Below the pieces are notes generated by a model. It saw only the letters and a program-made list of their open reading frames with translations, did not search any database and was not told the origin of the DNA. Shown here piece after piece: positions 1 through 64,000 of a DNA stretch of 64,000 nucleotides (positions within the stretch are counted from its first letter, which is position 1; each line of letters starts with the position of its first letter). The DNA is taken from assembly GCA_964423885.1 (NCBI GenBank), contig CAYRGD010000001.1, positions 24,156 to 88,155 on the forward strand, in the 5' to 3' direction. The position numbers and the translations under genes were made by a program. The DNA is from an uncultured Candidatus Saccharibacteria bacterium (GTDB taxonomy: Bacteria; Patescibacteriota; UBA1384; JACPKC01).

Positions 1-981
1 CGTTTCGACCAGTTCGAGCGTTGCCAGCAGCGCGGCGCAGGGGCCTAGGCTGAAGCTCGTTGTGCTGGCATGGAACGGCCCCAACCATTCTTGCGTCCGC
101 TCCTGTGCCCGCAGTTTCATCTTGGCTTGCACCTCGTCGCTGTAGAGGCAGGCTGCGACCGGCAGTATGCCGCCGCCGGCTGCTTTACCGATCGTGACGA
201 TATCCGGTTGCAGGCCGGGATGGTGCTGGAACGCCCACATCGTGCCCGTCCGCCCGAACCCGGTCTGAATCTCGTCGATCACGAGCAGCGCCCCGGTTGC
301 CCGACACCGTTGCTGGATTGCCAAGAGGAAGTCGGTCGTGAGCGGCCAGATGCCGGCTTCCCCCTGGATAACCTCAACGAAGACGGCCGCGACGGTTGTG
401 TCGATCTTGTCTACCTCCGTGGCAGTATTCCTCGCGAGCTCGATCACGTTATGGTGGAGCACGCCCGTGAACGGTGCCCGGCGTTTTCCGGTACCGCAGA
501 GCATGAGCGCGCCGATGCTCTGCCCGTGGTACGCCCCTTGGATACGGGCGAACGCAGCCCGGCTCGTCGCGACTGCGGCGTACTTGATGGCGGCGTCGAC
601 CGCCATCGTGCCTTCCGAGCAGAGAAAGCAGTGTTGCATGCCTGGAACCGCCTCGACGATCCGTTGGGCGCAATCGCCCATCAGCCGGTTCGGGAGTACC
701 CGCGAGCCCATGGCGAGCGTGCGCAACTGATCGATGACTTTCTTGACTATGAGCTTGTTGCGCCTCCCTACGTTGAACAGCCCGTACCCGCCGCAGGCAT
801 CAAGGAGCGTACCGTCGCCCGCAGTGCGGATATAGGATCCCCAGCCACCGGTTTCCAGGCGGCCCTGGCTTGTTAGCTCGATCACCCGCGCAAGTGTCGG
901 GTCGGTGTAGCGTTTCGCACGTGCGCAGGCGGCCCGGAAGGCCTCCCGTGCATCGTTTTCATCAGAATGTTCCGTTGCCAT
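1..981 (-). CDS. Class-III PLP-dependent aminotransferase (ArgD/GabT-like); C-terminus runs off window start
   Basis: Reverse-strand translation of 241-300 gives LLVIDEIQTGFGRTGT, the class-III aminotransferase signature. A start ATG (complement of 979-981) gives MATEHSDENDAREAF. Missing from the ORF track because it is truncated by the window edge; the + ORF 70-876 is its antisense shadow. Confidence 0.8.
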   Translation of the reverse strand, partial: MATEHSDENDAREAFRAACARAKRYTDPTLARVIELTSQGRLETGGWGSYIRTAGDGTLLDACGGYGLFNVGRRNKLIVKKVIDQLRTLAMGSRVLPNRLMGDCAQRIVEAVPGMQHCFLCSEGTMAVDAAIKYAAVATSRAAFARIQGAYHGQSIGALMLCGTGKRRAPFTGVLHHNVIELARNTATEVDKIDTTVAAVFVEVIQGEAGIWPLTTDFLLAIQQRCRATGALLVIDEIQTGFGRTGTMWAFQHHPGLQPDIVTIGKAAGGGILPVAACLYSDEVQAKMKLRAQERTQEWLGPFHASTTSFSLGPCAALLATLELVET

Positions 982-1093
982 CTTGTAAAAAGCCCCTTCA
1001 TTCGATTCCTGCCCGTTCGGGCGACGATCAGTACACCACAAGGGCAATGACCCTGCTAGTGGTTTCGGTACGCCGAACCGGTATACTGCATCT

Positions 1094-2458
1094 ATGTTGC
1101 CCGACTACTTGCGCGGCGCGCGGATTGGGATACTGGGGTTCGGCGTCAACCACCAGTCGCTGGTGCGTTGGCTCGTCGCCCAGGGCGCCGACGACATCGT
1201 GGTGTACGACGAGTCCGAATCGACCGGCGACCGGCTCGACGAACAGGGTTTGTCGGTGGAGCGGGTGCTCGGCCCCGGCGCGTTCGACGACATCGACGCC
1301 GAGATCGTGTTCCGCAGTCCCGGCATTCCGCCCGACCGGGCCGAGCTCACGGCCGCTGCCGCTCGCGGCGTGCGGATTACTTCGCAGACGAGCTTGTTCC
1401 TCGAACTCTGTCCGGCCAACGTGATCGGTGTCACGGGTACGAAAGGGAAAAGCACGACCAGCAGCTTGATCGCCGCCATGCTCGCGCAGGGGATTGCCGA
1501 CGGCCAGGTCTACCTGGCGGGGAATATCGGCAAGGACCCGTTCGACTTCCTCGACACGCTTATCCCGAACGATTGGGTCGTGCTCGAGCTGTCGAGTTTC
1601 CAGCTGGCCGACTTGGAACGGAGCCCGCACATCGCGGTCGTGCTCGGGATCGCGTCCGACCACCTGGAATACCACAAGGAACAGTCGGCCTACGTGGCCG
1701 CCAAGGCGAATATCGTGGCGCACCAGACTCCTGCCGACTACGCAGTGCTCAACCTGGAAGATACGGCGAGCTTTGCGTTCGCGCTCGAGACGCGCGCCCA
1801 AATCCGCTACTACGCGGCCAACGCGCCGGTCGACCAAGGGGTGTGCGTCGCGGGCGACACGTTCGTGTGGCGGACTGCCCAGGGAGACGAAACCGTGGCA
1901 ACGGTCGGCGACCTGCGATTACGGGGCTGGCATAACGTAAGCAACGCGGCCGCTGCCATCGCCGCCGCGGCACTGGCCGGCTGCAGCGTCGAGGCTATCG
2001 TTGCCGGCTTGCGCGGGTTCGCCGGCTTGCCCCACCGGCTCGAACTTGTCCATGACGCCGCCGGCGTCGCCTGGTACGACGACTCGATCGCGACCAACCC
2101 GAGCGCTGCCGAAGCGGCGATCCGCAGCTTCCTCGAACCCGTGATCCTTATCGCCGGCGGTTCCGACAAAGGGCTCGACTACGCCGGGTTCGGCGGCATC
2201 ATCGCCGCCACGGGCGTGAAGCGGCTGATCGTCATCGGGCAGACCGGCCCCGTGATCGCCGAGCAGGCCGAGTACCACGACTATCCGGCCGACCGGATCG
2301 TGGTGGCGGGCACGCTCGACGCAGCCGTCGCTGCCGCCAGGTCGGCTGCCATGGCGGGCGACGTTGTCCTGCTGTCGCCGGCCAGCGCCTCGTTCGACCA
2401 GTTTCCTAACTACAAGGTGCGGGGCGAACAGTTCGCCGCGCTTGCGAAGGCGGCGTAG
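1094..2458 (+). CDS. murD: UDP-N-acetylmuramoylalanine--D-glutamate ligase
   Basis: N-terminal GxGxxG Rossmann motif (IGILGFGVNHQS), Mur ligase P-loop VIGVTGTKGKSTTSSLI, position upstream of ftsW-murG. TATACT at 1082-1087 lies 6 nt before the ATG (leaderless?). Confidence 0.9.
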   Translation: MLPDYLRGARIGILGFGVNHQSLVRWLVAQGADDIVVYDESESTGDRLDEQGLSVERVLGPGAFDDIDAEIVFRSPGIPPDRAELTAAAARGVRITSQTSLFLELCPANVIGVTGTKGKSTTSSLIAAMLAQGIADGQVYLAGNIGKDPFDFLDTLIPNDWVVLELSSFQLADLERSPHIAVVLGIASDHLEYHKEQSAYVAAKANIVAHQTPADYAVLNLEDTASFAFALETRAQIRYYAANAPVDQGVCVAGDTFVWRTAQGDETVATVGDLRLRGWHNVSNAAAAIAAAALAGCSVEAIVAGLRGFAGLPHRLELVHDAAGVAWYDDSIATNPSAAEAAIRSFLEPVILIAGGSDKGLDYAGFGGIIAATGVKRLIVIGQTGPVIAEQAEYHDYPADRIVVAGTLDAAVAAARSAAMAGDVVLLSPASASFDQFPNYKVRGEQFAALAKAA

Positions 2459-2460
2459 CG

Positions 2461-3594
2461 ATGGCGCTCCACCGCTACCGGTCGCGGCCGACGGGCCGCA
2501 TCGATGCCTGGCTGCTGCTGGCAGTGCTGGCACTTATCGGGTTCGGGCTGGTGATGATCTCGTCATCGTCGGTCGTGGTCGCGTCGCAGCAGTTCGGCAA
2601 CAACTACGCGTTCGTGATCCGGCAGGCCGGCCACGTCGGCATCGGCCTCGTCTTCATGGCGGTGTTGGCGCTCATCGACTACCGGTTCTGGCAGCGGATC
2701 GCGCCCGCGCTCCTTGTAACGATCTTCGTGCTGCTCATCGCCACCAGGATTCCCGGCATCGGCGCGGCGTACAAGGGAGCGCGCCGCTGGATCGAGATCG
2801 GTCCGATCTCGTTCCAAACGACCGAGGTGATCAAGCTCTGTTCGATCCTGTACGTGAGTGCCTGGCTGGCGCGGCGCGGCGAGCGGCTCCGGAGCCTGGC
2901 GCAGGGGTTTGCGCCGTTCGTCATTCTGCTCGGTTCGATCCTGCTCCTTATCCTGTTGCAGCCTGACGCCGGCACCGCCATGGTGACATTGGGTTCGCTC
3001 GTGAGTATTTACGTGGTGGCCGGTGCGCCGCTCCTGCACCTGCTCTTCGGCGGCGCCCTTGGCGGTACCCTGCTCGGCCTTATCATTCTGGCCGAGCCGT
3101 ACCGGCTTGAACGGTTCACCACGTTCCTCGATCCCGACAAGGCCATGCTTGGCGCCGGGTACCACATCAACCAGGCCTTGCTTGCGGTCGGCGCCGGCGG
3201 CCTGTGGGGGCTGGGTTTCGGCCAGAGCAAGCAGAAGTTTTTGTACCTGCCCGAACCGCAGACCGACTCGATCTTCGCGATCACGATGGAAGAGCTGGGC
3301 TTCCTCCGGTCGCTCCTGGTGCTCGGTCTTATCCTGTTCGTTGTGTTTCGCGGCTACCGGATCGCCCGGTCAGCCACCGACCCGTTCGGCCGCTACGTGG
3401 CCACCGGGATTACCAGCCTGATCGCGTTCCAGTCGTTCGTGAACATCGGCGCCATGCTCGGCCTGCTGCCGCTCACTGGCGTCACGCTGCCGTTCGTGAG
3501 CTACGGCGGCTCGTCGCTTATCGGGCTCATGGCCGGCATCGGCGTCCTCTTGAACGTCTCCCGGACCGGCACTGTGCGGGGGAGCAGCACATGA
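2461..3594 (+). CDS. ftsW: SEDS-family cell division protein FtsW
   Basis: Polytopic membrane protein of the FtsW/RodA family (GLGFGQSKQKFLYLPEPQTDSIFA, PFVSYGGSSL) sitting between murD and murG. Confidence 0.9.
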   Translation: MALHRYRSRPTGRIDAWLLLAVLALIGFGLVMISSSSVVVASQQFGNNYAFVIRQAGHVGIGLVFMAVLALIDYRFWQRIAPALLVTIFVLLIATRIPGIGAAYKGARRWIEIGPISFQTTEVIKLCSILYVSAWLARRGERLRSLAQGFAPFVILLGSILLLILLQPDAGTAMVTLGSLVSIYVVAGAPLLHLLFGGALGGTLLGLIILAEPYRLERFTTFLDPDKAMLGAGYHINQALLAVGAGGLWGLGFGQSKQKFLYLPEPQTDSIFAITMEELGFLRSLLVLGLILFVVFRGYRIARSATDPFGRYVATGITSLIAFQSFVNIGAMLGLLPLTGVTLPFVSYGGSSLIGLMAGIGVLLNVSRTGTVRGSST

Positions 3595-4694
3595 CGGCGC
3601 CCGCGTTCACGGCCGTAGTCGCCGGCGGCGGCACCGCGGGCCACGTCTATCCGACACTCGCCGTAGTTCGGGAGCTCCAGGCACTGAACCCTGGGATCGA
3701 GATCGCGTACATCGGACAGCTGGGCGGGCCCGAGACCGAGATCGTCCAGGCGGCCGACCTTGGTCGTCCCATCGAGTTCGTCGGCATTACGGCGGAAAAG
3801 CTGCGCCGCTACTGGAGCGTACGCAGCTTGCTCTTGCCGATCGCGCTCCTGCGCGGGATCGGTGAGTCGATGCAGGCGCTCCGCCGGCTGCGCCCTGCGG
3901 TCGTGTTCTGCAAGGGCGGATACGTCTGCATCCCGGTCGCCGTGGCCGCCTGGTGGCTGCGCATCCCGATCGTGCTCCACGAAACCGACGCCAGCATGGG
4001 CCTGGCCAACCGTATGATCGCCCCGTTCGCCCGCCGCATCGCCGTCAGCTTTCCGCGCCCGACCTTTTTGACTGCCCGGACCGACCGCAAGATCGTGTTT
4101 ACCGGCCAGCCGGTACGGGCCGAGTTCTTCGCGTCCGCGCCAGCGTCCAAGAAAGACGACCGTCCGACGGTCATGGTCACGGGCAGCATGCAGGGCGCGC
4201 ACGCGGTCAACGCGCTCGTGGGCGAAATCCTGCCGCGGCTGCTCGAGCGTTACCGGGTGATCCACATCACCGGCCCCAATGATTTCGACATGATGCGGGG
4301 CATGAGCCGCAGCCAGTACTACGAACCGGTGCCCTATACCACGAAGATCCGCGGCCTGTTAGTCGAGGCCGACCTGATCGTTTCCCGTGCCGGCGGCACG
4401 ATTTTCGAGCTGGCGGCGCTCGGCAAGCCGAGCATCCTTATCCCGTTGCCGACGGCGGCCAACGACCACCAACGCGAGAACGCCGCGATGTTTGCCGAAC
4501 AGGACGCCGCGGTCGTACTCGAACAGACCTCGCTCACCGCCGACCGGCTGCTCGCCGAGATCACCGGCCTTATCCGTGATTCCGCGCGCCGCGCGGCATT
4601 AAGCACCAACATCAAGCGGTTCGCGCGGATCGACGCTGCGGCCCATATTGCCCGCCTGCTCGCCGACGAGGCGGAGCGGAAGGCGGCCGCATGA
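3591..4694 (+). CDS. murG: UDP-GlcNAc:undecaprenyl-PP-MurNAc-pentapeptide GlcNAc transferase MurG
   Basis: Start ATG at 3591 overlaps the ftsW stop (ATGA). N-term AGGGTAGHVYP and C-term GGTIFELAALGKPSILIP match MurG. Track ORF 3204-4694 is an in-frame upstream extension. Confidence 0.9.
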   Translation: MTAPAFTAVVAGGGTAGHVYPTLAVVRELQALNPGIEIAYIGQLGGPETEIVQAADLGRPIEFVGITAEKLRRYWSVRSLLLPIALLRGIGESMQALRRLRPAVVFCKGGYVCIPVAVAAWWLRIPIVLHETDASMGLANRMIAPFARRIAVSFPRPTFLTARTDRKIVFTGQPVRAEFFASAPASKKDDRPTVMVTGSMQGAHAVNALVGEILPRLLERYRVIHITGPNDFDMMRGMSRSQYYEPVPYTTKIRGLLVEADLIVSRAGGTIFELAALGKPSILIPLPTAANDHQRENAAMFAEQDAAVVLEQTSLTADRLLAEITGLIRDSARRAALSTNIKRFARIDAAAHIARLLADEAERKAAA

Positions 4695-5962
4695 GATACC
4701 ACTTCGTGGGGATTAGCGGTTCGGGAATGCGCGGCCTGGCCGATATCGTCCGGTTACAGGGTAACGAGGTGGCCGGGTCGGATCTCGGCACGACCGGCCA
4801 CGCGGCAGGAAATATCCAGGGAGCGGACTGCGTCGTCTACTCTCCGGCCGTCCGTGAAGGGTCTCCGGGCTGGGTCGAGGTGGTGGCGGCCCGGAAGCAG
4901 GGGATCGAGACGGTCCGGGTGGACGAACTGCTTGAACGACTGACCGGGCATGCGGCGACACTCATTGCCATTGCCGGGACGCACGGCAAATCGACCACGA
5001 CCGCGATGATCGGGCAGATTCTCGAAGCAGCCGACGCCGACCCCACCGTCTACATCGGTGCGCCGGTACTGGCCTGGGACGGACGCAGCTACCGCGCCGG
5101 CGACCCGTCAGTCTGGGTGGTGGAGGCCGACGAGTACGAGCGGAAGTTCCTGCGCCTGGCTCCGACCGTAGCCGTGATCACCAACATCGAGTTCGAGCAT
5201 CCGGACATCTACGCGGACCTGGCTGACGTCGAAGCGGCCTTCGTCGCCTTTATCCGAGCGATCCGACCGGGTGGCACGCTGGTCGCCTGCGCGGAATCCG
5301 ACATCCTCGACCGGGTCATCGCGGTGGCCGGCCGCACCGATATCACGGTCGTGCGCTACGGTGACGGTGCCGACCCCTATCGTCCGGATATCCTGCCGCC
5401 GCTTGCGGTTATCGGCCGCCACAATATCCTGAACGCCTTGGCGGCGCTGGCGGCGGCTGAGGCAGCGGGTGTCCCGAGCGACACGGCGCTCCGGTCGCTC
5501 GCCGCGTTCCGGGGAGCGGGCCGTCGGCTCGAACGGGTCGGTGAGCGGCACGGCGTGACCGTGATCGACGACTACGGCCACCATCCCACCGAACTCGCGG
5601 TCTCGATCGGCGCGGTCCGCGCGGCGTTTCCTGGCCGGCGCCTGGTCGTGGCGTTCCAGCCGCACCAGCATGCCCGCCTGCAGGCGCTTTTCGACGACTT
5701 CGCACGGTCGTTCGCTGATGCCGATCTTACGCTCATCACGGACGTGTACGCAGTGCCGGGCCGGGACGAAGCCGTGCGGGTCGATCCCCGGACGCTTGCC
5801 GATGCGGTCGTGGCCCAGGGGATTGACTGCCGGTTCGTCGGCAGCCTCGACGACCTGCGCCGCTCGCTCGATACGCTGCTCGTGCCCGGCGATGTGTTCC
5901 TTACTATCGGCGCGACCGCAATCACGACGGTCGGGCGGGACTGGGTAGCGGCGGGGCAATGA
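4691..5962 (+). CDS. murC: UDP-N-acetylmuramate--L-alanine ligase
   Basis: HFVGISGSGMRGLA N-term and IAIAGTHGKSTTTAMI P-loop; ATGA overlap with murG. Confidence 0.9.
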   Translation: MRYHFVGISGSGMRGLADIVRLQGNEVAGSDLGTTGHAAGNIQGADCVVYSPAVREGSPGWVEVVAARKQGIETVRVDELLERLTGHAATLIAIAGTHGKSTTTAMIGQILEAADADPTVYIGAPVLAWDGRSYRAGDPSVWVVEADEYERKFLRLAPTVAVITNIEFEHPDIYADLADVEAAFVAFIRAIRPGGTLVACAESDILDRVIAVAGRTDITVVRYGDGADPYRPDILPPLAVIGRHNILNALAALAAAEAAGVPSDTALRSLAAFRGAGRRLERVGERHGVTVIDDYGHHPTELAVSIGAVRAAFPGRRLVVAFQPHQHARLQALFDDFARSFADADLTLITDVYAVPGRDEAVRVDPRTLADAVVAQGIDCRFVGSLDDLRRSLDTLLVPGDVFLTIGATAITTVGRDWVAAGQ

Positions 5963-6810
5963 GCGGGCGGCGGTTCGTACGGGGGGCGACCACCCTCAAA
6001 ACCCAACCGATCTACGCGCCGCGCAGCAGCGCCGGCCGGATCCATGGCAATCCCCGCATCCTTCGGCCGACCGCTGCCAACCGTATCCCGCCGCGTCGGA
6101 TTACGGTTCCGAAGGGTGTCTGGATCGGTCTCGGGTGTGCCGTGGTAGCCACCGCACTCGGTTGGTTCCTGTTCGGTTCGCGGTTCTTCCGCGTCGACAA
6201 GATCGAGGTCGTCGGGTCGGTCACCGACGCGGTCCGGGCCGACATCGATGCCCTCTCCGGGGTCAACGTGCTGACCTATTCCACGGGCGGGATCGAGAGC
6301 CGGCTTACCAAGGCGCAGCCGTCGATCGGGACGCTGCTTATCTCGAAAGGCCTGCCGCGCACCCTGCGCGTCGAGGTGACGCTCCGCGTGCCGGTGCTGG
6401 CGTGGCAGAGTGGCGACGAGCGTGACCTTGTCGACGCGGACGGCACCGTATTCCGCGACGTCGACGGTCCGTCCGGCACTGCCGCTGCCGGCCTGCCGCT
6501 GGTCGTCGATACGGCCCGTCAGCCGGTGACCCAAGGCAGTGCGCTCGTGAGCCGCCAGTTCGTCATGTTCCTCCGCGCTGCTGACGACACGTTCCGCTCG
6601 AAGTTTCCCGTCGCAGTCGACCGCTACGAGCTCGGCCAGTCGAGCTTCGAGGTCGCGCTCGTGACCGCCGAGGGTTGGCGGGCGCTGCTCGATACCACCC
6701 GTGAACCCGGTCCGCAGCTGGCCGGCCTGCAACAGGTGTTCGAACGGTTCCACGGCGATATCCACGAGTACGTCGACCTGCGTGTTCCCGGCCGCGCGTA
6801 CTTCAAGTAG
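5959..6810 (+). CDS. ftsQ: Cell division protein FtsQ/DivIB (POTRA)
   Basis: Single N-terminal TM, then a POTRA-like FFRVDKIEVVGS stretch; position after murC; ATGA overlap. Confidence 0.75.
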   Translation: MSGRRFVRGATTLKTQPIYAPRSSAGRIHGNPRILRPTAANRIPPRRITVPKGVWIGLGCAVVATALGWFLFGSRFFRVDKIEVVGSVTDAVRADIDALSGVNVLTYSTGGIESRLTKAQPSIGTLLISKGLPRTLRVEVTLRVPVLAWQSGDERDLVDADGTVFRDVDGPSGTAAAGLPLVVDTARQPVTQGSALVSRQFVMFLRAADDTFRSKFPVAVDRYELGQSSFEVALVTAEGWRALLDTTREPGPQLAGLQQVFERFHGDIHEYVDLRVPGRAYFK

Positions 6811-6819
6811 GATGCTCGT

Positions 6820-7560
6820 ATGAGCACGCCGGCCAGCCTGCGTCCGACCGAAGAGGTGATCGAGGAGTTCGGGCTGTCGCCCAAGTTCAGTTACTTGCTG
6901 GGTGCGGCAGGAGCCGTCGTGTTCGCGGTCGTGCTCTGGTTCCGTGTCATCCATCCCGGCCCGGCATCAGCCCTTGCTGCTGCGCTCGGCCCGGCCGGGC
7001 CGATGCTGCTTACCGCAGCCACCCTGCTTGTACTGCTTACCGGCCTGTACCTGGTCGGCTTAGCAGTGTTCTTCCGCTTCGCGTACCGGTATTACCTTAC
7101 GACCGAACGGGTGATCCAGTCCGACGGCGTGTTTTCCCAGCATATCGTGAGCGCCGAATACAAGGCGATCAGCGATATCACCGTCCGCCAGGACGCGATC
7201 AGCCACCTATTCCTGGGTACCGGTACGCTCGCGATCAACACCGTCGGCGGCGTGCCCGAAGACGTCGTGCTTATGAACATCGACAATCCGGTTGCGCGGC
7301 GTGAGCAGCTCCGCGGCCTGGCCGCTGCCGCCCATGGCGGCCGACGGGTGACGCGGAGCCTGCTCAATGAGCTCGAGCGGCAGACCGGCATGGAACCGGC
7401 CGGAACCGCACTGTCACCGGTCGCCGGGCAGCCGTTGCCTCCGGTGCCGCCAACGCCTCCAGCCGCCTCGGTTGACGAGGACATCGACGACCTCCACGAC
7501 GACGGGATCGACGATTCCGACCGCCTGCGTGCCGCGCAACGGCAACTGCCCGACCAGTAG
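6820..7560 (+). CDS. Membrane protein with bacterial PH (bPH_2/YdbS-like) domain
   Basis: Two N-terminal TM helices followed by YYLTTERVIQSDGVFSQHIVSAEYKAISDITVRQDAISHLFLGTGTLAINTVGG, typical of membrane-flanked bPH_2 domains. Acidic C-terminal tail. Confidence 0.6.
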   Translation: MSTPASLRPTEEVIEEFGLSPKFSYLLGAAGAVVFAVVLWFRVIHPGPASALAAALGPAGPMLLTAATLLVLLTGLYLVGLAVFFRFAYRYYLTTERVIQSDGVFSQHIVSAEYKAISDITVRQDAISHLFLGTGTLAINTVGGVPEDVVLMNIDNPVARREQLRGLAAAAHGGRRVTRSLLNELERQTGMEPAGTALSPVAGQPLPPVPPTPPAASVDEDIDDLHDDGIDDSDRLRAAQRQLPDQ

Positions 7561-7594
7561 GCAGCACGCTTGCGCGGTGTGCTAGACTGCGCCC

Positions 7595-9295
7595 ATGGGG
7601 AACACCGGACTCACCGCGCGGCGTTGGGCAATCACGCCGCGGACGCACCAGGATATCGCCGCGCAGCTGCTCGCCAACCGGAACATCGGTGACGCCGAGC
7701 GGTTTTTTCATCCCGACTATGACCGCGACAGCCATGACCCGCACCTGCTGCCGGGCATGGCGGCGGCGCTCGACCGGATCACGCGGGCGATCGCCGAGCG
7801 TGAGGCGATCTGCGTGTTCGGCGACTACGACGCCGACGGCATTCCCGGTACCGCCGTACTCATGAAAACCCTGCGGGCTAACGGCGCCACCGTCCGGCCG
7901 TACATTCCTGACCGTGAACGCGAAGGGTACGGCCTCAACCGCACGGCGATCGATACGCTCGCCGCGGAAGGGATCAAGCTCATTATTACCGTGGACCTGG
8001 GCATCACTGGGGCGCCCGAGGTGGCGCAGGCCGCCAGGCTCGGCGTCGATGTGATTATCACCGACCACCACCATGTCGACCCGTCGCGCGTACCCACCGA
8101 TGCGGTCGCGGTCGTCCACCCGGCGCTGCCAGGCTCGGAATACCCGTTCAAGGGCCTGGCCGGCGGCGGCGTATCATGGAAGCTTTGCCAGGCACTGGCC
8201 GCGCATACCGGCACGCCGACGCCGGGCCAACTTAAGTGGTGGCTCGAGCTGCCCGCGATCAGCACGGTGTGCGATATGGTGCCATTGGTCGACGAAAACC
8301 GGATGATCGTCCATTTCGGGCTCAAGGTACTCATGCAGACGCGCAACGCCGGCCTTCAAGCGATGTACCGCGCAGGCGGGATCGCCAACGACGCATTGAC
8401 CGAACGGACGATCGGCTACCATATCGGGCCGCGGATCAACGCGCCGGGGCGGATGGACAGCGCCGCCGTCGCGCTCGACCTATTGCTGGCCGACGACCCG
8501 GCCCGCGCCCACGACGTGGCGGCGGCGGCCGAACAGCACAACCGTGAGCGGCAGGAACAGCTCGACGGCGTGGTCAAAGCCACGTGCAGCCGGATCGAGG
8601 CCGAAGGGCTCCATGAACGCCCCGCGATCGTCCTAGCCGGTGACGGCTGGCCGGCCGGAGTAGTCGGGCTTGCCGCCTCGCGCGTGGTCGAGCGGTTCCA
8701 CCGTCCGGCAATCATCCTGGGTATCCACGACGGCGTCGCCAAGGGATCGGGCAGGAGCATCAAAGGCTTCAACCTGCTGGCCGGCATCGACGCCAACAAA
8801 GACCTGCTCTTGACCCACGGCGGGCACGAGATGGCGGCCGGCCTCCAGTTGCGGGCCGAGCAGGTACCCGCGTTCGCCGAACGCTTCACCGCCTTCGCGG
8901 CCGAGCGTTTGACCGACGAAGACTTCATCCCCACGAAAACCGCCGACATGCTGCTTGAGCCGGCCGCGATCACGCCGGAGCTGGCAGCGACGCTCGCACA
9001 GTTCGCGCCGTTCGGGGTAGGCAACCCGAAGCCGCGGTTCGTGGTGGCGCCGCTCACGGTCGCCGAGGTGCGCCAAGTAGGCGCCGCCAAGCAACACTTG
9101 AAACTCACGTTCGCAGGCGGCCTCGACGGGATCGCGTTCGGGATGGGCGGTCGGGCCCAAGAGTGCGCCCCGGGCAGCGAGCTTGCGGTATTGGGATCGG
9201 TCGAAACGAACGTCTGGAACGGCCACGAACGCCTGCAGCTCCTCATTGACGACCTGAAGCCGCGTTCCCAATTCGCCGCCGAACAGGTAGGATAA
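7595..9295 (+). CDS. recJ: Single-stranded-DNA-specific exonuclease RecJ
   Basis: DHH motifs (VFGDYDADGIPG, IITDHHH) and a DHHA1-like GGHEMAAG. TAGACT lies 6 nt upstream of the ATG. Confidence 0.85.
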   Translation: MGNTGLTARRWAITPRTHQDIAAQLLANRNIGDAERFFHPDYDRDSHDPHLLPGMAAALDRITRAIAEREAICVFGDYDADGIPGTAVLMKTLRANGATVRPYIPDREREGYGLNRTAIDTLAAEGIKLIITVDLGITGAPEVAQAARLGVDVIITDHHHVDPSRVPTDAVAVVHPALPGSEYPFKGLAGGGVSWKLCQALAAHTGTPTPGQLKWWLELPAISTVCDMVPLVDENRMIVHFGLKVLMQTRNAGLQAMYRAGGIANDALTERTIGYHIGPRINAPGRMDSAAVALDLLLADDPARAHDVAAAAEQHNRERQEQLDGVVKATCSRIEAEGLHERPAIVLAGDGWPAGVVGLAASRVVERFHRPAIILGIHDGVAKGSGRSIKGFNLLAGIDANKDLLLTHGGHEMAAGLQLRAEQVPAFAERFTAFAAERLTDEDFIPTKTADMLLEPAAITPELAATLAQFAPFGVGNPKPRFVVAPLTVAEVRQVGAAKQHLKLTFAGGLDGIAFGMGGRAQECAPGSELAVLGSVETNVWNGHERLQLLIDDLKPRSQFAAEQVG

Positions 9296-9319
9296 GCCCA
9301 TACATCCGAAAGGAGCCGT

Positions 9320-9928
9320 ATGGCCTACCAATTGCCCGCATTGCCCTACGCGTACGACGCGCTCGAGCCGGTGATCGACGCGCGCACCATGGAGCTCCAC
9401 CACACAAAGCACCACCAGGCGTATATCGATAAGCTCAATGCCGCGCTCGTGGGGCACGACGACCTGGCGGCCAAGCCGATCGACGAGCTGCTCCGCGGGA
9501 TCGCGGCCGTACCCGACGACATCCGCACGGCGGTCAAGAACCACGGCGGCGGCCACGCCAACCACTCGTTGTTTTGGGAACTCATGATGCCGACCGGGCA
9601 AGGCGGCGAACCGTCGGCCGAGCTTGCCGACGCGCTCACGGCATCCTTCGGTGGCGTCGACGACTTTAAAACCAAGTTCAGCGAGCTGGCTACCGGTATC
9701 TTCGGTTCCGGCTGGGCTTGGCTAGTCAAAGACGCCGACGGCAACCTGGCCATGTATGCCAAGCCGTTGCAAGACAGCCCGTACATGGATAACCACGCGC
9801 CGCTCATCGGGCTCGACGTGTGGGAGCACGCCTACTACTTGCAGTACCAAAACCGCCGCAAAGAGTACGTCGATGCCTGGTGGCAGCTGGTCAACTGGCA
9901 GCACGTGAACGACGCGTTTCTGCGGTAA
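9320..9928 (+). CDS. sodA: Fe/Mn superoxide dismutase
   Basis: LPALPYAYDALEP, HHTKHHQAYI and DVWEHAYYLQYQNRR signatures; AAAGGAG ribosome-binding site upstream. Confidence 0.95.
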   Translation: MAYQLPALPYAYDALEPVIDARTMELHHTKHHQAYIDKLNAALVGHDDLAAKPIDELLRGIAAVPDDIRTAVKNHGGGHANHSLFWELMMPTGQGGEPSAELADALTASFGGVDDFKTKFSELATGIFGSGWAWLVKDADGNLAMYAKPLQDSPYMDNHAPLIGLDVWEHAYYLQYQNRRKEYVDAWWQLVNWQHVNDAFLR

Positions 9929-9959
9929 CTACTGGATACCGGAACAGGAGGGACGAGCG

Positions 9960-12567
9960 ATGGCGAGTACGAACAGACGTGCGGCAGCCGGCATGCGCCG
10001 CTTGCTGGCGTTGACGCTCCTGGTTGCGCTCCAAGCCTTGGGTATCCAGGTTGCGGCCCCGTTCGCAGCCCCGAGCTACGACACTGCTACGGCCGCTACT
10101 CAATCCGCCTACGCGAATCTCCCGCTTGCCTTCGAGCCGAACCTCGGCCAAGCAGGCGATGGGATTAGCTATCTCGTCCACCACGGCCAGGCCGTGACCG
10201 CCTTCTCGTCGACCGGCACCACGACCAGTATCGGCGGGAAACAGATCGCGATGACGTTGCGCGGCGCGGCGGCACAGGACTTCGCGGGTACCGATGAACT
10301 CCCGTCGAAGACCAACTACTTCCTCGGCAACGACCAATCCGACTGGCACTCGGATATTCCGAACTACGCAAAGTTATTTGCCAAGGACGTCTATCCTGGC
10401 ATCGACCTGGCCTACTACGGCACGAACTCACAGCTGGAACACGACTTCATCGTCAGTCCCGGTGCGAATTACAAACAAATCGCCTTCGGCTTCACCGGGC
10501 AGGACGATCTGACCTTGGACGATGACGGTAAACTCGTTCTCAAAGTGGGCGACGACCAGCTAACCTTGAATGCTCCGGTCACGTACCAGACCGACACTAA
10601 CTCGAAGCACACGATCCCGAGCAGCTTTGAACTCCACGACGGCACCGTTACGGTCACTGTTGCCGACACGTACGACCCGGCGAAACCGCTCGTCATCGAC
10701 CCGGTGTTGTCGCTGGCGTACTCCACATACCTGGGCGGGAGCGGGAGCGACACCGCCAACGCGATCGCCGTCGACGACGACGGGAACGCCTACGTAGCAG
10801 GTATAACCACCTCGGCAGACTTTCCGACCGCGTCGCCATACCAGGGGAGTCTTGTCGGCCAGCAGGCTGCGTTCGTCGTCAAGTTCAACCCCGCCGGTTC
10901 GGCCTTGCTGTACGCTACCTATCTGGGCGGGGGCGCCGACACGGCAACGTGGGGAAACAGTATCGCGGCTGACAGTAGCGGCAGTGCCTATGTTGCCGGT
11001 AGTACCGAGGCCGCCGATTTCCCGACCGTCTCGCCATATCAAGGGAGCCTGATAGGTTTCCAAAATGCCTTTATCACGAAGCTCGACCCGTCCGGTTCCG
11101 CCCTCGTCTACTCGACGTATCTGGGCGGGAGCAACAGCGATGCAGTGAGCGCTCTTGCCGTCGATGCCTCCGGCAATGCCTATGCAACCGGCTACACAGT
11201 GTCCTCTGACTTCCCAACCGCTTCGCCGTTCCAGGGGAGCCTCGACGGCACGAATGCCGATGCCTTCGTCGCCAAACTCGACCCGTCCGGTTCCGCCCTC
11301 GTCTACTCGACCTACTTGGGCGGGGACAGCCTCGATCTCGGCGAGGGTATCGCCGTGGATGCGTCAGGTAGCGCCTACATAGCAGGCTCGACGCTGTCGA
11401 CCGACTTTCCCACTGCCTCACCGTTCCAGGGCAGCTCTAGTGTCGGTGGCGATGCCTTCGTGACCAAGCTCAATCCGGCCGGTTCAGCCTTGGTGTATTC
11501 GACCTACTTGGGCGGGAATAGCGGGGAAGAGGCGAGGGGTGTGGCTGTCGACGCCGACGGCAACGCGTACCTCGCCGGTTTGACCGAGTCGACCGATTTC
11601 CCGACCTCATCGCCGTACCAGGGAAGCAGTGGCGGCTCGCAAGACGCCTTCGTCGCCAAGCTGAACGCTGCCGGTTCGGCGTTGGTCTACTCGACCTACC
11701 TGGGCGGGAGTGGCGGCGATGGCGCCTACGACATTGCCGTCGACGCTACTGGCAACACATATGTCACTGGGGGGCACGGACTCGCCCGACTTTCCAACCA
11801 CCTCGCCGTTCCAGGCTGCGAGCGGTGGCGCCACCGATGCTTTCGTCGCGGAATTGAATCCGGCCGGCTCGGCCTTGGACTATTCCACCTATCTAGGCGG
11901 GAGCGCGGGCGATAATACCAATGCTCTTGCCGTCGATGCTGCCGGCAGTGCCTACGTAACAGGATCGACGCTGTCGTCCGATTTTCCGACCCAGTCGCCG
12001 TTCCAAGGCAGTCTCGGTGGTATAGACGATGCGCTTGTCACCAAGTTATCGGACGGGTTGGACATCGTTGCCCGCGTAAATCCGACCCTCACGTTCACCG
12101 TCGGCAGTACGAGTTGCGCTCTTGGCACGCTTTCGACCACCCAGACCCAGCAGTGCACGTACACGCTGTCCGCGGCGACGAACGGGGAATCCGGGTACGG
12201 TATTTCGTATCTTCCTGCAGCTACCTTAACCAGTGGCGGGAACACGATTACCGCCTTGGGGTCGCCGACTGCCAGTACGCTCAATACGGAGCAGTTCGGG
12301 TTGAACTTGGCAGCCAATACCGCAGCCGGGTCACATACGGCGACGGATTTCGGTGCGGCACCGTCGGGTGGATCCGGTGCCGCAGTAGTCAACTACGCCA
12401 CGGCCAACTCATTCAAGTTCGCCACTGCCGGTGACCAAGTCGCGTCGTCGGCCGGTCCGTCACTCGCGACCACGTACACCGTCTCGACCATCGCGAACAT
12501 CGGGAACGCCACCGAGGCCGGGGCATATAGTACGATCGTGACGTTCAACGTTGTTGCGGGATACTAG
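9960..12567 (+). CDS. Large secreted SBBP beta-propeller-repeat surface protein with C-terminal SCPU-like domain; carries a single +1 frameshift (possible pseudogene or sequencing error)
   Basis: Signal peptide, then at least 9 tandem units of consensus YSTYLGGSxxDxAxAIAVDxxGNAYVxGxTxSxDFPTxSPYQGSLxGxxDAFVxKLxPxGSALV (PF06739-like). Track ORFs 9960-11915 and 11710-12567 are the same repeat array in two frames. Deleting one G from the G6 run near 11768-11773 restores YVTGGTDSPDFPTTSPFQ. The C-term LTFTVGSTSCALG...GAYSTIVTFNVVAGY resembles a spore-coat-U/Csu pilin domain. Confidence 0.75.
10690..11760 (+). repeat. Intragenic tandem repeats (about 190-200 nt units) encoding SBBP beta-propeller blades
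   Basis: Near-identical DNA segments recur, e.g. cgacccgtccggttccgccctcgtctactcgac at about 11086 and about 11282. The protein repeats are listed above. Confidence 0.6.
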
Positions 12568-12571
12568 GCGT

Positions 12572-14134
12572 ATGCAGCGTCGCGTTCCTCTGTTCTGGTT
12601 CGACCACGCCCACGAGTGGCTGGCGCGGCATTCCGACCTGTACGGCCGGTGGCACGAGGCGCCGGTTGCCAGCGCGGTCCACTGGTTGGCGCTGGCCGGC
12701 TACCTGGTGCTGGTAGCAACGCTTGGCAGTGCGGCCGTGGCGCCAGCCCTGTCTGCGAGCGCCGAAACGAACGCCATCGATTTCGAAGCCGGGTACGTGG
12801 CCGGGAACATCGACGGCCAGCAAGGCTGGACGAATACGGGCGGGCTCGACGCGGCCGTGGTGCCGAACACGTACGGGTACGCGCCGTTCGGAGCGACCAG
12901 TCTGCGGATCTCGAACGGCATCACCTCGAGCGGGTTCGGCAACCAGCCCTTCGCGCCGTACCTGGATGAAGAGGCGGGGGAAACCACAGCCTACTCGACC
13001 GCCCCGACGCCCACGCGGTGGTCGTCGTTCTTCGCCCAGTTCGACGTGGCCTCCACCGTGCCAGGCGCCGAGCAGTCGGGCCTAGCCGTCCGAGTGAGCC
13101 CGGACGCGGGCGGCGGTATCCGTATGGCCTGGCTCGAGATCGTGGATACGCCGTCGGGCCTTGCGATCAATACGCAGGATTTCCACGACCTGCCGCCCTA
13201 CGGCAGCACCGGCTCGCCGTCGGACGGGTGCGGCGTGGGCGGCGACACGTTCACCGGAGCATCCGTGGCAAGCGGGCTTGACCGGAGCGTGCCGCATACG
13301 GTGCGGATCGCTATGACGCTCATCGACGGGCCGGCCAACGACGTCGTATCGATCTACGTCGACGGTGCGCTCGCGTTCACCGGCACCGACTGGGAAGACT
13401 ACCACCGCTGGTGCGAAGGCGCGCCCAACGAAAGCCGCACGATCCGGACGTTGCTCTTCCGCATGAGCGGCGCAGCTGCGCCGGCTGCCCTGGGCAACGG
13501 CTTGTTATTCGACAACTTCATTATCGCGTCAGGCGCACTGCCCAAGGCGATCACGGCATTCAGTATCAACGGGTCGGCCGGCACGATCGACCAGTCGACG
13601 CATACCGTCGCGGTCACGGTGCCGTACGGCACGGACGCAACGTCGCTCGCGCCGACGGTCGCGATAGCCGGCGCATCGGTGAGCCCTGCGAGCGGCAGTG
13701 CCCAAGACTTTACCCTGCCGCGCACCTATACGGTCACGGCCGCCGATCTGACCACCCAAGACTATCTTGTGACCGTCACGGCCGCTGCTGCGCCGCCGAC
13801 CGATGACGCAGCAACCGAGGAACCGATACCGGATACGGTAGGGGGTGCTGCCGCCACTCGTACCGGGACAACCACGCTGCCAGCCGCTACGCCGAAGCCC
13901 CTCCCGGGTGCAGGGTCGGCTGAAACGGGCCCTGCTTCGTCGGACATGACGCTCGGCATTACCGATGCCTCTGCCACTGTACCGGTTACGGTCGCCGGCT
14001 CGACAAGCGTGTTCCAGGCGACCTGGCTCTTCCTGCTGCTGTTCTTCCTCTTGTTACTCTGTCTCGTCCAGTTCTGGCGGACGCTCGACGACGACGGCTT
14101 GATCGCCGTCCGGCAGACTACTCGCCGGGAATAA
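12572..14134 (+). CDS. Cell-surface protein with LamG/concanavalin-like and Ig-like domains and a C-terminal hydrophobic anchor
   Basis: ATG at 12572 right after the upstream stop; the track start 12551 is a TTG overlapping the previous gene. N-terminal signal anchor; Ig-like module FSINGSAGTIDQSTHTVAVTVPYGTDATSLAPTVAIAGA...; C-terminal WLFLLLFFLLLLCLV plus charged tail. Confidence 0.6.
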   Translation: MQRRVPLFWFDHAHEWLARHSDLYGRWHEAPVASAVHWLALAGYLVLVATLGSAAVAPALSASAETNAIDFEAGYVAGNIDGQQGWTNTGGLDAAVVPNTYGYAPFGATSLRISNGITSSGFGNQPFAPYLDEEAGETTAYSTAPTPTRWSSFFAQFDVASTVPGAEQSGLAVRVSPDAGGGIRMAWLEIVDTPSGLAINTQDFHDLPPYGSTGSPSDGCGVGGDTFTGASVASGLDRSVPHTVRIAMTLIDGPANDVVSIYVDGALAFTGTDWEDYHRWCEGAPNESRTIRTLLFRMSGAAAPAALGNGLLFDNFIIASGALPKAITAFSINGSAGTIDQSTHTVAVTVPYGTDATSLAPTVAIAGASVSPASGSAQDFTLPRTYTVTAADLTTQDYLVTVTAAAAPPTDDAATEEPIPDTVGGAAATRTGTTTLPAATPKPLPGAGSAETGPASSDMTLGITDASATVPVTVAGSTSVFQATWLFLLLFFLLLLCLVQFWRTLDDDGLIAVRQTTRRE

Positions 14135-14633
14135 GGACGATCCGGATCGCGGTGCCGCCGACGGCCGCGTCTACCAGAAAACCGAAGAGCGGCTGGACGC
14201 CTGGTTGGGTCTGGCTTGTGGCAGGTGCCGTCAACCGGTACGGCGACGTATCGAGCCGGGCATGGAGGTCGTCGAGTTCAGCCTGCGTGATCGGCTCGTC
14301 GGTTGTGTAGCGCAACAGCGACTCGTGCGGTCCGGACGTAGTGCTCGCTGCCCGTTGCGCCTCGGTGAAGGCCTGATCCGCCACGGCGCAGCCCTTGTCG
14401 AACGCCTCGCAGCGGTTCGTCTGGGCGACGCCCATCAGCCGCACGGCCGACCCAAAGACTGGTTCGAGGATATCCCGCAGGAGCATCGTGTTCTCGTCGA
14501 CGAGGCCGTTCTGCGCCAGCTGCGCATCGAACCCTATCGGTTGGCCCGGCTCGAGCTGCTGTTTCGCGGCCTGGTAGCCCGCGGTACTCGCTATGAGCGC
14601 GGTTAGGATGACAACTGTCCAGGTAGTGCGCAT
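14118..14633 (-). CDS. Small secreted hypothetical protein
   Basis: Internal start MRTTWTVVILTALIASTAGY (signal peptide) at 14633, preceded by a strong AAGGAGGAG ribosome-binding site. The track ORF extends further upstream (to 14858) without a ribosome-binding site. Confidence 0.6.
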   Translation of the reverse strand: MRTTWTVVILTALIASTAGYQAAKQQLEPGQPIGFDAQLAQNGLVDENTMLLRDILEPVFGSAVRLMGVAQTNRCEAFDKGCAVADQAFTEAQRAASTTSGPHESLLRYTTDEPITQAELDDLHARLDTSPYRLTAPATSQTQPGVQPLFGFLVDAAVGGTAIRIVLIPGE

Positions 14634-14700
14634 GCTCCTCCTTCGTACTGCGTATAGTGTACCAAGCCCGAGCACGGTACCGCTGTGGTAGGATGCAGGT

Positions 14701-16062
14701 ATGGCGAAAGCGTCGGCTGCCACGTACGTCTGCACCGAATGTGGGAACGAAACCGCCCAATGGGCGGGCAAGTGCCCGGCCTGCGGCACGTGGAACTCGC
14801 TCAAGGAGCTGCGGGGGATCGGTGCGGCGCACACCAAGCCGACCGGTGCGCAGCGCAAGGCGTGGGTCGAGGCGGTGGCACCGGTATCGGCCGCGGACGC
14901 CGCCCAGGCACAGAAGACACTCGAACGGTTCCCGTCGATGCCCGAGGTCGACCGTGTCCTAGGCAGCGGATTCGTGCCTGGCAGCGTCCTGCTGCTGGCC
15001 GGCGAGCCGGGGATCGGGAAGTCGACGCTGCTGCTCGCGGTCGCCGACGCGGTGGCGGCCGGCGGCCCTGTCCGCTACCTGTCGGGCGAGGAATCGGCCG
15101 CCCAGGTACTCGACCGCGCCCGTCGGCTCGGTATCGCGAGCCCGCAGCTTACCGTGGCCTCGCTCACCGACGTCGACGCGATCATCGCGGCCATGGCCGC
15201 CGAGCCGCTGCCACGCCTTGCGATCGTCGATTCTATCCAGACCGTGTTCGATCCGTCGATCCCGTCGACGCCCGGCAGTTTGGTGCAGGTGCGTGACTCG
15301 GCCCTGCGCTTGACCGAAGCGGCCAAGCGCCAGGGAACGACCCTTATCCTGTCGAGCCACGTCACCAAGGAGGGGACGCTGGCCGGGCCGCGGACGCTCG
15401 AACACTTGGTGGACGTTGTACTCTACCTGGAAGGCGACCGGTACCACGTGTTGCGGATGCTGCGCGGCGTCAAGAACCGGTTCGGCCCCACCGACGAGGT
15501 CGGGGTGTTCCAGATGAAGGAGTCCGGCCTCGAGGCCGTCGCCAATCCGTCAGCCCGGTTCCTGTCGGAGCGGAGCGAGCAGTTGCCGGGATCAGTGCTC
15601 ACCTGCGTGCTCGAAGGCATGCGGCCGTTCCTGATCGAGGTGCAGGCGCTCACCACGCCGACCAAGTTCGGCTACGCCAAGCGGCGGGGGATCGGCGTCG
15701 ATACCAACCGGCTCGAACTGGTGCTGGCGGTACTCGAACGCCGGGCCGGACTCAAATTGTCGGAGCATGACGTGTTCGTGAACGTGGTGGGCGGCCTCAA
15801 AACCCAAGAACCGGCGACCGACCTTGCCATCGCCGCGGCGATCGCGAGCTCGCTCAAGAACGTCCCGGCCGACCCGAAGCTCGTATTCGTGGGCGAGATC
15901 GGGCTCACCGGCGAGCTGCGCCGGGTGCGGTTTGCCGAGCGTCGCGCCAAAGAAGCGTCCCGGTTCGGGTTCGCGATGGCGGGCGGCAAGGATGTCGGCT
16001 CTGTTTTGACTACGCTTTTCGGCGGCCCGCGCCCGGTGCGCCGGACTACGGCAGCGTCGTAA
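14701..16062 (+). CDS. radA: DNA repair protein RadA/Sms
   Basis: N-terminal C4 zinc finger (CTECGNETAQWAGKCPACGTW), Walker A LLAGEPGIGKSTLLL, Lon-protease-like C-terminal domain. Confidence 0.9.
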   Translation: MAKASAATYVCTECGNETAQWAGKCPACGTWNSLKELRGIGAAHTKPTGAQRKAWVEAVAPVSAADAAQAQKTLERFPSMPEVDRVLGSGFVPGSVLLLAGEPGIGKSTLLLAVADAVAAGGPVRYLSGEESAAQVLDRARRLGIASPQLTVASLTDVDAIIAAMAAEPLPRLAIVDSIQTVFDPSIPSTPGSLVQVRDSALRLTEAAKRQGTTLILSSHVTKEGTLAGPRTLEHLVDVVLYLEGDRYHVLRMLRGVKNRFGPTDEVGVFQMKESGLEAVANPSARFLSERSEQLPGSVLTCVLEGMRPFLIEVQALTTPTKFGYAKRRGIGVDTNRLELVLAVLERRAGLKLSEHDVFVNVVGGLKTQEPATDLAIAAAIASSLKNVPADPKLVFVGEIGLTGELRRVRFAERRAKEASRFGFAMAGGKDVGSVLTTLFGGPRPVRRTTAAS

Positions 16063-18862
16063 CGGTCGTCTGTTCGGTCGTCTGGCTTTCGTTCCCGAAC
16101 GAGTCGACCGGGCGGATCGTGAGGTAGTACTTGACGCCTCCGGCCAGGTTCTTGACCGACAGCGAGCTCGTGGATCCCGGCGTCACCGCGACCTCGGTCG
16201 GGTAGAGCGTACCGAGCGTGTCTTTGATGGTCGAGACGTAGATGCGGACCCGTTCCAGGTCGGTGTCGGAAGGGTTCGTCCAGTTGAGGTGCGCGCCTTG
16301 GCTTTCCGGCAGGGCCGAGATGAACTTCGCTTTGCCCGGCGGCGTGGTGTCGCCTTCGACGTGGACCATGACCGACTGGCTCGTGCTGGCGCCGTTCACG
16401 TCGCGGACCGTGGCCGTGAGCGTGTGGTCGCCGACGCCCAGGTCGGACGTCTTGACGGTAAAGGTATACGGGCTGGCCGTCGCGGTTCCGTAGCTGATCC
16501 CGTCGACCGACAGCGCGACCGACGCGACGCCGAACGAGGCGGCCGGCTTGGTCACGACCAAGAAGGTACCGCTCACGGTCGCCCCGTCGGTCGGCGCGGT
16601 GATCGAGACAGTGGGGATCGTGGCATCGGTGTACATGTCGTCGGTTTCGGTCGGTGGCGAGCTCATGTCGTAGCCGTGGCCCCGCGCCCACTCGATGACC
16701 GGGTTTTCCCAGCTCGGCGTGTCCTTGCGTTCGGAATGGATCACGGTATAGGTGTGTTCTTCGGTCAGCGATTCCGGCGTCAGGCTGGTGGCCAGCTTGC
16801 CGTTCAGCTTGTTGAGTTTTACCTTCACGTGGACGTCGTCGGACCCTTTCGGCATCTGCCAGGGCGCGAACAGGTCGGCCACGGTCTCGGGCGACGAGTC
16901 GGTCGGGAACTTGTTGCTTAACCGGTCGACGGTCACCGTCTTAAGGCTGTCTGGCCGCACGAAGTCGTGGCGCTCGATCGTGCCCAGCGCGCTTTCCATG
17001 AAGGTGTGGAAAATCGGGGCTGCTACCACCGAGCCGTCGGCGTTCTTCATTCCCGTATTGTCGTTATTGCCCACCCAAACCGCGGTCGCGATGTCGGGCG
17101 TGTAGCCGACTGTCCAGGCGTCGTGGAATTCCTGGGTCGTGCCGGTTTTCGCCGCCACCTGGTACTTGGAGAAGTAGAGCGCCGAGCGCGGCCCGAACAC
17201 GGCCGACCGGGCGGCGTTGTCGCTCAAAATATCGGTGATCTGGTAGGCGATCGCCGGATCCAAGACGTCCTTTTCGCCGGTACCCGCTTTATGCTCGAAG
17301 AGCGAGGTGCCGTCGGACGCCGCCACCTTGAGGATGCTCACCGGCGGCCGGTAGGTGCCGCCGTCAGCGAAGACCGAAAAGGCGCTCGCCATGTCGATCG
17401 GCTTGACCTCGCCGCCACCGAGCACGAGCGCCAGGCCGTAGCGTTCCGGCTGGTTCAAGGTCGTGATACCCAGGTCGTGGGCCGTCTGCAACGCGTTGTC
17501 GAGCCCGACCAGGCCGAGCATCTTCACTGCCGGGATATTGAGCGAGTTGGCAAGCGAGAACCGTACGGACACGGGCCCGCGGAACCCGCCGTCGTAGTTG
17601 TTCGGTTTGTAGTTGCCGAAGTCGGTCGGCACGTCCCAGAGCGTGGTCGCCGGGTTGTAGCCCTGCTTGAACCCGGTCGCGTAGACGATCGGCTTGAAAC
17701 TCGAGCCCGGTTGCCGTTCCGACAGCGTGACGTTGACGTTGCCGTCGTGCTCGGTGTCGAAGTAGTCCGCCGACCCGACCATCGCGAGCACCTCGCCGGT
17801 GTGCGGGTCGAGCGAGATGAGCGCCGCGTTGCTGCCGCCGCGTTGGCGGACCTTGGCCATGCCTTGGTCGATCGCCGCCTCGGCCTGTTCCTGTAACCCC
17901 AGGTCGAGCGAGGTGGTTACCTTGAGCCCGCCTTCCTCGACCCGCTGCTCGCCGAACTGGTCGACCAGCTGCTCGCGGATGTAGAAGACGAAGTGCGGCG
18001 CCTTGATCGAATCCTTCTGCGGCACCACCGCGATATCGGTCGCCTTGGCCGCGTCGGCGGCCGCGCGGGTCACGTCGCCCAGGTCGGCCATGGTGTCCAG
18101 GATGAAGTCGCGCCGGGCTTTCAAATCGTCGGTGTGGGTGCCGTAGGGCGAGAAGTAGGTCGGGCGCTGGGGAATGCCGGCAAGCAGGGCAGCCTGTTCA
18201 AGGTTCAGCTCCTTGGCCGGCTTTTCGAAGAACGCCTGCGATGCCGCCTCGATCCCGTAGATATTGCTGCCGTACGGGATCTCATTGAGGTACATCGTCA
18301 GGATCTCGTCCTTGCTGAACATGCTTTCGATCTCGAGCGAGAGAATGAGTTCCTTGATCTTGCGGTCCAAGGCTTTCTGGTTCGTGAGCAGGGCGTTCTT
18401 GACGTACTGTTGGGTGATCGTCGAGCCGCCGACCCGTTTGCCGGTGAATACGTCGATGAACACCGACCGTAGGATGCCTTGGAAATCGACGCCGTGATGT
18501 TTGTAGAAGTTTTTGTCCTCGACCGCGACCACCGCCTGTTTGACCACGTCGGGGATATCGGCGCTCGCGAGCGTCCGGCGGTTCTCGTCGCCGTGGATCT
18601 CGTACAGGAGCGTCCCGTTCCGGTCGTAGATCTGGCTCGACTGCGCCGCCTGGCGTTCTCGGATCTTGCCCGGTGTCGGCAGGTCTTTGGAGTACCAAGC
18701 GAAGAGCGCGGCCACCAGGAATACGCCCGTGACCGCGGCCAGGCGGATCCGGCGCCAGAACTTCTTTTTGTCGGTTTTGGCCCACGCGGTACGGACCCGG
18801 CGGACAAGGGTGCCGATCGACGGGACGCGCGGCGGCTTGGGAGAGGGTTTGGTGTGTGCCAT
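16046..18862 (-). CDS. Class A penicillin-binding protein (transglycosylase/transpeptidase) with C-terminal Ig/FN3-like domains
   Basis: Start MAHTKPSPK at 18862 followed by a TM segment. GT51 motifs (EDKNFYKHHGVD, RVGGSTITQQ), transpeptidase SxxK (SSFKP) and KTGT, then about 250 aa of extra Ig-like beta-sandwich modules. The track ORF's N-terminal 317 aa are an artefactual extension antisense to tyrS. Confidence 0.85.
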   Translation of the reverse strand: MAHTKPSPKPPRVPSIGTLVRRVRTAWAKTDKKKFWRRIRLAAVTGVFLVAALFAWYSKDLPTPGKIRERQAAQSSQIYDRNGTLLYEIHGDENRRTLASADIPDVVKQAVVAVEDKNFYKHHGVDFQGILRSVFIDVFTGKRVGGSTITQQYVKNALLTNQKALDRKIKELILSLEIESMFSKDEILTMYLNEIPYGSNIYGIEAASQAFFEKPAKELNLEQAALLAGIPQRPTYFSPYGTHTDDLKARRDFILDTMADLGDVTRAAADAAKATDIAVVPQKDSIKAPHFVFYIREQLVDQFGEQRVEEGGLKVTTSLDLGLQEQAEAAIDQGMAKVRQRGGSNAALISLDPHTGEVLAMVGSADYFDTEHDGNVNVTLSERQPGSSFKPIVYATGFKQGYNPATTLWDVPTDFGNYKPNNYDGGFRGPVSVRFSLANSLNIPAVKMLGLVGLDNALQTAHDLGITTLNQPERYGLALVLGGGEVKPIDMASAFSVFADGGTYRPPVSILKVAASDGTSLFEHKAGTGEKDVLDPAIAYQITDILSDNAARSAVFGPRSALYFSKYQVAAKTGTTQEFHDAWTVGYTPDIATAVWVGNNDNTGMKNADGSVVAAPIFHTFMESALGTIERHDFVRPDSLKTVTVDRLSNKFPTDSSPETVADLFAPWQMPKGSDDVHVKVKLNKLNGKLATSLTPESLTEEHTYTVIHSERKDTPSWENPVIEWARGHGYDMSSPPTETDDMYTDATIPTVSITAPTDGATVSGTFLVVTKPAASFGVASVALSVDGISYGTATASPYTFTVKTSDLGVGDHTLTATVRDVNGASTSQSVMVHVEGDTTPPGKAKFISALPESQGAHLNWTNPSDTDLERVRIYVSTIKDTLGTLYPTEVAVTPGSTSSLSVKNLAGGVKYYLTIRPVDSFGNESQTTEQTTVTTLP

Positions 18863-18880
18863 AGAGGAAGGAATCGTCGC

Positions 18881-18909
18881 TTGAGATTCTACCACATCCT
18901 TTCTATACT
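18881..18909 (+). promoter_or_regulatory. Sigma-70-like promoter for tyrS (TTGAGA-N17-TATACT)
   Basis: -35 TTGAGA at 18881-18886, 17-nt spacer, -10 TATACT at 18904-18909, then AGGAG ribosome-binding site at 18921 and ATG at 18932. Confidence 0.55.
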
Positions 18910-18931
18910 TTCCGGGAGTAAGGAGTATCCG

Positions 18932-20113
18932 ATGGCCCGATCTTTCTGGGACTTGGCGGTCGACCGCGTCTACCCGTCGGTTGCGGCGTTCACGGCCGCT
19001 GCCGCGCAGCCGTTGCGCGTCTACTTGGGCGTCGACCCGACGAGCCCGCACATCCACCTGGGGACCGCGGTGCCGCTCCGGATTCTGGCCCGGCTGCAAG
19101 AACAGGGGCACACCGTGATCCTGCTCATGGGCGGGTTCACGGCCCGTATCGGCGACCCGACCGGCCGCGACGCTACCCGCCCCGAGCTCACCGCCGACGA
19201 GGTGGCCGCCAATATGACCACCTACGCCGAGCAGGCCTTCGCGATCCTCGACCCGAAGCGGACGCTGGTGCGCGACAACGCCGAGTGGTGGGGCGCTGCC
19301 GGCGAGATGGGCACGCTCGAGGCGTTCCTGGGGCTTGGCCGGCAGTTCACCGCCGCGCAGCTGCTCGAACGAGACATGTTCCAGGAGCGGGCCAAGGCCG
19401 GGCAACCGGTCACCTTGACCGAGCTTCTCTACCCGGTCATCCAGGCCTACGATTCCGTGATGCTCGATGTCGACGCCGAGCTCGGCGGCACCGACCAGAC
19501 GTTCAACATGCTTGCCGGCCGGACACTTATGCGCCAACAGAAACAAAAGGAAAAGTACGTGCTGACGACCCGGCTGCTCACCGGTTCCGACGGCCGCAAG
19601 ATGAGCAAGTCGTACGGGAACGCGGTCTGGATCACCGACAGCCCGGCCGAGATGTTCGGCAAGCTTATGGCAGTGAGCGACGCGGTCTTGCCCGAGTACT
19701 GCGCGCTCGCGGCCGGGATCGATCCCGACGAACCGGTATTCGCGGCCCTGATCCGGAGCGACCCGCGTGCGGCCAAGGCGAAGATGGCCTACGAAACGGT
19801 GGCGTTCTACCACGGTGCCGAGGCGGCCGAAACCGCCAGCCGGGGCTTCGACCGCCAGTTCCGCGACGGCGCCCTGCCCGACGAGATCGCCGAACGTTGG
19901 CCGTCGGTGGTTGCGCAGGAACGACTGACGTTCTTTTTGGTCGACCTGGGCCTGGCAAGCTCCAAGACCGAGGCAGCGCGCCTTATCGCCCAGGGCGGGG
20001 TCAAGGTCGACGGTGCCGTCATCACAGACCCGTTCGCGGCGCTCATGCCCCGGCCGGGGATGCTCATCCAGGTGGGCAAGCGCCAGTTCGTCCGTCTGGC
20101 CGAACCGCGATGA
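18932..20113 (+). CDS. tyrS: Tyrosyl-tRNA synthetase
   Basis: Start MARSFWDLA with an AGGAG ribosome-binding site. HIGH-region PTSPHIHLGT, KMSKS motif (KMSKSYGNAV), C-terminal S4 domain. The track ORF from 18479 is an extension. Confidence 0.9.
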   Translation: MARSFWDLAVDRVYPSVAAFTAAAAQPLRVYLGVDPTSPHIHLGTAVPLRILARLQEQGHTVILLMGGFTARIGDPTGRDATRPELTADEVAANMTTYAEQAFAILDPKRTLVRDNAEWWGAAGEMGTLEAFLGLGRQFTAAQLLERDMFQERAKAGQPVTLTELLYPVIQAYDSVMLDVDAELGGTDQTFNMLAGRTLMRQQKQKEKYVLTTRLLTGSDGRKMSKSYGNAVWITDSPAEMFGKLMAVSDAVLPEYCALAAGIDPDEPVFAALIRSDPRAAKAKMAYETVAFYHGAEAAETASRGFDRQFRDGALPDEIAERWPSVVAQERLTFFLVDLGLASSKTEAARLIAQGGVKVDGAVITDPFAALMPRPGMLIQVGKRQFVRLAEPR

Positions 20114-21792
20114 CCTGGTACCTGCCTGCGCTCCGGGCCGCGGTCGCGGACGCGCTCGGGCCGTCGTTCACGGTGACCGACGACGTACCGGCTACCAAGC
20201 CGGCCTGGCTCGCCATTCCATGCTTTGCCGACGCGAAGCAGCGGGGCGTGACGCCGGCTGAAGCCGCCGCTGCCGTTGCCGACAGGCTGCGGCAGGCGTT
20301 CCCAGACCTCACCGTCGAGACGGAAGGGGGGTTCGTGAATCTCCGACCCGGCCCGAACGCCTTGGCGGCGGTGCTTACCGAGGCGCAGCAGCGCGCATAC
20401 GGAGCAAACGACCTGCACCGCGGCAAGACCGTAGTCGTCGAGTTCTCGGCGCCCAATATCGCCAAGCCGATGGGCGTCGGCCACCTGCGCAGCACGGTCA
20501 TCGGCGACGCGTTGCAGCGGCTCTACGCGACGCAAGGATATGCTGTCCATGCGGTGAACCACCTGGGCGATTGGGGAACCGGCTTCGGCAACCTGATGGC
20601 CGCGTACCAGCGCCAGTACGGCGACCTCGTCCCTCGGCCCGAGATCACGATCACCGACCTATTAGCGCTCTACGTCGGGTTCAACGCCCAACTGGAGCAG
20701 GACGATTCCTTGCGCACGCTCGGCAGGGACCTGTTCGCCCGGCTCGAGCAGGGCGACCCGGCCGTGGTGGCACTGTGGCAGGCGTTCGTCTCCCTGTCGC
20801 TTGATGAGTTCCGCGGGATGTACGGGCGGCTCCATATCACGTTCGACGACCCCGACGCAGGGGAAAGCCGGTACCAGCCGTTGGTCGCGCCGCTCGTCGA
20901 GCGGGCACTGGCCGACGGAACCGCCCGGGAAAGCGACGGGGCGGTGATCATCCCGATCCCCCACGAACCGGCGCCGCTCCTGCTGCGCAAGGCCGACGGC
21001 AGCACGATCTACGGCGCCCGCGACCTGGCCGCCATCGAGTACCGCCAGGCGCAGTACCATCCCGACGCCATCGTCTACGTCGTCGCCAACGAACAGGCGC
21101 TCCACTTCCGCCAGGTCTTCGCCGCCGCCCGGGCGCTCAAGCTTGTGCCGGATACGACGGAACTGCTCCATGTGAAGTTCGGCTTGGTCCGGACAGCCGA
21201 AGGCAAAATGAGTACCCGCAAGGGCACCTTGGTGGTATTGAACGACCTGCTCGACCAGGCGGTCGCGAAGGCGGGCGAGCTGCTCGGCGACCGTCTTGCC
21301 GACCTGCCGGCAACGGAGCGGGCGGCAACGGCCGAACGGTTGGGCATCGGCGCGGTCAAGTTCCTTGATCTGTCGCACGACCGCCAGCATGACATCGTGT
21401 TCGACTGGGATCGGGCGCTCTCGCTCACGGGCGATAGCGCACCCTATCTCATGTACGCGCACGTGCGGGCGAGTAACATCCTTATGAAACTCGGTGCTGC
21501 GGACAGTACGGTCGCTGGCAACGAGGCGTATCTGCCGCATGCCACGCTTATCCGCCACCTGGCCCGGTACCCGCTCGTTCTCACCCAAGCGACTGCCGAA
21601 CAGGCGCCGCACGTCGTGGCGCAGTACCTGTCGCAATTGGCTGCGCAGTTCAATGGCTTCTACGAACAGTACCCGGTCGCATCGGCGGCAGGGGATGAAC
21701 AGGCTGCACGGGCCCACGTGGTGGCTGCTGTCCGCTCGGTCCTTGCGCACGGACTCGCGATCCTCGGCATCGAGACCGTCGGGTCGATGTAA
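20110..21792 (+). CDS. argS: Arginyl-tRNA synthetase
   Basis: Start MTWYLPAL overlaps the tyrS stop (ATGA). Class-I HIGH variant (PNIAKPMGVGHLRS), anticodon-binding DALR-like C-terminal domain. The track ORF from 19285 is an extension. Confidence 0.85.
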   Translation: MTWYLPALRAAVADALGPSFTVTDDVPATKPAWLAIPCFADAKQRGVTPAEAAAAVADRLRQAFPDLTVETEGGFVNLRPGPNALAAVLTEAQQRAYGANDLHRGKTVVVEFSAPNIAKPMGVGHLRSTVIGDALQRLYATQGYAVHAVNHLGDWGTGFGNLMAAYQRQYGDLVPRPEITITDLLALYVGFNAQLEQDDSLRTLGRDLFARLEQGDPAVVALWQAFVSLSLDEFRGMYGRLHITFDDPDAGESRYQPLVAPLVERALADGTARESDGAVIIPIPHEPAPLLLRKADGSTIYGARDLAAIEYRQAQYHPDAIVYVVANEQALHFRQVFAAARALKLVPDTTELLHVKFGLVRTAEGKMSTRKGTLVVLNDLLDQAVAKAGELLGDRLADLPATERAATAERLGIGAVKFLDLSHDRQHDIVFDWDRALSLTGDSAPYLMYAHVRASNILMKLGAADSTVAGNEAYLPHATLIRHLARYPLVLTQATAEQAPHVVAQYLSQLAAQFNGFYEQYPVASAAGDEQAARAHVVAAVRSVLAHGLAILGIETVGSM

Positions 21793-21793
21793 G

Positions 21794-24055
21794 TTAGAAC
21801 GAGGCTTTGAGCAGCTTGCCGCTTGCCAGGATGTAGGCGGTCTTGTGCGGCTCGTCTACCGCGGCATCGTCGATGTCCGTCAGATCGTCGAACGCATACT
21901 GCCCCGAGAACTGGCCGGATTTGGCGTATGCGAGCATCCGGCCGCCGTCGAGCAGGAACAGGGTGTTGCTGTCGGTAGTGGTCAGGAGCCGTTTGGGCGC
22001 GGTGAGTTCGCTCGTGGGCGCCGGCGCGCCGCCAAGCGCGAAGCTATCGGCCTTGCCGCGGTTGAGGCGGGTGACCGTGCCGTCGCGGCTAAGGACGTAC
22101 ACCTGGCCGTCGATCGCGAGGTCGACGGCGTCGGCTACGTCGGTGCTGTCGGCAAGGTAGGCGTCGGCGGCACCGAACCCGGTCTTGGTCGAGCTGTACT
22201 TCCAGATTTGCGTACCCGCGGTGTCTAGTACGTACAGGTTGCCTAGGAACGCGGCCAGACCGGTACCGGTGCGTGCGGTGCCGCCCGCGTCGACAGCGGT
22301 GAGCGTCCCGTCGGCCGCGACGGTCGCGAGACCTGTGTCGGTCAAGATTGCTGCCGCGTCGTCGAGCGCGGCGACGGCGGCGATGCGCCGGCCGCCCAAG
22401 TCGACTGTGCGCGGGGTACCGCCGCCCAATGGCACGACCGTCAGCGACGTCCCGTTCTTGCCCACGACCGCCGCGTTGTCGCCGAAGACGGCCAGCCGTG
22501 CCGCATCGGGTATCGAGGCGACCTCGGTCAGGTTCGTGAGCCGCGTTGTTTTGGTGAGCGCGTCGAGTTCGCCGGTCGCTTTGGTTTGCAGCTCTGCCGC
22601 CTCGCGTTCGACCACGGTGTTGCGCAGCGCCGGCAGGCCGTCGAGCACGGTCTTGAGCGCCGCTTGCGCCTTATCCGGCTGGTTGAAAACGCGGGCCAGG
22701 CGGGCTTCCTCGAGTTTGTCCGCGAGCGTCTGGAGTTCGACGCCGAGCGTCTGGCGCGACTGCTCGGTCGACCGCTGCCGGGTGATAACCCGCAGGTTGG
22801 AGATGAGAATGACCAGCAGCACCAGTGCGACCAGGCCGAACCCGACCGAGCGCCAATCGATGCGCCGGGCGGCTGAGTTTGTCTGTGCTTTGGCCGCCCC
22901 AAGGAGCCGCCGGTGCCAGGGCTCGGCGGCCGGCGCCGGGGGAGCTGCCGTGTAGTCGGTGATCACAGGGCCGCTGCCGGTAGATTCGGGTTCGTCGGCC
23001 AGGCCGGCGTAGTCACGGATCGCGAACACCGGCTTGCCGATCAGGTTTTCGGGCTCGTCCTTGGCAGGTGGCATTGGCGCGGCAGCGCGGCGTTCTTTCA
23101 GCTGCCGGATGAGATCGGCGGCGGCGGCTTTCCCGGCCCGGGCATGTTTGCCGACTGCGGGTATCACCGTCGTCCGCACGTGGTGCGACTTGGCCTGCGT
23201 CCATGCCTTGGCTTGTTCAAGGAGCGCGGCGGCGTCGAGCTTGGGTGCCGCGGCCACCGTGTCCGAGGCCGACGCGGTACCTGCGCGCTTGGCTGGAACG
23301 ACGTACCGCTTGGCCGTACCGATGAACCGGTCGATCTGGCTGCGCACGCCACCCAATCCGCCGCCGTGGTCGACCACGGCGTCAGGCAGCAGCTCGGCGG
23401 CCGCGTCGATGTAGAGGCAGTTCACCCAGCCGCCCCGCTTGGCGGCAAGGAGCGACGACAGGCCGCTCACCGCTTCGGCGGGCGTGGGCGCAGCCAAGGT
23501 GTGTTCGATCTCGACCGGCGTCAGGAGCTGGGATAGGCCGGAACTGGCGATCAGCAGCCGGTCGGCCGGTTCGACGGTACCGGACAGCACGGTGCCGAAG
23601 ACCTTGCCCGGTGCGGCCGGCGGTTCGTCGCCGTCGAGCATCGGCGAGCCGTGGTCGTCGCGGAGCAGCGTCGCCGTCACCTGGCCCGACGCCGCGATAT
23701 GGACGGCGTCGCCCACCAGCAACACGACCGCCGCGTTCACGTGCCCGATCCAGTCGGTGTTGCCGGTGTGGCTCGCGGCCGTGAGCGTCTCGTTGACGCG
23801 CTTCAAGGCGGTTTCAAAATTCAGCAGCGGGTCGCTCGCGCCGGCGCGGTAGTAGTGGCGGGCGACGGTATTGATGATCGTCTGGCCGACCTGGGCGTTT
23901 GACTGCCACGAGCCCTCAATTTCGACGAGCGCGCAGATCCGGCCCGCCTCGGCGTGTTCCTGTGACGGCGGCTCCTTGATCTGGACCGTCAGGTAGCGGT
24001 CGGACAGCCGGGCGTCCGTACTGATTCGAATCGCGCGCAATCCCTGCGTAGGCAT
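21794..24055 (-). CDS. Membrane protein: N-terminal degenerate PP2C-like (pseudo)phosphatase domain, single TM, coiled coil, extracellular beta-propeller-like domain
   Basis: N-terminus follows the PPM-fold motif order (STDARLSDRYL ~ TDxGxxRxxNED; ICALVEIEGSW in place of the catalytic DGMGG; IAASGQVTATLLRDD; ADRLLIASSGL) but the metal-binding Asp residues are replaced. TM at about aa 395-415, then repeats of the type YVLDTAGTQIWKY / VYVLSRDGTVTRL. Confidence 0.5.
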   Translation of the reverse strand: MPTQGLRAIRISTDARLSDRYLTVQIKEPPSQEHAEAGRICALVEIEGSWQSNAQVGQTIINTVARHYYRAGASDPLLNFETALKRVNETLTAASHTGNTDWIGHVNAAVVLLVGDAVHIAASGQVTATLLRDDHGSPMLDGDEPPAAPGKVFGTVLSGTVEPADRLLIASSGLSQLLTPVEIEHTLAAPTPAEAVSGLSSLLAAKRGGWVNCLYIDAAAELLPDAVVDHGGGLGGVRSQIDRFIGTAKRYVVPAKRAGTASASDTVAAAPKLDAAALLEQAKAWTQAKSHHVRTTVIPAVGKHARAGKAAAADLIRQLKERRAAAPMPPAKDEPENLIGKPVFAIRDYAGLADEPESTGSGPVITDYTAAPPAPAAEPWHRRLLGAAKAQTNSAARRIDWRSVGFGLVALVLLVILISNLRVITRQRSTEQSRQTLGVELQTLADKLEEARLARVFNQPDKAQAALKTVLDGLPALRNTVVEREAAELQTKATGELDALTKTTRLTNLTEVASIPDAARLAVFGDNAAVVGKNGTSLTVVPLGGGTPRTVDLGGRRIAAVAALDDAAAILTDTGLATVAADGTLTAVDAGGTARTGTGLAAFLGNLYVLDTAGTQIWKYSSTKTGFGAADAYLADSTDVADAVDLAIDGQVYVLSRDGTVTRLNRGKADSFALGGAPAPTSELTAPKRLLTTTDSNTLFLLDGGRMLAYAKSGQFSGQYAFDDLTDIDDAAVDEPHKTAYILASGKLLKASF

Positions 24056-24125
24056 ATCGATACCGAAACCCCCTCCCGACGGCTGCAGTCCACCTACCGT
24101 ATCATAAATCGTCCGTTCATGGTTC

Positions 24126-24203
24126 TGGTCGGGGTGGGCGGATTTGAACCGCCGGTCTCCAGACCCCCAGCCTGGCGCATTAGGCCAACTATGCTACACC
24201 CCG
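24126..24203 (-). tRNA. tRNA-Pro (anticodon GGG)
   Basis: Reverse complement folds as CGGGGTG-TA-GCAT-AGTTGGCCTA-ATGC-G-CCAGG-CTGGGGG-TCTGG-AGACC-GGCGG-TTCAAAT-CCGCC-CACCCCG-A-CCA. Cloverleaf with anticodon GGG and an encoded CCA. Confidence 0.85.
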
Positions 24204-24212
24204 TTGCACCGG

Positions 24213-24812
24213 TCATCCTCCCATAATCCGGGCGGCAAGGGTAGAGGCCGCACCCGCGAGCCAGCCGCCGAGCGGCGTCAGTTGCAGGGCCAGCACCGTG
24301 CCGATGAGCAGCATCGGGCCCGACCGCTCAAGGTCGCGGAAGGCGTCCGGCCCGATAATGGGCTGCAACAGTTTCGAGCCGTCGAGCGGCGGAACGGGCA
24401 GCAGGTTAAAGCATGCGAGCGAGACGTTCAGATAGATGAAGAATGCCCCCAACGGCGCGATCCCCGGCACGGCACGGATGACAAGGCCGGCGATGATCGC
24501 CAGTACCAGGTTGCTCGCCGGGCCTGCTAGGGCAACCAGCAGCTCGTCGGTCACCGGCCGCGCGAAGTTGCGAGGGTCGACCGGTACCGGCCGGCCCCAG
24601 CCGAACCCGACGACGAGCAGCATGACGCTGCCGAACGGATCGAGGTGGGCGAGGGGATTGAGGCTCACCCGGCCCAGGTGCCGGGCTGTCGGGTCGCCCA
24701 GCCGGTCGGCGACGAACGCGTGGCAGCATTCGTGGACCGTGACGGCGATCACGAGCGAGGCCAGGAACACCAGAACGGCGAGCGGGTCGCGGAAGGCGTC
24801 GGCAAGGAGCAT
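24213..24812 (-). CDS. Site-2 protease family (M50) zinc metalloprotease
   Basis: HExxH (VHECCHAF) in TM1 and LDG motif (LLPVPPLDGSKLL). Start taken at internal MLLADAF (24812); the track ORF extends to 24941. Confidence 0.8.
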   Translation of the reverse strand: MLLADAFRDPLAVLVFLASLVIAVTVHECCHAFVADRLGDPTARHLGRVSLNPLAHLDPFGSVMLLVVGFGWGRPVPVDPRNFARPVTDELLVALAGPASNLVLAIIAGLVIRAVPGIAPLGAFFIYLNVSLACFNLLPVPPLDGSKLLQPIIGPDAFRDLERSGPMLLIGTVLALQLTPLGGWLAGAASTLAARIMGG

Positions 24813-24818
24813 AGAGGC

Positions 24819-24847
24819 TTGCGGCAAGCGCGGTTTCTCGGTACAGT
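24819..24847 (+). promoter_or_regulatory. Promoter for leaderless rpmB (TTGCGG-N17-TACAGT)
   Basis: -35 TTGCGG at 24819-24824, 17-nt spacer, -10 TACAGT at 24842-24847, and the ATG at 24855 is 7 nt downstream, which implies a leaderless transcript. Confidence 0.45.
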
Positions 24848-24854
24848 ATCGCAC

Positions 24855-25040
24855 ATGCACGTCACCCATCTCAAGCAACCCAAGAACTGGTTCTGCGCGT
24901 TCTGCGGCAAGGGCACGGTTTCGTCGCTCCGCCGCTCGCACTCGTTCCGCGGTACCAAGCGGACCGCCTGGGGCAACCTGCAGCCGTACAAGTACGGCCT
25001 GCGGATCTGCACCCGCTGCAACAAGAAAGCGCCCCGGTAA
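24855..25040 (+). CDS. rpmB: 50S ribosomal protein L28 (zinc-ribbon type)
   Basis: 61 aa: MHVTHLKQPKNWFCAFCGKGTVSSLRRSHSFRGTKRTAWGNLQPYKYGLRICTRCNKKAPR. The L28 pattern G..V...RSH....TKR...NLQ is present, with a C4 zinc ribbon. Confidence 0.65.
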   Translation: MHVTHLKQPKNWFCAFCGKGTVSSLRRSHSFRGTKRTAWGNLQPYKYGLRICTRCNKKAPR

Positions 25041-25074
25041 TCCGAGGCGCTTTTCTTACGCTGCGGTGCTGCGG

Positions 25075-25434
25075 TTAGGCAGCGGCCGCGGTGTCGTCGC
25101 CGGTATCCGGCGTGACCGCTGCGTCAGTCGACGCGGCCGGCTGGGCGCCGTTCCGCTGCGCGACAAAACAGTCGCGGCAGAGGACGTCGTCACGGACCGG
25201 CTGGAAGGGAACTTCCGACTGCTTGCCACAGCTGGCGCAGGTGATCGGATGCATCTTCCGTTCGCCGCCGAAGTTACCGCCGCCGGCTTGCGCCTGCCCG
25301 GCCTTCTTCTTGGCGCGGCAATCCTTGCAGCGGGTGGGAGCACTCAAGCCCTTCTGGGCATAGAAGCTCTGCTCACCGGCGGTCCAGGTAAACGCCTGGC
25401 CGCAGTCGCGACAGGTCAGTTGCTGATCTTGCAT
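25075..25434 (-). CDS. Zinc-ribbon domain protein (two CxxC...CxxC modules)
   Basis: MQDQQLTCRDCGQAFTWTAGEQSFYAQKGLSAPTRCKDCRAKKKA ... ITCASCGKQSEVPFQPVRDDVLCRDCF: a duplicated treble-clef zinc ribbon. Confidence 0.6.
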   Translation of the reverse strand: MQDQQLTCRDCGQAFTWTAGEQSFYAQKGLSAPTRCKDCRAKKKAGQAQAGGGNFGGERKMHPITCASCGKQSEVPFQPVRDDVLCRDCFVAQRNGAQPAASTDAAVTPDTGDDTAAAA

Positions 25435-25526
25435 ACTACCTCGTAGTTGGAACCTTTTATACTGCTCTCAGCGACGACCTAGTTCACGCTGCGAGTTCGG
25501 CACCAGATTACAGGGAAAGGCGCCGG

Positions 25527-25555
25527 TTGTCAATCTGGAAGGCGCCTGCTAGCAT
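25527..25555 (+). promoter_or_regulatory. Promoter for leaderless holB (TTGTCA-N17-TAGCAT)
   Basis: -35 TTGTCA at 25527-25532, 17-nt spacer, -10 TAGCAT at 25550-25555, ATG at 25563. The track's 25527 start is the TTG inside the -35 element and is unlikely to be the real start. Confidence 0.45.
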
Positions 25556-25562
25556 CCGACCC

Positions 25563-26210
25563 ATGATGTTCGACCGCCTCGACCGGGCCATGCAGCCGGG
25601 GACACGCCTGCAGCCGATCCTGGCTGTCGGCGGCGGCGAGCCGCTCTGGCGCGAGGCCGCGGCGCACGTGGCGGCGCACCTGGCAGTGACGCCCGCGGAC
25701 ACCGTCGAGCTCACCGAAGTGCCCTCGATCGCGCTCCTGCGCGAAACGCTCCAGCGGATCCAGCTGAAGCCGCTCCATGGTGCGCGGACGTTGGTCGCTG
25801 CCTTCCATCTCGACCGGTGGTCGCCCGAACTCATGAACACGGCGCTTAAAACTGTCGAGGAACCGCCAGCCCACGCCGCGATCCTGCTTTGCGCTGGTTC
25901 GAGCAGCCCGATCCTGCCCACCATCCTGTCGCGTGTCGGCGTCGTCCGTCTGCCGGCCCAGGCAACGCTCGCCGAGGTACCAGCGGCGCTCGGCGGCAGT
26001 GTCCGCGAGGCCTTCGCCGCCGCCCAGGCGCTCGCCGAGGGTGACGAGCCGCCGGTGTCGCTCATCGGTTCGTGGTCCGCCCAGGCGCCCACGCTGGCGG
26101 CCAAGCGGTCGCTCCTCGAGCTGGCGGCGACCGTCCGCGGTGCGCCGGTCAACAAGCGGCTGGCGCTCGAGACGGCCGCCCTGCTGTGGCGGAACGGGGC
26201 GCGCGCATGA
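25563..26210 (+). CDS. holB: DNA polymerase III delta-prime subunit (short form)
   Basis: Clamp-loader box LKTVEEPPAHAAILLCA and sensor-2-like LPTILSRV; degenerate P-loop ILAVGGGEPLW. Only about 216 aa. Confidence 0.65.
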   Translation: MMFDRLDRAMQPGTRLQPILAVGGGEPLWREAAAHVAAHLAVTPADTVELTEVPSIALLRETLQRIQLKPLHGARTLVAAFHLDRWSPELMNTALKTVEEPPAHAAILLCAGSSSPILPTILSRVGVVRLPAQATLAEVPAALGGSVREAFAAAQALAEGDEPPVSLIGSWSAQAPTLAAKRSLLELAATVRGAPVNKRLALETAALLWRNGARA

Positions 26211-26827
26211 TCGCCGAAATCATCCTGCTTATCGCGATCATCGGCATGTTCGTGATCGTCGCCCGGCGCCTGCCCGAGGCCCTGCGCGAAACCAAGCAGG
26301 GATCAGGCGCTGCCCACGTAGCCCAACCAGCGTCCCCGAAGGCGGCTTGGCGTTGGCCCTGGCAGCGCCGTGCCGACGCGGCACCGGCCCGCACCGCCGC
26401 CGCACCGACACCGGCCATACCCGTTGCCCAACCGGCACCGCCGTCGAACGAGCAGCAGCGCCAGACGCTGTTGTCCGACGAATCGTTCCTGCGCGAGGGC
26501 GACGACTACCTGAAAGCCGGTAAGCTCAAAGAAGCCGAGCGGGCGTACCTGCGCGGCGTCGCCAAGAATCCCAAGAACCCGCGGCTCTACAACCGGCTCG
26601 GCGCGATTTACTTGAAGCAGCGCAACTACCGCGACGCGCTCGAAGCGTTCGAGGCGGCCCGGGACTTCGACGGCTCGAAGGCCTCACGCCACTACAACGT
26701 GGCCTTGGCGGCCTGGCAGTTGGGGAACCTGTCGAAGGCGCGGGACGCGATCAGCCAGGCGATCGCCCTTGATCCCGGTTCGGCCAAGTACGCCGAGCTC
26801 CAAGACCAGATGGGGAAGCCGGCATGA
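26207..26827 (+). CDS. TPR-repeat protein with N-terminal TM anchor
   Basis: Start MIAEIILLIAIIGMFVIVA (ATGA overlap with holB). Three TPR units follow (AYLRGVAKNPKNPRLYNRLGAIYLKQRNYRDALEAFEAA...). Confidence 0.65.
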   Translation: MIAEIILLIAIIGMFVIVARRLPEALRETKQGSGAAHVAQPASPKAAWRWPWQRRADAAPARTAAAPTPAIPVAQPAPPSNEQQRQTLLSDESFLREGDDYLKAGKLKEAERAYLRGVAKNPKNPRLYNRLGAIYLKQRNYRDALEAFEAARDFDGSKASRHYNVALAAWQLGNLSKARDAISQAIALDPGSAKYAELQDQMGKPA

Positions 26828-27018
26828 GCAAGCTGGCCCGCAAACTCCACCCGGTCTTCCTGGTGGCCGCCGCGCTGACGCTTCTGTTGCCGATCGATCT
26901 CATTCCTGACACCATCCCGCTCGTCGGCTGGCTCGACGACCTGGCGGCCGTCGTCGTCCTCATCCAAGAGCTGCTCCGGGTTATCCGCAACCGGCGGTCA
27001 GTGACCGTCAAGGAGTAG
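26824..27018 (+). CDS. DUF1232 (YkvA-like) small membrane protein
   Basis: LLLPIDLIPDTIPLVGWLDDLAAVVV matches the DUF1232 core (IPDFIPxxGxxDD). Confidence 0.6.
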   Translation: MSKLARKLHPVFLVAAALTLLLPIDLIPDTIPLVGWLDDLAAVVVLIQELLRVIRNRRSVTVKE

Positions 27019-27405
27019 CTGGCGGAGCGCAGTCGACAGGTTCGGCAGCGCCAGCAGTTCGGCGCGCGAGGCGTAGCGGACCACGTCGCATTCCTCGGGT
27101 GATTTCGGTGACGGCTCGCCGCCCTCGATCGTGGCGCCGAACCAAGTGAACTCATAGTCCGTGCCGTCTTGGGCGAACGTGATCGAGCCCAGGCTTTCGC
27201 CGACCTCGACGTCGATGCCCAACTCCTCGAACGCCTGCCGCGCCGCGGCTACCTCGGCCGGCTCGTCGTCTTCGAGCGCGCCGCCGGGCAGTTCCCACAC
27301 GTCCGCGCCGGGGCGGTGCATCACCAGGATCCGGCCCTGGCCGTCGGCGATAATGCAGCCTGCGAATCCGTGCGTATCCATGCCGCTACTATAGCAAACC
27401 GCCAT
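26998..27405 (-). CDS. NUDIX hydrolase
   Basis: Nudix box GGALEDDEPAEVAAARQAFEELGI (GX5EX7REUXEEXGU). Alternative start at MDTHG (27381). Confidence 0.8.
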   Translation of the reverse strand: MAVCYSSGMDTHGFAGCIIADGQGRILVMHRPGADVWELPGGALEDDEPAEVAAARQAFEELGIDVEVGESLGSITFAQDGTDYEFTWFGATIEGGEPSPKSPEECDVVRYASRAELLALPNLSTALRQLLLDGH

Positions 27406-27429
27406 TCTTTGCTATACTCCCCGGGTACC

Positions 27430-27504
27430 GCCGCCTTAGCTCAGCGGTAGAGCAGCTGTTTTGTAAACAGCAGGTCGTCGGTTCAAATCCGTCAGGCGGC
27501 TCCA
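27430..27504 (+). tRNA. tRNA-Thr (anticodon TGT)
   Basis: GCCGCCT-TA-GCTC-AGCGGTA-GAGC-A-GCTGT-TTTGTAA-ACAGC-AGGTC-GTCGG-TTCAAAT-CCGTC-AGGCGGC-T-CCA. One U:U mismatch in the T stem (50:64). A TATACT -10 element at 27413-27418 may drive the tRNA operon. Confidence 0.8.
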
Positions 27505-27507
27505 TGC

Positions 27508-27595
27508 GCTGGGGTACCCAAGCGGTCAACGGGGGCAGACTGTAAATCTGCTGGCCTATGCGCCTTCGTAGGTTCGAATCCTACCTCCAGCACCA
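27508..27595 (+). tRNA. tRNA-Tyr (anticodon GTA), class II with long variable arm
   Basis: GCTGGGG-TA-CCC...GGG-G-GCAGA-CTGTAAA-TCTGC-[16-nt variable arm]-GTAGG-TTCGAAT-CCTAC-CTCCAGC-A-CCA. Closely parallels E. coli tRNA-Tyr. Confidence 0.8.
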
Positions 27596-27618
27596 CTACA
27601 GCCGTGAACGGTCCATGC

Positions 27619-27693
27619 GCCCGAGTAGCTCAGGGGTAGAGCAACTCCATGGTAAGGAGTAGGTCAGGGGTTCAAGTCCCCTCTCGGGCTCCA
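27619..27693 (+). tRNA. tRNA-Thr (anticodon GGT)
   Basis: GCCCGAG-TA-GCTC-AGGGGTA-GAGC-A-ACTCC-ATGGTAA-GGAGT-AGGTC-AGGGG-TTCAAGT-CCCCT-CTCGGGC-T-CCA. Confidence 0.85.
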
Positions 27694-27712
27694 ACAGTCG
27701 AAAGGAACAGGT

Positions 27713-27898
27713 ATGGCGAAAAAGGGTAAGGTCCAGAAGTTCCACCTCACTTGCAGCGAATGCGGCGAGCGGAACTACGTGGCCAAGAAGAACACCGTCA
27801 ACGTGACCGGGAAACTGGCGCTGTCCAAGTACTGCGCGCGCTGCCGGCTCCACAAAGCGCACAACGAAACCAAGCTGCCGAACCCGAAGCCGCGCTGA
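27713..27898 (+). CDS. rpmG: 50S ribosomal protein L33
   Basis: MAKKGKVQKFHLTCSECGERNYVAKKNTVNVTGKLALSKYCARCRLHKAHNETK: the L33 family with a C4 zinc ribbon; AAAGGAA ribosome-binding site. Confidence 0.9.
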   Translation: MAKKGKVQKFHLTCSECGERNYVAKKNTVNVTGKLALSKYCARCRLHKAHNETKLPNPKPR

Positions 27899-27929
27899 CG
27901 CACGCCGGTTTGGTATGCTGTGCGGGCAG

Positions 27930-28003
27930 GGGAGCTTGGTGAAGTGGCATCACGACGGTCTCCAAAACCGTGGTCGGGGGTTCGATTCCCTCAGCTCCTG
28001 CCA
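27930..28003 (+). tRNA. tRNA-Trp (anticodon CCA)
   Basis: GGGAGCT-TG-GTGA-AGTGGCA-TCAC-G-ACGGT-CTCCAAA-ACCGT-GGTC-GGGGG-TTCGATT-CCCTC-AGCTCCT-G-CCA. Discriminator G is typical of Trp; the position after rpmG matches the conserved rpmG-tRNA-Trp arrangement. Confidence 0.8.
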
Positions 28004-28026
28004 TCGTTATCGCTGAAAGAGGTCCG

Positions 28027-28548
28027 ATGCCGAGCGAGTTCTGGCTGACACCCGAACAAGCGGCCGCCGAAAGCGGCCGGTCGATGATCGCCATCCGCGC
28101 ACTCATCGAAACCACGCTTGAGCGCGACGGCACCAAGCACCTGTTGCAGGTGTTCGACAGCGCCGATAGCTACGAAACTGGCTATCTGCTCCATCGATCG
28201 CTTGTCACCGGCGCAGGGTTGGGCCAGGCCGACCCGAACGACGTGGTCGAACGGCTCACCGCCCGGATCGAGGAGCTCGAAGGCCAGCTCGAAGTCGAGC
28301 GGTTCCGGTCGGCCTCGCTGACGGCCAAGGCCGAGGCGACGCCCGTGCCGGTTCCAGCTCCCGTACCGGCACCCAAGCCTGTATCTGCCCCCGTAGCAGC
28401 GGCGCGCCCGGCCCCGCCCGCGCCCGAACAGGCGGGCGGGCCGTTCTGGCTCGTACTTGGTTTGATTATACTAATCACGTCCGTGATTATATTGTATATC
28501 CTGATCCGCCAAGGCTACCTGGCGGTATCGCTTGGTAAACCGGCCTGA
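28027..28548 (+). CDS. Hypothetical tail-anchored protein (coiled coil, Pro/Ala-rich linker, C-terminal TM)
   Basis: Start MPSEFWLT with an AAAGAGG ribosome-binding site. ELEGQLEVERFR coiled coil, then PVPVPAPVPAPKPVSAPVAAARPAPPAPE, then WLVLGLIILITSVIILYILI. Confidence 0.55.
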   Translation: MPSEFWLTPEQAAAESGRSMIAIRALIETTLERDGTKHLLQVFDSADSYETGYLLHRSLVTGAGLGQADPNDVVERLTARIEELEGQLEVERFRSASLTAKAEATPVPVPAPVPAPKPVSAPVAAARPAPPAPEQAGGPFWLVLGLIILITSVIILYILIRQGYLAVSLGKPA

Positions 28549-28586
28549 TTTGACGAATAGTCCACGTTCGTGTATAGTGTACGTAC

Positions 28587-29078
28587 ATGAACGGAGGGAT
28601 TATGGGGCACCAGGAACGGGCAGAAGGAATCGAAGCGGCGATCCGGCAGGCAGGGGACGCAGCGGCGTTGCGCGCAGCGCTCCAGGAATTATCAGATACG
28701 TCTCACGGACGTGAAAAATCACAGGCGTTGTACGAAGCTTACGGCCCGGCGCGGCTCGTGATGCTCACCTTGTCGGGCTACGAATCGCCCGACGCGCAGC
28801 GTCGGGCCGAGTCGGCCGGCGCGCTCGTATCGGTGGTAGCGGTGCTCGACAGCCTTGACGCCCCGCACCTTGCCGAACAGGTCTGGCTTATCCTGGCCGC
28901 GCAGCAGGACGTCTTGCTCCAGCGGATCGAAGACGACCTCGAAGCCTTGCAGACAGGGGAGCCGAGCCGCCGCCTCGACCGGGCGAAGCGCGAGCTGGCC
29001 GCCGCCCACAAACTTATCCGGACACGGGCCAACCAAGTCGTCAACGACTATCTGGCATTCTCGTATGGCCAAGCGTAG
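28587..29078 (+). CDS. Hypothetical cytoplasmic protein
   Basis: ORF with a GGAGGGA ribosome-binding site; the alternative start ATG at 28602 (MGHQER) is better spaced from the ribosome-binding site. No recognisable motif. Confidence 0.5.
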   Translation: MNGGIMGHQERAEGIEAAIRQAGDAAALRAALQELSDTSHGREKSQALYEAYGPARLVMLTLSGYESPDAQRRAESAGALVSVVAVLDSLDAPHLAEQVWLILAAQQDVLLQRIEDDLEALQTGEPSRRLDRAKRELAAAHKLIRTRANQVVNDYLAFSYGQA

Positions 29079-29151
29079 CTGGATCCGCGAACTCGTGATC
29101 GCGTACCTGCTCCACGTAGTGGTCACGCCGGTGGTCTAGCGGGGCGAATCT

Positions 29152-29190
29152 AAAAAAAACAACACCAGCCGTTTGGCTGGTGTTGTTGTG
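29152..29190. terminator. Bidirectional Rho-independent terminator between convergent genes
   Basis: A8 tract, a perfect 13-bp inverted repeat AACAACACCAGCC-gttt-GGCTGGTGTTGTT, then a T-rich run. On the - strand the stem is followed by T8. Confidence 0.7.
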
Positions 29191-29206
29191 TGGAGCAAGT
29201 GCCGAG

Positions 29207-31069
29207 CTAGCTATGGAACGGCCGGCGGATAATGAGATACGACACCATGCCCGACAAGACGAAGGCGATAAGCAGCGCCAGGCTCAAGCTGGTACCGGTC
29301 TGGGCGAGCCGCGAGGGCACCGTGGCCGTGGTCACGGTCGACGTCGCCGCCCGCACCGTGATCGTCTGGGTGCCTACCTGGCTGCCGATCCGTACCGTGG
29401 CGGTGTACGTGCCGGGATTCAGGTACGTATGCGACACCGACGCGCCGGTCGCGGTCGTGCCGTCACCGAAGTCCCAGGTGGCTGTCGCCGCATCGGGGCC
29501 CGTGACCGTCCCGGCTACCGTGAGCGGCGAGCTACCCGAGGTCGGCGTGAACGAATAGGTGAACGTCGGGGCTACGGGAGCGGACGCGATCGTGAAGCTG
29601 GCCGACTTCGTCTTGACCGTGCCGGCGTGCTCGTACGTCACGGTTACGGTGTACGGGCCGTCGGGCACGTGGGCGCCCGCGTCGTTCTTCTGATCCCACG
29701 TCCATGACTTGGAGCCGCCCGCCGCTAGCGTGGCTGCGGCTTGGGTCGAAATGGGCGAGAAGACACCCGTGGTGCCGCTCTTGATCCCGAACGGCGCGCC
29801 ATTGGGCAGCGTCAGCGGGTCGGTGCTCACGTTCTTCAAGCTGAACACCACCGGCTCGGCCGGGTCGTAGACGCTCTTCGACAGCGTCAGCACGGCATCG
29901 TCGGCAGTGTTGGGCGTCACCGTGACGGTTTTCTGTGATGTCTGGGTTGTGCCGTTCTGGGTCTGCGTCAGCGTGACTACGTACGAACCCGATGTCGCAT
30001 AGGTGTGCGACAAGTCTGCCCAGCCGCACGTCGTTGTCCCTATGCCGGTGCAGAGCGGCTGCTGGTCCTGGGCAGGCGAGCCGTCGCCCCAGTCCCAACG
30101 TTTCGTCACCCCGGTCGGGGTCGCGTCCGAATGGCCGGTGACCGTGAGCGGCGCCATGCCGCTAAGCGGTGTCACCGAAAACGAAATCGGGGCAGGGGAC
30201 GGGGGAGCCGGCGTCGAGACGGCCACGGTCTTCTGCGCGCTGAACGGATCCGAGGTGAGCCTGATTTGGTACGAGCCCGACGACTGGTAGGTGTGGGTCA
30301 CGGTCGCTGATCCGTTTTGGCTGGTTTGGCCGTCGCCGAAGTCCCAGTTCAAGACCAGGCCGGCTGCCTGCGTGCCGGTGTAGGTGGCGGTTACGGCAAG
30401 CGGGGCGGTGCCGCTCGCTGGCGTCACGGTAAAGTCGAAGTTGCTGATCGGCAGGTGCGGCGTGCCGAAGCTCAAGTCGTCGATCGCGACCGCGTACGAC
30501 TGCGACGCATTCTGTTTCTTGATCTCGAACTTGGCGATGCCGGTGCTGCTCCCCTTGGTCAATGTGACCGGGACGCTGTCGCAGCCGTTCCCGGTGCTCA
30601 CTACCTTGGATTCGATGGTTCCCCCGCCGATGTCGTAGCTCGTGACCACGGCGTTATTGAATTTGGTCAGCAGCACCACGGTCGACAGGCTGTCCACGAC
30701 CCGTCCGTTCGTGAAGCCGACGGTCAGCCCGTACGGGTCGAACGACCCGCCGGATTGGACGACCAAGGCGTTCGGCTGCGACGGTGCGCCGCTCCAGCCT
30801 TGGCAGATGCCGCTCGTGTCCGGCACGTAGAGCCGTGCGCCATCGCCCGCGCCCGACGAGTCGACGTAGATGCCCTGGGCGGCGTAGGCGTTATGGTCGA
30901 TCACCCCTTGGCCGCGGTCGTCGAAATGCAACACGGTCGTCACAGAATCCGCCTGCGACTGCTGGTTGGTGACCACACCCCAGTACCCGATGGATATCGA
31001 GAAAATCGCCACGGTCGCGCCGATGGCGGCACGGATCCTGCGCTGAATGCTGTCGACTGGTTTGGCCAC
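29207..31069 (-). CDS. PKD-repeat cell-surface protein with C-terminal LAQTG sortase sorting signal
   Basis: GTG start at 31069 sits 6 nt after AAGGAGGG; the track's upstream ATG at 31102 would include the ribosome-binding site. At least 3 PKD-like modules (WDFGDG/WDWGDG). C-terminus SRLAQTG + hydrophobic stretch + RRPFHS is a sortase sorting signal of the LAxTG (class-E-like) type. Confidence 0.75.
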   Translation of the reverse strand: MAKPVDSIQRRIRAAIGATVAIFSISIGYWGVVTNQQSQADSVTTVLHFDDRGQGVIDHNAYAAQGIYVDSSGAGDGARLYVPDTSGICQGWSGAPSQPNALVVQSGGSFDPYGLTVGFTNGRVVDSLSTVVLLTKFNNAVVTSYDIGGGTIESKVVSTGNGCDSVPVTLTKGSSTGIAKFEIKKQNASQSYAVAIDDLSFGTPHLPISNFDFTVTPASGTAPLAVTATYTGTQAAGLVLNWDFGDGQTSQNGSATVTHTYQSSGSYQIRLTSDPFSAQKTVAVSTPAPPSPAPISFSVTPLSGMAPLTVTGHSDATPTGVTKRWDWGDGSPAQDQQPLCTGIGTTTCGWADLSHTYATSGSYVVTLTQTQNGTTQTSQKTVTVTPNTADDAVLTLSKSVYDPAEPVVFSLKNVSTDPLTLPNGAPFGIKSGTTGVFSPISTQAAATLAAGGSKSWTWDQKNDAGAHVPDGPYTVTVTYEHAGTVKTKSASFTIASAPVAPTFTYSFTPTSGSSPLTVAGTVTGPDAATATWDFGDGTTATGASVSHTYLNPGTYTATVRIGSQVGTQTITVRAATSTVTTATVPSRLAQTGTSLSLALLIAFVLSGMVSYLIIRRPFHS

Positions 31070-31169
31070 GGTTCCCTCCTTACGCGTTGCGGTTGTTGCC
31101 ACTATACCCTACTGCGACTTGTGGATGGCGGGCTTTGCTATACTGGCACCACAGGAACGGAGGGACAGC

Positions 31170-31598
31170 GTGCTCAACGGATCGGCCAAGCGGAGCCTCA
31201 TCATTGTCGTAGCGTGCGTCGTGTTGCTCGTTGTCTTTGGTGCGACATACTATCTCTATACGCGCCGCTTAGCGGTAGTTGCGGAAGAGAACTCGCCCGT
31301 ACGTGGCACGGTCATCCAGGCGATTGGCAACAGTATCACGCTCCGGGATTTTGGTGAGGACGGTATGCTGTCCGACGATGATCAGACGCTCTTCTATGCA
31401 CTTACTGCGGATACTGTTGTTCGTGCGCCGCGCGCTGACGGCAGACTCGTTCAGACTGGCCTAGGCGCAGTGTATGTGGTGGGAGCTTTGGTCGTAGTTC
31501 GTGAAACGGCCGATGCCGGCAACGGTCTGGTCGAGCTACGCGCTGCTGACGTACTGTACACGCCTCCTGTGACGCCTGAGCAAGAGGAGACGCCGTGA
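31170..31598 (+). CDS. Small membrane-anchored protein (paralog of 33209-33631)
   Basis: GTG start 5 nt after GGAGGG. N-terminal TM then a beta-rich domain (RGTVIQAIGNSITLR...LFYALTADTVV...GLVELRAADVLY) alignable with gene 33209-33631. Lower GC than the window average. Confidence 0.55.
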   Translation: MLNGSAKRSLIIVVACVVLLVVFGATYYLYTRRLAVVAEENSPVRGTVIQAIGNSITLRDFGEDGMLSDDDQTLFYALTADTVVRAPRADGRLVQTGLGAVYVVGALVVVRETADAGNGLVELRAADVLYTPPVTPEQEETP

Positions 31599-32017
31599 CC
31601 GCACTCTACAATGTTGGTATTGGCGTGGTTGTCACCGTGCATATCGCATGGATCGCGATCATGTTGGCAGGAGCGGGCGCATCGCTCTTGGGTTTGCTGC
31701 GCCGCCGGCCGGTTCTCGAAGCGGGATACCTGGTTGCGATTGCGTTGACCGCGCTCAATCGCGTAGTTAGTCCAGATGTTTGTTGGTTGACCCAGGCCGA
31801 ACTCGTGTTGCGCCAGCTCGCTGGCCAGCCGATTACGCGCCTGGGGTTTATCGAGCGCGGCTTTGCTGCCTTGGGACTGTCGGTCAGTAGCTCCTTCATT
31901 ATGACCGCAGAAACCGCCTGGTTTATGATCGGCATAGGTGCCACCCTGGCGTGGCATCTTGGCAGCCTGATACAACGTAACAAAAGGCGCGGTAGCATTG
32001 GAGCGGAGGAAGCATGA
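31595..32017 (+). CDS. Polytopic small membrane protein
   Basis: GTGA overlap with the upstream gene; 3-4 predicted TM helices; no recognised motif. Confidence 0.5.
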   Translation: MTALYNVGIGVVVTVHIAWIAIMLAGAGASLLGLLRRRPVLEAGYLVAIALTALNRVVSPDVCWLTQAELVLRQLAGQPITRLGFIERGFAALGLSVSSSFIMTAETAWFMIGIGATLAWHLGSLIQRNKRRGSIGAEEA

Positions 32018-33192
32018 CACTACTGCGACGGACAATCGGGTTGTTTTTAATCGCATGTGCTGCAATTTCGGCATTCATGTTCAGTTTTCCGACCACTGCC
32101 GTAGCGGAAGTCCCCTGTATTAACACCGTCTATAATAATAACTGCACGACTGGTTCGTCGGGAACTTCAGGAACCGAGGCGCGGATGGCCCAGATTTCGC
32201 AGGTCAATCCCAGACAATGCGCCGCAAGTACTCTTTTTAATGCACTTGCGGGATATTCGACGGAAGGCGATACCGTCGTCTACACCTCGGAAGCTGTCCC
32301 AGGTATGACCCAAGTGCCAGGCTCGGGCCAATTCTCGACCGTCTATCGGGACGGCGCACCCATTGGCACAGCATCAACTACATTGAACGTGCTTGGCTGG
32401 CAAACGTTCCCCAACTCTCCATCCGGGGTTCACACGTACCGCGTCGACACGTATTTTGAGGCGCTTATTCCCACAGGATCCACGCTGGGTTATAACGTGA
32501 GCGTCGCATCCCCGGCTTTTGCGCCGCAAACGCGCCGAGGGCGCGACGTAACCATCACGAGTCCTGACGCGAGCTGCTCCCCAGGTAATTCAGGAGGGGG
32601 CTCTGCTCCCACTCCTACTCAGCCAACTGCGCCGCAGTCGATCGCGTTACAGACGCCGCAAGCATCCTGCGCGGGTACCGTCGCCCAGGTGCCGCTTGCG
32701 TGGTCCAGTACACTCACTCGTAACCAGAAGCAACTTACCTCTCGTGACGATACCGGTTTAGCAGGAGCGCTCGAGGTAGCGTATATCGCTCCTATCGAAA
32801 TTCCCTTAGCTACGGTCCAATACCAAGTCTTTCGCGACTCGTTTGTGATCGCGAATAACATTACCGGTACTACATATGCCGACGCTGCTGCACCGGCGGG
32901 ATCGCACACCTACTACATTGCGGGGGTAAGCAGTTCGTATAATACGTACCAGAGCGAGCCGAAAACCGTGACGGTGCCTGATTGTGGCGGCAATACGCCT
33001 ACGCCTCCGACTCCGGTAACGCCTCCTGTCACCGTGACGCCGCCGACGATGACGGTGCAGATCCAGGGCGCGGGCGCGGTCAAGCCGAACCAGACCTACC
33101 AGTACTGCGCGATCTTGAACGGCCTCTATATTCCCTCGGGCAGTACTGCCGCTCAGGCGGTACCGGCGCTGTGCAAGCCGCCGTACGAATGA
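32014..33192 (+). CDS. Secreted protein with Cys-bracketed FN3-like module shared with the 1172-aa protein downstream
   Basis: Signal peptide MTLLRRTIGLFLIACAAISAFMFSFPTTAVA. The module QASCAGTVAQVPLAWSS...YQVFRDSFVIANNITGTTYADAAAPAGSHTYYIAGVSSSYNTYQSEPKTVTVPDCGG aligns with aa about 375-460 of ORF 33628-37146. Pro/Thr-rich linker. ATGA overlap upstream. Confidence 0.55.
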   Translation: MTLLRRTIGLFLIACAAISAFMFSFPTTAVAEVPCINTVYNNNCTTGSSGTSGTEARMAQISQVNPRQCAASTLFNALAGYSTEGDTVVYTSEAVPGMTQVPGSGQFSTVYRDGAPIGTASTTLNVLGWQTFPNSPSGVHTYRVDTYFEALIPTGSTLGYNVSVASPAFAPQTRRGRDVTITSPDASCSPGNSGGGSAPTPTQPTAPQSIALQTPQASCAGTVAQVPLAWSSTLTRNQKQLTSRDDTGLAGALEVAYIAPIEIPLATVQYQVFRDSFVIANNITGTTYADAAAPAGSHTYYIAGVSSSYNTYQSEPKTVTVPDCGGNTPTPPTPVTPPVTVTPPTMTVQIQGAGAVKPNQTYQYCAILNGLYIPSGSTAAQAVPALCKPPYE

Positions 33193-33208
33193 TGCTATAC
33201 TGGCTGCA

Positions 33209-33631
33209 ATGCAGGAGGGCGTTAGTATGAGGAATCCATCAACTGGACGGACTATCGTTGTCGGTTTGATCGCAATCGCGCTGATTGCAGGTGGCGTCTA
33301 CGCCTATCAGCGTACCCGGAATAGCTCGGCGGTTGCGGTGCCGACCGACCCGCAGACGCTGCTGGCCGTCAACAGCCAAGTGATCGACGCGACCGGTAAC
33401 ACGGTCACCGTCCGCAGCATGGTCTATCCCGACGTGGTGCTGACGGTGGCGTTCACCGATGCGACCACGTACGGCAAAACGCAACCCGACGGCACCGTGT
33501 CCGACGAACTGCCATTCGATTTTGTAATCGGTGACATCGTGACCGTCCCTGCGCTGCACGTTGCCGATACGGGCCTGATCGAAGTCGACCAAGTAGTGCT
33601 CGTGCAAGCATTCCCGGGAGGACGGCCATGA
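33209..33631 (+). CDS. Small membrane-anchored protein (paralog of 31170-31598)
   Basis: N-terminal TM (IVVGLIAIALIAGGVYAY), then SQVIDATGNTVTVR...VVLTVAFTDATTYG...GLIEVDQVVLV, parallel to the first gene of the operon. Confidence 0.55.
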   Translation: MQEGVSMRNPSTGRTIVVGLIAIALIAGGVYAYQRTRNSSAVAVPTDPQTLLAVNSQVIDATGNTVTVRSMVYPDVVLTVAFTDATTYGKTQPDGTVSDELPFDFVIGDIVTVPALHVADTGLIEVDQVVLVQAFPGGRP

Positions 33632-36600
33632 ACGCTCGTCTTATTGGCACGATCGCGGCTTCCTTTTTTGTGCTGCTGCTTGGCGCGGGATCTGCTGATG
33701 CAGCCCGAGTTACCGATCGAGTGGGAGGCAGTACTCCGGTTGGTCCTCACTGTGGCGGTCCGGGTGGCTATATGCCGAATGCGCGCTATACGAACTGGGG
33801 CATCACTCAATACGGCAACCCGCCGTATGACTGGGTTCGCTGCTCCGCGCAGCCACCAGCGGGCCGGACGAGCGACGGCCTCGAATACGGCAGTCCTCGG
33901 TATATCAGTCCGGAAATTTTGAGTTACTGGCGCACGAATTCACTTCCGTTTCTGCCCCGTGACTTCGGTGTCTCCGATCCCTATTACTATATAGGCCTCG
34001 ATAGCAACGTCCAGCAGCTTGAGGTCGAAGAGTTGTCCTTTTTGGCATATCGGATCGAGACGTCGACGGAGAGCGGCGGTGGCTCGTCGTGCAATCCGCT
34101 CACCGGTCTTTGCAATCCGTTGATAGGCGGCTTGGGAGGCGGTGGCAAGGGTGGTGGCGGCCGCGTCAAGATCTATCTCCCAGCCACGAGCACGTCGAAA
34201 CTGGTCAACATTGAAACTGGCGAGACATTTTTCAGCGAGACCGCCAATAGCAACCCGCCTCGGGAATCAGGCTCGACCGCGAACGGCTGTTTTCCGTACT
34301 TTGGCAACTCGGTCCGAACCGGGGCTAGTATGTCCAGCTGCTTCAATATCAGCGTTCCCAGGAAGGTAGTGCTTACCAAGCAGCAAAAGAACGACATGTA
34401 TAAAGTCGTGCTGGCCAACGAAGTAACACCGTCGGGCCCTTGGACGCTCGTGTCTGATTGCAGCTATAACACAGGAGTGTTAGGAACACAGGTACAATCC
34501 GGAGGCTCATGCCTATTTCAGCTTGGCGCAAGCGCATCCTATGCTGGGCAGCCAATTGCCTTCGAAGGTAATGGATCCAGTGCTGCCGCAGCCTCGCTCT
34601 GTATGGGCGGTGGCGTCCTGAGCTCGTGCACACCGCAGCCCATTAATAAAGTGTTCGTTACTGGTGGGATGGAGATGAATACCTCCCGCCTGTCGGCATC
34701 GGAAAGTCCACTTGGGACGCTCCCGACCCCGCCACCACCGCCCAAGATCCCGCTCAATAACCCGACCACCGGCTGCTCGAATAATAAGGCGTACGTGACG
34801 CTGACATGGTCGGCACCGTCGGGCGTTGCATTGAAGCCTGGCGCCACCGTGTTCCGTGACAACGTCGCGATCGGTAGCGTGGGCACAGGCACTACCTTTA
34901 CCGACAGCGCTCCGTTGCCTGGTGCGCACGCCTACTTCGTGAGCGGTGCGGATGCGTCCTATACCGTGATTAAGAGCGATCCTAAGACCATTACCACAGC
35001 ACCGGGTTGTATCCCGGCGGGGATCACCGTGGAATTGTCCGGGCCCACGAGCGACCTCAAACGGAACAGCCAGTACCAGTACACGGCAACGGTAAAGAAC
35101 AGTGTGACCGGTGAAACGCTTCCGATCTCATCGGGTGGCACGCCGGGTGGAATGACGACCATTAATTTCGACGGCGAGTCGCGCGGTTTCAAGGGCACCA
35201 ACGCGTGGGCGTCGCGGGGATTGATCGTGGAGTCCGGCATAGCGCCGTCGATTCCTGGCGACGGTGCGTCGCTGGTTGCGGCCGGCAGTGCCGCGTGCCC
35301 GGGGTACGTCGCGCCGTCGTCACCCAGCTACATGATCGGTCACGAACCGCGGTTCGGGGATGCGGCCTGGCTATCGTTCAAGCTGAAATTCGTTGACAGC
35401 AAGGTAGTCGACCAAGCGACGTTCAAGGTGGTGCACGGCGGTACGTCCGCGATCCGGGTACAGGCGATCGATACCGCTGGCCGCGTCATTAGCGACCGGA
35501 CGGTTGGCGGCCCGGGCAGCGGTGTCTGCGTCGGGTCGGCCCAAGTCGTGTCGCTTGCTAAAGGCAGCACGACCGGCATCGCGGAAATCCGCATCGGCCG
35601 CACCGACGAGGCGTCGTTGACCAACGAAGCGCTCCGCACCAACGGGTTCGGCATCGACGACCTGTCGTACAGCCAGCCCCATAGTCCCGGCGAATCGATC
35701 ACCTGGTCGCTCGTCAATAACCGGATCGGATCGCTGTCGCCCACGACCGCCACGCCGACCACCTTGTCGACCGGGTCGAGCTGCGCGATCGGTACTGCCA
35801 CTGACATGGTGGCTGCCACGGTTACGGCCGTAATCGGCGGTCAGACGCTGACCGGTACTGGGTCGCTGCCGGTGGCTATGCAGGATCCGTGTGCCACGCC
35901 GACCGGCACCGCACCGTATGCGGTCGATGACCAGGCTGCGACTACCGTAGGCACTCCGATAGCTATTCCGGTGCTTGCCAACGACGGTGATATCGACAAC
36001 GACCTCGACCCGTCGAGCCTGGCCGTGGCCGCGCAACCGGCCACTGGAACGGGTACGGTCACTAAGACCGGCACGCAGCTGACGTACAACCCGGGTGCGT
36101 TTACTGGTCCGACCGCTTCATTCATGTACCGCATCTGCGATGCGGGCAGCCGCTGCTCGACCGCCAGTGTCCAGGTGACCATCCTACCTGTGCCGACCGA
36201 TATCACCTATGCCTGGTCGGTAGACCGGCCGGATAGTACGCACAAGGAATTCGGCGATTTGGCTGCGGCCAACGTCAACCCGGTCAAATTCACGACCGGC
36301 GAGAACTGTACGCTACTCAACGCCTTCGGTCCGGTGACGCTCAAGCTCGACGTCACGGCGAAATTGAACGGGCAGGCCGTAACCGGCACGGCGTCGAAGA
36401 TCCTGTCCGCTGCCAGCGTCTGCGGCGGTAACATCGTCGGCGATATCTTTGGGGGCGGCAGTGGTACCGGCACTGGTGTGTCCGGCTTGAGCGTTGGGCG
36501 GAACTCGGTAGTGTCGTCGACCGGCAAGGTGAGTGTCGGGCGGAACCAGGAAACCACGAACACCTACAATATCGAGAACTACGACCCGACGTCGGGATTG

Positions 36601-37146
36601 GCTTGGAGCGATGTGCAGGCTAAGTCCGAGTGCACCACGAAGCAGCTTATTACGCAGAAGGCGAAAACGATCGGGAGCTCGATCGGCGGGACGTTCAACT
36701 TGAATCCAGCCGGTGCCAGCAATCCCGAAGGCGGCGTCTGGTATGCGGCGGGCGATCTCACGATCGCGAACGGTACCACCTTCGTGGGCAAGGGCACGAT
36801 CATCGCTGGTGGCAAGGTAACGGTAGCCGGCACGGTGTCATACGGATCAGGTGGCAACTTAGGCGTCATCGCCTGCGGGAGCGAGGCGTCAGCGACCGCG
36901 CCGAAAGCGATCTCGTTCGTAGGCATCCAAGGCAGCAGTATCGTCGGCGCGTACTTCGCCCCGAACGGCACGATCCGGTTCGGTACGAACATCGACCGCG
37001 CAGTGGGTCTGTTCGTAGGTAACGCGTTGCAGCTCGACCCGTCGCTCACGAATCTGACGATCCTCTACGACGAACAGATCACCGCCTCGCCGCCACCTGG
37101 GTTCAGCCAGTCGTTCGTCCCGGCACTCACGGAATCGGGCTCGTAA
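33628..37146 (+). CDS. Giant secreted surface protein (1172 aa): FN3-like, cadherin/Ig-like and C-terminal beta-helix-like domains; candidate pilus-associated adhesin
   Basis: Signal peptide MNARLIGTIAASFFVLLLGAGSADA. Cys-bracketed FN3-like module (CSNNKAYVTLTWSAP...TVFRDNVAIGSVGTGTTFTDSAPLPGAHAYFVSGADASYTVIKSDPKTITTAPGC). Ig/cadherin-like domain (AVDDQAATTVGTPIAIPVLANDGDIDNDLDPSSL...). C-terminal GTIIAGGKVTVAGTVSYGSGGNLGVIACGSEAS...AVGLFVGNALQLDPSLTNLTI resembles ice-binding-like/DUF3494 beta-helices (from memory). ATGA overlap upstream; pilN follows directly. Confidence 0.55.
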   Translation: MNARLIGTIAASFFVLLLGAGSADAARVTDRVGGSTPVGPHCGGPGGYMPNARYTNWGITQYGNPPYDWVRCSAQPPAGRTSDGLEYGSPRYISPEILSYWRTNSLPFLPRDFGVSDPYYYIGLDSNVQQLEVEELSFLAYRIETSTESGGGSSCNPLTGLCNPLIGGLGGGGKGGGGRVKIYLPATSTSKLVNIETGETFFSETANSNPPRESGSTANGCFPYFGNSVRTGASMSSCFNISVPRKVVLTKQQKNDMYKVVLANEVTPSGPWTLVSDCSYNTGVLGTQVQSGGSCLFQLGASASYAGQPIAFEGNGSSAAAASLCMGGGVLSSCTPQPINKVFVTGGMEMNTSRLSASESPLGTLPTPPPPPKIPLNNPTTGCSNNKAYVTLTWSAPSGVALKPGATVFRDNVAIGSVGTGTTFTDSAPLPGAHAYFVSGADASYTVIKSDPKTITTAPGCIPAGITVELSGPTSDLKRNSQYQYTATVKNSVTGETLPISSGGTPGGMTTINFDGESRGFKGTNAWASRGLIVESGIAPSIPGDGASLVAAGSAACPGYVAPSSPSYMIGHEPRFGDAAWLSFKLKFVDSKVVDQATFKVVHGGTSAIRVQAIDTAGRVISDRTVGGPGSGVCVGSAQVVSLAKGSTTGIAEIRIGRTDEASLTNEALRTNGFGIDDLSYSQPHSPGESITWSLVNNRIGSLSPTTATPTTLSTGSSCAIGTATDMVAATVTAVIGGQTLTGTGSLPVAMQDPCATPTGTAPYAVDDQAATTVGTPIAIPVLANDGDIDNDLDPSSLAVAAQPATGTGTVTKTGTQLTYNPGAFTGPTASFMYRICDAGSRCSTASVQVTILPVPTDITYAWSVDRPDSTHKEFGDLAAANVNPVKFTTGENCTLLNAFGPVTLKLDVTAKLNGQAVTGTASKILSAASVCGGNIVGDIFGGGSGTGTGVSGLSVGRNSVVSSTGKVSVGRNQETTNTYNIENYDPTSGLAWSDVQAKSECTTKQLITQKAKTIGSSIGGTFNLNPAGASNPEGGVWYAAGDLTIANGTTFVGKGTIIAGGKVTVAGTVSYGSGGNLGVIACGSEASATAPKAISFVGIQGSSIVGAYFAPNGTIRFGTNIDRAVGLFVGNALQLDPSLTNLTILYDEQITASPPPGFSQSFVPALTESGS

Positions 37147-37215
37147 GCGGAGTTATCCGCAGGTGGCCGGAACGGTCCGGCCCGCGTATACTGTCGTAAC
37201 AGACATCGGAGGGGC

Positions 37216-37956
37216 ATGCTTGATTTGAGGGGCACGAATTCGGCACCGAAGCCGGCGCAGCAGCCGGTAGCAGCGGGCGTACCGACGGTCGGCGCGAACG
37301 ACGTCTCGTTCACGCCTGCGCCGCGCCGTTCGTCGCCCATTTTGGAAACCGGCAGCGCCGGCCCTGGCAAGACGATCCAAGGGGTAGGGGCGGGGCGCAC
37401 CAACGACCCGATCGTGATGGTCGTCGCCTTGGTGTCCGTGGCGCTCGCGGGCGTGACCGGGCTCGTTGCCAGCTACTTGTCTGTGCAGCAGGCCTCGCGC
37501 CTGACCACGGCCACGAACCAGTACGATTCCTTGGTGGCGCAGCGGACCACCGGCACCACCGGCGATAACCTCAAGCTTATCGAAACCACGGCCGCGCAGC
37601 TCACCGCCTTGCAAGGCGCGACGGCCACGAGTACGCCGTGGGCCGGCCTGCTCGACGTCTTCGCGAGCCAGGTGCCGGGCGCGATCCAGCTCAAGAGCAG
37701 CACCTTCGATTCCAGAACCAGCCTCGTGACGATTACCGGCAGCGGCAACGCCTACGAAGACGTCGCTCATCTGGCGGCGGCGCTCGGCGCGTCCGACCGG
37801 TTCAAGGACGTGGCGCTCCAGTCGGCCGCGTCGGTCGTGACCGACACCTCGTCGCAGATCGACTTCTCGCTCGCGGCCACGTACGTGCCGGTGGCGCCTG
37901 CCGCCCAAGCGGCCGCGTCAGGCACCGGTACCGCTACCCAAGGAGCCACGCAATGA
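37216..37956 (+). CDS. pilN: Type IV pilus assembly protein PilN-like
   Basis: Cytoplasmic N-terminus, single TM (IVMVVALVSVALAGVTGLVA), periplasmic coiled-coil and ferredoxin-like region. GGAGGGG ribosome-binding site. The context is pilO-pilB-pilT-pilC. Confidence 0.6.
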   Translation: MLDLRGTNSAPKPAQQPVAAGVPTVGANDVSFTPAPRRSSPILETGSAGPGKTIQGVGAGRTNDPIVMVVALVSVALAGVTGLVASYLSVQQASRLTTATNQYDSLVAQRTTGTTGDNLKLIETTAAQLTALQGATATSTPWAGLLDVFASQVPGAIQLKSSTFDSRTSLVTITGSGNAYEDVAHLAAALGASDRFKDVALQSAASVVTDTSSQIDFSLAATYVPVAPAAQAAASGTGTATQGATQ

Positions 37957-38546
37957 GCACCGACGCCCAGCCTGCGAGCGCACGCTCGAACGATATCCTG
38001 TGGACGGCCGTCGGTCTGTTGGGCGTAGCTGCCATGGGCTACTTCTACGTCGCGCCCGCCATCGCCAAGCTGAAAGAATCCCGGGCTGCCGCCCAGGCCA
38101 AGCAGAACGACGTTACGGCGATGACCGACCAGATCGCACAGATCGACCAGATCGGCCAGCAGCTGGCCGCCCAAACGGAAAGCCTGAAGCTGTTGAACCT
38201 GGCAGTGCCGGCCACCCCGGCCTTCGACCAATTGCTCATGGCGCTGGCTGCGATGGCGTCTCAGTCGGGTGTCGAACTGTCCACGGTCACGCCGGCGGTC
38301 GGCAGTACCGGCGCGTCGACCCCGTCGGCATCGGTGTCGGTCAAAGGGACGTATACCGGGATCCACCTGTTCCTCGAAAACGCGGCGAAGAACATCCGCC
38401 CGCTCACGATCACGAACCTGGGGCTCGCGGCCGCGACGGTCGAAGGCCAGGCCACGCCGCTCATTACTGCCACCATGACCATGACCGCCGCGCAGGCCGT
38501 GCTGCCCACCGATCCGGCCGCGACGCCCGAAGGGAGCCAGCAATGA
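37953..38546 (+). CDS. pilO: Type IV pilus assembly protein PilO-like
   Basis: Start MSTDAQP (ATGA overlap with pilN). TM (ILWTAVGLLGVAAMGYFYVAPAI), then coiled coil (AKLKESRAAAQAKQNDVTAMTDQIAQIDQIGQQLAAQTESLKLL), then a C-terminal domain. Confidence 0.6.
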   Translation: MSTDAQPASARSNDILWTAVGLLGVAAMGYFYVAPAIAKLKESRAAAQAKQNDVTAMTDQIAQIDQIGQQLAAQTESLKLLNLAVPATPAFDQLLMALAAMASQSGVELSTVTPAVGSTGASTPSASVSVKGTYTGIHLFLENAAKNIRPLTITNLGLAAATVEGQATPLITATMTMTAAQAVLPTDPAATPEGSQQ

Positions 38547-38800
38547 CCGCGCAACAGACCACGATCGCTGCCAGCGTCGCGCTCCTTGCCGTGCTGCTCG
38601 GGTTCGGTATCTGGCTCATTGCATTGTCGAACCCGTCTCCCGAACTTGTTGCCGCCAAGGAACAGCCGCCCCAGCCGCTGCCGAGCTTGAGCGTCGACCA
38701 GCTACAGCAGCAGGCAGGGAGCCGCCAGATTTTCGGCGCGCTGCCGATTGATCTCAACCTGGCCGCGCTCGGCCGTCTCGACCCGTTCGCGAACCGGTAG
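38543..38800 (+). CDS. Small single-TM pilus-cluster protein (PilP-like?)
   Basis: MTAQQTTIAASVALLAVLLGFGIWLIAL...; ATGA overlap with pilO; 85 aa. Confidence 0.45.
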   Translation: MTAQQTTIAASVALLAVLLGFGIWLIALSNPSPELVAAKEQPPQPLPSLSVDQLQQQAGSRQIFGALPIDLNLAALGRLDPFANR

Positions 38801-38809
38801 GGGAACAGT

Positions 38810-41305
38810 ATGGCACAAGACCCGGCGAACCTTCCGGCCGACCAGCTTGCCGATTTGGCATCGGTCACGGCTGCCGCCAAACAGCTCGGCTTGGACATGG
38901 CCCGCGTCGACGCGTCGAGCCCTGAACCGGCGGCGCTGAAGCTCATCGCCAAGCCCTTGGCGCTCGAACACCGCCTGGTGCCGCTGAAGCTCGACGGCAA
39001 ATCCCTGTACGTGGCGGTGTCCGACCCGTCGCTGCTGACCAAACCCGCGCCTGCGTTCCTGCAGGAACTCAAAGCCCAGGGTTACGTGCTCAAGCTGTTT
39101 CTGACCCCGGCCGCCGATTTTACGGCCGCGGTTACGGCCTACGACGCCCCGGCACCTGTGCCAGCTGCGCCCGAGCCCGCCGGTATCCCGGCTGCCCCGG
39201 CGACGGTGCCGCCCGTGGCACCGGCCGTTCCCACGCCAGCTCCCGTACCTGCGCCCGCCGCACCGCCGGTGATGCCGTCTGTCCCGGCTGCGGTGCCGAC
39301 ACCGCCTGCGCCTGCGGCCCCTGTACCTGTGCCGGCCTCGGTTATCTCGTCGCAGATCCCGGCCGTCGACCTCATGACGCGGCAGATCCCAAAGGCGACG
39401 CTCGAACGGTTCCCCGAAGACGTGGCGACCAAGTACCAGATCGTGGTCTTCGAACTGTCGGCCGACGGCAAGGAAGCGTCCGTAGCGGCGGTCAAACCCG
39501 ACGACCAGCGGATCCGGGATATCTTGAAATACGTCGAAGAGCGCAATGCGATCCGCATCCATTTGTACCGCACCGATCCCAAGGGGTTCGCCGCGGCGCT
39601 CAAGGGCTACCAGGTAGGCGTACTTGCGCCGAAGCCGTCGGTCGCGCCTGCTCCGGCACCGGTTCCCGCCTCGGCACCCGTGCCATTGGCCCGTGCCTCG
39701 GCCGACAAGATCGCCGCCGTCGCCGCCAAGCCGATGGCTGCCGTACCGCCGAAGCCTACGGCCCCGCTTCCGCCCGTACCGCCCGCCGCGGTGCCGCAAC
39801 CCGCGCCGATCGGAGGCACGATGCCCGCGCCCGGTGCCGTACCCGCACCGGTCCGCCCAGCTACTCCGGCCACTCCTGCGCCGACACCTGCCCAGCCGAA
39901 ACCGCTACCAGCGGCCCAACAACCTGCGTCCGACGACACCACTCCCACGATCACGCTCGCCGAACTCCAGAGCCAGGTCGGCCTGGCGGTCAATACCGAC
40001 ACCGAATCGGGCCAGGCCGCGATGGCCCAGCTCGTGAGCGGCGACGAACAGGCGAACCTTGACCAGACGCTCGGGACGCCGGTCAACGACTTCGCCGCGT
40101 TCGAGACGGTCATGAAGACCGGCCTTATTCCCAAGATCGTCGCGGCCATCGTCTACTACGCCTCGGTATTGCTCGCCTCGGACATCCACATCGAGCCGAG
40201 CGAGACCGCGCTCCGTGTCCGTTTCCGCATCGACGGCAAGCTGCGCAATGTCGTCAAATTGCCGGTCGAGCTCCATGCGCCGCTCACCTCGCGCATCAAG
40301 ATCCTGTCGAAATTGAAAATCGACGAGAACCGCCTGCCGCAAGACGGCCGGTTCAACGTCCAGGTCGCCAGCCACCAGGTCGACCTGCGCGTCTCGACGC
40401 TGCCCACGATCCACGGCGAAAAGGTGGTGATCCGCCTGCTCGACAAGACCGCGGGCGTGAAGCAGCTGTCGGCGCTGGGCTTGAACGGCATGAACCTGAA
40501 GCGCGTCAGCGAGGCGGTCACCAAACCGTACGGCATCATTCTGGTCACCGGCCCGACCGGCTCGGGCAAGTCGACCACGCTCTACGCGATGCTCACCGAA
40601 ATCAACCGGCCCGACGTGAACATCATCACGCTCGAAGACCCGGTGGAATACCAGGTCGAGGGGATCAACCAGACCCAAGTGAAGCCCGCGATCGGCTACA
40701 CCTTCGCCGACGGCCTGCGGTCGATCCTGCGTCAGGACCCGAACGTGATCATGGTCGGCGAAATCCGTGACTCGGAAACGGCCGGCCTGGCCACCCAGGC
40801 GGCGTTGACCGGCCACTTGGTGCTGTCGACGCTCCACACCAACAACGCGGCCGGGGCGATCCCGCGGCTCATCGACATGGACGTCGAGCCGTTCCTTATC
40901 GCCTCGTCGCTCGACATTATTATCGCCCAGCGCCTAGTGCGCCGCCTGTGCGAACAGTGCAAGGTGCCGGTGACGCCGCCGGCCGAAATCCTGGCCGAAA
41001 TCACGAAAGAACTCGACCAGTCGCCGGTGGCCGAGTTGAAGAACTTGGCCAAGCGCCCGATGGCGTTCTACGGACCCAAGGGCTGCGACCAGTGCGCCGA
41101 CGGCTACCAGGGACGGCTCGGTATCTACGAGGTGATCGCCATGTCCGAATCGATCGCGCAGCTGGCGATCAAGGAAGCCTCGGGATCGGTGATCGAGGAA
41201 ACCGCCCGCAAAGAGGGGATGATGAGTATGCGCCAAGACGGCATCCTGAAGGCGCTCGAAGGCCAGACCTCGATCGACGAAATCCTGCAGGCGACATCCG
41301 AGTAA
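38810..41305 (+). CDS. pilB: Type IV pilus assembly ATPase PilB (GspE family) with duplicated N-domain and two Pro/Ala-rich linkers
   Basis: Two GSPII_E N-terminal-like domains, each followed by about 80-110 aa of PAPVPA-type low complexity. C-terminal ATPase with Walker A VTGPTGSGKSTTLYAML, Asp/His boxes, and a tetracysteine motif (CEQC...CDQC). Confidence 0.9.
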   Translation: MAQDPANLPADQLADLASVTAAAKQLGLDMARVDASSPEPAALKLIAKPLALEHRLVPLKLDGKSLYVAVSDPSLLTKPAPAFLQELKAQGYVLKLFLTPAADFTAAVTAYDAPAPVPAAPEPAGIPAAPATVPPVAPAVPTPAPVPAPAAPPVMPSVPAAVPTPPAPAAPVPVPASVISSQIPAVDLMTRQIPKATLERFPEDVATKYQIVVFELSADGKEASVAAVKPDDQRIRDILKYVEERNAIRIHLYRTDPKGFAAALKGYQVGVLAPKPSVAPAPAPVPASAPVPLARASADKIAAVAAKPMAAVPPKPTAPLPPVPPAAVPQPAPIGGTMPAPGAVPAPVRPATPATPAPTPAQPKPLPAAQQPASDDTTPTITLAELQSQVGLAVNTDTESGQAAMAQLVSGDEQANLDQTLGTPVNDFAAFETVMKTGLIPKIVAAIVYYASVLLASDIHIEPSETALRVRFRIDGKLRNVVKLPVELHAPLTSRIKILSKLKIDENRLPQDGRFNVQVASHQVDLRVSTLPTIHGEKVVIRLLDKTAGVKQLSALGLNGMNLKRVSEAVTKPYGIILVTGPTGSGKSTTLYAMLTEINRPDVNIITLEDPVEYQVEGINQTQVKPAIGYTFADGLRSILRQDPNVIMVGEIRDSETAGLATQAALTGHLVLSTLHTNNAAGAIPRLIDMDVEPFLIASSLDIIIAQRLVRRLCEQCKVPVTPPAEILAEITKELDQSPVAELKNLAKRPMAFYGPKGCDQCADGYQGRLGIYEVIAMSESIAQLAIKEASGSVIEETARKEGMMSMRQDGILKALEGQTSIDEILQATSE

Positions 41306-41314
41306 GGAGCGAGC

Positions 41315-42388
41315 ATGGACACCGACCGCACCCTGTCACCCGCGATCCAGCAGATTTTCGCGTTCGCTGCCGAACACGGCGCGTCCGACGTCCATATCAA
41401 GGTGGACGTGCCGCCCGTGGTGCGCATCGACGGCAAGCTGCGGTCGATCCCGGATATGCCGAGCTATACCGCCGACCAGGCCCGGGCCGACACGTTGTCG
41501 ACCTTGAGCCAGCACCAGCAGCAAGTGATCGCCGAGCAGCGCGAGCTCGACTTCTCGTTCTACTTCGGCGCCGTCCGCGTCCGCGCCAACGTCTACTTCG
41601 AAAAAGACAATCTGGTCGGCGCGTACCGCCTCATTCCCGATAAGCTCCGCACGGTGCAGGAGCTGGGCCTGCCGCCGATCATCGAGGACATGACCAAGGT
41701 GCGCCAAGGCCTGTTTATCGTCGCCGGCCCGACCGGCCACGGCAAATCGACCACGCTGGCCGCCATGGTCAACCTCATCAACCAGTCGCGGTCCGAAAAT
41801 ATCATCACGATCGAAGACCCGATCGAGTACGTGTTCCAGAATGCCCGGAGCATCATCTCGCAACGCGAGGTCGGTTCGGACACGCTGAATTTCGAGCACG
41901 CGCTCCGCAGCTCCTTGCGCCAAGACCCCGACGTCATTTTGGTGGGCGAGATGCGCGACCTCGAAACGATCGCCGCCGCGATTACGCTCGCTGAAACCGG
42001 CCACCTGGTGCTGACCACGCTCCACACCAACAACGCTGCCCAAACCGCCGACCGGATCCTGGACGTGTTCCCGCCGCACCAGCAGGCCCAGGTGCGGTCG
42101 CAATTGGCCAACATCCTGCTCGGCATCGTGTCCCAGCGGCTGCTGCCCAAGTTGAGCGGCGGCCGGATCGCCGCGGCCGAGATCCTGGTGGCCAACACCG
42201 CCGTGCGCACCACGATCCGCGAGGGCAAGACCCACCAATTGAACAACATCATCCAGACCAGCGCGTCCGAAGGCATGATCAGCCTCGACGACTCGCTGGC
42301 GGCGCTCGTGACCCGCGGCGAAGTGAGCCTCGACGACGCGCTCACCTGGGCGATCGACCCGAAGCACCTGAAATTGAAGCTCTACTAG
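41315..42388 (+). CDS. pilT: Twitching motility (retraction) ATPase PilT
   Basis: Walker A AGPTGHGKSTTLAAMV, ITIEDPIEYV, LVLTTLHTNNAAQT; about 357 aa as typical for PilT; AAGGAG ribosome-binding site. Confidence 0.9.
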   Translation: MDTDRTLSPAIQQIFAFAAEHGASDVHIKVDVPPVVRIDGKLRSIPDMPSYTADQARADTLSTLSQHQQQVIAEQRELDFSFYFGAVRVRANVYFEKDNLVGAYRLIPDKLRTVQELGLPPIIEDMTKVRQGLFIVAGPTGHGKSTTLAAMVNLINQSRSENIITIEDPIEYVFQNARSIISQREVGSDTLNFEHALRSSLRQDPDVILVGEMRDLETIAAAITLAETGHLVLTTLHTNNAAQTADRILDVFPPHQQAQVRSQLANILLGIVSQRLLPKLSGGRIAAAEILVANTAVRTTIREGKTHQLNNIIQTSASEGMISLDDSLAALVTRGEVSLDDALTWAIDPKHLKLKLY

Positions 42389-42389
42389 T

Positions 42390-43436
42390 ATGCAGCTGCC
42401 GTTCCAGAACCGCATCGGCGTCAAGAACAAGGCGTTCTTAGCGCGCCAGATTTCCACCATGATCGCGAGCGGTCTGCCGCTCAACAAGGCGATCGCCATT
42501 TTGGCCGACCAGGAACGCAACCCGCGGATCAAGGAAATCCTGCTCGGGGTGCTCGAAAACCTCGAAGCCGGCGCGCCGTTCTCGACCGCGGCTGCCAAGT
42601 ATCCCGCGCTCTTCGACAAGATTTTCATCAACATCGTGGTCTCGGGCGAAACGGTGGGCAAACTGTCGGACGTATTGGGGCAGCTGGCCGACCAGTACGA
42701 GAAGGACGGCGAGTTCCGGGGCAAGATCAGCGGCGCCTTCGCGTACCCGGCGTTCATCATCGTGGCGATGCTGATCGTCGGCGCGGTCATGATGGTCTAT
42801 ATCGTGCCGCAGCTGCAGTCGATCTTCGACGAAGCCCACGCGACCCTGCCGTTGCCTACGCGGATCATTATCGGCTTGAGCACGTTCCTGCGCGACTACT
42901 GGTTCTTGGCGATCGCGGGCGTGGTCGGGGCGGTGGTGTTCGTGCAGGCCTACCTGCGCTCGGCGGCCGGCAAGCGGCTGCTCGACAACATCCAGATCCA
43001 CATTCCGGGCGGCGTCGGGGTCGAAATCTACATGACCCGCCTGGCGCAGACGCTTGGGATGCTGATCCAATCCGGTACGCCGATCATCGAAGCTCTGAAC
43101 GTTACCGCCGACGTACTCGACAACGTCTACTACGCCGAACTGCTCCGGAGCGCGGTCGGGCAGGTGAAGCGCGGTATCCCGCTGTCGGTGCCGTTGGGCG
43201 AAAGCACGTACTTCCCGCCGATCGTGAGCCAGATGGTATCGGTAGGCGAACAGACCGGCCAGCTCGACAAGATCCTCTTGAACCTGGGCGCCTACTACCA
43301 GGGCGAGGTCGACGACAAATTGAAGAACATCTCGGCGCTCGTCGAACCGATCATCATCGTGGTGGTGGGTATCGGCGTCGGGTTCCTGGTCTACTCGATC
43401 CTCATCCCGATCTACAATATCGCGCAGATCCAATGA
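42390..43436 (+). CDS. pilC: Type IV pilus platform protein PilC (GspF family)
   Basis: Two T2SSF repeats, each with the GxxLxxAL...P motif (AGAPFSTAAAKYPALFD; GIPLSVPLGESTYFPPIVSQMVSVGEQTG), and three TM helices. Confidence 0.85.
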   Translation: MQLPFQNRIGVKNKAFLARQISTMIASGLPLNKAIAILADQERNPRIKEILLGVLENLEAGAPFSTAAAKYPALFDKIFINIVVSGETVGKLSDVLGQLADQYEKDGEFRGKISGAFAYPAFIIVAMLIVGAVMMVYIVPQLQSIFDEAHATLPLPTRIIIGLSTFLRDYWFLAIAGVVGAVVFVQAYLRSAAGKRLLDNIQIHIPGGVGVEIYMTRLAQTLGMLIQSGTPIIEALNVTADVLDNVYYAELLRSAVGQVKRGIPLSVPLGESTYFPPIVSQMVSVGEQTGQLDKILLNLGAYYQGEVDDKLKNISALVEPIIIVVVGIGVGFLVYSILIPIYNIAQIQ

Positions 43437-43894
43437 CACGCCGGCGCTGGCAACACGGGTTCACGCTGCTCGAGGTGCTGGTCGTGGTGTCGGTGATCGG
43501 GATCCTGGCCGGGGTCGTGGCGGTCAACCTCAACTCGGCCCGGGTGCTCGCCCGCGATGCGCGGCGCAAGCAGGACGTGCAGCAGATCCAGTCGGCGCTC
43601 GAGCTCTACTACAACGACCACCGCGCCTACCCGGCCGGCGCTGCCAGCCTGGGCACCGAACTCAAGCAGTACCTGTCAACGATCCCCAAGGATCCGTCGA
43701 CGCTTGAAGAGTACACCTACGTCTCCGGCGGCGGTGCGACGGTCAACTGCACCCAGTGGTACGCGGTCACGTACCGGCTCGAAGACAAACGCGACGCGAT
43801 CTTCGGGCAGACCAGGCAGGTCAAAGGGTGCGACAAGTCGCGCCAATCCGACCAACAGACCGGCGACGTGGTCGTGGGCGCGTCGTTGCCGTAG
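43433..43894 (+). CDS. Type IV pilin (prepilin with N-terminal methylation motif)
   Basis: MTRRRWQHG|FTLLEVLVVVSVIGILAGVVAV: class-III signal peptide with G|F cleavage site, Glu+5 and hydrophobic helix. ATGA overlap with pilC. Confidence 0.85.
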   Translation: MTRRRWQHGFTLLEVLVVVSVIGILAGVVAVNLNSARVLARDARRKQDVQQIQSALELYYNDHRAYPAGAASLGTELKQYLSTIPKDPSTLEEYTYVSGGGATVNCTQWYAVTYRLEDKRDAIFGQTRQVKGCDKSRQSDQQTGDVVVGASLP

Positions 43895-43983
43895 AGCTGT
43901 CCACAGCTTGCGGCAGTGGAATTTGTGCGACAATGGCGACAAGACGCTCCGAGCGGAGCGATAGGAGGTACCGGATGTTGCAA

Positions 43984-44478
43984 CGTATGCGAGCGATGAG
44001 GAAAGACGGCGGCTTCACGCTGCTTGAGCTCTTGGTAGTGGTGGCGATCATCGCCATTTTGGCGACGCTCATCCTGGCCAACCTGAACCGCGCCCGCCAG
44101 CAGGCGAACGACGCGAAGGTGCAGGCTGAGACGAAAGCGGTGTCTGATGCCGTCCAGCTGTATATGACTGATCCGAGCAACCCGACCACCGCTATCACCT
44201 ATAGTGGCGTACTTCCTGGTGCAAGCAGTACTGTATTGTCCGGCTTGACGACTGCGTCGGCAGGATCGGCTGCACTGCTCCAGAAGCTCCCGACGCATCC
44301 GGCGCAAGGAAAGACGTATTATTATATCGGTCAAGTGAATAGCACGTCGGGCACGTTCGAGTACGTCGTTTGCGGCCCGCTTGTGAGCAAGGTGGGGTAC
44401 TTCTACGTCAAAAACGGCGTGGCGAATACGATCAACAACGTCGCCACCTGCCCGACAGCGTTTGCTTCCTATAACTAG
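43984..44478 (+). CDS. Type IV pilin (second paralog)
   Basis: AGGAGG ribosome-binding site 5 nt upstream; MLQRMRAMRKDGG|FTLLELLVVVAIIAILATLILANL. The C-terminal region has paired Cys (CGPL...CPTAF), a disulfide-loop-like feature. Confidence 0.8.
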   Translation, partial: RMRAMRKDGGFTLLELLVVVAIIAILATLILANLNRARQQANDAKVQAETKAVSDAVQLYMTDPSNPTTAITYSGVLPGASSTVLSGLTTASAGSAALLQKLPTHPAQGKTYYYIGQVNSTSGTFEYVVCGPLVSKVGYFYVKNGVANTINNVATCPTAFASYN

Positions 44479-44482
44479 TGGA

Positions 44483-45301
44483 ATGAGTCAGTCGAGCATG
44501 CAAGCGGCCCTTCTGTGGCCGCTTGCTGCGTTCTTGGGACTGTTCGTCGGGTCGTACCTCAACGTGGTCGCCTGGCGGTGGTACCGAAGCGACCAGGAAT
44601 CGCCGCAACGGCTCACGAGCCGGAGCAAGTGCCCGCACTGCGGCAAGGTTCTTGGCTGGCGCGAGCTCGTGCCGGTCGTGAGCTTTCTCGTACAGCGCGG
44701 CCGGTGCGCGGGCTGCGCGACGCCGCTTAGTATCCGTTACCCGCTCGCCGAGCTCGGCACCGCGGCGGTCTTCGGCCTAGCCGTGGCCCGGTACGGCATC
44801 CATCCGCAGTCGGCGCTACTGCTCGTCATCGCATCGATCTTTGTCATGATCGCCTTGGTCGACGCCGAAACCCAGCTTATTCCGGATCGGCTGTCGCTGG
44901 CGGCGCTTATCGTGAGCCTCGGCGCGATCCTGGTACTGGGGGTACCCAACCTGATCGGCCGGCCAGTGACGCCGGGCGTGTTCCCGTTCGAGCACGGGGT
45001 AGCGGGCGGTGCCATCGCGGCCGGGATCCTGGGCGCGATCGTGCTCGGTACGCGCGGTCGCGGGATGGGGATAGGGGATATCAAGCTCGGAGCGGTGCTG
45101 GGGTTGAGCCTGGGCGGGCCAGCGACATTGCTGGCGCTCTTCACCGCGTTCGTGACCGGCGCGGCTGCGGGCTTACTGCTCATCCGCTCGAAGCACGCCA
45201 CGCTCAAGACCGCGATCCCGTTCGGCCCGTTCCTGGTGCTAGGCTGGCTGGTTGCCGCCCTGTGGGCGACGCCGGTGATCGCATGGTATACTGGCATCTA
45301 A
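44483..45301 (+). CDS. pilD: Prepilin peptidase PilD (A24 family)
   Basis: Zinc-binding CPHCG...CAGCA N-terminal loop, catalytic Asp boxes (ALVDAET..., GMGIGDIKLGAVLG), 6-8 TM helices. Start taken at the ATG right after the pilin stop (alternatives 44462 and 44498). Confidence 0.85.
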   Translation: MSQSSMQAALLWPLAAFLGLFVGSYLNVVAWRWYRSDQESPQRLTSRSKCPHCGKVLGWRELVPVVSFLVQRGRCAGCATPLSIRYPLAELGTAAVFGLAVARYGIHPQSALLLVIASIFVMIALVDAETQLIPDRLSLAALIVSLGAILVLGVPNLIGRPVTPGVFPFEHGVAGGAIAAGILGAIVLGTRGRGMGIGDIKLGAVLGLSLGGPATLLALFTAFVTGAAAGLLLIRSKHATLKTAIPFGPFLVLGWLVAALWATPVIAWYTGI

Positions 45302-45314
45302 CCGAAGGAGGGTC

Positions 45315-45800
45315 ATGCAGGTACTGAAACGCGGGTTCACCCTGGTCGAATTGCTGGTGGTCATCTCGATCATCGGCATCCTAGTGGGCGTCGTGGCAGT
45401 GAACGCCAATACCGCCCGCCGCCAAAGCCGCGACGCCAAGCGCAAGGCCGACCTGCAGAACGTAGCCGGCGCGCTTGAGCTGTACCGGACGACGAAGCAC
45501 ACCTATCCCACCGGCGTAACCTACGGCGCATCGTTGCGCACCGCCCTGGACGCGTTCACGAGCAATGTCCCGTCCGATCCTTCCGCGGGCGTTGCCAACG
45601 ACGGCAACTACGCGAACGGCGGCTACTACTACGCGTCGGACGGTACCAGGTTCGTGCTCGATGCCCGGCTGGAAAACGCCGCCGAGACGCCGACCATCAG
45701 CATCGCCAATCCGACGTCGCCTGCCGCTACCGGGTTCTACCAGACGGGCACGTACACCGACAGTTCCGGAAAAGCCCATTACCGCGTCGCCGGGCCGTGA
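45315..45800 (+). CDS. Type IV pilin (third paralog)
   Basis: GAAGGAGGG ribosome-binding site; MQVLKRG|FTLVELLVVISIIGILVGVVAVN prepilin leader and helix. Confidence 0.85.
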   Translation: MQVLKRGFTLVELLVVISIIGILVGVVAVNANTARRQSRDAKRKADLQNVAGALELYRTTKHTYPTGVTYGASLRTALDAFTSNVPSDPSAGVANDGNYANGGYYYASDGTRFVLDARLENAAETPTISIANPTSPAATGFYQTGTYTDSSGKAHYRVAGP

Positions 45801-45801
45801 C

Positions 45802-46335
45802 ATGGCGTCGGCGAGGGGCTTTAGCTTGGTCGAGCTGCTCATATCGATCGCGATCATCACGGTCTTGCTCGGTGTCGGCGTACCGGCGTTCCGCAACTAC
45901 GGCCAGGTAGCCGAGCTCAACCAGGCTGCGACCGACATCCAGCTCGCGCTCCTGCAAGCGCACAACCTGGCGCTCGCGCCCGAAACCGGCAAGCCGGCCG
46001 AGATCGACTACTACGGCGTGGCGTTCACGCAGGATCCCCAGCTCCGCCAATCGTTTACGGTCGTGCGCGGGCAGAAGGGTACGGCGAACATCGTCACCCC
46101 GTCCGACCTGCCGAACCCCGACCGGCACGAGCTGCCGGCCGGCATCACGGTGTCACCGATGCCGTTCACGGTCTACTACAAGGTCGGGCCGACCGGCGGC
46201 GTCATCATTACGCCTGTAAGCGGGAACGCGACGGTATCCGTTACGTCGAGCCGTCTGGCCGAGGGGCGCAACAAGGCGACGCTGACCGTCAACGCCGTGA
46301 CCGGCCAGGTATCGCTCACGAAGGCGGGGCAATGA
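45802..46335 (+). CDS. Minor pilin / pseudopilin (FimT/GspH-like)
   Basis: Start MASARG|FSLVELLISIAIITVLLGVGVPAF: prepilin-type N-terminus with a beta-rich C-terminal region. The track ORF from 45565 is an extension. Confidence 0.75.
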   Translation: MASARGFSLVELLISIAIITVLLGVGVPAFRNYGQVAELNQAATDIQLALLQAHNLALAPETGKPAEIDYYGVAFTQDPQLRQSFTVVRGQKGTANIVTPSDLPNPDRHELPAGITVSPMPFTVYYKVGPTGGVIITPVSGNATVSVTSSRLAEGRNKATLTVNAVTGQVSLTKAGQ

Positions 46336-46901
46336 CGGCCCGGCGCGGCTTCGGCTTGCTCGAAGTGGTACTGGCGACCGGTATCCTGTCGCTCGTGGTC
46401 GGCGCCTCGACCGCGCTCATCCGCGGCTCGCTCCGACGGACCGCGCTCGCGGCCGACCGCGCGATCGCCATGAACCTGGCCCAGGAGTCGATCGAGCAGC
46501 TGCGCAGTGCCCGTGATTCCACCTACATCGACAACGACCCGGCCACGAACTGGGACACGTTCCTTGCGGTCTCGCGCGCGGACGGTGCGCTCACAGCCGA
46601 CGCCGATACGTGCGCCGATGCCAAGACGCTCACGCCGCCACCGGCCAGTCCGATCGGATCCAACACCAAGTGGACGTTGGCATCCGGCTGCCAACGCAGC
46701 CTAGTACTGGGTGACCGGACGTTCCAGCGCGAAATCTACATCCTGCCCGGCCCGGCCGGCATGGTACGGGCAGCAGGATTGCCGACGTCCGTGGCTGCGA
46801 CCGACGTTGTCCGCAAAGTACATGTGATCGTGCGCTGGGATAACAACCAGCAGGCGGTCGAGGCCAGTACCTACCTTACTAACTGGCGGTCAGGCTTATG
46901 A
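46332..46901 (+). CDS. Minor pilin (PilV/GspI-like)
   Basis: MTARRG|FGLLEVVLATGILSLVVGA prepilin N-terminus; ATGA overlap. Confidence 0.75.
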   Translation: MTARRGFGLLEVVLATGILSLVVGASTALIRGSLRRTALAADRAIAMNLAQESIEQLRSARDSTYIDNDPATNWDTFLAVSRADGALTADADTCADAKTLTPPPASPIGSNTKWTLASGCQRSLVLGDRTFQREIYILPGPAGMVRAAGLPTSVAATDVVRKVHVIVRWDNNQQAVEASTYLTNWRSGL

Positions 46902-47482
46902 CCGGGCAGCGCGGCTACACGCTGATCGAAGTCCTGGTCGCCTCGGCGATGTTCGTCGGCGTGATGGTGATCGGGGTCTCGTCGTTTTCGAGCGTCAACC
47001 GGGTCAACGAGCAGATCGAGACGACGCGGAAACTTACCCAAACCGGCACCTTCGTCATGGAAACCCTGGCCCGCGACATCCGTACCGCCACCGGCTACGC
47101 GGTGCCGCCGAGCCGTTCGTTAACCAGTAAACCATTCGCGTTCGTAGCGGTGAACGGCCAGCAGGGGATTCTGGTGCAGACCTGCCCTGACGGCGGCTGC
47201 AAAACGGCTGCCGACGTCGTCGCCAAGACCTACGCTTGGCAACGCGGCCAGCAGCGCGCAGCCGACGGCACGTTGCTTGCCGGCCAGCAGACATTGCTGC
47301 CCGCCGATGTGGCTATGACCGATTTCAGTGTGACCGGCAAAGACTTCACGACGCTCACGATCCAGCCCTACGCGACGATCGAGTTCACCGTGGCCGACAA
47401 GGACTGTCTCTTGGCAGGCCGCACCGATTGCGCCAAACAGACGTTCCGCACCACGGTCACCAGCCTGGTCTACGACCGGTAG
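46898..47482 (+). CDS. Minor pilin (PilW/GspJ-like)
   Basis: MTGQRG|YTLIEVLVASAMFVGVMVIGV prepilin N-terminus; ATGA overlap. Confidence 0.75.
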   Translation: MTGQRGYTLIEVLVASAMFVGVMVIGVSSFSSVNRVNEQIETTRKLTQTGTFVMETLARDIRTATGYAVPPSRSLTSKPFAFVAVNGQQGILVQTCPDGGCKTAADVVAKTYAWQRGQQRAADGTLLAGQQTLLPADVAMTDFSVTGKDFTTLTIQPYATIEFTVADKDCLLAGRTDCAKQTFRTTVTSLVYDR

Positions 47483-47505
47483 GGATCTGGTATACTCGCG
47501 CTCGC

Positions 47506-47931
47506 ATGGCAGACTTCGTACTCAACACCGACGGTGGCGCACGCGGTAATCCCGGCCCGGCCGGTGCCGGCGCGGTGATCCAGGATGCGGCCGGCACGAC
47601 GGTCAAGGAAGTGTCTCGCAGCCTTGGCGAGATGACCAATAACCAGGCCGAGTACTGGGCGCTTATTTTCGGCCTGGAAGCGCTCGTAGAACTCGGCGCG
47701 GCCGGTACATTGGTCGAGATCCGGATGGATAGCGAGCTCATCGTCCAGCAATTGAAGGGTGCCTACAAAGTGAAGAACGAAGGGCTGCGGCCGCTCTACG
47801 CCCGTGCGTCCGAGCTCGTAGCCACGCTCGGCAGCGGTGTGCAGTTTGTCCACGTGCTGCGCCGGTTCAACAAACGGGCCGACGAGCTCGTGAACCAGGC
47901 GATCGACGCGGCACAGGGGCCACGCTCGTGA
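47506..47931 (+). CDS. rnhA: Ribonuclease H (type 1, RNase H-like fold)
   Basis: MADFVLNTDGGARGNPGPAGAGAVI...NNQAEYWALIFGLE...: DGG(A/S)RGNPGPAG RNase HI signature with the catalytic DEDD-like Asp/Glu. TATACT lies 9 nt upstream of the ATG. Confidence 0.8.
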   Translation: MADFVLNTDGGARGNPGPAGAGAVIQDAAGTTVKEVSRSLGEMTNNQAEYWALIFGLEALVELGAAGTLVEIRMDSELIVQQLKGAYKVKNEGLRPLYARASELVATLGSGVQFVHVLRRFNKRADELVNQAIDAAQGPRS

Positions 47932-50771
47932 GCGGTCTGAATCTCCCCCAGGAAGAAGAACGGGTCCTGGCTTTCTGGGAACGCGAACGGATCTTTGTGC
48001 GGTCGGTCGACGAACGGCCGGCGAGTAACCGCTACGTATTCTACGAAGGCCCGCCGACTGCCAACGGCAAGCCGGGCATCCACCACGTGCTAGGACGCAC
48101 GTTCAAGGACGCGATCCCGCGCTACAAGACGATGCGGGGCTACCGGGTCGAGCGTAAGGCCGGCTGGGACACGCACGGCCTACCGGTCGAGCTGCAGGTC
48201 GAAAAGCAGCTCGGCATCTCGGGCAAGCCGCAGATCGAGACGATCGTTCAGGGTGATGTCGCAGCAAGCATCGCCAAGTTCAACGCGCTCTGCCGCGAGT
48301 CGGTCTGGCAGTACAAAGACGAGTGGGAGCGGCTCACCAAGCGGATGGGGTTCTGGCTCGATATGGAGCACCCGTACGTCACGCTTGACACCGACTACAT
48401 CGAATCCGTCTGGTGGATCTTGAAGCAGGTCTGGGACAAGGATCTGCTCTACGAAGATTTCAAGATCGTGCCGTATTGCACCCGGTGCGGCACGGCGCTG
48501 TCGAGCCACGAGGTAGCGACCGGCTACGACGAGGTGACCGACCGCTCGGTCTACCTGAAATTCCCGGTCATCGGCAGGGAACGGACGTATCTGCTTGCCT
48601 GGACGACCACCCCCTGGACGTTGCCGGGCAACGTGGCGCTCGCGGTCAATCCCGACGTGACGTACAGTGTCTTCGAGCACCCGTCGGGCGAGCGGTATAT
48701 CCTGGCCGACGACCGTGAAGCGGCAGTGTTCGGCACGGCCGGCCACGCCAAGACACCGCTCACGTCCGACGAACTTTTGTCGATGCGCTACGAATCGCTG
48801 TTTACGGTACCGGCATTGGTTTCGGACGCCTCGTACAAGGTCTACCCGGCCGGATTTGTGACCACGGGCGACGGTACCGGCATTGTCCACACGGCCGTGA
48901 TGTACGGCGAGGACGACTTTGCGCTCGGCACCGCCGTCGGGCTGCCGAAGCACCACACCGTGGATCTCGACGGCAATTTCACTGCGGACGTGATCGGTTT
49001 CGCCGGCAAGAAAGCTAAGGACCCGGTGACCGAGGACGAGCTGTTGGCAGCACTGTCGGAGCGGGAGCTGGTCTTCAAAGAGGAGCCGTATACCCACACC
49101 TATCCGTTCTGCTGGCGCTGCGCGACGCCGCTGCTCTACTACGGCAAGCGGAGCTGGTTCATCCGCATGAGCGCGCTCCGCGACGAGCTCATCGCCCGGA
49201 ACGATACGGTCCGCTGGGTGCCTGACCACCTCAAGGACGGCCGGTTCGGCGAGTGGCTGCGCGAGGTCAAGGACTGGGCGATCTCGCGCGACCGCTACTG
49301 GGGCACGCCCTTGCCGGTCTGGCGCTGCCAGGACTGCGACGCCAAGCGATGCGTCGGCAGCATCGCCGAGCTCGCCGAGGCGGCCGGTGCGCCCGTACCA
49401 AGCGACCTGCACCGGCCCGGCATCGACGCGCTCACGATCCCGTGCCAGAGCTGCCCGGGCACGATGACGCGGTATCCCGAGGTGATCGACGTTTGGTTCG
49501 ATTCCGGTGCCATGCCGTTCGCCCAGCAGCACTACCCGTTCGAGCACGCCGACCGCATCGACGCGGGCCAGGATTTTCCGGCCGACTACATCGCCGAAGG
49601 CATCGACCAGACGCGCGGCTGGTTCTACACGTTGCTCGCCGTCGCCACCCTGCTCGACCGTCCCGCGCCATACAAGGCGGTGGTCTCCCTCGGGCTCGTG
49701 CTCGACAAGGCCGGCAAGAAGATGAGTAAGTCGAAAGGGAACATCGTCGACCCGTGGGCGGCGATCGACGAGTTCGGTATCGACCCGATCCGCTGGTACT
49801 TCTATTCGGTCAACCAGCCGGCCGATACCAAGCGCTTCGATCCGGCCGACATCGCGCAGGCGGTGCGGAAGGTCTTTCTGCCCGCGTGGAACATGACCGA
49901 GTTCCTGGCCCTGCACGATGCGAACGGCCGTGAGAACGATGCCGAACCCAGCGACGCGGCGGCCGCGCTCGACGCTTGGCTCGGTGAACGCCGGTCTCAA
50001 GTCATAGCGGATGTGACCCTGTCGCTCGACGCCTTCGATTTCTTCCACGCCACCCAGTCGATCCGCGACTACCTGACGGAGCTGTCCACGTGGTACGTCC
50101 GTCTGTCGCGCAAACGCGACGACGCGCAGTTCGCGGGAGAGCTCCGGACGTCACTCAAGACCGCGGCGCTGCTCCTGGCACCGTTCACCCCGTTCTTCGC
50201 CGAGTTGCTCTGGGAGCGCGTCCGCTCGGACACCGACCCGGTATCCGTCCATTTGGCAGCCTGGCCTGACAGCGGTCACGATCGTGACGGATCCTTGCTT
50301 GCGCCGATGGCGTCCGCCATGGCGTTGGTGGAGCGGGGGAGAGCGGTCCGGGCCAAACTCGGTATCGCCGTCCGCCAACCGCTCGCCTCGTTCACGTTCG
50401 TGGGAGAAGCCGACCTTGCGCCAGGTACCGCTGCCATCATTGCCCAGGAGCTCAACGTCAAGCAGGTGCTTCGTACCAACGCAGGCGACCCGTCGTTCGA
50501 CACCGTGATCACGCCCGAGCTCAAGGCCGAGGGCCTGGCGCGAGAGCTGACGCGTTCGATCCAGCAACTGCGCAAAGACGCTGGCCTGCAGCCCACCGAT
50601 CCGGCGGCAGTGACGATTGCCGGCCCAGCTGATGACCAGGACATGCTCAAGACGCATATCCCAGGTATCGAACAGACAACGGATACTGTAATCACGTTCG
50701 TGAATAGCGACGCGTTGCCCGACGACTCGGCAACGGCCGGCCCGTTCAGGCTGTCACTCACGCGGACATGA
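47928..50771 (+). CDS. ileS: Isoleucyl-tRNA synthetase
   Basis: GTG start overlapping the rnhA stop (GTGA). HIGH-region PPTANGKPGIHHVLGRT, WDTHGLPVE, KMSKS (KMSKSKGNIV), class-I editing-domain insert; 947 aa. Confidence 0.85.
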   Translation: MSGLNLPQEEERVLAFWERERIFVRSVDERPASNRYVFYEGPPTANGKPGIHHVLGRTFKDAIPRYKTMRGYRVERKAGWDTHGLPVELQVEKQLGISGKPQIETIVQGDVAASIAKFNALCRESVWQYKDEWERLTKRMGFWLDMEHPYVTLDTDYIESVWWILKQVWDKDLLYEDFKIVPYCTRCGTALSSHEVATGYDEVTDRSVYLKFPVIGRERTYLLAWTTTPWTLPGNVALAVNPDVTYSVFEHPSGERYILADDREAAVFGTAGHAKTPLTSDELLSMRYESLFTVPALVSDASYKVYPAGFVTTGDGTGIVHTAVMYGEDDFALGTAVGLPKHHTVDLDGNFTADVIGFAGKKAKDPVTEDELLAALSERELVFKEEPYTHTYPFCWRCATPLLYYGKRSWFIRMSALRDELIARNDTVRWVPDHLKDGRFGEWLREVKDWAISRDRYWGTPLPVWRCQDCDAKRCVGSIAELAEAAGAPVPSDLHRPGIDALTIPCQSCPGTMTRYPEVIDVWFDSGAMPFAQQHYPFEHADRIDAGQDFPADYIAEGIDQTRGWFYTLLAVATLLDRPAPYKAVVSLGLVLDKAGKKMSKSKGNIVDPWAAIDEFGIDPIRWYFYSVNQPADTKRFDPADIAQAVRKVFLPAWNMTEFLALHDANGRENDAEPSDAAAALDAWLGERRSQVIADVTLSLDAFDFFHATQSIRDYLTELSTWYVRLSRKRDDAQFAGELRTSLKTAALLLAPFTPFFAELLWERVRSDTDPVSVHLAAWPDSGHDRDGSLLAPMASAMALVERGRAVRAKLGIAVRQPLASFTFVGEADLAPGTAAIIAQELNVKQVLRTNAGDPSFDTVITPELKAEGLARELTRSIQQLRKDAGLQPTDPAAVTIAGPADDQDMLKTHIPGIEQTTDTVITFVNSDALPDDSATAGPFRLSLTRT

Positions 50772-51865
50772 AACGGCTCGCTGCCGGCGGCCTCGACTGG
50801 TACCTGCTTCTTTGCAGCTTGCTCCTCACGGGCATCGGCGTGAGCGTCATTTATAGCATCGCCGTCACCCGCGGCGCGATGGGATTGGTATCCGGCCAGC
50901 TCGTGGCGCTCGGCGCGGGCATTGCGGCGGGTATCGTGGCGACCCTCTACGACTACCGCCGGCTCCGGCCGGTGCTTGTCCCGGCCTACCTCGTGTCGGT
51001 CGCGCTCCTGGTCGCGGTCCACTTTTTCGGCGACCAAGTGCTTGGTGCCCGCCGTTGGATCTCGTTCGGCTTCGTCCAGCTGCAGCCGTCCGAGCTCATG
51101 AAGCTGGCGCTGGTCGGCGTCGTCGGCCGGGTGCTGGCCGATGCCGCCCGGATCCGTCTGACGACACTGGCGGGTGTCGCGCTGCTGCTCGGCTTACCTA
51201 TGGGTGTCGTACTCCTGCAGCCTGACCTCGGCACTGCCGGCGTGCTGGCCGGTACGGTCGTTTTGACGCTCGCTGCCGCCCGCGTACCGCGCCGCTACTG
51301 GCTGACCCTGTTCGCCGTGCTCGCGGTCGCCGCGCCACTGCTTATCGCCAATCTTCGGCCGTACCAGCGAAGTCGGATCGAGACGTTCTTGGAACCGACG
51401 CGCGACCCGTACGGCGACGGCTACAACGTGCTCCAGTCGCTCATCGCGGTCGGCAACGGCGGCATGTTCGGGCAGGGGATCGGCCACGGCACCCAGAGCC
51501 AACTTGAGTTCCTGCCGGTCGCGCACACCGACTTCATCTTCGCCGGCATCGCCGAGGCAACCGGTTTCGCGGGTTCGGCGCTGGTCATCCTGCTGCTGGC
51601 CTCGCTGTCGATCCGGGCATTCCTCATCGGCCGGCGGTCGCCTGACCGGTTCGGCACGTTCGTAGCGGTCGGGATCGGCTCGCTTTGGCTCGTGGAGTTC
51701 GGCGTCAACGTCGCCATGAACATCGGCCTGGCGCCGGTCACCGGCATCCCGTTGCCGTTCGTCTCGCACGGCGGGAGCGCATTGGTCGTCAACTGCATGG
51801 CCCTGGGGCTGCTGCAAAGCATCGCGCTCCGCACCCACGCCCGGTCGCTCCGGCGCGCCGATTGA
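50768..51865 (+). CDS. rodA: SEDS-family protein RodA/FtsW paralog
   Basis: Second FtsW/RodA/SpoVE-family polytopic protein (RWISFGFVQLQPSELMK, NGGMFGQGIGHGTQSQLEFLPVAHTDFIFA, PFVSHGGSAL). ATGA overlap with ileS. Confidence 0.75.
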   Translation: MKRLAAGGLDWYLLLCSLLLTGIGVSVIYSIAVTRGAMGLVSGQLVALGAGIAAGIVATLYDYRRLRPVLVPAYLVSVALLVAVHFFGDQVLGARRWISFGFVQLQPSELMKLALVGVVGRVLADAARIRLTTLAGVALLLGLPMGVVLLQPDLGTAGVLAGTVVLTLAAARVPRRYWLTLFAVLAVAAPLLIANLRPYQRSRIETFLEPTRDPYGDGYNVLQSLIAVGNGGMFGQGIGHGTQSQLEFLPVAHTDFIFAGIAEATGFAGSALVILLLASLSIRAFLIGRRSPDRFGTFVAVGIGSLWLVEFGVNVAMNIGLAPVTGIPLPFVSHGGSALVVNCMALGLLQSIALRTHARSLRRAD

Positions 51866-51921
51866 CAGGACTGGCAGGATCCGATATGGTGCCGAAAACG
51901 CTTCAGGCGGAGGATTTTCCT

Positions 51922-52203
51922 ATGGACGCGACAACGCATGCAGTGATCGAAACCGGCGGCAAACAGTACCTTGTCCAAGCAGGGGACGTGATCCGTGTCG
52001 AAAAACTTGTCCAAGAGGACAACGCCACGCTCACGTTCCGCAACCTCTTGACCGGCACCGACTCGGTGACGGCGACCGTGGTCAAGCAGACGCGGGCGCC
52101 CAAGGTGACCGGCCGGCTCTTCAAGAACAAAGTCCGATCCCGCCGCTACCCGCACGGCCACCGGCAGCACCAGACCGAACTCAAGATCGACGCTGTCAAA
52201 TGA
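51922..52203 (+). CDS. rplU: 50S ribosomal protein L21
   Basis: HAVIETGGKQYLVQAGDVIRVEKL matches the L21 N-terminus (YAVxxxGGKQxxVxxGD). GGAGG ribosome-binding site 9 nt upstream of the ATG at 51922 (alternative ATG at 51886). Confidence 0.8.
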   Translation: MDATTHAVIETGGKQYLVQAGDVIRVEKLVQEDNATLTFRNLLTGTDSVTATVVKQTRAPKVTGRLFKNKVRSRRYPHGHRQHQTELKIDAVK

Positions 52204-52388
52204 GCGCGTTCGGCAATTACCTTCGCGAAAGCCGCGACGAGCTCCGCAAGATCAAGTGGCCGAGCCGGGAACTCACGTTCCAGTACTCGGCGATCGTGAT
52301 TCTTTCGGTGACGATTGCTACGATAGTGTTCGGCGTCATTGATTTCGGCCTGTCGCGCCTCTTCACCCAACTGTTCATCCAAGGATAA
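52200..52388 (+). CDS. secE: Preprotein translocase subunit SecE
   Basis: MSAFGNYLRESRDELRKIKWPSRELTFQYSAIVILSVTIATIVFGVIDFGLSRLF: the canonical SecE C-terminal TM with an amphipathic N-terminus. ATGA overlap with rplU. Confidence 0.85.
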   Translation: MSAFGNYLRESRDELRKIKWPSRELTFQYSAIVILSVTIATIVFGVIDFGLSRLFTQLFIQG

Positions 52389-52392
52389 TCCC

Positions 52393-53064
52393 ATGGCCAA
52401 CACCGACGACCTTCAGCATCTGGAAGAACTGCCCGCCGACGACGGCGACAAGAAGCTCTTGGGCGCCATGCCGCAGAGCGACGAGCCCGCCGCCGAGGCC
52501 AAGCCCGCCGTCCGGTCGCTGCTCGGCCAGAAGCAGGCCGGCGAGCGCGGCTGGTACGTGATCCATACATACACAGGGTTTGAAGACCAAGTGGCCGAAA
52601 CCCTGAAGCAGCGGATCGAGTCGCTGGGCTTAAGCGACCGTGTCTTTACGGTCATCGTCCCGACCGAAAAGCAGATCGAAATCAAGAACGGCCGCCGCCG
52701 CACCGTCGAACGGAAGATTTTCCCGGGGTACGTCCTGGTCGAGATGATCGTGACCGACGAGTCGTGGTACGTCGTCAGGAATACGCCGAACGTGACCGGT
52801 TTCATCGGCCTGGGCGTGCGCCCGACCCCGATCCCGCTCGACGAGGTCGAACGGATCAAGAAGCGGATGGGCATGGACGAGCCGCGGTACCACATCGACT
52901 TCCGCGTCAACGACCTGGTGTCGATCAGCGACGGTCCGCTCAAGGGTTTCCAGGCGACGGTCAGCGAGCTCGACGAAGAGCGGGGCAAGGTCAAGGTCCT
53001 GGTTAACATGTTCGGCCGCGAAACCCCGGCCACGCTTGATTTCCTCCAGGTAAAGAAGGTATAA
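52393..53064 (+). CDS. nusG: Transcription termination/antitermination factor NusG
   Basis: Start MANTDD after an AAGGA ribosome-binding site. WYVIHTYTGFEDQV (NGN domain), C-terminal KOW (GDLVSISDGPLKGFQATVSELDEERGKVKVLVNMFGR). About 50-aa acidic N-terminal extension. Confidence 0.9.
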   Translation: MANTDDLQHLEELPADDGDKKLLGAMPQSDEPAAEAKPAVRSLLGQKQAGERGWYVIHTYTGFEDQVAETLKQRIESLGLSDRVFTVIVPTEKQIEIKNGRRRTVERKIFPGYVLVEMIVTDESWYVVRNTPNVTGFIGLGVRPTPIPLDEVERIKKRMGMDEPRYHIDFRVNDLVSISDGPLKGFQATVSELDEERGKVKVLVNMFGRETPATLDFLQVKKV

Positions 53065-53073
53065 GGAACCCCT

Positions 53074-53499
53074 ATGGCAAAAGCAGTCAAAACGATTCTG
53101 ACGTTGCAGGTCGCGGCCGGCAAAGCCAATCCGGCGCCGCCGATCGGTACCGTGCTCGGGCCGCACGGCATCAACATCATGGATTTCTGCAACCAGTTCA
53201 ACGAACAGACCCGGCAGCTGGGCGACACGATCATCCCGGCCAAGATTACGATCTACGAAGACCGGACGTTCGACTTTATCCTGAAGCAACCGCCGGCAGC
53301 CGTACTGCTGCGCAAGGCGGCCAACGTCCAGAAGGGCGCCGGCGCGGTCGGCAAGGAAACCGTCGGTACGGTGACGCGGGCGAAACTCCGCGAGCTGGCC
53401 GAACAGAAGATGGTCGACATGAACGCCAACGACGTCGAGGCGGCCATGAAGAGCCTCGAAGGCACCGCCCGTTCGATGGGCATCCAGATCGAAGGCTAG
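53074..53499 (+). CDS. rplK: 50S ribosomal protein L11
   Basis: MAKAVKTILTLQVAAGKANPAPPIGTVLGPHGINIMDFCNQFN: L11 N-terminal domain consensus. Confidence 0.95.
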   Translation: MAKAVKTILTLQVAAGKANPAPPIGTVLGPHGINIMDFCNQFNEQTRQLGDTIIPAKITIYEDRTFDFILKQPPAAVLLRKAANVQKGAGAVGKETVGTVTRAKLRELAEQKMVDMNANDVEAAMKSLEGTARSMGIQIEG

Positions 53500-53504
53500 C
53501 GGCT

Positions 53505-54617
53505 ATGACGGCAGGGGAGGGGACGACGCTCGCGGTATCCAGCCGCGAGCGTTTGTTGTGGGCGGCGCTCGCGAGCGACCTTCGGTTCGGGCCCAAGAGC
53601 TTCCAGCTGTTGCTCGCCCGCGTGCCTGATATCGCCACGGCCTGGGATACGCCGGCACGCGCCGTGGGGGAGTGGGGATTGCCGCGCGAGGCGGCCGAGC
53701 GGTTCCTGGCTGCCCGCCAGGCAGCGGACCTCGATGCGCTTGAAGCAGCGTTCGACCGGCACCAGGTCCGTGTCCTGACGCTCATGGATCCCGGCTATCC
53801 GTCCTTGCTCCGTGAGATCGCGGTACCGCCGGCCGTGCTCTTTCTGCGTGGCGAGCTTGCCGACCGCCCGGCCTTAGCCGTGGTCGGCACCCGGTCGATG
53901 ACGCCGTACGGCGCCCGCGTGGTCGGCGATATCGTGCCGGAGCTTGCCCGCCAGGGGATCGCGGTCGTGTCCGGGTTGGCGCTGGGCGTCGACGGCGCTG
54001 CCCATCGCGCCGCGCTGGAAGGTAACGGCGTTACCTGGGCGGTCCTTGCCTCGGGTGTCGACCGGCCGTACCCAATGACACACCGCGGCCTGGCCGAGCA
54101 GATCCTGGAACGCGGCGGTGCGCTCGTGAGCGAGTTCCCGCTGGGTACAGGTGCGCTCAAGCACCACTTTCCGATCCGCAACCGGATTATCGCGGGCCTT
54201 GCCCGGGCGACGCTCGTCATCGAAGCCTCGGACCGATCGGGCACCCTGCTCACCGCCCGCTCGGCGCTCGAAGCGAACCGCGACGTACTTGCGGTACCCG
54301 GCTCGATCTACTCGCCGCACTCGCGTGGGCCGCACGCCCTGCTCGGCCTCGGCGCCAAGCTTGTCCAGTCGGCCGCGGACGTGCTTGCCGAGCTCGACCT
54401 TGCTGACGCGGCCCAGGAACAGCAGGCCAAGGCTGTGTTACCCGATTCGGCCGAGGAGGCGGCGGTGCTGGCTGTGCTTGGGTCCGAGCCGCTGCCGCTC
54501 GACGACCTCACGGAAGCGGCAGGGCTCGATGCGGCCACGGTCCTGTCGACGCTCACGCTTATGGAGCTCAAGGGCCGCGTCCGGAATCTAGGTAACAACG
54601 CCTTCGTCCGCCGCTGA
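53505..54617 (+). CDS. dprA: DNA processing protein DprA (Smf)
   Basis: Rossmann-like core LAVVGTRSMTPYGARVVGDIVPELARQGIAVVSGLALGVDGAAHRAAL...VLASGVDRPYP, C-terminal winged helix. Confidence 0.85.
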   Translation: MTAGEGTTLAVSSRERLLWAALASDLRFGPKSFQLLLARVPDIATAWDTPARAVGEWGLPREAAERFLAARQAADLDALEAAFDRHQVRVLTLMDPGYPSLLREIAVPPAVLFLRGELADRPALAVVGTRSMTPYGARVVGDIVPELARQGIAVVSGLALGVDGAAHRAALEGNGVTWAVLASGVDRPYPMTHRGLAEQILERGGALVSEFPLGTGALKHHFPIRNRIIAGLARATLVIEASDRSGTLLTARSALEANRDVLAVPGSIYSPHSRGPHALLGLGAKLVQSAADVLAELDLADAAQEQQAKAVLPDSAEEAAVLAVLGSEPLPLDDLTEAAGLDAATVLSTLTLMELKGRVRNLGNNAFVRR

Positions 54618-54662
54618 CGGTAGACGCCCGCTGCGCGGATCGTTACACTCTGGTCTACTTCT

Positions 54663-56687
54663 ATGGCACACGCGCACCATCTCGTTATCGTCGAGTCGCC
54701 CGCCAAGGGCAAAACCATCGAGAAATACCTGGGCAAGGGCTACCGGGTGCTTGCCTCGTACGGCCATGTCCGTGACCTGCCCAAGGGCAAGCTCGGGGTC
54801 GACGTCGAGCACGGCTTCGAGCCGACCTACGTGGTGCCGACCAAGGCGAAGAAAGCCGTCGCCGCGCTCAAGAAAGCGGCCGCCGACGCCGACGAAATCT
54901 TCCTGGCCACGGACTACGACCGCGAAGGCGAGGCGATCGCCTGGCATGTGATCCAGGCGTTAGGTCTCGAGAGCGGCAAAAAGCACAAGCCGCTCCACCG
55001 CATCACGTTCCATGAAATCACCAAGTCGGCGATCGAACAGGCGGTGTCGCACCCGCGTGCGCTCGACATGGACCTGGTGAACGCCCAGCAGGCCCGCCGC
55101 ATCCTCGACCGGTTGGTCGGTTATACCTTGAGCCCGTTCCTCTGGAAGAAGGTCATGAAGGGGTTGTCGGCCGGGCGTGTCCAGTCGGTGGCGGTGCGTC
55201 TCATCGTCGACCGCGAACGTGAGATCACGGCGTTCAAACCCCAGGAATACTGGTCGGTCGAGGCGCTGCTTGATACCGCCGACAAGGAACAAATCACGGC
55301 GAGTCTCGTATCCTGGCAGGGCGAGAAGATCGAGAAGCTCACGATCGGGACGAAAGACCGGGCCGACGCCCTAGCCGCATCTCTCAAGGCCGCTACGTAC
55401 GCCGTCGCCTCGGTCGAATCCAAGGAAACCCAGAAGCGGCCGTCGGCTCCGTTCACGACCTCGACGCTCCAACAGCAGGCGGCCCACCGGCTCTACTTCT
55501 CGGCCAAGCAGACCATGAAACTTGCCCAAGACCTGTACGAAGCCGGGCATATCACCTATATGCGGACCGACTCGACCAACCTGGCCGCCGAGGCTGTCGA
55601 CGCGGCGCGCGCCTTCATCGGCCGCGAGTACGGCGCCGACTACGTCCCGGGCACGGCCGCCGCCTATAAGACCAAGGCCAAGGGCGCCCAAGAGGCGCAC
55701 GAGGCGATCCGTCCGACCGACGTCGCCGCCATGCCGGGCGTGCTCGCGCTCGAATCCGACCGCCACGCCAAGCTCTACGAACTCATTTGGCAGCGGATGA
55801 TCGCCTGCCAGATGGCACCGGCGAAGCTGAAGGCCGAGACGATCCTTGTCGACGCGACGGCCGGCGAAGCATCCGGCCACTTGAAGGCGACCGGCAACGT
55901 CGTGGTGTTCGACGGCTACCTCAAGGTCTGGCCGAGCGAGCGCGAGGACGTGCTCCTGCCTGCCCTGGCTGCCAAGGATCCGCTCACGCTCAATGAGCTC
56001 CTGGCCGACCAGCACTTTACCGAACCGCCGGCCCGCTATTCGGAAGCCACGCTCGTGAAAGCGCTTGAAGAGCACGGGATCGGCCGCCCGAGCACGTACG
56101 CGCCGACCCTGTCCACGATCCAAGACCGCAACTACGTCGAGCTCGTCGACCGGCGGTTCCACCCGACCGAGGTCGGGACGGTGGTCGTCGACATGCTGTC
56201 GAAGCACTTCCCGCAGATCGTCGACCTCAACTTCACCGCCAGGATGGAAGAAAACCTCGACGACGTGGCCGAGGGCAAGGAAACTTGGACGAAAGAGCTC
56301 ACGGATTTCTTCGGCCCGTTCGAGCGGCAGGTCAAGGAAAAGACCGAGGAAGTCGCCAAGCTCGACATGACCGAGGACGCCGGCAAAGCCTGCCCCAAGT
56401 GCGGCAAGCCGATGGTGATCCGCCACGGCCGGTTCGGCAAGTTCATTGCCTGTACCGGGTTCCCGGACTGCAAACACACCGAGCCGTTGGTAGTCTCGAC
56501 CGGCGTCACCTGCCCGGAATGCGGCAAGGGGGACGTGATCGAGCGCAAGACCCGCCGCGGCAAGACGTTCTGGGGCTGCAACCGCTATCCGGACTGCAAG
56601 TACGCCACCTGGGACGACCCGCTGAAACCGAAGAAGGAGACCGCCGCGGATGAACCACCTGCCCAAGTCGATCCAGCGGGCAATTGA
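54663..56687 (+). CDS. topA: DNA topoisomerase I
   Basis: TOPRIM N-terminus (LVIVESPAKGKTIEKYLG...YGHVRDLP), catalytic Tyr region, two C-terminal C4 zinc ribbons (CPKCGKPMVIRHGRFGKFIACTGFPDC; CPECGKGDVIERKTRRGKTFWGCNRYPDC). Confidence 0.9.
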   Translation: MAHAHHLVIVESPAKGKTIEKYLGKGYRVLASYGHVRDLPKGKLGVDVEHGFEPTYVVPTKAKKAVAALKKAAADADEIFLATDYDREGEAIAWHVIQALGLESGKKHKPLHRITFHEITKSAIEQAVSHPRALDMDLVNAQQARRILDRLVGYTLSPFLWKKVMKGLSAGRVQSVAVRLIVDREREITAFKPQEYWSVEALLDTADKEQITASLVSWQGEKIEKLTIGTKDRADALAASLKAATYAVASVESKETQKRPSAPFTTSTLQQQAAHRLYFSAKQTMKLAQDLYEAGHITYMRTDSTNLAAEAVDAARAFIGREYGADYVPGTAAAYKTKAKGAQEAHEAIRPTDVAAMPGVLALESDRHAKLYELIWQRMIACQMAPAKLKAETILVDATAGEASGHLKATGNVVVFDGYLKVWPSEREDVLLPALAAKDPLTLNELLADQHFTEPPARYSEATLVKALEEHGIGRPSTYAPTLSTIQDRNYVELVDRRFHPTEVGTVVVDMLSKHFPQIVDLNFTARMEENLDDVAEGKETWTKELTDFFGPFERQVKEKTEEVAKLDMTEDAGKACPKCGKPMVIRHGRFGKFIACTGFPDCKHTEPLVVSTGVTCPECGKGDVIERKTRRGKTFWGCNRYPDCKYATWDDPLKPKKETAADEPPAQVDPAGN

Positions 56688-57273
56688 CGAATTTTCGAAA
56701 CTGCCCGGCGTCGGTGGCAAGACCGCCGGCCGCTTGGTGTTCCACTTGATCCGCCAGTCCTCGACGCTGTCCGACTCGCTCGGGAACGCGCTCATCGACC
56801 TTAAGCGCACCCTGGTGTTCTGCGAGGACTGCTTCAACATCGCCGAGCAGACGCCCTGCGTCATCTGCGCCGATCCGGCCCGCGATGCGTCGGTACTCTG
56901 TGTCGTCGAGCAGCCGCTCGATACCGTGGCCGTCGAGAAGACCGGGTTCCGGGGCAAGTACCACGTGCTGGGCGGCGCGATTTCGCCGATCGACGGCATC
57001 GGTCCGAACGAACTCACGATCCAGGCGCTCATCGACCGCGTGAATGCCCGGGCCGAGATCGCAGAACTGATCCTTGCGACCAACCCGTCGCTCGAAGGCG
57101 AGGCGACCGCGCTCTATATCCGTAAACTCTTGGGCGAACAGGCGGCCGGCCGGAAGCTCGCGGTCACGCGGATCGCGCACGGCTTGCCAGTGGGCGGCGA
57201 TCTAGAGTACGCTGACGCCGTTACGCTGACGCGCGCGCTCGAAGGCCGCCGTGACCTTACGGCAACCAACTAG
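56650..57273 (+). CDS. recR: Recombination protein RecR
   Basis: HhH (IDEFSKLPGVGGKTAGRLVFHL), C4 zinc finger (CEDCFNIAEQTPCVIC), Toprim (LCVVEQPLD...ILATNPSLEGEATALYI). Overlaps the topA 3' end by 38 nt. Confidence 0.9.
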   Translation: MNHLPKSIQRAIDEFSKLPGVGGKTAGRLVFHLIRQSSTLSDSLGNALIDLKRTLVFCEDCFNIAEQTPCVICADPARDASVLCVVEQPLDTVAVEKTGFRGKYHVLGGAISPIDGIGPNELTIQALIDRVNARAEIAELILATNPSLEGEATALYIRKLLGEQAAGRKLAVTRIAHGLPVGGDLEYADAVTLTRALEGRRDLTATN

Positions 57274-57303
57274 GCAGCAACGGACAAAAGGGGAGGGAGG
57301 GGC

Positions 57304-57390
57304 ATGGCGACGTACTACTGCGTGGAGTGCAACCATGAGGGCGAGGAGAAGCGGTGCGAGATGTGCGGCGAGCCCGGGGAGCCGCTCTAA
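57304..57390 (+). CDS. 28-aa Cys-rich zinc-ribbon-like small ORF upstream of cysS
   Basis: MATYYCVECNHEGEEKRCEMCGEPGEPL, preceded by an unusually strong GGAGGGAGGGG ribosome-binding site 3-5 nt from the ATG. 4 Cys in 28 aa as CxxC...CxxC. Not in the ORF track because it is too short. Confidence 0.45.
   Translation: MATYYCVECNHEGEEKRCEMCGEPGEPL

Positions 57391-64000: not shown

What the first reader, a model, noticed from the sequence alone, without database searches (positions are those of the whole stretch)
11740..11800. +1 frameshift in a G6 homopolymer splits the 869-aa SBBP/SCPU surface-protein gene
The repeat array continues seamlessly from ORF 9960-11915 into ORF 11710-12567 if one G is removed from the tcactggggggcacgg run (about 11768-11773). 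The protein unit YVTG-G-TDSPDFPTTSPFQ is restored. This is either a sequencing or assembly indel, a recent pseudogenisation of a large adhesin, or a slipped-strand phase-variation switch for a surface antigen.
Basis: seen in the sequence. Interest (0 to 1): 0.5.

Follow-up and report, generated by a model that had tools for sequence, protein, structure and literature searches.

The report
Single-G frameshift in a pilus-adhesin paralog
One extra G in a six-G run breaks one of at least eight copies of a surface-protein gene in an uncultured Patescibacteria genome; it looks like a very recent ordinary slippage mutation or a consensus error, not an evolved on/off switch.

Summary
A G6 run at 11769-11774 splits an otherwise continuous gene. 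Removing one G joins ORF 9960-11915 to the frame ending at 12567, giving an 868-aa protein. That protein aligns end to end, with no gap at the junction, with seven intact paralogs from the same 292,834-bp contig and with relatives in other Patescibacteria MAGs.

The protein has a signal peptide, DUF7948, a seven-bladed SBBP propeller and a C-terminal domain. That domain is not SCPU. It is the CPR Pam-pilus pilin C-terminal domain (NCBIfam NF058581, 120 bits against a cut-off of 55). The frameshift removes blade 7, the propeller-closing strand and the pilin domain, so the G6 allele should be null.

An evolved phase switch is disfavoured:
- The tract is short (G5 on, G6 off).
- It is absent at the same codons in all six relatives with DNA.
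- It lies 70% of the way into the gene.
- G/C runs of 6 or more are strongly depleted here (3 against about 41 expected).

The downstream frame shows no decay. Nothing else in the 64 kb looks frameshifted. Independent Logan contigs match 7.1 kb of flanks without indels but do not cover the tract. A recent real insertion and a consensus error therefore remain unresolved without reads.

The parts
11769..11774 (+). G6 homopolymer, the site of the +1 frameshift. G5 or G8 would be in frame; G6 and G7 are out of frame.
   Evidence: The alignment junction has no gap with G5.
9960..11915 (+). Upstream ORF as it stands (651 aa, identical to P0002). It matches the family up to codon 604, then runs through a 47-aa out-of-frame tail to the stop at 11913-11915.
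   Evidence: The codon-usage signal ends at about 11744, roughly 170 nt before the stop.
11773..12567 (+). Downstream part of the gene in the second frame (fused residues 605-868 plus stop). The database gene caller recorded it as a 237-aa protein, P0143, starting at TTG 11854.
9947..9953 (+). Shine-Dalgarno-like AGGAGGG, 6 nt upstream of ATG 9960.
   Evidence: read directly from the sequence.
9960..10064 (+). Predicted N-terminal signal peptide: an Arg-rich n-region followed by the hydrophobic stretch LLALTLLVALQAL.
   Evidence: Sequence inspection and the AF2 helix at residues 7-32. No dedicated signal-peptide predictor was run.
10158..10706 (+). DUF7948 domain (residues 67-249).
   Evidence: Pfam PF25778, E 7e-49.
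10713..12048 (+). Seven-bladed SBBP beta-propeller (residues about 252-696). The frameshift falls at the end of the last strand of blade 6.
   Evidence: Pfam PF06739, 7 stretches, E 1.6e-55. AF2 strand pattern with pLDDT 80-95 across the propeller.
12061..12564 (+). C-terminal Pam-pilus pilin domain (truncated Ig-like donor-strand acceptor) with two invariant cysteines. The NF058581 match covers 12103-12564.
   Evidence: NCBIfam NF058581.1, 119.9 bits against a cut-off of 55. Beta-sandwich model, pLDDT 76. Invariant C719 and C732.
12572..14134 (+). Downstream gene, 4 nt after the stop. It encodes a 520-aa protein with a hydrophobic C-terminal segment and probably shares the transcription unit.
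   Evidence: the same product is called on a Logan contig. Only sub-threshold DUF5018 hits in Pfam and no NCBIfam hit.

Best explanation
A genuine and very recent one-base insertion (G5 to G6), of the kind made by replication slippage, has inactivated one member of a family of at least eight paralogs in a high-GC Patescibacteria genome.

The family encodes secreted proteins built from a signal peptide, DUF7948, a variable seven-bladed SBBP propeller and a conserved Pam-pilus pilin C-terminal domain. The likely role, which is inferred, is a propeller 'head' carried on a Pam pilus through donor-strand acceptance by the C-terminal domain, in the way that two-domain tip adhesins ride on chaperone-usher pili.

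The G6 allele should yield a secreted 651-aa product. That product lacks blade 7, the strand that closes the propeller and the pilin domain, so it can neither fold as a closed propeller nor join a pilus. It is a null allele, tolerated because the other paralogs are intact. It could revert by losing a G, but nothing indicates that the tract was selected as a switch.

Shown: the lesion, its exact position, the domain architecture, the intact paralogs and the absence of decay.

Inferred: that the extra G is in the DNA rather than in the consensus, that the product is null, and the pilus-adhesin role.
For: - **Lesion position.** The lesion is pinned to the G run and the fused protein is colinear with 15 homologs.
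- **Intact relatives.** Seven paralogs of 859-877 aa from the same 292,834-bp contig are intact. Every copy in L023-L027 is a single-frame match.
- **Assembly quality.** Independent Logan contigs of run SRR12712864 match the window over 7,144 bp with no indels and one substitution. A codon-usage scan finds no other ORF in 64 kb whose coding signal stops far short of its stop codon. The two other G6 runs sit inside ORFs that are not interrupted, one FtsQ-like and one ArgRS.
- **Recent origin.** There is only one lesion. At columns that are invariant in the other homologs, the downstream frame has 2 private changes out of 107, within the 0-9 range seen in intact homologs.
- **Expected loss of function.** The AF2 model shows 7 blades, with the shift at strand 600-606, before blade 7 and the closing strand 689-696. 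The C-terminal domain is NF058581. No Shine-Dalgarno sequence was seen on reading the bases before the internal TTG at 11854.
- **Pilus context.** Pam pili and the donor-strand role of the C-terminal domain are described in bioRxiv 10.64898/2026.03.03.709456.
Against: No reads and no independent contig cover the tract, so a consensus error or a minority allele cannot be excluded. The complete lack of decay downstream is also what an artefact would give. The sequencing platform of the MAG is unknown. The Logan look-up for a G6-type partial product starting at 11283 found nothing, which is uninformative but does not confirm G6. The pilus-adhesin role is inferred from domain content alone, and no pam operon components were found among the window ORFs scanned.
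Confidence: 0.5

Rival explanations
1. This is a sequencing, assembly or polishing artefact, or the consensus picked a minority allele. The organism's gene would then have G5 and be intact.
For: The gene is otherwise flawless: a strong Shine-Dalgarno sequence, a single lesion and no excess substitutions downstream. All homologs are intact. Homopolymers are the classic site of indel errors. The gene belongs to a repeat-rich multi-copy family that broke the k=31 Logan assembly at 10202 and 12474. It also carries a 35-nt exact internal repeat, which are conditions under which read mapping and polishing are weakest. One substitution between the MAG and the Logan contig shows that the population or the consensus is not uniform.
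Against: There are no indel differences over the 7.1 kb shared with an independent assembly of the same run. There is no other frameshift signature in about 55 genes. The other two G6 runs and the 34 G5/C5 runs are not associated with any frame break detected. If the data are short-read, which is inferred from the exact Logan contigs, indel errors at a 6-base run are uncommon.
Confidence: 0.33
2. This is an evolved slipped-strand phase-variation switch. The G tract toggles expression of this adhesin paralog (on at G5 or G8, off at G6 or G7), varying the pilus-tip repertoire of an episymbiont.
For: A homopolymer inside the reading frame of a predicted surface or pilus protein that belongs to a multi-copy family with a variable head and conserved ends is the typical setting for contingency loci. 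The downstream frame is perfectly preserved, as expected for a reversible off state.
Against: - The tract is G6 (on state G5), below the 7-or-more cut-off used for poly-G/C and the 8-or-more shown to switch, with typical lengths of 9-10 (PMC6321876).
- The homologous codons in all six relatives with DNA carry no run (GGT CTA, AGT CAT, GGC GGG, GGC TTA, GGA GAA, GGC ATT), and no copy has a G/C run of 6 or more.
- The site is at codon 604 of 868, not near the 5' end.
- G/C runs of 6 or more are about 13-fold depleted in the window, 3 against 40.6 +/- 6.5 expected.
- A full-text search for 'Patescibacteria' together with 'phase variation' returned one paper, on archaeal DNA methylation.
Confidence: 0.1
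3. This is programmed recoding. A +1 (or -2) ribosomal frameshift, or transcriptional slippage, on the G run would produce the full-length protein from the G6 template.
For: A Gly-tRNA in the P site could re-pair perfectly on GGG after a +1 slip, and the product would be identical to that of the G5 gene (read from the sequence).
Against: No homolog carries the shift, so nothing is conserved. The 0-frame codon after the slip site is GGG, which is not rare (19% of Gly codons in 11 reference genes and 25% in this gene), and it is not a stop codon. Six G is shorter than the runs of about 9 A or T known to support transcriptional slippage (established knowledge).
Confidence: 0.03

Closest known systems
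Ordinary homopolymer-slippage frameshift alleles (nascent pseudogenes) in multi-copy surface-protein families
   Same: A single +1 insertion in a short mononucleotide run. One copy is affected while its paralogs stay intact. There is no further decay.
   Different: The family affected is a Patescibacteria SBBP-propeller / Pam-pilin-domain family. I found no description of it as such in the one paper on Pam pili.
Poly-G/C contingency loci of Campylobacter, Neisseria and Haemophilus (slipped-strand phase variation)
   Same: A G homopolymer inside the ORF of a surface-structure gene, where a change of one base toggles translation.
   Different: The tract is only 6 bases (5 when on), against 7 or more, and typically 9-10. 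It is not conserved in homologs, it lies late in the ORF, and the genome is depleted of such tracts rather than enriched. No length variation has been observed.
Pam pili of CPR bacteria (PamA/B/E/T; Troman et al. 2026, bioRxiv 10.64898/2026.03.03.709456)
   Same: The C-terminal domain passes the NCBIfam Pam pilin C-domain model. There is an N-terminal signal peptide, the C-terminal domain contains paired cysteines, and the organism is a CPR bacterium.
   Different: The N-terminal part is DUF7948 plus a 7-bladed propeller of about 650 aa, not the nine-strand beta-sandwich of PamA/B/E. The PamT equivalog score is below its cut-off. No pam operon neighbours occur in the window. The gene is solitary here, whereas relatives carry tandem arrays.
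Two-domain tip adhesins of chaperone-usher pili (FimH, PapG)
   Same: By analogy only: a receptor-binding head is fused to a C-terminal pilin domain that accepts a donor strand.
prfB-type programmed +1 ribosomal frameshifting
   Same: Restoring the frame would need a +1 shift at a slippery run.
   Different: There is no conserved shift site in homologs, no stop or rare codon in the A site, and no evidence of recoding.

Membership tests
Slipped-strand (SSR) phase-variable contingency locus | Hypermutable tract length (poly-G/C of 7 or more, with switching shown for 8 or more) | tested here: not met
   The tract is G6 and the in-frame state is G5. Cut-offs are from PMC6321876.
Slipped-strand (SSR) phase-variable contingency locus | Tract within the ORF, so that a one-repeat change toggles translation | tested here: met
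   G6 splits the ORF and G5 restores 868 aa.
Slipped-strand (SSR) phase-variable contingency locus | Tract conserved in homologs, with length differences between strains or copies | tested here: not met
   Six homologous copies with DNA have no run at these codons and none has a G/C run of 6 or more. Only one of the six comes from the same genome.
Slipped-strand (SSR) phase-variable contingency locus | Tract-length heterogeneity within the population (reads) | not testable with these tools
   There is no read access. No Logan contig covering the tract was found. An exact-pattern scan of JGI metagenomes gave 0 hits.
Slipped-strand (SSR) phase-variable contingency locus | Over-representation of such tracts in the genome | tested here: not met
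   3 G/C runs of 6 or more against 40.6 +/- 6.5 expected in the 64-kb window.
Pam pilus pilin-domain proteins (CPR) | C-terminal truncated Ig-like pilin domain (NCBIfam NF058581 above cut-off) | tested here: met
   119.9 bits against a cut-off of 55, E 9.4e-35. The paralogs P0005 and P0086 also pass.
Pam pilus pilin-domain proteins (CPR) | N-terminal Sec signal peptide | tested here: inconclusive
   A typical n-region and h-region are seen by eye, and AF2 gives a helix at residues 7-32. No signal-peptide predictor was available.
Pam pilus pilin-domain proteins (CPR) | Encoded with membrane-anchored PamC/PamD chaperones and PamR in a pam operon | tested here: not met
   NCBIfam scans of the neighbouring and unassigned window ORFs gave no Pam component. 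The only hit was a PKD-domain protein at 41.7 bits against the PamR cut-off of 300. The rest of the genome was not available.
Pam pilus pilin-domain proteins (CPR) | Equivalence to the tip pilin PamT (NF058579 equivalog cut-off) | tested here: not met
   106 bits against a cut-off of 240. The match is to the shared C-terminal domain only.
Pam pilus pilin-domain proteins (CPR) | Incorporation into a filament by donor-strand exchange | not testable with these tools
   This needs complex modelling or experiment.
SBBP beta-propeller / DUF7948 proteins | Pfam PF06739 repeats and PF25778 above gathering scores | tested here: met
   SBBP 185 bits in 7 stretches; DUF7948 167 bits. Seven blades in the AF2 model.
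SCPU (spore coat protein U / Csu pilin) domain | Match to the Pfam SCPU model | tested here: not met
Programmed +1 ribosomal frameshift (prfB-like) | Shift site conserved in homologs, with a slow or stop codon in the A site | tested here: not met
   All homologs are unshifted. The GGG codon accounts for 19-25% of Gly codons.
Decayed pseudogene | Several disabling lesions or relaxed constraint | tested here: not met
   There is one lesion only. Private changes at otherwise invariant columns are 2 of 107 downstream, the same as in intact homologs.

The most novel reading that the evidence does not exclude
The G tract is a working, if short, contingency switch in a Patescibacteria genome. It turns one of at least eight alternative propeller-headed Pam-pilus adhesins on and off and so varies host-attachment specificity within a population. 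This would need raised slippage rates, for example from absent mismatch repair, which could not be checked in 64 kb. A full-text search for phase variation together with Patescibacteria returned only one paper, on an unrelated subject.
Probability: 0.08. Interest if true: 0.65.

Novelty: new member of a known kind. Interest (0 to 1): 0.3.

Why it matters
The frameshift itself is routine. It matters mainly for annotation, because the two ORFs should be treated as one disrupted gene.

The more useful result is what the gene is. It belongs to a multi-copy family, tandemly arrayed in relatives, of seven-bladed propeller proteins that end in the recently defined Pam-pilus pilin domain. That makes them candidate exchangeable pilus adhesins of episymbiotic CPR bacteria, for which host recognition is an open question.

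If read data showed G-tract length heterogeneity, this would be a first lead to adhesin switching in this group.

Tried and rejected
1. **Exact-product look-ups for Logan or other contigs covering the tract.** P0002, P0143 and P0005 are not on record. I also guessed a partial product starting at 11283. The guess assumed that the 35-nt internal repeat breaks k=31 contigs at 11282. It was not found, which is uninformative.
2. **Search with the 57-aa out-of-frame tail to find G6-type fragments.** No candidates came back, not even the positive control P0002. The word index simply did not sample those words, so the negative means nothing.
3. **Exact DNA pattern allowing G5-G8 in JGI metagenomes.** It gave 0 hits.
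4. **Synteny.** The RecJ-based genome scan gave relatives L001-L004, but no SBBP gene lies next to RecJ/SodA there, so there is no positional ortholog to compare.
5. **SCPU identity of the C-terminal domain.** Rejected.
6. **Fold search against AFDB50.** The library was not available.
7. **Literature search for SRR12712864.** No hits.
8. **Cluster look-up for accessions or names of P0002, P0143 and P0005.** None was given.
9. **A second frameshift at the other G6 runs, or at abutting ORF pairs** (18.9-20.1 kb; 25.5-26.8 kb). Rejected: these are an antisense shadow of the PBP gene beside the ArgRS start, and two distinct genes (a pol III delta'-like protein and a TPR protein).

Full report
**1. 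The observation**

The window reads TAT GTC ACT GGGGGG CAC GGA at 11760-11780. ORF 9960-11915 (651 aa) and ORF 11710-12567 overlap by 205 nt in different frames. Removing one G gives a single ORF of 868 codons plus stop, and the local sequence becomes GNTYVTGGTDSPDFPTTSPFQ.

tblastn of the fused protein against the window returns two 100% segments that abut inside the run: residues 1-605 ending at 11774, and residues 604-868 starting at 11770. The fused protein aligns with 15 homologs without a gap at the junction. Family-invariant residues on both sides are recovered only after the correction: G604 upstream, and S608, F611, P612 and onward to Y856 downstream. The lesion is therefore real in this sequence and is located in the G run itself. 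G5 fits the blade register exactly. G8 would also be in frame but would add one glycine.

**2. Organism and data source**

The window is 64% G+C. The RecJ gene next door has its closest relatives (76%, 63%, 56% and 61% identity) in MAGs labelled Patescibacteria group, Candidatus Berkelbacteria and Candidatus Saccharibacteria.

The exact 651-aa and 237-aa products are on record from one NCBI contig of 292,834 bp (P0002 and P0143). Logan contigs assembled independently from run SRR12712864 match the window at 7338-10202 (100%) and at 12474-16752 (one substitution, at 16276). Neither has an indel. Both contigs end inside the gene, in the segments that are most conserved among paralogs. I take this as a sign that paralogs share exact 31-mers there; that is an inference. 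None of these contigs covers the tract.

**3. What the gene encodes**

Pfam finds DUF7948 at residues 67-249 and seven SBBP repeats. An AlphaFold2 model built on the 16-sequence alignment has a confident propeller (pLDDT 80-95) of seven four-stranded blades. Blade 1 is completed by a last strand at residues 689-696. The frameshift falls at the end of strand 600-606, which is the last strand of blade 6. The N-terminus looks like a Sec signal peptide. A strong AGGAGGG sits 6 nt before the ATG.

There is also no sequence match to solved structures. The domain model is a beta-sandwich (pLDDT 76) with only generic fold matches:
- Foldseek's top hits are the pilus subunits EcpA, BPSL1626 and Ena2A, all non-significant.

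NCBIfam identifies the domain. NF058581.1 'CPR_Pam_pilin_C' scores 119.9 bits against a cut-off of 55. The PamT equivalog model stays below its cut-off, at 106 against 240.

Pam pili were described in 2026 in Ca. Mycosynbacter amalyticus. [quoted passage not shown] PamT is a proposed tip subunit (bioRxiv 10.64898/2026.03.03.709456). That paper does not mention propeller or adhesin fusions.

A profile of the C-terminal domain finds 1,125 cluster representatives (E<=0.001). Among the 150 best listed, which range from 80 to 2,295 aa, it lies at or within a few residues of the C-terminus. All ten sampled proteins pass NF058581, and they carry different heads. My inference is that these are pilus subunits with variable heads, comparable to two-domain tip adhesins.

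**4. The family**

Seven further copies of 859-877 aa come from the same 292,834-bp contig. They are 52-71% identical overall, but two of them, P0005 and P0009, are 90% identical in the C-terminal domain, while the more divergent paralogs are 43-61% identical there.

In the same sample one paralog, P0086, is flanked by the 3' end of another copy and by a further partial gene (L023). In Hainich groundwater contigs the copies sit head to tail (L024, L026). Every one of these copies is a single-frame match. The copy in this window is solitary, because no other copy occurs in the 64 kb. It lies between sodA and a gene for a 520-aa protein with a hydrophobic C-terminal segment that starts 4 nt after its stop. 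It has no positional ortholog next to RecJ in relatives.

**5. Discriminating the explanations**

*Against an evolved switch:*
- G6 (with an on state of G5) is below the 7-or-more cut-off and the lengths of 8 or more shown to switch. Typical tracts are 9-10 bases (PMC6321876).
- The homologous codon pair carries no run in any of six copies with DNA, and none of those copies has a G/C run of 6 or more.
- The site is 70% of the way into the ORF.
- G/C runs of 6 or more are strongly depleted in the window, 3 against 40.6 +/- 6.5 expected.

*Against recoding:* no homolog carries the shift, and GGG is a common codon.

*Against an old pseudogene:* there is a single lesion. At columns invariant in the other homologs, the downstream frame has 2 private changes of 107, which is inside the range of intact homologs.

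*On assembly quality:*
- There are no indels against 7.1 kb of independent contigs.
- In a codon-usage scan of the high-scoring ORFs, the SBBP ORF was the only one with the pattern of coding signal stopping about 170 nt before the stop and then resuming in another frame.
- The two other G6 runs lie in ORFs that are not interrupted, one FtsQ-like and one ArgRS.

These points favour a real insertion, but they do not prove it. An artefact would also leave the gene otherwise perfect, and repeat-rich paralog families are where consensus building is weakest.

**6. Verdict**

The most likely explanation, at about 0.5, is a very recent genuine G5-to-G6 slippage insertion that creates a null allele of one redundant paralog. 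The product would lack blade 7, the closing strand and the pilin domain.

A consensus or assembly error is next, at about 0.33. An evolved phase-variation switch is about 0.1. Recoding is about 0.03. Only read-level data can separate the first two.

The frameshift itself is ordinary. The identification of the gene as a propeller-headed Pam-pilin-domain protein from a multi-copy family is the more interesting by-product.

Noticed in passing
window 12061-12564; also P0241-P0389, L023, L024, L026: The Pam-pilus pilin C-domain (NF058581) lies at or within a few residues of the C-terminus in the 150 best-listed representatives (80-2,295 aa) of 1,125 profile hits. It is fused to varied heads, including SBBP and YVTN/lactonase-type propellers. 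SBBP-headed copies form tandem arrays in groundwater Patescibacteria. The Pam pilus paper does not mention such fusions, so they may be alternative pilus tip adhesins.
   Followed up: partly
whole window: G/C homopolymers of 6 or more are about 13-fold rarer than a first-order Markov model predicts (3 against 40.6 +/- 6.5). There is no C6 at all, which suggests selection against slippage-prone runs in this genome.
   Followed up: partly
window 11082-11116 and 11277-11311: A 35-nt exact direct repeat lies inside the gene, at the ...SGSALVYSTYLGG motif of two adjacent blades. It is long enough to break k=31 assemblies and could be a substrate for intragenic recombination.
   Followed up: no
window 10202 and 12474 (ends of L021 and L022): Independent Logan contigs stop inside the DUF7948 and Pam C-domain segments, which are the most conserved among paralogs (90% protein identity in the C-domain for the two closest same-genome copies). 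This hints at exact DNA sharing, and possibly gene conversion, between the conserved ends of the paralogs.
   Followed up: no
window 16276: This is the only difference between the window (T) and the Logan contig of SRR12712864 (G) across 7,144 shared bases. It lies in the PBP1A gene region, and it is either a population polymorphism or a consensus difference.
   Followed up: no
window 38810-41305 (+): A PilB-type type II/IV secretion ATPase (T2SSE, MshEN) is present, followed by further ORFs on the same strand that I did not scan. Large Ig, cadherin and PKD-domain proteins lie upstream (29207-31102 on the minus strand; 33628-37146 on the plus strand). The window therefore carries type IV pilus machinery besides the Pam-domain gene.
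   Followed up: partly
window 21794-24055 (-): A 753-aa ORF has one of the strongest coding signals in the window but no Pfam or NCBIfam match.
   Followed up: no
window 12572-14134 (+): A 520-aa protein is encoded 4 nt downstream of the frameshifted gene. It has a hydrophobic C-terminal segment and only sub-threshold DUF5018-like similarity, with no Pam chaperone or PamR match. It may be functionally linked to the adhesin.
   Followed up: partly
window 24126-24203 (-) and 27430-28003 (+): The window carries tRNA-Pro(GGG) and a cluster of tRNA-Thr(TGT), Tyr(GTA), Thr(GGT) and Trp(CCA). These are ordinary.
   Followed up: yes

What the first reader, a model, noticed from the sequence alone, without database searches (positions are those of the whole stretch)
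21794..24055. Transmembrane protein pairing a catalytically dead PP2C-like domain (cytoplasmic) with an extracellular beta-propeller
The N-terminal 190 aa follow the PPM phosphatase motif order, but the metal-coordinating Asp residues are replaced (EIEGS instead of DGMGG). A TM helix, a coiled coil and propeller-like repeats follow. This looks like a pseudophosphatase-type transmembrane sensor or scaffold, perhaps partnering a Ser/Thr kinase. tRNA-Pro sits 70 nt upstream on the same strand.
Basis: inference. Interest (0 to 1): 0.5.

Follow-up and report, generated by a model that had tools for sequence, protein, structure and literature searches.

The report
Membrane-anchored dead PP2C with NHL propeller
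This gene encodes a single-pass membrane protein, conserved across the ultra-small Patescibacteria (CPR), that joins a cytoplasmic PP2C-type phosphatase fold lacking two essential metal-binding aspartates to an outward-facing six-bladed NHL propeller; it is most likely a non-enzymatic sensor or scaffold, and nobody has studied it.

Summary
Window 21794..24055 (-) is a real 753-aa gene, and tRNA-Pro(GGG) lies exactly 70 nt upstream on the same strand.

- **Catalytic residues:** The Asp of the PP2C "SDG" motif is Ser171 here and is N/S/T/A in 174 of 174 family members. The "DN" Asp and the "GD" Asp are not conserved either, and the flap region is cut short. Only Glu45, in place of the "DGxGG" Asp, is kept.
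- **Rest of the protein:** A variable linker, one TM helix (aa 403-424), a helical stalk and a six-bladed NHL-type propeller most like the PknD sensor.
- **Family:** At least 1,017 clusters (at 50% identity) match at E<=1e-30. Every named member is from Patescibacteria, nearly all are labelled "hypothetical", and this protein has no Pfam or NCBIfam hit.
- **Neighbours:** Housekeeping and cell-wall genes (M50 site-2 protease, ArgRS, TyrRS, PBP1a; in other lineages the dcw cluster). No Ser/Thr kinase gene was called nearby.

Function is inferred, not shown. It is a new variant of a known kind.

The parts
21794..24055 (-). Whole gene: 753-aa single-pass membrane protein (stop codon 21794-21796)
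   Evidence: ORF list. Full-length homologues P0002-P0009. 1,017 cluster representatives at E<=1e-30.
23396..24043 (-). Cytoplasmic PPM/PP2C-fold domain, aa ~5-220, with degenerate metal site and shortened flap
23906..23926 (-). VEIEGSW (aa 44-50), in place of PP2C xDGxGGH. Glu45 takes the place of the bridging Asp (PstP D38).
   Evidence: hhalign alignment, moderate confidence in this region. Glu45 is conserved in 165 of 174 members; Glu47 is not conserved.
23681..23686 (-). Gly124-Gln125, in place of the PP2C 'GD' (PstP G117-D118, third-metal ligand by my knowledge of the family)
   Evidence: High-confidence hhalign and HMMER alignments. Gly124 is invariant. Position 125 is acidic in only 14 of 174 members.
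23534..23548 (-). ASSGL (aa 170-174), in place of PP2C 'cSDGl'. Ser171 replaces the metal-ligand Asp (PstP D191).
   Evidence: High-confidence hhalign and HMMER alignments. Position 171 is N/S/T/A in 174 of 174 members, never D or E.
23420..23428 (-). Trp210-Val211-Asn212, in place of the PP2C 'DN(V/I)T' start of the last strand (PstP D229-N230)
   Evidence: hhalign and HMMER place position 210 on the Asp. Positions 210/211 are acidic in only 20 of 174 members. The register is uncertain by one residue.
22850..23395 (-). Variable cytoplasmic linker, aa 221-402; partly helical, low model confidence
   Evidence: pLDDT 28-46 over most of it. Gap-rich and poorly conserved across the family.
23009..23044 (-). 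Short linker motif LIGKPVFAIRDY (aa 338-349)
   Evidence: Invariant among the close relatives, but found in only 43 of 174 members.
22784..22849 (-). Single transmembrane helix, aa 403-424
   Evidence: Hydropathy maximum 2.55 over 19 residues. Helical in the model.
22553..22783 (-). Extracytoplasmic helical stalk, aa 425-501 (three helices, conserved LEEARLA..FNQPDKA)
   Evidence: Model helices 401-456, 460-478 and 483-501, pLDDT 81-88. Conservation.
21797..22552 (-). Six-bladed NHL-type beta-propeller, aa 502-753
   Evidence: Foldseek: Brat NHL 2e-10, DFPase, PknD sensor 1rwi with TMt 0.73 and 20% identity. HMMER profile: Thin NHL 4e-7, Pizza designs, PknD 1.3e-3. The last three blades are the most conserved.
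24126..24203 (-). tRNA-Pro(GGG), 70 nt upstream on the same strand
   Evidence: ARAGORN and Rfam. The same arrangement occurs in L002 and L005.
24213..24812 (-). Peptidase M50 (site-2 protease family) gene. Its stop codon lies 9 nt before the tRNA; probably the same transcription unit.
   Evidence: Pfam PF02163 at 4e-14, with HExxH and LDG motifs visible in the sequence. Called as 199 aa. A homologue lies upstream on the same strand in L002, L005, L015, and nearby in L014 and L016. Promoter-like site at 24874..24845 and no terminator-like site.
16046..21792 (.). Conserved downstream block: ArgRS (20110-21792, +) and TyrRS (18932-20113, +), both convergent with the gene, then class A PBP (16046-18862, -)
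   Evidence: Pfam. The same block occurs in L002, L004, L012, L014, L015 and L016.

Best explanation
**Shown**
- The gene encodes a type II (N-in, C-out) single-pass membrane protein.
- Its cytoplasmic N-terminal domain is a true homologue of bacterial Stp1/PstP-type PPM (PP2C) phosphatases.
- Across the whole family, the acidic residues at two of the binuclear metal-site positions are gone (SDG Asp -> N/S/T; DN Asp -> non-acidic). The third-metal Asp and most of the flap are gone too.
- The extracytoplasmic part is a helical stalk plus a six-bladed NHL-type propeller closest to the PknD sensor domain.
- The family is large. All named members are from Patescibacteria, and it sits in a deeply conserved housekeeping and cell-wall gene neighbourhood.

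**Inferred**
- The PPM domain no longer dephosphorylates proteins. It serves as a binding module, as the PP2C-like domains of RssB and TAB1 do.
- Its strong conservation (E45, E81, N88, W102, G124, R132, S158-G159, D165) reflects a conserved partner or ligand site.
- The propeller binds an envelope-derived or external ligand. The single TM helix and stalk couple that to the cytoplasmic domain, probably through oligomerisation.
- The likely cellular context is peptidoglycan synthesis or cell division. In effect it would be a PstP-like membrane phosphatase turned into a non-catalytic sensor or scaffold.
For: - **Sequence homology:** hhalign E 1e-11 to 7e-14. The family profile hits Stp1 at 2.5e-5 and tPphA at 6e-4 in PDB. 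Pfam PP2C hits weakly in 2 of 20 distant members. UniRef labels one member 'PPM-type phosphatase domain-containing protein'.
- **Lost ligands:** Position 171 is acidic in 0 of 174 members, position 125 in 14, and positions 210/211 in 20. About 26 flap residues are deleted relative to PstP.
- **Selection:** The pseudo-PPM core (aa 76-175) and propeller blades 4-6 are the most conserved parts.
- **Propeller:**
- **Context:**
  - The block holB - zf_Tbcl - M50 - (tRNA-Pro) - gene - ArgRS/TyrRS - PBP1a recurs in Saccharibacteria, Microgenomates, CPR3 and other Patescibacteria.
  - In another lineage the gene lies next to mraZ-rsmH-ftsL-ftsI-murE, sortase and YceG.
- **Family size:** 6,417 representatives at E<=1e-3 and 1,017 at E<=1e-30.
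Against: - No activity or metal-binding measurement exists.
- Glu45 (equivalent to the bridging Asp) and Asp19-Arg20 are strongly conserved, so a single-metal or altered active site cannot be excluded.
- The N-terminal 40 residues align with low confidence. Asp19 may therefore correspond to PstP D15 or D25, and a Lys/Arg at position 16 could still be the phosphate-binding Arg.
- The link to the cell wall rests only on gene order in small, highly syntenic genomes. Most neighbours are on the other strand, and two are tRNA synthetases, so the synteny may be historical rather than functional.
- No partner protein has been identified.
Confidence: 0.55

Rival explanations
1. It is a substrate of regulated intramembrane proteolysis. 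The M50 site-2 protease encoded just upstream, probably co-transcribed, cuts the single TM helix after an extracytoplasmic trigger acts on the propeller. The pseudo-PPM domain is then released into the cytoplasm to bind its target.
For: - The inferred type II (N-in/C-out) single-pass topology is the one known S2P substrates such as RseA, RsiW and FtsL have (established knowledge).
- The M50 stop codon, 9 nt, tRNA-Pro, 70 nt and the ATG follow one another with no terminator-like site. A promoter-like site lies upstream of M50.
- An M50 homologue sits on the same strand directly upstream in the window/L006, L002, L005 and L015, and within about 2.5 kb in L014 and L016.
- The M50 protein keeps its HExxH and LDG motifs.
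Against: - M50 is part of a larger conserved block (holB, zf_Tbcl, aaRS, PBP1a), so adjacency may only reflect frozen gene order.
- It is absent next to the gene in L001, L004, L012, L013, L017 and the dcw-adjacent lineage (L007, L009-L011).
- No site-1 protease candidate and no cleavage evidence were found.
Confidence: 0.12
2. It is the reader's kinase-coupled pseudophosphatase. The dead PPM domain docks on a Hanks-type Ser/Thr kinase or its phosphosubstrates, acting as a decoy or anchor in an STPK pathway.
For: - The closest structural relatives are STPK-partnered phosphatases: Stp1, PstP, PppA, tPphA.
- The propeller resembles the sensor domain of the kinase PknD.
- Pseudophosphatases that bind kinases exist, for example TAB1 (established knowledge).
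Against: - No HRDLKPxN-type kinase motif and no DGHGG-type PP2C motif occurs in any ORF of the 64-kb window.
- No Pkinase-domain gene was called within about 8-10 kb of the gene in the 12 loci looked up.
- Whole genomes could not be examined.
Confidence: 0.15
3. It is still an enzyme. A remodelled active site (Glu45, Asp19, Asn/Ser/Thr171, Asp165) binds one metal and hydrolyses a phosphoprotein or a different substrate, as the PPM-fold enzymes SidD (deAMPylase) and Lem3 (dephosphocholinase) do.
For: - Near-invariant polar residues persist: E45 in 165 of 174 members, D165 in 99%, R132 in 97%, and D19-R20 in about 77%.
Against: - Two positions that hold acidic metal ligands in canonical PPMs are non-acidic across the family. 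From my knowledge of the PPM family, these residues are required for activity. SidD and Lem3 keep metal-dependent active sites (established knowledge; the Lem3 entry is a D190A mutant with Mg2+).
- D165 aligns with a conserved PP2C residue just ahead of the SDG motif ('gDr/gDk'). I take it to be structural, which is inference.
- The flap that helps to bind substrate and the third metal is truncated.
Confidence: 0.1

Closest known systems
PstP (Rv0018c) of Mycobacterium tuberculosis, and Stp1/PrpC-type bacterial PP2C phosphatases
   Same: - Same overall layout as PstP: a cytoplasmic PP2C domain, a linker, one TM helix and an extracytoplasmic domain (established knowledge of PstP).
- Like pstP, the gene lies near peptidoglycan synthase genes.
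   Different: - The residues equivalent to PstP D191, D229 and D118 are not acidic, and D38 is Glu.
- The flap is shortened by about 26 residues.
- No kinase gene is nearby.
- The outer domain is an NHL propeller.
PP2C-fold pseudophosphatases: the RssB C-terminal domain (E. coli), TAB1 (human), PHLPP2
   Different: Those proteins are soluble, belong to different domain architectures, and are not specifically related to this family. This family is structurally closer to active Stp1/PstP enzymes. It is membrane-anchored and fused to a propeller.
PknD extracellular sensor domain (M. tuberculosis) and other NHL-repeat propellers (Brat, Thin)
   Same: Six-bladed NHL-type propeller placed outside the membrane after a single TM helix. 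Foldseek TMt is 0.73 at 20% identity to 1rwi. Profile hits: Thin NHL 4e-7, PknD 1.3e-3.
   Different: In PknD the cytoplasmic partner domain is an active kinase; here it is a degenerate phosphatase fold. This protein does not reach any Pfam NHL threshold. The ligand is unknown in both cases.

Membership tests
PPM/PP2C phosphatase superfamily (fold and homology) | Alpha-beta-beta-alpha sandwich PPM fold | tested here: met
   [not shown]
PPM/PP2C phosphatase superfamily (fold and homology) | Detectable sequence homology to PPM profiles | tested here: met
   hhalign probability 97-98%, E 1e-11 to 7e-14. The family profile hits PDB PP2Cs at 2.5e-5. The single sequence has no Pfam or NCBIfam hit. 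Pfam PP2C hits weakly in 2 of 20 distant members.
Catalytically active PPM phosphatase | Asp of the 'SDG' motif (PstP D191 / PP2C-alpha D239) ligating the binuclear metal centre | tested here: not met
   Ser171 here; N/S/T/A in 174 of 174 members. The alignment is high-confidence in this region.
Catalytically active PPM phosphatase | Asp of the C-terminal 'DN' motif (PstP D229 / PP2C-alpha D282) | tested here: not met
   Trp210/Val211 here. Positions 210/211 are acidic in only 20 of 174 members. The register is uncertain by one residue, but neither register gives a conserved Asp.
Catalytically active PPM phosphatase | Bridging Asp of the 'DGxGG' motif (PstP D38 / PP2C-alpha D60) | tested here: inconclusive
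   Replaced by Glu45, which is conserved in 165 of 174 members; it is still acidic but longer. The following Gly is Ile46. Alignment confidence here is moderate.
Catalytically active PPM phosphatase | N-terminal 'R..(E)D' motif (phosphate-binding Arg and metal-water Asp) | tested here: inconclusive
   hhalign pairs Asp19-Arg20 with PstP D15-R16 at low confidence. On secondary-structure position Asp19 could instead match D25, and Lys/Arg16 could match R20. Model coordinates could not be superposed with these tools.
Catalytically active PPM phosphatase | Mn2+/Mg2+-dependent phosphatase activity | not testable with these tools
   Needs a biochemical assay.
NHL-repeat six-bladed beta-propeller | Six four-stranded blades with NHL-like repeat sequence | tested here: met
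   About 25 strands in aa 503-752, pLDDT 80-93. The best Foldseek hits are six-bladed NHL, DFPase and PknD propellers. Profile hits to NHL proteins down to 4e-7. No Pfam NHL hit for the single sequence.
PstP-type STPK-coupled membrane phosphatase system | Genomic or functional coupling to a Hanks-type Ser/Thr kinase | tested here: not met
   No kinase motif in the window. No Pkinase gene was called within about 8-10 kb in the 12 loci looked up. Whole genomes were not examined.
Site-2 protease (M50) substrate | Type II single-pass topology and cleavage by an S2P | not testable with these tools
   The topology is inferred (no signal peptide, one TM helix). An M50 gene is adjacent in 6 of the 14 non-redundant loci in hand. 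Cleavage cannot be tested here.

The most novel reading that the evidence does not exclude
The family is the core of a Patescibacteria-wide transmembrane signalling route that works without phosphorylation. The NHL propeller reads the state of the cell wall or of the host-cell surface. The adjacent M50 site-2 protease then cuts the TM helix and frees the pseudo-PP2C domain, which acts on a cytoplasmic target in division or peptidoglycan synthesis. A phosphatase fold would have been recycled as the released effector of regulated intramembrane proteolysis.
Probability: 0.1. Interest if true: 0.8.

Novelty: new variant of a known kind. Interest (0 to 1): 0.5.

Why it matters
Patescibacteria (CPR) account for a large share of bacterial diversity, have tiny genomes, and mostly live attached to host cells. 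How they sense their surroundings and coordinate envelope growth is poorly understood.

- This family is large. The 150 best matches are almost all full-length (about 640-850 aa) and share one architecture.
- It is under strong purifying selection in both its cytoplasmic and its outer domain.
- It sits in a deeply conserved neighbourhood with peptidoglycan synthases.
- It has no Pfam or NCBIfam model, and I found no literature on it.

If the non-catalytic reading is right, this would be a membrane-anchored bacterial PP2C pseudophosphatase family, and I know of no described precedent. It would also be a defined entry point into envelope or host-contact signalling in CPR. The hypothesis is testable now that Saccharibacteria can be manipulated genetically (PMC10633639).

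Tried and rejected
- **Single-sequence searches found nothing useful.** Pfam gave only a chance DUF3563 match, NCBIfam gave nothing, and PDB phmmer gave E>0.4.
- **The word-indexed homologue search badly undercounts the family.** It returned 9, 14 and 25 proteins. The exhaustive HMMER search showed the true size.
- **The first full-length AF2 model, built on 9 sequences, was too weak in the N-domain** (pLDDT 55-82). Its fold search returned only propellers. I re-modelled the N-domain alone with 88 sequences.
- **The afdb50 fold library was not available**, so no UniProt-wide structural census was possible.
- **Kinase or PP2C partner in the window:** a motif search was negative.
- **Divergent 200-233 aa neighbour in the dcw-adjacent lineage:** I tested whether it is the M50 protease. 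It is not. Its N-terminus looks to me like a winged-helix DNA-binding domain; it has no Pfam hit and no homologue in the window.
- **The linker motif LIGKxxYxIxDY looked like a family signature** but occurs in only 43 of 174 members.
- **Literature:**
  - Searches for Patescibacteria with PP2C/propeller terms, and for CPR core families, found nothing on this family.
  - The Saccharibacteria Tn-seq paper and its supplements do not mention PP2C, phosphatase, propeller or NHL annotations.
- **Rfam finds only the tRNAs**.
- **Not resolved:** the exact structural equivalence of Asp19/Arg20 and Lys/Arg16, because model coordinates cannot be superposed with these tools.
Full report
**1. The observation**

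The ORF at window 21794..24055 on the minus strand starts with ATG and encodes 753 aa. The window is 64% GC. The ORF shows the codon-position bias of real genes here, with GC3 at 0.85 and GC2 at 0.51. tRNA-Pro(GGG) lies at 24126..24203 on the same strand, 70 nt upstream of the ATG. Hydropathy shows one strong TM segment at aa ~403-424.

**2. What organism and family**

The single sequence has no meaningful Pfam, NCBIfam or PDB sequence hit. The word-indexed protein search found only eight relatives at 42-56% identity, all full length. An exhaustive HMMER search with their alignment found many more:
- 6,417 cluster representatives at E<=1e-3.
- 1,017 representatives at E<=1e-30.
- The best 150 are almost all 640-850 aa and match end to end.

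Every member that carries an organism name is from Patescibacteria/CPR: Saccharibacteria, Berkelbacteria, Microgenomates, CPR2, CPR3 and 'Patescibacteria group'. All are labelled 'hypothetical protein', with two exceptions. One carries a spurious 'PulG' label. One UniRef entry is auto-named 'PPM-type phosphatase domain-containing protein'.

**3. The N-terminal domain is a PPM/PP2C fold**

A first full-length AlphaFold model built on nine sequences was only moderately confident in the N-domain. Re-modelling aa 1-225 with an 88-sequence alignment gave pLDDT 93.6 and pTM 0.90. Four lines of evidence agree:
- **Foldseek:** PstP ranks first, at E 6e-12, TM 0.70-0.72 and 20-22% identity.
- **Sequence profiles:** the family profile hits S. 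aureus Stp1 at 2.5e-5 and tPphA at 6e-4 in PDB.
- **Local hhalign:** I compared a 152-sequence N-domain alignment with PstP plus tPphA. I had typed the PstP sequence from memory, and it proved identical to PDB 2cm1. The comparison gives 97-98% probability and E 1e-11 to 7e-14 over 211 columns.

Two of 20 distant members also reach weak Pfam PP2C hits.

**4. Catalytic residues**

In the high-confidence part of the hhalign and HMMER alignments:
- Gly124-Gln125 pairs with PstP G117-D118.
- Ala170-Ser171-Ser172-Gly173 pairs with C-S-D191-G.
- Trp210-Val211-Asn212 pairs with D229-N230-V, with a possible one-residue shift.

With moderate confidence, VEIEGSW pairs with ADGMGGH.

Across 174 full-length members:

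| Position | PstP equivalent | State in the family |
|---|---|---|
| 171 | D191 | N/S/T/A, never acidic |
| 125 | D118 | acidic in 14 of 174 |
| 210/211 | D229 | acidic in 20 of 174 |
| 45 | D38 | Glu in 165 of 174 |
| 47 | M40 | not conserved |

About 26 residues of the PP2C flap are missing, although the 'HP.K..' motif that ends it is kept.

From established knowledge of PPM enzymes, the equivalents of D191 and D229 (PP2C-alpha D239 and D282) ligate the binuclear Mn/Mg centre that activates the attacking water. Without them the canonical mechanism cannot operate. This is an inference and was not measured.

The first 40 residues align poorly. Whether the conserved Asp19-Arg20 and Lys/Arg16 correspond to the 'R..ED' motif remains open.

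**5. The rest of the protein**

- **Linker (aa 221-402):** variable, gap-rich and modelled with low confidence. A short motif, LIGKPVFAIRDY, is restricted to about a quarter of the family.
- **Stalk (aa 425-501):** after the TM helix the model shows three helices with pLDDT 81-88. The conserved segment LEEARLA..FNQPDKA lies here.
- **Propeller (aa 502-753):** about 25 strands with pLDDT 80-93. Foldseek matches six-bladed NHL-type propellers: Brat NHL at 2e-10, DFPase, and the PknD sensor with the best TM score (0.73) and 20% identity. The family profile hits NHL proteins by sequence as well: Thin at 4e-7, the Pizza designs, and PknD at 1.3e-3.
- **Conservation:** it peaks in the PPM core (aa 76-175) and in blades 4-6 (aa 600-725).
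- **Topology:** with no signal peptide and one TM helix, the PPM domain should be cytoplasmic and the propeller outside. This is inference.

**6. Genomic context**

*In the window.* The gene is preceded on the same strand by a treble-clef zinc-finger protein, an M50 site-2 protease and tRNA-Pro. The M50 stop codon lies 9 nt before the tRNA, and the tRNA ends 70 nt before the ATG. No terminator-like site is present, and a promoter-like site lies upstream of M50. Downstream, ArgRS and TyrRS converge on the gene, followed by a class A PBP.

*In other CPR lineages.* The block holB - (PSP1 - TPR) - zf_Tbcl - M50 - gene - ArgRS - TyrRS - PBP1a recurs in other Saccharibacteria, a Microgenomates genome, a CPR3 genome and further Patescibacteria. 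In a more distant lineage at 24-29% identity, the gene instead lies beside a small gene with no Pfam hit, transcribed divergently. Its N-terminus looks to me like a winged-helix domain. That gene is followed by mraZ-rsmH-ftsL-ftsI-murE. Sortase, L10/L12 and YceG lie on the other side. CPR2 and one further genome have other housekeeping neighbours.

*Kinases.* No Pkinase, STAS or anti-sigma gene was called near the gene in the 12 loci looked up. No kinase or canonical PP2C motif occurs in the window.

*Wider window.* It also carries murD-murG-murC, FtsW/RodA and a type IV pilus cluster.

**7. Interpretation**

The structural reading is solid: a PstP-like membrane PP2C that has lost its metal site, fused to a PknD-like NHL sensor propeller.

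The functional reading is inferred from three observations:
- strong conservation of a non-catalytic PPM domain;
- precedents for PP2C pseudophosphatases acting as binding modules (RssB, TAB1, PHLPP2);
- repeated proximity to peptidoglycan and division genes.

On that basis I favour a non-catalytic transmembrane sensor or scaffold acting in envelope growth or division (confidence about 0.55 for the whole statement, about 0.9 for the architecture). The rivals are:
- cleavage by the adjacent M50 protease, releasing the N-domain (0.12);
- residual or altered enzymatic activity (0.10).

**8. Novelty and score**

PPM pseudophosphatases, membrane-anchored PP2Cs and NHL sensor propellers are each known. 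Their combination in one large CPR family is not described in the literature I could search, and the family has no Pfam or NCBIfam model. One automatic UniProt label already flags the PPM domain in one member, so the fold assignment itself is not wholly new.

I rate it a new variant of a known kind, with interest 0.5. It is a good, testable lead for CPR cell biology, not a surprise at the level of mechanism.

Noticed in passing
window 24056-24215 (-): Very tight spacing: the M50 protease stop codon, 9 nt, tRNA-Pro(GGG), 70 nt, then the start of the gene. No terminator-like site is present, and a promoter-like site lies at 24874..24845 upstream of M50. A tRNA embedded between two protein genes in one probable transcript would need processing. 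The M50-tRNA-Pro-gene order is also seen in L002 and L005.
   Followed up: partly
window 21792-21794 and 20110-20113: The convergent ArgRS gene ends at 21792, and the stop codon of the gene studied occupies 21794-21796, leaving 1 nt between the two genes. No terminator-like hairpin was found in 21500-25600. TyrRS and ArgRS overlap by 4 nt.
   Followed up: no
L007 7229-7831, L009 7043-7744, L010 6320-6937, L011 5616-6290 (all -): A conserved 200-233 aa protein with no Pfam hit sits between mraZ and the family gene in the dcw-adjacent lineage, transcribed divergently. Its N-terminus looks to me like a winged-helix DNA-binding domain (KTRVKLL..YVRE(L/I)TR.L.ERINSIRRELANLE). It has no homologue in the window.
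   Followed up: partly
window 27430-28003 (+): tRNA cluster Thr(TGT)-Tyr(GTA)-Thr(GGT)-Trp(CCA), with a possible small gene between the last two: a 61-aa ORF at 27713-27898, rich in Cys and Lys. The same tRNA order occurs in L002.
   Followed up: no
window 31000-37150: GC falls to 56-60%, against 64% for the window. The region holds ORFs for large secreted or surface proteins: 392 aa at 32014-33192 and 1,172 aa at 33628-37146. It lies next to a PKD-domain surface protein (29207-31102, -).
   Followed up: no
window 9960-11915 (+): A second beta-propeller protein in the window (DUF7948 plus five SBBP repeats, 651 aa), unrelated to the NHL propeller studied here.
   Followed up: no
window 37216-47500: Type IV pilus genes: a PilN-like protein, a PilB/T2SSE ATPase with an MshEN domain, an A24 prepilin peptidase, and a protein with an N-terminal methylation motif.
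   Followed up: no
window 1094-6810 (+) and 50768-51865 (+): The tail of a dcw-type cluster (murD, murG, murC, then a 283-aa protein with no Pfam hit that could be FtsQ/DivIB-like) lies about 15 kb from the gene. A FtsW/RodA gene lies further downstream, after IleRS.
   Followed up: no
L014 16805-18226 (-): In the Microgenomates locus a second large protein (833 aa, running off the locus) with faint NHL/SGL/DUF5128 propeller hits lies just beyond PBP1a. It may be a paralogous propeller protein.
   Followed up: no
window 23009-23044 (-): The linker motif LIGKPVFAIRDY is invariant among Saccharibacteria-type relatives but occurs in only 43 of 174 family members. It may be a lineage-specific docking strand.
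   Followed up: partly

What the first reader, a model, noticed from the sequence alone, without database searches (positions are those of the whole stretch)
31170..37146. Lower-GC, translationally coupled five-gene surface operon directly upstream of the type IV pilus genes: paralogous modules and a 1172-aa putative adhesin
Five + strand genes are chained by overlapping stops and starts (31598/31595, 32017/32014, 33631/33628). Their GC content looks clearly lower than the flanking DNA. Genes 1 and 4 are paralogous small proteins, each an N-terminal TM anchor plus a roughly 100-aa beta domain (IQAIGNSITLR vs IDATGNTVTVR; GLVELRAADVLY vs GLIEVDQVVLV). Genes 3 and 5 share a Cys-bracketed FN3-like module (YQVFRDSFVIANNITGTTYADAAAPAGSHTYYIAGVSSSYNTYQSEPKTVTVPDCG vs TVFRDNVAIGSVGTGTTFTDSAPLPGAHAYFVSGADASYTVIKSDPKTITTAPGC). 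Gene 5 is a giant secreted protein with Ig/cadherin-like and beta-helix-like domains, and pilN-pilO start 70 nt downstream. I recognise none of these proteins as a standard Tfp component. The layout suggests a dedicated adhesin or tip module, or another accessory surface system co-expressed with the pilus, possibly horizontally acquired. This is my best candidate in the window for an undescribed system.
Basis: partly seen in the sequence, partly recalled or inferred. Interest (0 to 1): 0.8.

Follow-up and report, generated by a model that had tools for sequence, protein, structure and literature searches.

The report
Pilus-linked adhesin cassette in an ultrasmall bacterium
Five genes next to the type IV pilus genes of a Patescibacteria (CPR) genome encode a giant secreted adhesin-like protein and helpers; its conserved tail domain is found next to pilN in every relative examined and resembles known pilus-tip modules, which makes it a candidate host-attachment device.

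Summary
Five + strand genes (31170-37146) are present, three of four junctions are overlapping stop/start codons, GC3 is 0.60-0.72 against 0.81-0.90 in the flanks, and both paralogies are real.

The cassette is not a foreign island. Relatives carry a 3-gene core at the same site: a membrane-anchored OB-fold protein, a DUF2784 membrane protein and a giant Sec-secreted protein. The window and its nearest relative have a duplicated, rearranged version.

Most likely this is a non-pilin, pilus-associated adhesin or tip plug: like PilY1 in logic, like ComZ and cyanobacterial PilX in fold. Tip location, binding and co-transcription remain unproven. I rate it a new variant of a known kind, interest about 0.6.

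The parts
29207..31102 (-). Divergent neighbour: 631-aa surface protein. It has an N-terminal TM/signal segment, a 175-aa domain shared with g5, three PKD domains, and a C-terminal LAQTG + TM + RRPFHS sortase-like anchor. The true start is probably about 30 nt inside the listed ORF.
   Evidence: Pfam PKD E 4e-27. BLASTP to g5 510-687 E 8e-13. Orthologues sit at the same place in L003, L006 and L009. The NCBIfam LPXTG_anchor hit is weak only (13.4 vs 15.9 bits).
31137..31146 (+). Promoter-like extended -10 (TGCTATACTGG), 31 nt upstream of g1. A TTGTGGA(C/T)-type -35-like element is conserved in relatives.
   Evidence: The exact 10-mer occurs twice in the window, before g1 and before g4. All 10 TATACT sites are on the + strand, most of them about 30 nt before start codons. 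Relatives' upstream regions are shown.
31170..31598 (+). g1: bitopic membrane protein with an N-terminal TM helix and an acidic extracytoplasmic OB-fold barrel. It is the orthologue of the 'small' gene of the 3-gene core.
31595..32017 (+). g2: DUF2784-like polytopic membrane protein with a conserved C-W/L-LT motif.
   Evidence: Pfam DUF2784 E 1.1e-6, 29.1 bits vs cut-off 29.7. Orthologues in L003 (39% identity) and L006 (32%) carry recorded DUF2784 hits.
32014..33192 (+). g3: 392-aa Sec-secreted, 9-Cys protein. It is homologous to the N-terminal third of the undivided giant of L003 and ends with the Cys-bracketed FN3-like module plus the first strands of the next domain, so it is a truncated giant paralogue.
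   Evidence: BLASTP to L003 giant 61-376, 32% identity, E 7e-30. To g5 408-490, E 3e-12. To the L001 orthologue, 43% identity.
33194..33203 (+). Second copy of the TGCTATACTGG -10-like element, in the g3/g4 gap.
33209..33631 (+). g4: second OB-fold membrane protein and paralogue of g1. The probable true start is 33227.
   Evidence: BLASTP g1/g4 E 5e-7. 48% identity to the L001 orthologue. RBS AGGAGG lies before 33227.
33628..37146 (+). g5: 1172-aa Sec-secreted multidomain protein with 22 Cys. Signal peptide aa 1-25. Cys/Gly-rich N-domain aa 26-370, found only in the window and L001. FN3-like module and Ig-like region aa 375-505.
   Evidence: The signal peptide was read by eye (n-h-c regions, ADA|A). 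Only two full-length homologues exist among 5.8e9 clusters.
35143..35697 (+). g5 aa 506-690: unassigned 175-aa domain (INFDD...GIDDLSY, 2 conserved Cys). It is also found at the N-terminus of the sortase-type PKD neighbour and in L008's 312-aa protein.
   Evidence: No Pfam or PDB sequence match.
35896..36186 (+). g5 aa 757-853: Big_9 / cadherin-like Ig domain.
   Evidence: Pfam Big_9 E 2.3e-13.
36400..37143 (+). g5 aa 925-1172: the family-defining C-terminal domain. It is an ice-binding-protein-like triangular beta-solenoid with a flanking helix and ends in the YDxxIxxxPPPGF motif.
37147..37215 (+). g5/pilN spacer. It holds two GC-rich hairpins without a T-run, then CGTATACTG (-10-like) 29 nt before pilN, then a GGAGGGG ribosome-binding site.
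   Evidence: A comparable -10-like element and AAGGAGGGGC RBS occur in the spacers of all 7 relatives.
37216..38800 (+). Context: pilN (37216-37956), pilO (37944-38546) and an 85-aa TM protein ending GRLDPF (38543-38800). These are followed by pilB, pilT, pilC, six small E5-bearing pilins and pilD up to 47482. There is no pilM.
   Evidence: Pfam. Pilin N-termini.

Best explanation
The five genes are a duplicated, rearranged copy of a conserved three-gene cassette: a membrane-anchored OB-fold protein, a DUF2784 membrane protein and a large Sec-secreted protein. The cassette lies immediately upstream of pilN-pilO in the type IV pilus (T4P) operon of a clade of Patescibacteria.

The large protein (g5) belongs to a rare family built as signal peptide + highly variable adhesin-type modules + an invariant C-terminal ice-binding-protein-like beta-solenoid. 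I propose that this solenoid is the docking or 'plug' module that seats the protein on the pilus, most likely at the tip on the minor-pilin priming complex. This is what PilY1/PilC do in Proteobacteria, and what the solenoid of ComZ (Thermus) and PilX (cyanobacteria) is proposed to do. The variable N-terminal array would then bind the surface of the host cell on which these epibionts live.

g3 is a truncated secreted paralogue. g1 and g4, one per secreted protein, are probably dedicated membrane partners that hold or hand over the secreted protein. g2 is an accessory membrane component.

Shown: gene structure, paralogy, folds, family distribution and conserved adjacency to pilN.
Inferred: docking on the pilus, tip location, adhesion, and the roles of g1, g2 and g4.
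For: 1. Conserved linkage. A family member lies directly upstream of pilN (3-180 nt) in all 11 genomes examined. Seven of these were reached through the protein itself, not through PilN: L001, L008, L009, L010, L011, L012, L013. The three distant ones (about 26-32% identity) have unrelated upstream genes (ABC transporter, SMC-like protein, BipA), so the adjacency is not just clade-wide synteny.

3. Sequence homology to a pseudopilin. P0052 (phmmer E 6e-8; BLASTP 3e-11, including the YDxxIxxxPPPxF end motif) has a PilX/GspK-like hydrophobic N-terminus without Glu5 (read by eye). It is the last of four pilin-like genes directly before a pilM-pilN fusion and pilO in a secretin-bearing cluster, which is the GspK position.

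4. PilY1-like architecture. Members have a Sec signal, a variable N-terminus and a conserved C-terminus. The variable parts include VWA, DUF11, SdrD_B, SpaA, Big_2, PKD, fn3 and NHL.

5. No alternative cap in the cluster. All six pilins are small (153-194 aa) and all keep Glu5, so there is no bulky or E5-less cap pilin.

6. Precedent in the phylum. In Saccharibacteria TM7x, a large T4P-locus protein without a PilD-type signal (PilX2) is needed for host binding (PMC12206443).

7. Pairing. Small OB proteins and secreted proteins occur 1:1: window 2:2, L008 2:2, L003, L006 and L009 1:1.
Against: - There is no experimental or structural evidence that the protein touches the pilus. The IBP-like solenoid is also common in pilus-unrelated secreted proteins, and IBPs score slightly better than ComZ. 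Foldseek ranks ComZ only 23rd, probability 0.69.
- g5 has no pilin helix and no recognisable pilin fold (no N_methyl hit).
- The profile finds neither ComZ nor IBPs at sequence level in the PDB.
- pilN appears to have its own promoter in every genome, so co-expression is not guaranteed.
- The OB-fold and DUF2784 genes are confined to the close clade, so they are not core to whatever the family does.
- The Pfam DUF7305 score of g5 is below threshold: 19.8 vs 27 bits.
- Only 11 loci were sampled, from a family of about 100 representatives.
Confidence: 0.5

Rival explanations
1. A pilus-independent surface adhesin system. The giant protein is secreted and held on the cell envelope, for example by the membrane-anchored OB-fold partner. 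It is merely co-located or co-regulated with the pilus because both serve host attachment: long-range pilus, short-range adhesin.
For: g5 has a Sec signal and no pilin features. OB membrane proteins and secreted proteins pair 1:1. The same 175-aa domain is displayed by the neighbouring sortase-type PKD protein. Separate promoter-like elements precede the cassette and pilN.
Against: The OB partner is missing in distant loci, yet the family member stays glued to pilN. Minimal members (about 365 aa) have almost nothing but the solenoid, so the conserved function is not adhesion modules alone. There is sequence homology to a GspK-position pseudopilin.
Confidence: 0.2
2. A structural part of the pilus machine in a cell without an outer membrane. 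The solenoid protein would be bound to PilN/PilO and form a wall-spanning collar or guide, taking the role that PilP/PilQ have in diderms.
For: The position next to pilN-pilO is invariant, sometimes with only a 3-nt gap (L011). The family is present even in minimal form. These operons lack pilM, pilP and pilQ and carry only an 85-aa PilP-motif-like peptide.
Confidence: 0.12
3. [quoted passage not shown] The conserved C-terminal domain would be the recognition module. The TcpF comparison is from my own knowledge.
For: It is a Sec-dependent protein encoded inside a T4P operon, with a conserved domain plus variable cargo.
Against: Adhesin-type repeats and a wall-anchored paralogous domain suggest a cell-associated function. 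No evidence for release. This rests on analogy only.
Confidence: 0.08
4. A DNA-uptake receptor module. The ComZ-like solenoid would bind DNA at the pilus and the OB-fold membrane proteins would capture it at the membrane.
Against: The OB domains are strongly acidic, pI 4.1-5.2, net charge -2 to -8. The solenoid is also acidic (pI 5.1). The variable Ig/VWA/cadherin modules point to protein or glycan ligands.
Confidence: 0.05
5. A foreign genomic island that happened to insert beside the pilus genes.
For: GC3 is 3-6 SD below the flanks. A tRNA cluster lies 3 kb upstream.
Against: The cassette and its neighbours (PKD gene, two small ORFs, holB-TPR) are syntenic in relatives. In those relatives its GC3 equals that of the pil genes. 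In the window the low-GC3 tract ends inside g5 (0.61 in the N-domain, 0.76-0.80 in the C-half), which looks like allelic replacement within a resident locus. No integrase or repeats were seen.
Confidence: 0.03

Closest known systems
PilY1 / PilC (Proteobacteria, Myxococcus): non-pilin T4P tip adhesins
   Different: The conserved domain is a beta-solenoid, not the PilY1/PilC beta-propeller; there is no Pfam or NCBIfam PilY1/PilC hit. It is encoded upstream of pilN rather than inside a minor-pilin operon. No pilus association has been shown.
ComZ (Thermus thermophilus, PDB 6qvi) and cyanobacterial PilX: cap pilins carrying an IBP-like beta-solenoid
   Different: ComZ and PilX have a pilin fold with the solenoid inserted between its last two strands, and a hydrophobic N-terminal helix. 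g5 and nearly all family members have a cleavable-looking Sec signal, no N_methyl motif, and the solenoid at the very C-terminus after adhesin modules.
Ice-binding proteins / DUF3494 (PF11999) and Pfam DUF7305
   Different: g5 has no sequence-level membership: DUF7305 scores 19.8 bits against a 27-bit cut-off and there is no PF11999 hit. Nothing suggests ice binding. The genomic context is a pilus operon.
TM7x PilX1 / PilX2 (Saccharibacteria T4P; PMC12206443)
   Same: Same phylum. Large T4P-locus proteins without a PilD-type signal, proposed as host-binding adhesins. PilX2 is needed for normal host binding.
   Different: Those are described as lollipop pilins with a C-terminal jelly-roll or 7-bladed propeller, and their loci contain pilM. 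Here the fold is a solenoid, there is no pilin helix, and the locus has no pilM.
Pam pili of CPR (bioRxiv 10.64898/2026.03.03.709456)
   Same: A CPR-specific surface filament system with Sec-secreted Ig-like subunits and membrane-anchored helpers.
   Different: None of g1-g5 hits the NCBIfam Pam models. Only the PKD neighbour gives a sub-threshold PamR hit through its FN3/PKD domains (41.7 vs 300 bits). Pam chaperones are two-domain PapD-like proteins with a C-terminal TM helix, whereas g1 and g4 are single OB barrels with an N-terminal TM helix. The Pam operon neighbourhood is ATP synthase, not T4P.

Membership tests
PilY1/PilC tip adhesins | C-terminal PilY1/PilC beta-propeller domain | tested here: not met
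   No such Pfam or NCBIfam hit. The predicted C-terminal fold is a beta-solenoid.
PilY1/PilC tip adhesins | Non-pilin, Sec-dependent, encoded in a T4P cluster, with a variable N-terminus and conserved C-terminus | tested here: met
   Sec-like N-termini in nearly all of about 100 members (by eye). Adjacent to pilN in 11/11 loci. Variable Pfam content N-terminally.
PilY1/PilC tip adhesins | Physical association with the minor-pilin tip complex; required for piliation or adhesion | not testable with these tools
   Needs multimer modelling (structure jobs exhausted) or experiments.
ComZ / PilX-type solenoid cap pilins | IBP-like triangular beta-solenoid | tested here: met
ComZ / PilX-type solenoid cap pilins | Pilin-type hydrophobic N-terminal helix / pseudopilin fold hosting the solenoid | tested here: not met
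   No N_methyl hit. The N-terminus is a Sec-type signal (MNARLIGTIAASFFVLLLGAGSADA|A). The solenoid is C-terminal to Ig-like modules. Whether minimal 365-aa members keep a pilin beta-sheet remnant was not tested.
Pfam DUF7305 (PF23981) | Score at or above the gathering threshold (27 bits) | tested here: not met
   g5 scores 19.8 bits, E 7.9e-4. 13 of 65 relatives match at E<1e-3, best 1.2e-8, so the family is related to DUF7305 but g5 is below the cut-off.
Ice-binding-like DUF3494 (PF11999) | Sequence match to PF11999; ice-binding face | tested here: not met
   No Pfam hit for g5, only fold similarity. One relative (P0052) hits at E 1.6e-7.
DUF2784 (PF10861), for g2 | Score at or above the gathering threshold (29.7 bits) | tested here: inconclusive
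   29.1 bits, E 1.1e-6. Orthologues in L003 and L006 have recorded DUF2784 hits.
CPR Pam pilus components (NCBIfam CPR_pilus_Pam*) | Match to a Pam model at its cut-off | tested here: not met
   No hit for g1-g5 at E<=0.1. The PKD neighbour scores 41.7 vs 300 bits for PamR.
PilY2 (PA4555), for g1/g4 | Small OB-like barrel encoded next to the T4P non-pilin adhesin | tested here: inconclusive
Sortase (LPXTG) anchored adhesins, for g5 | C-terminal LPXTG-like motif + TM + basic tail | tested here: not met
   g5 ends ...PPPGFSQSFVPALTESGS with no TM segment. The neighbour at 29207-31102 does end LAQTG + TM + RRPFHS.
PGF-CTERM / archaeosortase-type sorting signal, for the PPPGF tail | PGF motif followed by a TM helix and basic residues at the extreme C-terminus | tested here: not met
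   No TM segment follows. The motif also occurs twice internally in P0052, so it closes the domain rather than acting as a sorting signal.

The most novel reading that the evidence does not exclude
The family is a previously unrecognised class of type IV pilus cap. It would be a GspK/PilX-type solenoid pseudopilin that lost its pilin helix, became a free-standing Sec-exported 'plug', and now docks non-covalently on the tip of pili built only from small E5-bearing pilins. It would carry a rapidly shuffled array of adhesin modules that sets the host range of Patescibacteria epibionts. Dedicated membrane-anchored OB-fold proteins would act as loading chaperones, and this operon type would work without a locus-encoded PilM.
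Probability: 0.3. Interest if true: 0.75.

Novelty: new variant of a known kind. Interest (0 to 1): 0.6.

Why it matters
Patescibacteria make up a large share of bacterial diversity and live attached to host cells. Type IV pili are the best-supported attachment organelle, but what recognises the host is largely unknown.

This family gives a concrete candidate that can be searched for by sequence. It has an invariant pilus-locus-linked solenoid carrying hypervariable adhesin modules, here caught in the act of duplication, domain exchange and probable allelic replacement.

If it sits on the pilus, it would extend the 'solenoid tip plug' idea (Thermus ComZ, cyanobacterial PilX) to a non-pilin form. 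It would also provide a marker for predicting host specificity from metagenomes. If it does not, it is still a conserved but uncharacterised component of a pilM-less T4P operon type.

Tried and rejected
- **Pam pilus membership.** Rejected: no NCBIfam Pam hits for g1-g5 and different helper architecture.
- **Foreign island.** Rejected on synteny and on GC3 in relatives.
- **PPPGF tail as a C-terminal sorting signal or donor strand.** Weakened: no TM segment follows, and the motif occurs internally, twice, in P0052.
- **g1/g4 as DNA receptors.** Unlikely: the domains are acidic.
- **X as a PilM substitute.** Rejected: it is secreted, whereas PilM is cytoplasmic. No PilM was found in 28 ORFs of the window scanned.
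- **Searches that gave little.**
  - The word-indexed protein search found only 2 (g5), 4 (PilN) and 3 (profile) proteins.
  - The genome scan found only L001 again.
  - Two metagenome scans found nothing new.
  - The afdb50 fold library was unavailable.
  - A PDB profile search with the solenoid family found no ComZ or IBP at sequence level.
  - No paper mentions DUF7305.
Full report
**1. What is in the sequence**

The window is 64.5% GC. Its closest relatives are metagenome-assembled Patescibacteria/CPR genomes: 'Patescibacteria group bacterium' JAYRIO010000076, AAB701_01115 and Candidatus Berkelbacteria.

Five + strand genes are present as described:
- g1, 31170-31598. The GTG start has a GGAGG site 8 nt upstream.
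- g2, 31595-32017.
- g3, 32014-33192.
- g4, 33209-33631. It more likely starts at 33227, behind AGGAGG.
- g5, 33628-37146 (1172 aa).

The g1/g2, g2/g3 and g4/g5 junctions are GTGA or ATGA overlaps. g3/g4 is a short gap.

Downstream come pilN (37216), pilO, an 85-aa membrane protein, pilB, pilT, pilC, two pilins, pilD and four more pilins, then ileS. No pilM was found among the 28 larger ORFs scanned.

GC3 of g1-g5 is 0.60-0.72, against 0.75-0.90 (mean about 0.84) for 16 other genes. Both paralogies are significant: g1/g4 E 5e-7 and the g3/g5 module E 3e-12. The divergent - strand gene at 29207-31102 encodes a PKD-repeat protein with a LAQTG + TM + basic tail. It shares a 175-aa domain with g5 residues 510-687, E 8e-13.

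**2. The cassette in relatives**

The word-indexed search with g5 found only itself and one 52%-identical protein. That protein's contig reads g3'-g4'-g5'-pilN-pilO.

PilN homologues, 51-53% identical, led to four more genomes. Two of them show a simpler arrangement upstream of pilN: small protein (135-139 aa), DUF2784 (132-137 aa), giant (1031-1224 aa), then pilN-pilO-85 aa-pilB-pilT-pilC and so on. The PKD gene is divergent upstream, and in L003 the holB-TPR neighbourhood of the window is kept as well.

BLAST comparisons give the following:
- g1 is the orthologue of the 'small' gene (31-33% identity).
- g2 is the orthologue of the DUF2784 gene (32-39%).
- The N-terminal third of the L003 giant matches g3 (32% over 330 aa, E 7e-30).
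- The middle and C-terminus of the L003 giant match g5.

So the lineage of the window and L001 carries a duplicated, rearranged cassette. g3 is a truncated giant paralogue that ends just after the shared FN3-like module. g4 is a second copy of the small gene. g5 has a new Cys/Gly-rich N-terminal domain (aa 26-370), seen only in these two genomes.

L008 independently has small-312 aa-small-giant. L009 has small-giant; the giant is really 992 aa and overlaps the small gene's stop. Small and secreted proteins are therefore always 1:1.

**3. Is it foreign?**

No. The locus is syntenic across the clade. In L001, L003 and L008 the cassette's GC3 equals that of the adjacent pil genes. The clade spans 42-64% GC.

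In the window the GC3 deficit covers g1-g4 and the g5 N-domain (0.61). It fades to 0.76-0.80 in the C-terminal half of g5. The simplest reading is a recent recombinational replacement of the variable 5' part of a resident locus by an allele from a lower-GC relative. This is an inference, and no donor was found.

**4. Transcription signals**

The exact 10-mer GCTATACTGG occurs only twice in the window: 31 nt before g1, and 31 nt before the probable g4 start. All ten TATACT sites are on the + strand, and most lie about 30 nt before start codons, including pilN and a pilin gene.

The giant/pilN spacers of all seven relatives contain a comparable TGnTAT(A/G)CT-like element and an AAGGAGGGGC ribosome-binding site. 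The regions upstream of the small genes share a TTGTGGAC-N12-TGnTATACT arrangement. No T-tract terminator follows g5.

The sequence therefore suggests three promoters (g1-g3, g4-g5, pilN onward) with possible read-through. It does not suggest one obligatory operon.

**5. The family-defining domain**

The last 250 residues of g5 are the only part conserved in every giant (33-54% identity).

phmmer of aa 925-1172 against 1.84 billion representatives found 103 proteins at E<=1e-3, 41 of them at E<=1e-10. They range from 122 to 1521 aa, and the domain is C-terminal in nearly all.

Pfam on 65 of them gave DUF7305 in 13. Upstream of the domain it gave a changing set of adhesin-type modules: DUF11, SdrD_B, CarboxypepD_reg, Big_2, Big_9/cadherin, VWA, fn3, SpaA, PKD, NHL and others. 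There was no N_methyl hit. Nearly all begin with a Sec-type signal peptide (by eye).

AlphaFold2 with a 41-sequence alignment gave pLDDT 86 and pTM 0.84: a beta-solenoid with one long flanking helix.
- Foldseek: the top 22 hits are all IBP/DUF3494, with ComZ at rank 23.
- A family profile finds neither at sequence level in the PDB.

ComZ is a competence pilin whose solenoid can only be accommodated at the pilus tip (PMC6561018). Cyanobacterial PilX proteins carry the same solenoid and are proposed to replace PilY1 as the tip plug (bioRxiv 10.64898/2026.02.12.705559).

**6. Linkage to pilN beyond the close clade**

Three distant members were looked up: P0035, P0037 and P0084 (26-32% identity, E 2e-13 to 5e-5). 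Each lies immediately upstream of pilN-pilO-(81-98 aa)-pilB. Their upstream genes are unrelated to those of the window: an ABC transporter, SMC-like proteins, and BipA. Including L008-L010, that makes 11 of 11 genomes.

A weaker homologue, P0052 (E 6e-8), contains two copies of the C-terminal half, including the YDxxIxxxPPPxF ending. It starts with a PilX/GspK-like hydrophobic segment that lacks Glu5 (KRG|SILLL, by eye). It is the fourth of four consecutive pilin-like genes, directly before a pilM-pilN fusion and pilO, in a cluster with a secretin, pilB and pilC. That is the GspK position in the G-H-I-J-K-L-M order; the T2SS gene order is from my own knowledge.

Thus the X-pilN-pilO adjacency mirrors K-L-M, and the solenoid is shared at sequence level with a cap-type pseudopilin.

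In the window all six pilins are small (153-194 aa) and all keep Glu5. The cluster therefore encodes no obvious cap pilin of its own.

**7. The helpers**

g1 was modelled with 10 sequences (pLDDT 80). It is a TM helix (residues 5-40) followed by a five- or six-stranded barrel.

Charge distribution in most orthologues puts the barrel outside the cell. The barrels are acidic (pI 4.1-5.2), which argues against nucleic-acid binding. The family is found only in the close clade.

g2 is a borderline DUF2784 (29.1 vs 29.7 bits) of unknown function.

**8. Mechanism proposed**

g5 is exported by Sec. Its C-terminal solenoid docks on the pilus, most likely on the minor-pilin priming complex, so that it ends up at the tip as plug and adhesin. 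The variable Ig/FN3/cadherin-like array and the unassigned 175-aa domain bind the host surface. The same 175-aa domain is also displayed by the wall-anchored PKD neighbour. g1 and g4 hold or hand over their cognate secreted proteins at the membrane.

Shown: architecture, folds, family, linkage.
Inferred: docking, tip location, ligand binding, helper roles.

I put 0.5 on 'pilus-associated adhesin/plug'. The rivals are a pilus-independent adhesin (0.2), a machine part (0.12), a secreted cargo (0.08), a DNA receptor (0.05) and a foreign island (0.03).

**9. Comparison and novelty**

In logic it resembles PilY1/PilC, but it fails the defining propeller test. In fold it resembles ComZ/PilX, but it fails the pilin-helix test. 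It is related to Pfam DUF7305 but scores below threshold. It is not part of the recently described CPR Pam pilus.

In Saccharibacteria TM7x, large T4P-locus proteins without PilD-type signals (PilX1, PilX2) have been implicated in host binding. Those have different folds, and their loci contain pilM.

My literature searches found no description of this family or of its link to pilN.

Verdict: a real, conserved, uncharacterised feature. It is a new variant of a known kind, the T4P-associated non-pilin adhesin/tip plug. Interest about 0.6.

Noticed in passing
window 38543-38800 (+); also L003 11292-11549, L008 6210-6461, L011 8796-9041, L012 10347-10643, L013 7032-7286: An 81-98-aa single-TM protein lies between pilO and pilB in every locus and always ends in G(R)x(D/N)PF. 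From memory this resembles the PilNO-binding N-terminal segment of PilP, so it may be a minimal PilP-like peptide in a cell with no secretin. It has no Pfam hit.
   Followed up: partly
window 29207-31102 (-): Divergent PKD-repeat surface protein with a LAQTG + TM + RRPFHS sortase-type end. It carries the same unassigned 175-aa N-terminal domain as g5 aa 506-690, so the same putative binding module seems to be displayed both wall-anchored and on the giant protein. The listed GTG start at 31102 overlaps a conserved CACTATACCCTA element (a -10-like TATAGT on the - strand), so the true start is probably about 30 nt further in.
   Followed up: partly
window, 10 sites: 1082, 18904, 25458, 27413, 28467, 31139, 33196, 37187, 45287, 47491: TATACT occurs 10 times against 4.2 expected, all on the + strand. 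At the sites checked (1082, 31139, 33196, 37187, 45287) it lies 12-31 nt upstream of a start codon. This looks like the genome's preferred (extended) -10 box with very short leaders.
   Followed up: partly
window 37216-47482 and all related loci: This T4P operon type has no pilM next to pilN, whereas TM7x loci do (PMC12206443). PilN carries an 80-aa cytoplasmic N-terminal extension that begins with a conserved MLDLRGT. Whether pilM is elsewhere in the genome cannot be told from the window.
   Followed up: partly
window 38810-41305 (+): PilB is 831 aa. It has a roughly 250-residue Pro/Ala-rich low-complexity stretch between its N-terminal domain and the ATPase core. Relatives are also 797-861 aa.
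   Followed up: no
window 27430-28003 (+) and 24126-24203 (-): tRNA cluster (Thr-Tyr-Thr, then Trp) 3 kb upstream of the cassette, and a tRNA-Pro at 24.1 kb. No integrase or repeats were seen nearby.
   Followed up: no
window 9960-11915 (+), 12551-14134 (+), 21794-24055 (-), 16046-19813 (-): Further large, probably surface-exposed proteins. One is a DUF7948 + SBBP beta-propeller-repeat protein with the next-lowest GC3 (0.75). One is a 527-aa DUF5018-like protein. One is a 753-aa protein with no Pfam hit. One is a 1255-aa class A PBP with Big_7 and fn3 C-terminal extensions.
   Followed up: no
L014 8001-9749 (P0052): In a secretin-bearing, response-regulator-rich T4P/T2SS-like cluster, the GspK-position pseudopilin carries two tandem half-solenoid repeats. 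Each ends in YDxxIxxxPPPYF, and the protein gives an Ice_binding Pfam hit. This is a sequence-level bridge between cap pseudopilins and the CPR family.
   Followed up: partly
window 53505-54617 (+): dprA (DNA-processing protein A) and topA lie downstream of the pilus locus, consistent with a competence role for the pilus.
   Followed up: no

What the first reader, a model, noticed from the sequence alone, without database searches (positions are those of the whole stretch)
37216..47482. Complete secretin-less type IV pilus locus with three major-pilin paralogs, four ATPase/platform genes, and no pilM or pilQ
The genes are contiguous: pilN, pilO, a small TM protein, pilB, pilT (retraction), pilC, pilin, pilin, pilD, pilin, and three minor pilins, mostly with ATGA/GTGA coupling. 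There is no secretin (pilQ) and no actin-like pilM anywhere in the window. This fits a monoderm envelope, as do the sortase signals found elsewhere. pilT implies a retractile, twitching-capable pilus. Three distinct major-pilin paralogs with different C-terminal regions suggest antigenic or functional diversification.
Basis: partly seen in the sequence, partly recalled or inferred. Interest (0 to 1): 0.55.

Follow-up and report, generated by a model that had tools for sequence, protein, structure and literature searches.

The report
PilM-less type IV pilus operon, Patescibacteria
This is the ordinary, secretin-free type IV pilus operon of an ultrasmall (CPR/Patescibacteria) bacterium, but of a recurring sub-type that lacks the usual coupling protein PilM and instead has an altered PilN tail and an enlarged assembly ATPase.

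Summary
The genes lie on the + strand in this order: pilN, pilO, an 85-aa membrane protein, pilB, pilT, pilC, pilin, pilin, pilD, pilin, three minor pilins. All are intact and mostly translationally coupled. No PilM or secretin is detectable anywhere in the 64 kb.

The organism is not a classical Gram-positive. It is a high-GC Patescibacteria (CPR) bacterium; the closest PilT and synteny matches are MAGs labelled Berkelbacteria or Saccharibacteria. Secretin-less, PilT-containing pili are already described for CPR, so the headline claim is known biology.

The less ordinary part is the missing PilM.
- All 59 related loci with a short PilB (about 590 aa) carry pilM next to a PilN that starts M-I-x-I-N-L-L-P.
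- The window and at least eight independent relatives lack pilM.
- In those loci PilN starts differently. In the window and in 51 of the 150 best database representatives it starts with a near-invariant M-L-D-[ILV].
- Their PilB is 750–840 aa, with a second N-terminal GSPII/MshEN domain.

I infer a rewired ATPase–platform coupling, which is untested. A pilM elsewhere in the genome is not excluded.

The three pilin paralogs are ancient, with one-to-one orthologues in a relative, so they do not look like antigenic variants. A surface-protein gene upstream (33628–37146) belongs to the module.

The parts
31047..31598 (+). Small N-terminally anchored membrane protein, paralog of 33209-33631. First gene of a duplicated 'small TM + surface protein' pair.
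   Evidence: 32% identical to the L116 139-aa protein that sits in the same position. Has a 4-nt overlap with the next gene.
31595..32017 (+). DUF2784-like polytopic membrane protein. Link to the pilus is uncertain.
   Evidence: 39% identical to L116 5850-6248, which carries PF10861.
32014..33192 (+). 393-aa secreted protein, a truncated paralog of the N-terminal part of the large surface protein.
   Evidence: 32% identical to residues 61-376 of the L116 1224-aa protein. No Pfam hit.
33209..33631 (+). Small membrane-anchored protein that precedes the surface protein.
   Evidence: An equivalent roughly 140-150-aa TM protein precedes the surface protein in L116 and L127. A TGCTATACT -10-like element lies just upstream.
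33628..37146 (+). 1172-aa secreted, adhesin-like protein with an Ig/cadherin-like domain and a conserved C-terminal beta-rich domain ending PPPGF..LP.L.E. It is the conserved first large gene of the pilus module.
   Evidence: Big_9 and Cadherin hits, and a weak DUF7305 hit (25.6 against 27 bits). The C-terminal domain is shared with the gene directly upstream of pilN in L004, L116-L120, L121, L125, L126 and L127.
37216..37956 (+). PilN-like bitopic protein. It has a 63-aa cytoplasmic tail beginning MLDLRGTN and lacks the INLLP PilM-binding motif.
   Evidence: PF05137, E 8e-8. Tail comparison.
37953..38546 (+). PilO
   Evidence: PF04350, E 3e-8, and weak GspM similarity. ATGA overlap with pilN.
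38543..38800 (+). 85-aa single-pass membrane protein of a family confined to CPR pilus loci, always found between pilO and pilB.
   Evidence: Present in 60 of the related loci. No Pfam or PDB match. The equivalent TM7x_00430 is unnamed in PMC12206443.
38810..41305 (+). PilB extension ATPase, long form (831 aa). It has two N-terminal GSPII/MshEN domains joined by Pro/Ala-rich linkers, and retains the CxxC...CxxC zinc motif.
   Evidence: T2SSE 445.7 bits and MshEN in two stretches. The NCBIfam PilB and GspE models match only from about residue 386-407 onward. Alignment and domain start positions.
41315..42388 (+). PilT retraction ATPase
   Evidence: TIGR01420, 434 bits against a cutoff of 319. 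85% identical to the L116 orthologue.
42390..43436 (+). PilC platform protein (348 aa). It lacks about the first 55-70 residues of the canonical PilC/GspF models.
   Evidence: T2SSF in two stretches. GspF and PilC models align from model position 56-72.
43433..43894 (+). Pilin A, GspG-like, with a C-terminal Cys pair. It is the positional equivalent of TM7x pilA1 and the likeliest major pilin.
   Evidence: N_methyl and T2SSG. Subthreshold GspG hit. Overlaps pilC by 4 nt and is followed by an 80-nt gap with hairpins. TM7x gene order.
43975..44478 (+). Pilin B, major-type size, with a C-terminal Cys pair.
   Evidence: N_methyl 35.3 bits. 49% identical to its positional orthologue in L116.
44483..45301 (+). 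PilD prepilin peptidase
   Evidence: A24_N_bact 90.7 bits and Peptidase_A24 43.4 bits.
45315..45800 (+). Pilin C, GspG-like, without cysteines.
   Evidence: N_methyl. 59% identical to its positional orthologue in L116.
45802..46335 (+). Minor pilin 1, GspH/FimT-like N-terminus.
   Evidence: N_methyl 27.8 bits. Subthreshold GspH and ppdA hits.
46332..46901 (+). Minor pilin 2, PilV/GspI-like.
   Evidence: Subthreshold TIGR02523 PilV hit, 33 bits. Prepilin motif RG|FGLLE.
46898..47482 (+). Minor pilin 3, GspJ/ComGF-like N-terminus.
   Evidence: N_methyl 22.0 bits. Prepilin motif RG|YTLIE.

Best explanation
The locus is the main type IVa-like pilus operon of a high-GC Patescibacteria (CPR) bacterium. 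It is homologous in gene order to 'T4P locus one' of Nanosynbacter lyticus TM7x.

Proposed mechanism:
- PilD cleaves six prepilins.
- The hexameric ATPase PilB, acting through the PilC platform and a PilN/PilO membrane frame (plus a CPR-specific 85-aa membrane protein), polymerises pilin A, possibly with B and C. Polymerisation starts on a primer of three minor pilins.
- The fibre leaves the cell without a secretin because there is no outer membrane.
- PilT depolymerises it, giving retraction. By analogy the uses would be twitching, attachment to a host cell and possibly DNA uptake.
- The secreted 1172-aa protein encoded just upstream is a conserved partner, most likely a pilus-associated or surface adhesin.

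The locus belongs to a recurring sub-type that has no PilM. In this sub-type the PilN N-terminus has changed from M-I-x-I-N-L-L-P to other forms; in the window and many relatives it is a near-invariant M-L-D-[ILV] followed by a long variable tail. PilB has gained a second N-terminal GSPII/MshEN domain.

I infer that the ATPase now couples to the membrane frame directly, by the PilN tail docking on the enlarged PilB N-terminus, instead of through PilM.

Shown: gene identities, synteny, absence of PilM from the window and from the relatives' flanks, and the three-way correlation.
Inferred: retraction, the role of the adhesin, and the direct PilN-PilB docking.
For: Gene identities.

CPR origin and synteny.

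The homologous TM7x locus order is pilM1-N1-O1-(00430)-B1-T-C1-A1. In TM7x the PilT-containing thick pilus is tied to twitching.

PilM is absent:
- No Pfam hit in the window.
- An HMM of 60 PilM sequences finds nothing at E<=10 in the window, nor in L116, L120, L121, L123, L125, L126 and L127.
- The same HMM does find PilM in 59 Saccharibacteria-type loci and in other phyla down to E about 1e-12.

The correlation:
- Every locus with PilM has a PilB of 583-606 aa and a PilN that begins with the NL[LI]P motif about 20 aa before the TM.
- Every PilM-less locus has a PilB of 749-837 aa, with the ATPase N2 motif starting at residue 375-465 instead of 196-212, and a PilN without NLLP.

In an exhaustive HMMER search, 51 of the 150 best cluster representatives start M(49)-L(51)-D(49)-[ILV](51), while the rest of the tail is variable.

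Published work shows that PilM is the coupler between PilB/PilF and PilN (PMC6325625).
Against: - Only 64 kb of the genome was seen, and the relatives' flanks are at most 10 kb each side. A relocated or strongly diverged pilM is not excluded.
- In one Berkelbacteria genome (L002) even pilN and pilO are not next to pilB, so dispersal of pil genes does occur.
- The strong conservation of MLD[ILV] shows there is a partner but does not say which one.
- Multiple GSPII domains also occur in Thermus PilF, which does use PilM.
- Function (retraction, adhesion) is extrapolated from TM7x, whose machinery proteins are only about 50-55% identical.
Confidence: 0.55

Rival explanations
1. This is an ordinary CPR type IVa pilus operon whose pilM has simply moved elsewhere in the genome, possibly with a diverged PilN-binding groove. 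PilM still couples PilB and PilT to PilN, and the MLD[ILV] peptide is its new ligand.
For: - Only 64 kb was inspected.
- The pil genes are dispersed in L002: no pilN or pilO lies upstream of pilB.
- TM7x has several pil loci.
- The first four residues, M-[IL]-[DE]-[IL], resemble the start of the canonical M-I-E-I-N-L-L-P, and intermediate forms exist (MIDINLLG, MIDIDVS).
- The near-invariant MLD motif implies a conserved cytoplasmic partner.
Against: - pilM is adjacent in all 59 loci where it was detected (59 of 59), and absent from all of at least nine non-NLLP loci, within 8-37 kb of flanking DNA.
- The N-L-L-P residues are lost.
- PilB changes in concert, which a simple relocation does not predict.
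Confidence: 0.3
2. The operon builds a short competence or secretion pseudopilus (ComG- or T2SS-like) used mainly for DNA uptake, rather than a long retractile surface pilus.
For: - The pilins score best, though below threshold, against GspG and ComGC models.
- dprA, recR and topA lie 6-10 kb downstream.
- CPR pili have been proposed to serve DNA uptake (PMC6744442).
Against: - A PilT-family ATPase sits in the operon, and PilN and PilO are present.
- There is no ComEA/ComEC, GspD, GspC or GspL in the window.
- The gene order matches TM7x locus one, which builds a visible thick pilus linked to twitching.
- DNA uptake and a retractile pilus are not mutually exclusive.
Confidence: 0.1
3. The locus is a decaying remnant that no longer makes a pilus, the loss of PilM having inactivated it.
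For: PilM is essential in the model T4aP systems (introduction of PMC6325625).
Against: - All 13 genes are intact, with high third-position GC.
- Gene order and sequence are conserved across relatives at 45-85% identity and out to Berkelbacteria-like MAGs.
- The N-terminal PilN motif is under strong constraint.
Confidence: 0.03

Closest known systems
T4P locus one (thick, PilT-dependent pilus, T4P-1) of Nanosynbacter lyticus TM7x (Grossman et al. 2025, PMC12206443)
   Same: Same gene order from pilN onward: pilN-pilO-small TM gene-pilB-pilT-pilC-first pilin...pilD plus further pilins. No secretin. PilT, PilB and PilC are 50-56% identical to Saccharibacteria homologues. A large secreted protein is encoded just upstream.
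   Different: TM7x-type loci have pilM, a PilN that starts MIEINLLP, and a 586-aa PilB with one GSPII domain and no zinc-binding cysteines. The window has no pilM, a PilN that starts MLDLRGTN with a 63-aa tail, and an 831-aa PilB with two GSPII domains and the CxxC..CxxC motif.
Type IVa pili of monoderm Firmicutes (Clostridium, Streptococcus sanguinis). This comparison rests on my own knowledge and was not tested here.
   Same: Secretin-less T4aP with PilB, PilT, PilC, PilD, PilN, PilO and several pilins in one operon.
   Different: Those systems keep PilM. The CPR-specific 85-aa protein and the PPPGF-domain surface protein are not known from them.
Thermus thermophilus PilF, the traffic ATPase with three GSPII domains (PMC6325625)
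   Same: An extension ATPase whose N-terminus carries more than one GSPII/MshEN domain, and which keeps the zinc-binding tetracysteine motif.
   Different: Thermus has PilM, which binds PilF and the PilN N-terminus, and it has a secretin. In the window lineage the extra domain coincides with the absence of PilM.
Type II secretion GspE-GspL-GspM coupling. The GspE-GspL contact rests on my own knowledge and was not tested here.
   Same: The ATPase N-terminal domain docks on a bitopic membrane protein related to PilN and PilM. PilO shows weak GspM similarity, and the pilins are GspG-like.
   Different: GspL carries a full PilM-like cytoplasmic domain, whereas the window PilN tail is 63 aa and looks disordered. 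There is no GspD, GspC or GspK, and PilT is present.

Membership tests
Type IVa pilus machinery (T4aP) | Prepilin peptidase of family A24 (PilD) | tested here: met
   A24_N_bact 90.7 bits and Peptidase_A24 43.4 bits, both above cutoff.
Type IVa pilus machinery (T4aP) | Pilins with a class III signal peptide (G at -1, hydrophobic helix, E at +5) | tested here: met
   Six genes carry the motif. N_methyl is above cutoff for five of them and at 18.8 bits, below the 21.2 cutoff, for minor pilin 2.
Type IVa pilus machinery (T4aP) | PilB-type extension ATPase and a PilC platform protein with two T2SSF domains | tested here: met
   T2SSE 445.7 bits and T2SSF in two stretches. Both PilB and PilC fall below the NCBIfam equivalog cutoffs; for PilB, 524 bits against 676.
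Type IVa pilus machinery (T4aP) | PilT-family retraction ATPase | tested here: met
   TIGR01420, 434 bits against a cutoff of 319.
Type IVa pilus machinery (T4aP) | PilN and PilO alignment proteins | tested here: met
   PF05137 at 32.7 bits (cutoff 22.8) and PF04350 at 34.4 bits (cutoff 22).
Type IVa pilus machinery (T4aP) | Actin-like PilM that binds the PilN N-terminal INLLP peptide | tested here: not met
   No PilM in the 64 kb by Pfam or by a 60-sequence PilM HMM at E<=10. PilN lacks N-L-L-P. The rest of the genome was not available.
Type IVa pilus machinery (T4aP) | Secretin PilQ (with PilP), a feature of diderm systems only | tested here: not met
   No Secretin hit in any large ORF of the window. 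The small TM protein shows no PilP similarity. This is expected for CPR (PMC6744442).
Patescibacteria/CPR T4P 'locus one' (TM7x T4P-1 type) | Gene order pilM-pilN-pilO-small TM-pilB-pilT-pilC-pilA...pilD | tested here: inconclusive
   The order is identical from pilN onward. pilM is missing, and a surface-protein gene abuts pilN instead.
Patescibacteria/CPR T4P 'locus one' (TM7x T4P-1 type) | Closest sequence relatives are Patescibacteria pilus proteins | tested here: met
   The top 80 PilT matches among the genomes of 185,579 species are almost all MAGs labelled Saccharibacteria, Berkelbacteria or Patescibacteria, at 51-62% identity.
ComG competence pseudopilus | ComGA/GB/GC-GG operon without PilT, PilN or PilO, working with ComEA and ComEC | tested here: not met
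   PilT, PilN and PilO are present. ComGA, ComGB and ComGC models score far below cutoff. No ComEA or ComEC in the window. dprA is nearby.
Type II secretion system | GspD secretin, GspC, GspL and GspK alongside GspE, GspF and GspG | tested here: not met
   No GspD, GspC, GspL or GspK hits. GspE, GspF and GspG models score below cutoff. PilT is present.
Tad/Flp pilus | CpaF/TadA ATPase, TadB/C, TadZ and short Flp pilins | tested here: not met
   The TadA-type model scores only 47-48 bits against a cutoff of 373. The pilins are 153-194 aa with GFxLxE N-termini, not Flp-like.

The most novel reading that the evidence does not exclude
A large clade of Patescibacteria builds a type IVa pilus without any PilM. 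The ancestral PilM-binding peptide of PilN has been replaced by a four-residue N-terminal motif, M-L-D-[ILV]. That motif docks directly on an extra GSPII/MshEN domain acquired by PilB, and so defines a new, minimal way of coupling the motor ATPase to the membrane platform.
Probability: 0.3. Interest if true: 0.6.

Novelty: new variant of a known kind. Interest (0 to 1): 0.4.

Why it matters
Type IV pili are thought to be central to how CPR bacteria attach to and move on their hosts, and PilM is regarded as the universal coupler between the motor ATPases and the PilN/PilO frame.

If a widespread CPR sub-type works without PilM, it would show that this coupling can be rebuilt with a short peptide and an extra ATPase domain. 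It would also give a simpler machine for structural study, and a sequence marker (an MLD-type PilN together with a long PilB) for sorting CPR pilus systems.

The headline of the original finding, a secretin-less T4P with PilT, is already textbook for this group and does not matter much by itself.

Tried and rejected
1. The 85-aa membrane protein as a PilP analogue, suggested by its C-terminal D/NPF motif. Scanning 34 family members against Pfam at E<=10 and a profile against PDB sequences gave only noise from the TM helix. The idea was dropped.

2. Fold of the C-terminal domain of the surface protein. AlphaFold2 with a 3-sequence alignment gave a mean pLDDT of 41, too poor for a fold search, so none was run. 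The DUF7305 hit is below the cutoff (25.6 against 27 bits), and no paper mentions that family.

3. A metagenome scan with PilB returned only three short contigs from close relatives, and otherwise unrelated PilB types.

4. The word-indexed protein searches found very few relatives of PilN, of the PilB N-terminus or of the surface-protein domain. Only the exhaustive HMMER search was informative.

5. Looking for per-class PilM conservation in the supplements of PMC12206443. The stored tables hold only genome metadata.

6. The sigma-70 promoter and terminator scan was no better than shuffled sequence.

7. A fused PilN-tail/PilB chain for AlphaFold was considered and not attempted. No alignment could be supplied for a chimera, and single-sequence models are unreliable.

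8. Several long 'ORFs' without Pfam hits (19807-20562, 20662-21750, 62984-64000, all minus strand) are Arg-rich wrong-frame artefacts of the high GC content.


Full report
**1. What is in the sequence**

The window is about 65% GC, so mechanical ORF lists are noisy. I used third-position GC and start-site inspection to define thirteen contiguous + strand genes between 37216 and 47482.

Pfam and NCBIfam identify them as follows.

| Coordinates | Gene | Evidence |
|---|---|---|
| 37216-37956 | PilN | above Pfam cutoff |
| 37953-38546 | PilO | above Pfam cutoff |
| 38543-38800 | 85-aa single-pass membrane protein | no family |
| 38810-41305 | PilB, 831 aa | T2SSE plus two MshEN/GSPII stretches |
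| 41315-42388 | PilT | passes TIGR01420, 434 against 319 bits |
| 42390-43436 | PilC | two T2SSF stretches |
| 43433-43894 | pilin A | N_methyl |
| 43975-44478 | pilin B | N_methyl |
| 44483-45301 | PilD | A24_N plus A24 |
| 45315-45800 | pilin C | N_methyl |
| 45802-46335 | minor pilin 1 | prepilin N-terminus |
| 46332-46901 | minor pilin 2 | prepilin N-terminus |
| 46898-47482 | minor pilin 3 | prepilin N-terminus |

A six-frame motif scan finds exactly six prepilin N-termini in the whole window, all in this locus. Seven of the twelve junctions are 4-nt overlaps or 1-nt gaps.

**2. PilM and secretin**

Pfam scans of about 30 other large ORFs across the window give the following genes: murD, ftsW, murG, murC, recJ, sodA, radA, a PBP1, holB, PKD and SBBP surface proteins, ileS, rodA/ftsW, nusG, dprA, topA, recR, cysS and prfB.
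- None of these is a PilM, secretin, ComEA, ComEC, GspL or TadZ.
- A profile built from 60 PilM proteins of related loci finds nothing in any six-frame ORF of at least 50 aa in the window, even at E<=10.
- The same profile does detect PilM in other phyla, down to E about 1e-12.

**3. Whose genome is it**

The exact proteins occur on Logan contigs of run SRR12712864 and on an NCBI contig of 292,834 bp.

A PilT scan against one genome for each of 185,579 species returns almost only MAGs labelled Saccharibacteria, Berkelbacteria or Patescibacteria. The best matches are 60-62% identical.

Synteny extends beyond the pilus genes.
- RNase H and ileS follow the last minor pilin in Berkelbacteria-like MAGs as well (L004 and L121).
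- The upstream block of M50 protease, zinc ribbon, holB and a TPR protein is shared with L003 and L120.

The host is thus a CPR/Patescibacteria bacterium with an unusually high GC content; relatives carrying the same locus are 41-54% GC. It has no close sequenced species in the genome set.

**4. What is already known**

Méheust et al. 2019 (PMC6744442) describe pilins, PilB, PilT, PilC, PilN, PilO, a 'GspL-domain PilM' and PilD as widespread and co-localised in CPR. They explicitly note the absence of PilQ.

Grossman et al. 2025 (PMC12206443) dissected TM7x. Locus one is pilM1-pilN1-pilO1-(TM7x_00430, unnamed)-pilB1-pilT-pilC1-pilA1...pilD. [quoted passage not shown]

The window's gene order from pilN onward is the same. 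The 'secretin-less retractile T4P' reading is therefore right, but it is not new for this lineage.

**5. The unusual part: a PilM-less sub-type**

I compared 80 genome loci with further contigs found through PilN and PilB relatives.

Loci with PilM (59 of them):
- The order is pilM-pilN-pilO-small TM-pilB.
- PilB is 583-606 aa.
- PilN starts M-[IV]-x-[ILF]-N-L-[LI]-P, and its TM helix begins at about residue 20.

Loci without PilM:
- These are the window, L116-L119, L120, L121/L122, L123, L125, L126, L127, L003 and L004. They cover flanks of up to 10 kb in the relatives and 37 kb in the window.
- pilN is preceded directly by a secreted-protein gene.
- PilN has no N-L-L-P and carries a 25-78-aa tail before the TM.
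- Where pilB is on the contig, PilB is 749-837 aa. The conserved SD[IV]H.E start of the N2 domain sits at residue 375-465 instead of 196-212, which means a second GSPII/MshEN domain.
- Most of these long PilBs keep the CxxC...CxxC zinc motif, which the short Saccharibacteria PilBs have lost.

An exhaustive HMMER search with a PilN profile against 1.84 billion cluster representatives gave 1888 hits. Among the best 150, only 21 have N-L-L-P before the TM. Fifty-one begin M-L-D-[ILV], with M in 49 of 51, L in 51 of 51, D in 49 of 51 and I/L/V in 51 of 51. The remainder of the tail is hypervariable.

The window's PilN begins MLDLRGTN. Within its closest relatives it has a second conserved patch, RRSSPILE.

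A near-invariant four-residue motif at the extreme N-terminus of an otherwise free-evolving cytoplasmic tail is what a docking peptide looks like. It occupies exactly the place of the PilM-binding peptide in canonical PilN.

**6. Mechanistic reading**

Published work on Thermus shows that PilM binds the N-terminus of PilN and physically couples the ATPase PilF to the PilMNO platform. It also shows that a GSPII domain of PilF is needed for stimulation by PilMN (PMC6325625).

Three changes go together here: PilM is gone, the PilN peptide is changed, and PilB has gained a GSPII domain. From this I infer that in this sub-type PilB docks on the PilN tail directly. That step is inference only.

The main rival is that pilM has moved elsewhere and co-evolved with the MLD peptide. 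I could not scan the rest of any of these genomes, and one Berkelbacteria genome shows that pil genes can be dispersed (L002).

I put the PilM-less coupling model at about 0.55, counting the secure general assignment. I put relocation at about 0.3.

**7. Pilins**

Pilins A, B and C are 153-167 aa. They score best, below threshold, against GspG and ComGC. A and B have a C-terminal cysteine pair, and C has none.
- Each has a positional one-to-one orthologue in L116, at 49, 49 and 59% identity. PilT is 85% identical between the same two organisms.
- The pattern of two pilins, then pilD, then another pilin is kept in Berkelbacteria-like loci.
- The paralogs are therefore old and separately maintained. 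That argues for division of labour rather than antigenic variation.
- Pilin A overlaps pilC, is followed by an 80-nt hairpin-containing gap, and occupies the position of TM7x pilA1. It is the best candidate for the major subunit.
- The three minor pilins resemble GspH/FimT, PilV/GspI and GspJ/ComGF at their N-termini. This looks like the usual priming set, minus a GspK/PilX-like member.

**8. The locus is larger than reported**

The 1172-aa secreted protein at 33628-37146 has Ig/cadherin-like repeats. It also has a C-terminal domain of about 170-240 aa with the signature GAYFAPNG..I.F...G.F.G....I.YD....PPPGF...LP.L.E. That domain occurs in the gene immediately upstream of pilN in every PilM-less locus with enough sequence.

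In PilM-containing Saccharibacteria loci, the gene upstream of pilM is likewise a 560-1437-aa protein, ending ...ELPP[RIV][YFL].

A small membrane-anchored protein precedes the surface protein (33209-33631). In the window this pair is partly duplicated at 31047-33192. I regard the surface protein as part of the pilus module, probably an adhesin. Its fold could not be predicted with confidence (pLDDT 41).

The 85-aa membrane protein between pilO and pilB is also a conserved, undescribed CPR family.

**9. Verdict**

The finding is real and correctly read as a type IV pilus operon. Its headline features are already known for CPR bacteria.

The added value is the definition of a recurrent PilM-less architecture with three correlated traits: no PilM, an MLD-type PilN tail and a double-GSPII PilB. 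I did not find this described in the literature that I could search.

I rate it a new variant of a known kind, interest 0.4. It would rise to about 0.6 if PilM is shown to be absent genome-wide and the PilN-PilB contact is confirmed.

Noticed in passing
window 38543-38800, and the gene between pilO and pilB in about 60 related loci: A 72-97-aa single-pass membrane protein family (MKKxD-TM-...FNxxxxNPT..I.IG...N..PF) is conserved in CPR pilus loci, both with and without PilM. It has no Pfam or PDB match, and its TM7x member (TM7x_00430) is unnamed in the literature.
   Followed up: partly
window 33196-33208, 37175-37190 and 47485-47500: TATACT -10-like hexamers, two of them with an upstream TG (TGCTATACT and TGGTATACT), sit in three of the few intergenic gaps, 5-30 nt before the start codons of the 33209 gene, pilN and the RNase H gene. 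They may be extended -10 promoters with very short leaders.
   Followed up: no
window 43895-43974: The only sizeable gap inside the pilus operon (80 nt, after pilin A) contains two small hairpins, AGCTGT-CC-ACAGCT and GCTCC-GAGC-GGAGC. It could be an attenuator or processing site that raises pilin A transcript levels.
   Followed up: no
window 31047-37146: There is a partial tandem duplication of a 'small TM protein + large surface protein' pair. 31047 and 33209 are paralogs. 32014-33192 matches the N-terminal part, and 33628-37146 the rest, of a single 1224-aa protein in relative L116. This block has a lower GC content (0.58-0.62).
   Followed up: partly
window 29207-31102 (- strand): A PKD-repeat surface protein ends in LAQTG, then a hydrophobic stretch, then RRPFHS, which is a sortase-type sorting signal. 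It is conserved in position in relatives L116 and L120.
   Followed up: no
window 53505-57273: dprA (DNA-processing protein A), topA and recR lie 6-10 kb downstream of the pilus operon. There is no comEA or comEC in the window. This is compatible with, but not evidence for, a link between the pilus and DNA uptake.
   Followed up: partly
window 59224-61074: Two adjacent secreted proteins (329 and 286 aa) with no Pfam match lie in a patch of lower GC (about 0.60). One has an Asn/Gln-rich C-terminus.
   Followed up: no
whole window, compared with L116, L120, L121, L123, L125, L126: The window is about 65% GC, whereas relatives carrying the same syntenic locus are 41-54% GC. This is a steep compositional shift within one CPR lineage. 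It is also visible as Pro/Ala-rich linkers in PilB and PilN.
   Followed up: partly
window 1094-6810 and 50768-51865: The cell-wall cluster murD-ftsW-murG-murC-ftsQ-like ends without ftsA or ftsZ; a bPH-domain gene and recJ follow. A second FtsW/RodA paralog sits right after ileS. The class A PBP gene (16046-19813, minus strand) has a roughly 400-aa extension before its transglycosylase domain.
   Followed up: no
L125 3660-6173 and the short PilBs of L009 and L062: The tetracysteine zinc motif of PilB is kept in most long PilBs but is absent in L125 and in all the short Saccharibacteria PilBs examined. The motif has therefore been lost more than once in CPR.
   Followed up: no
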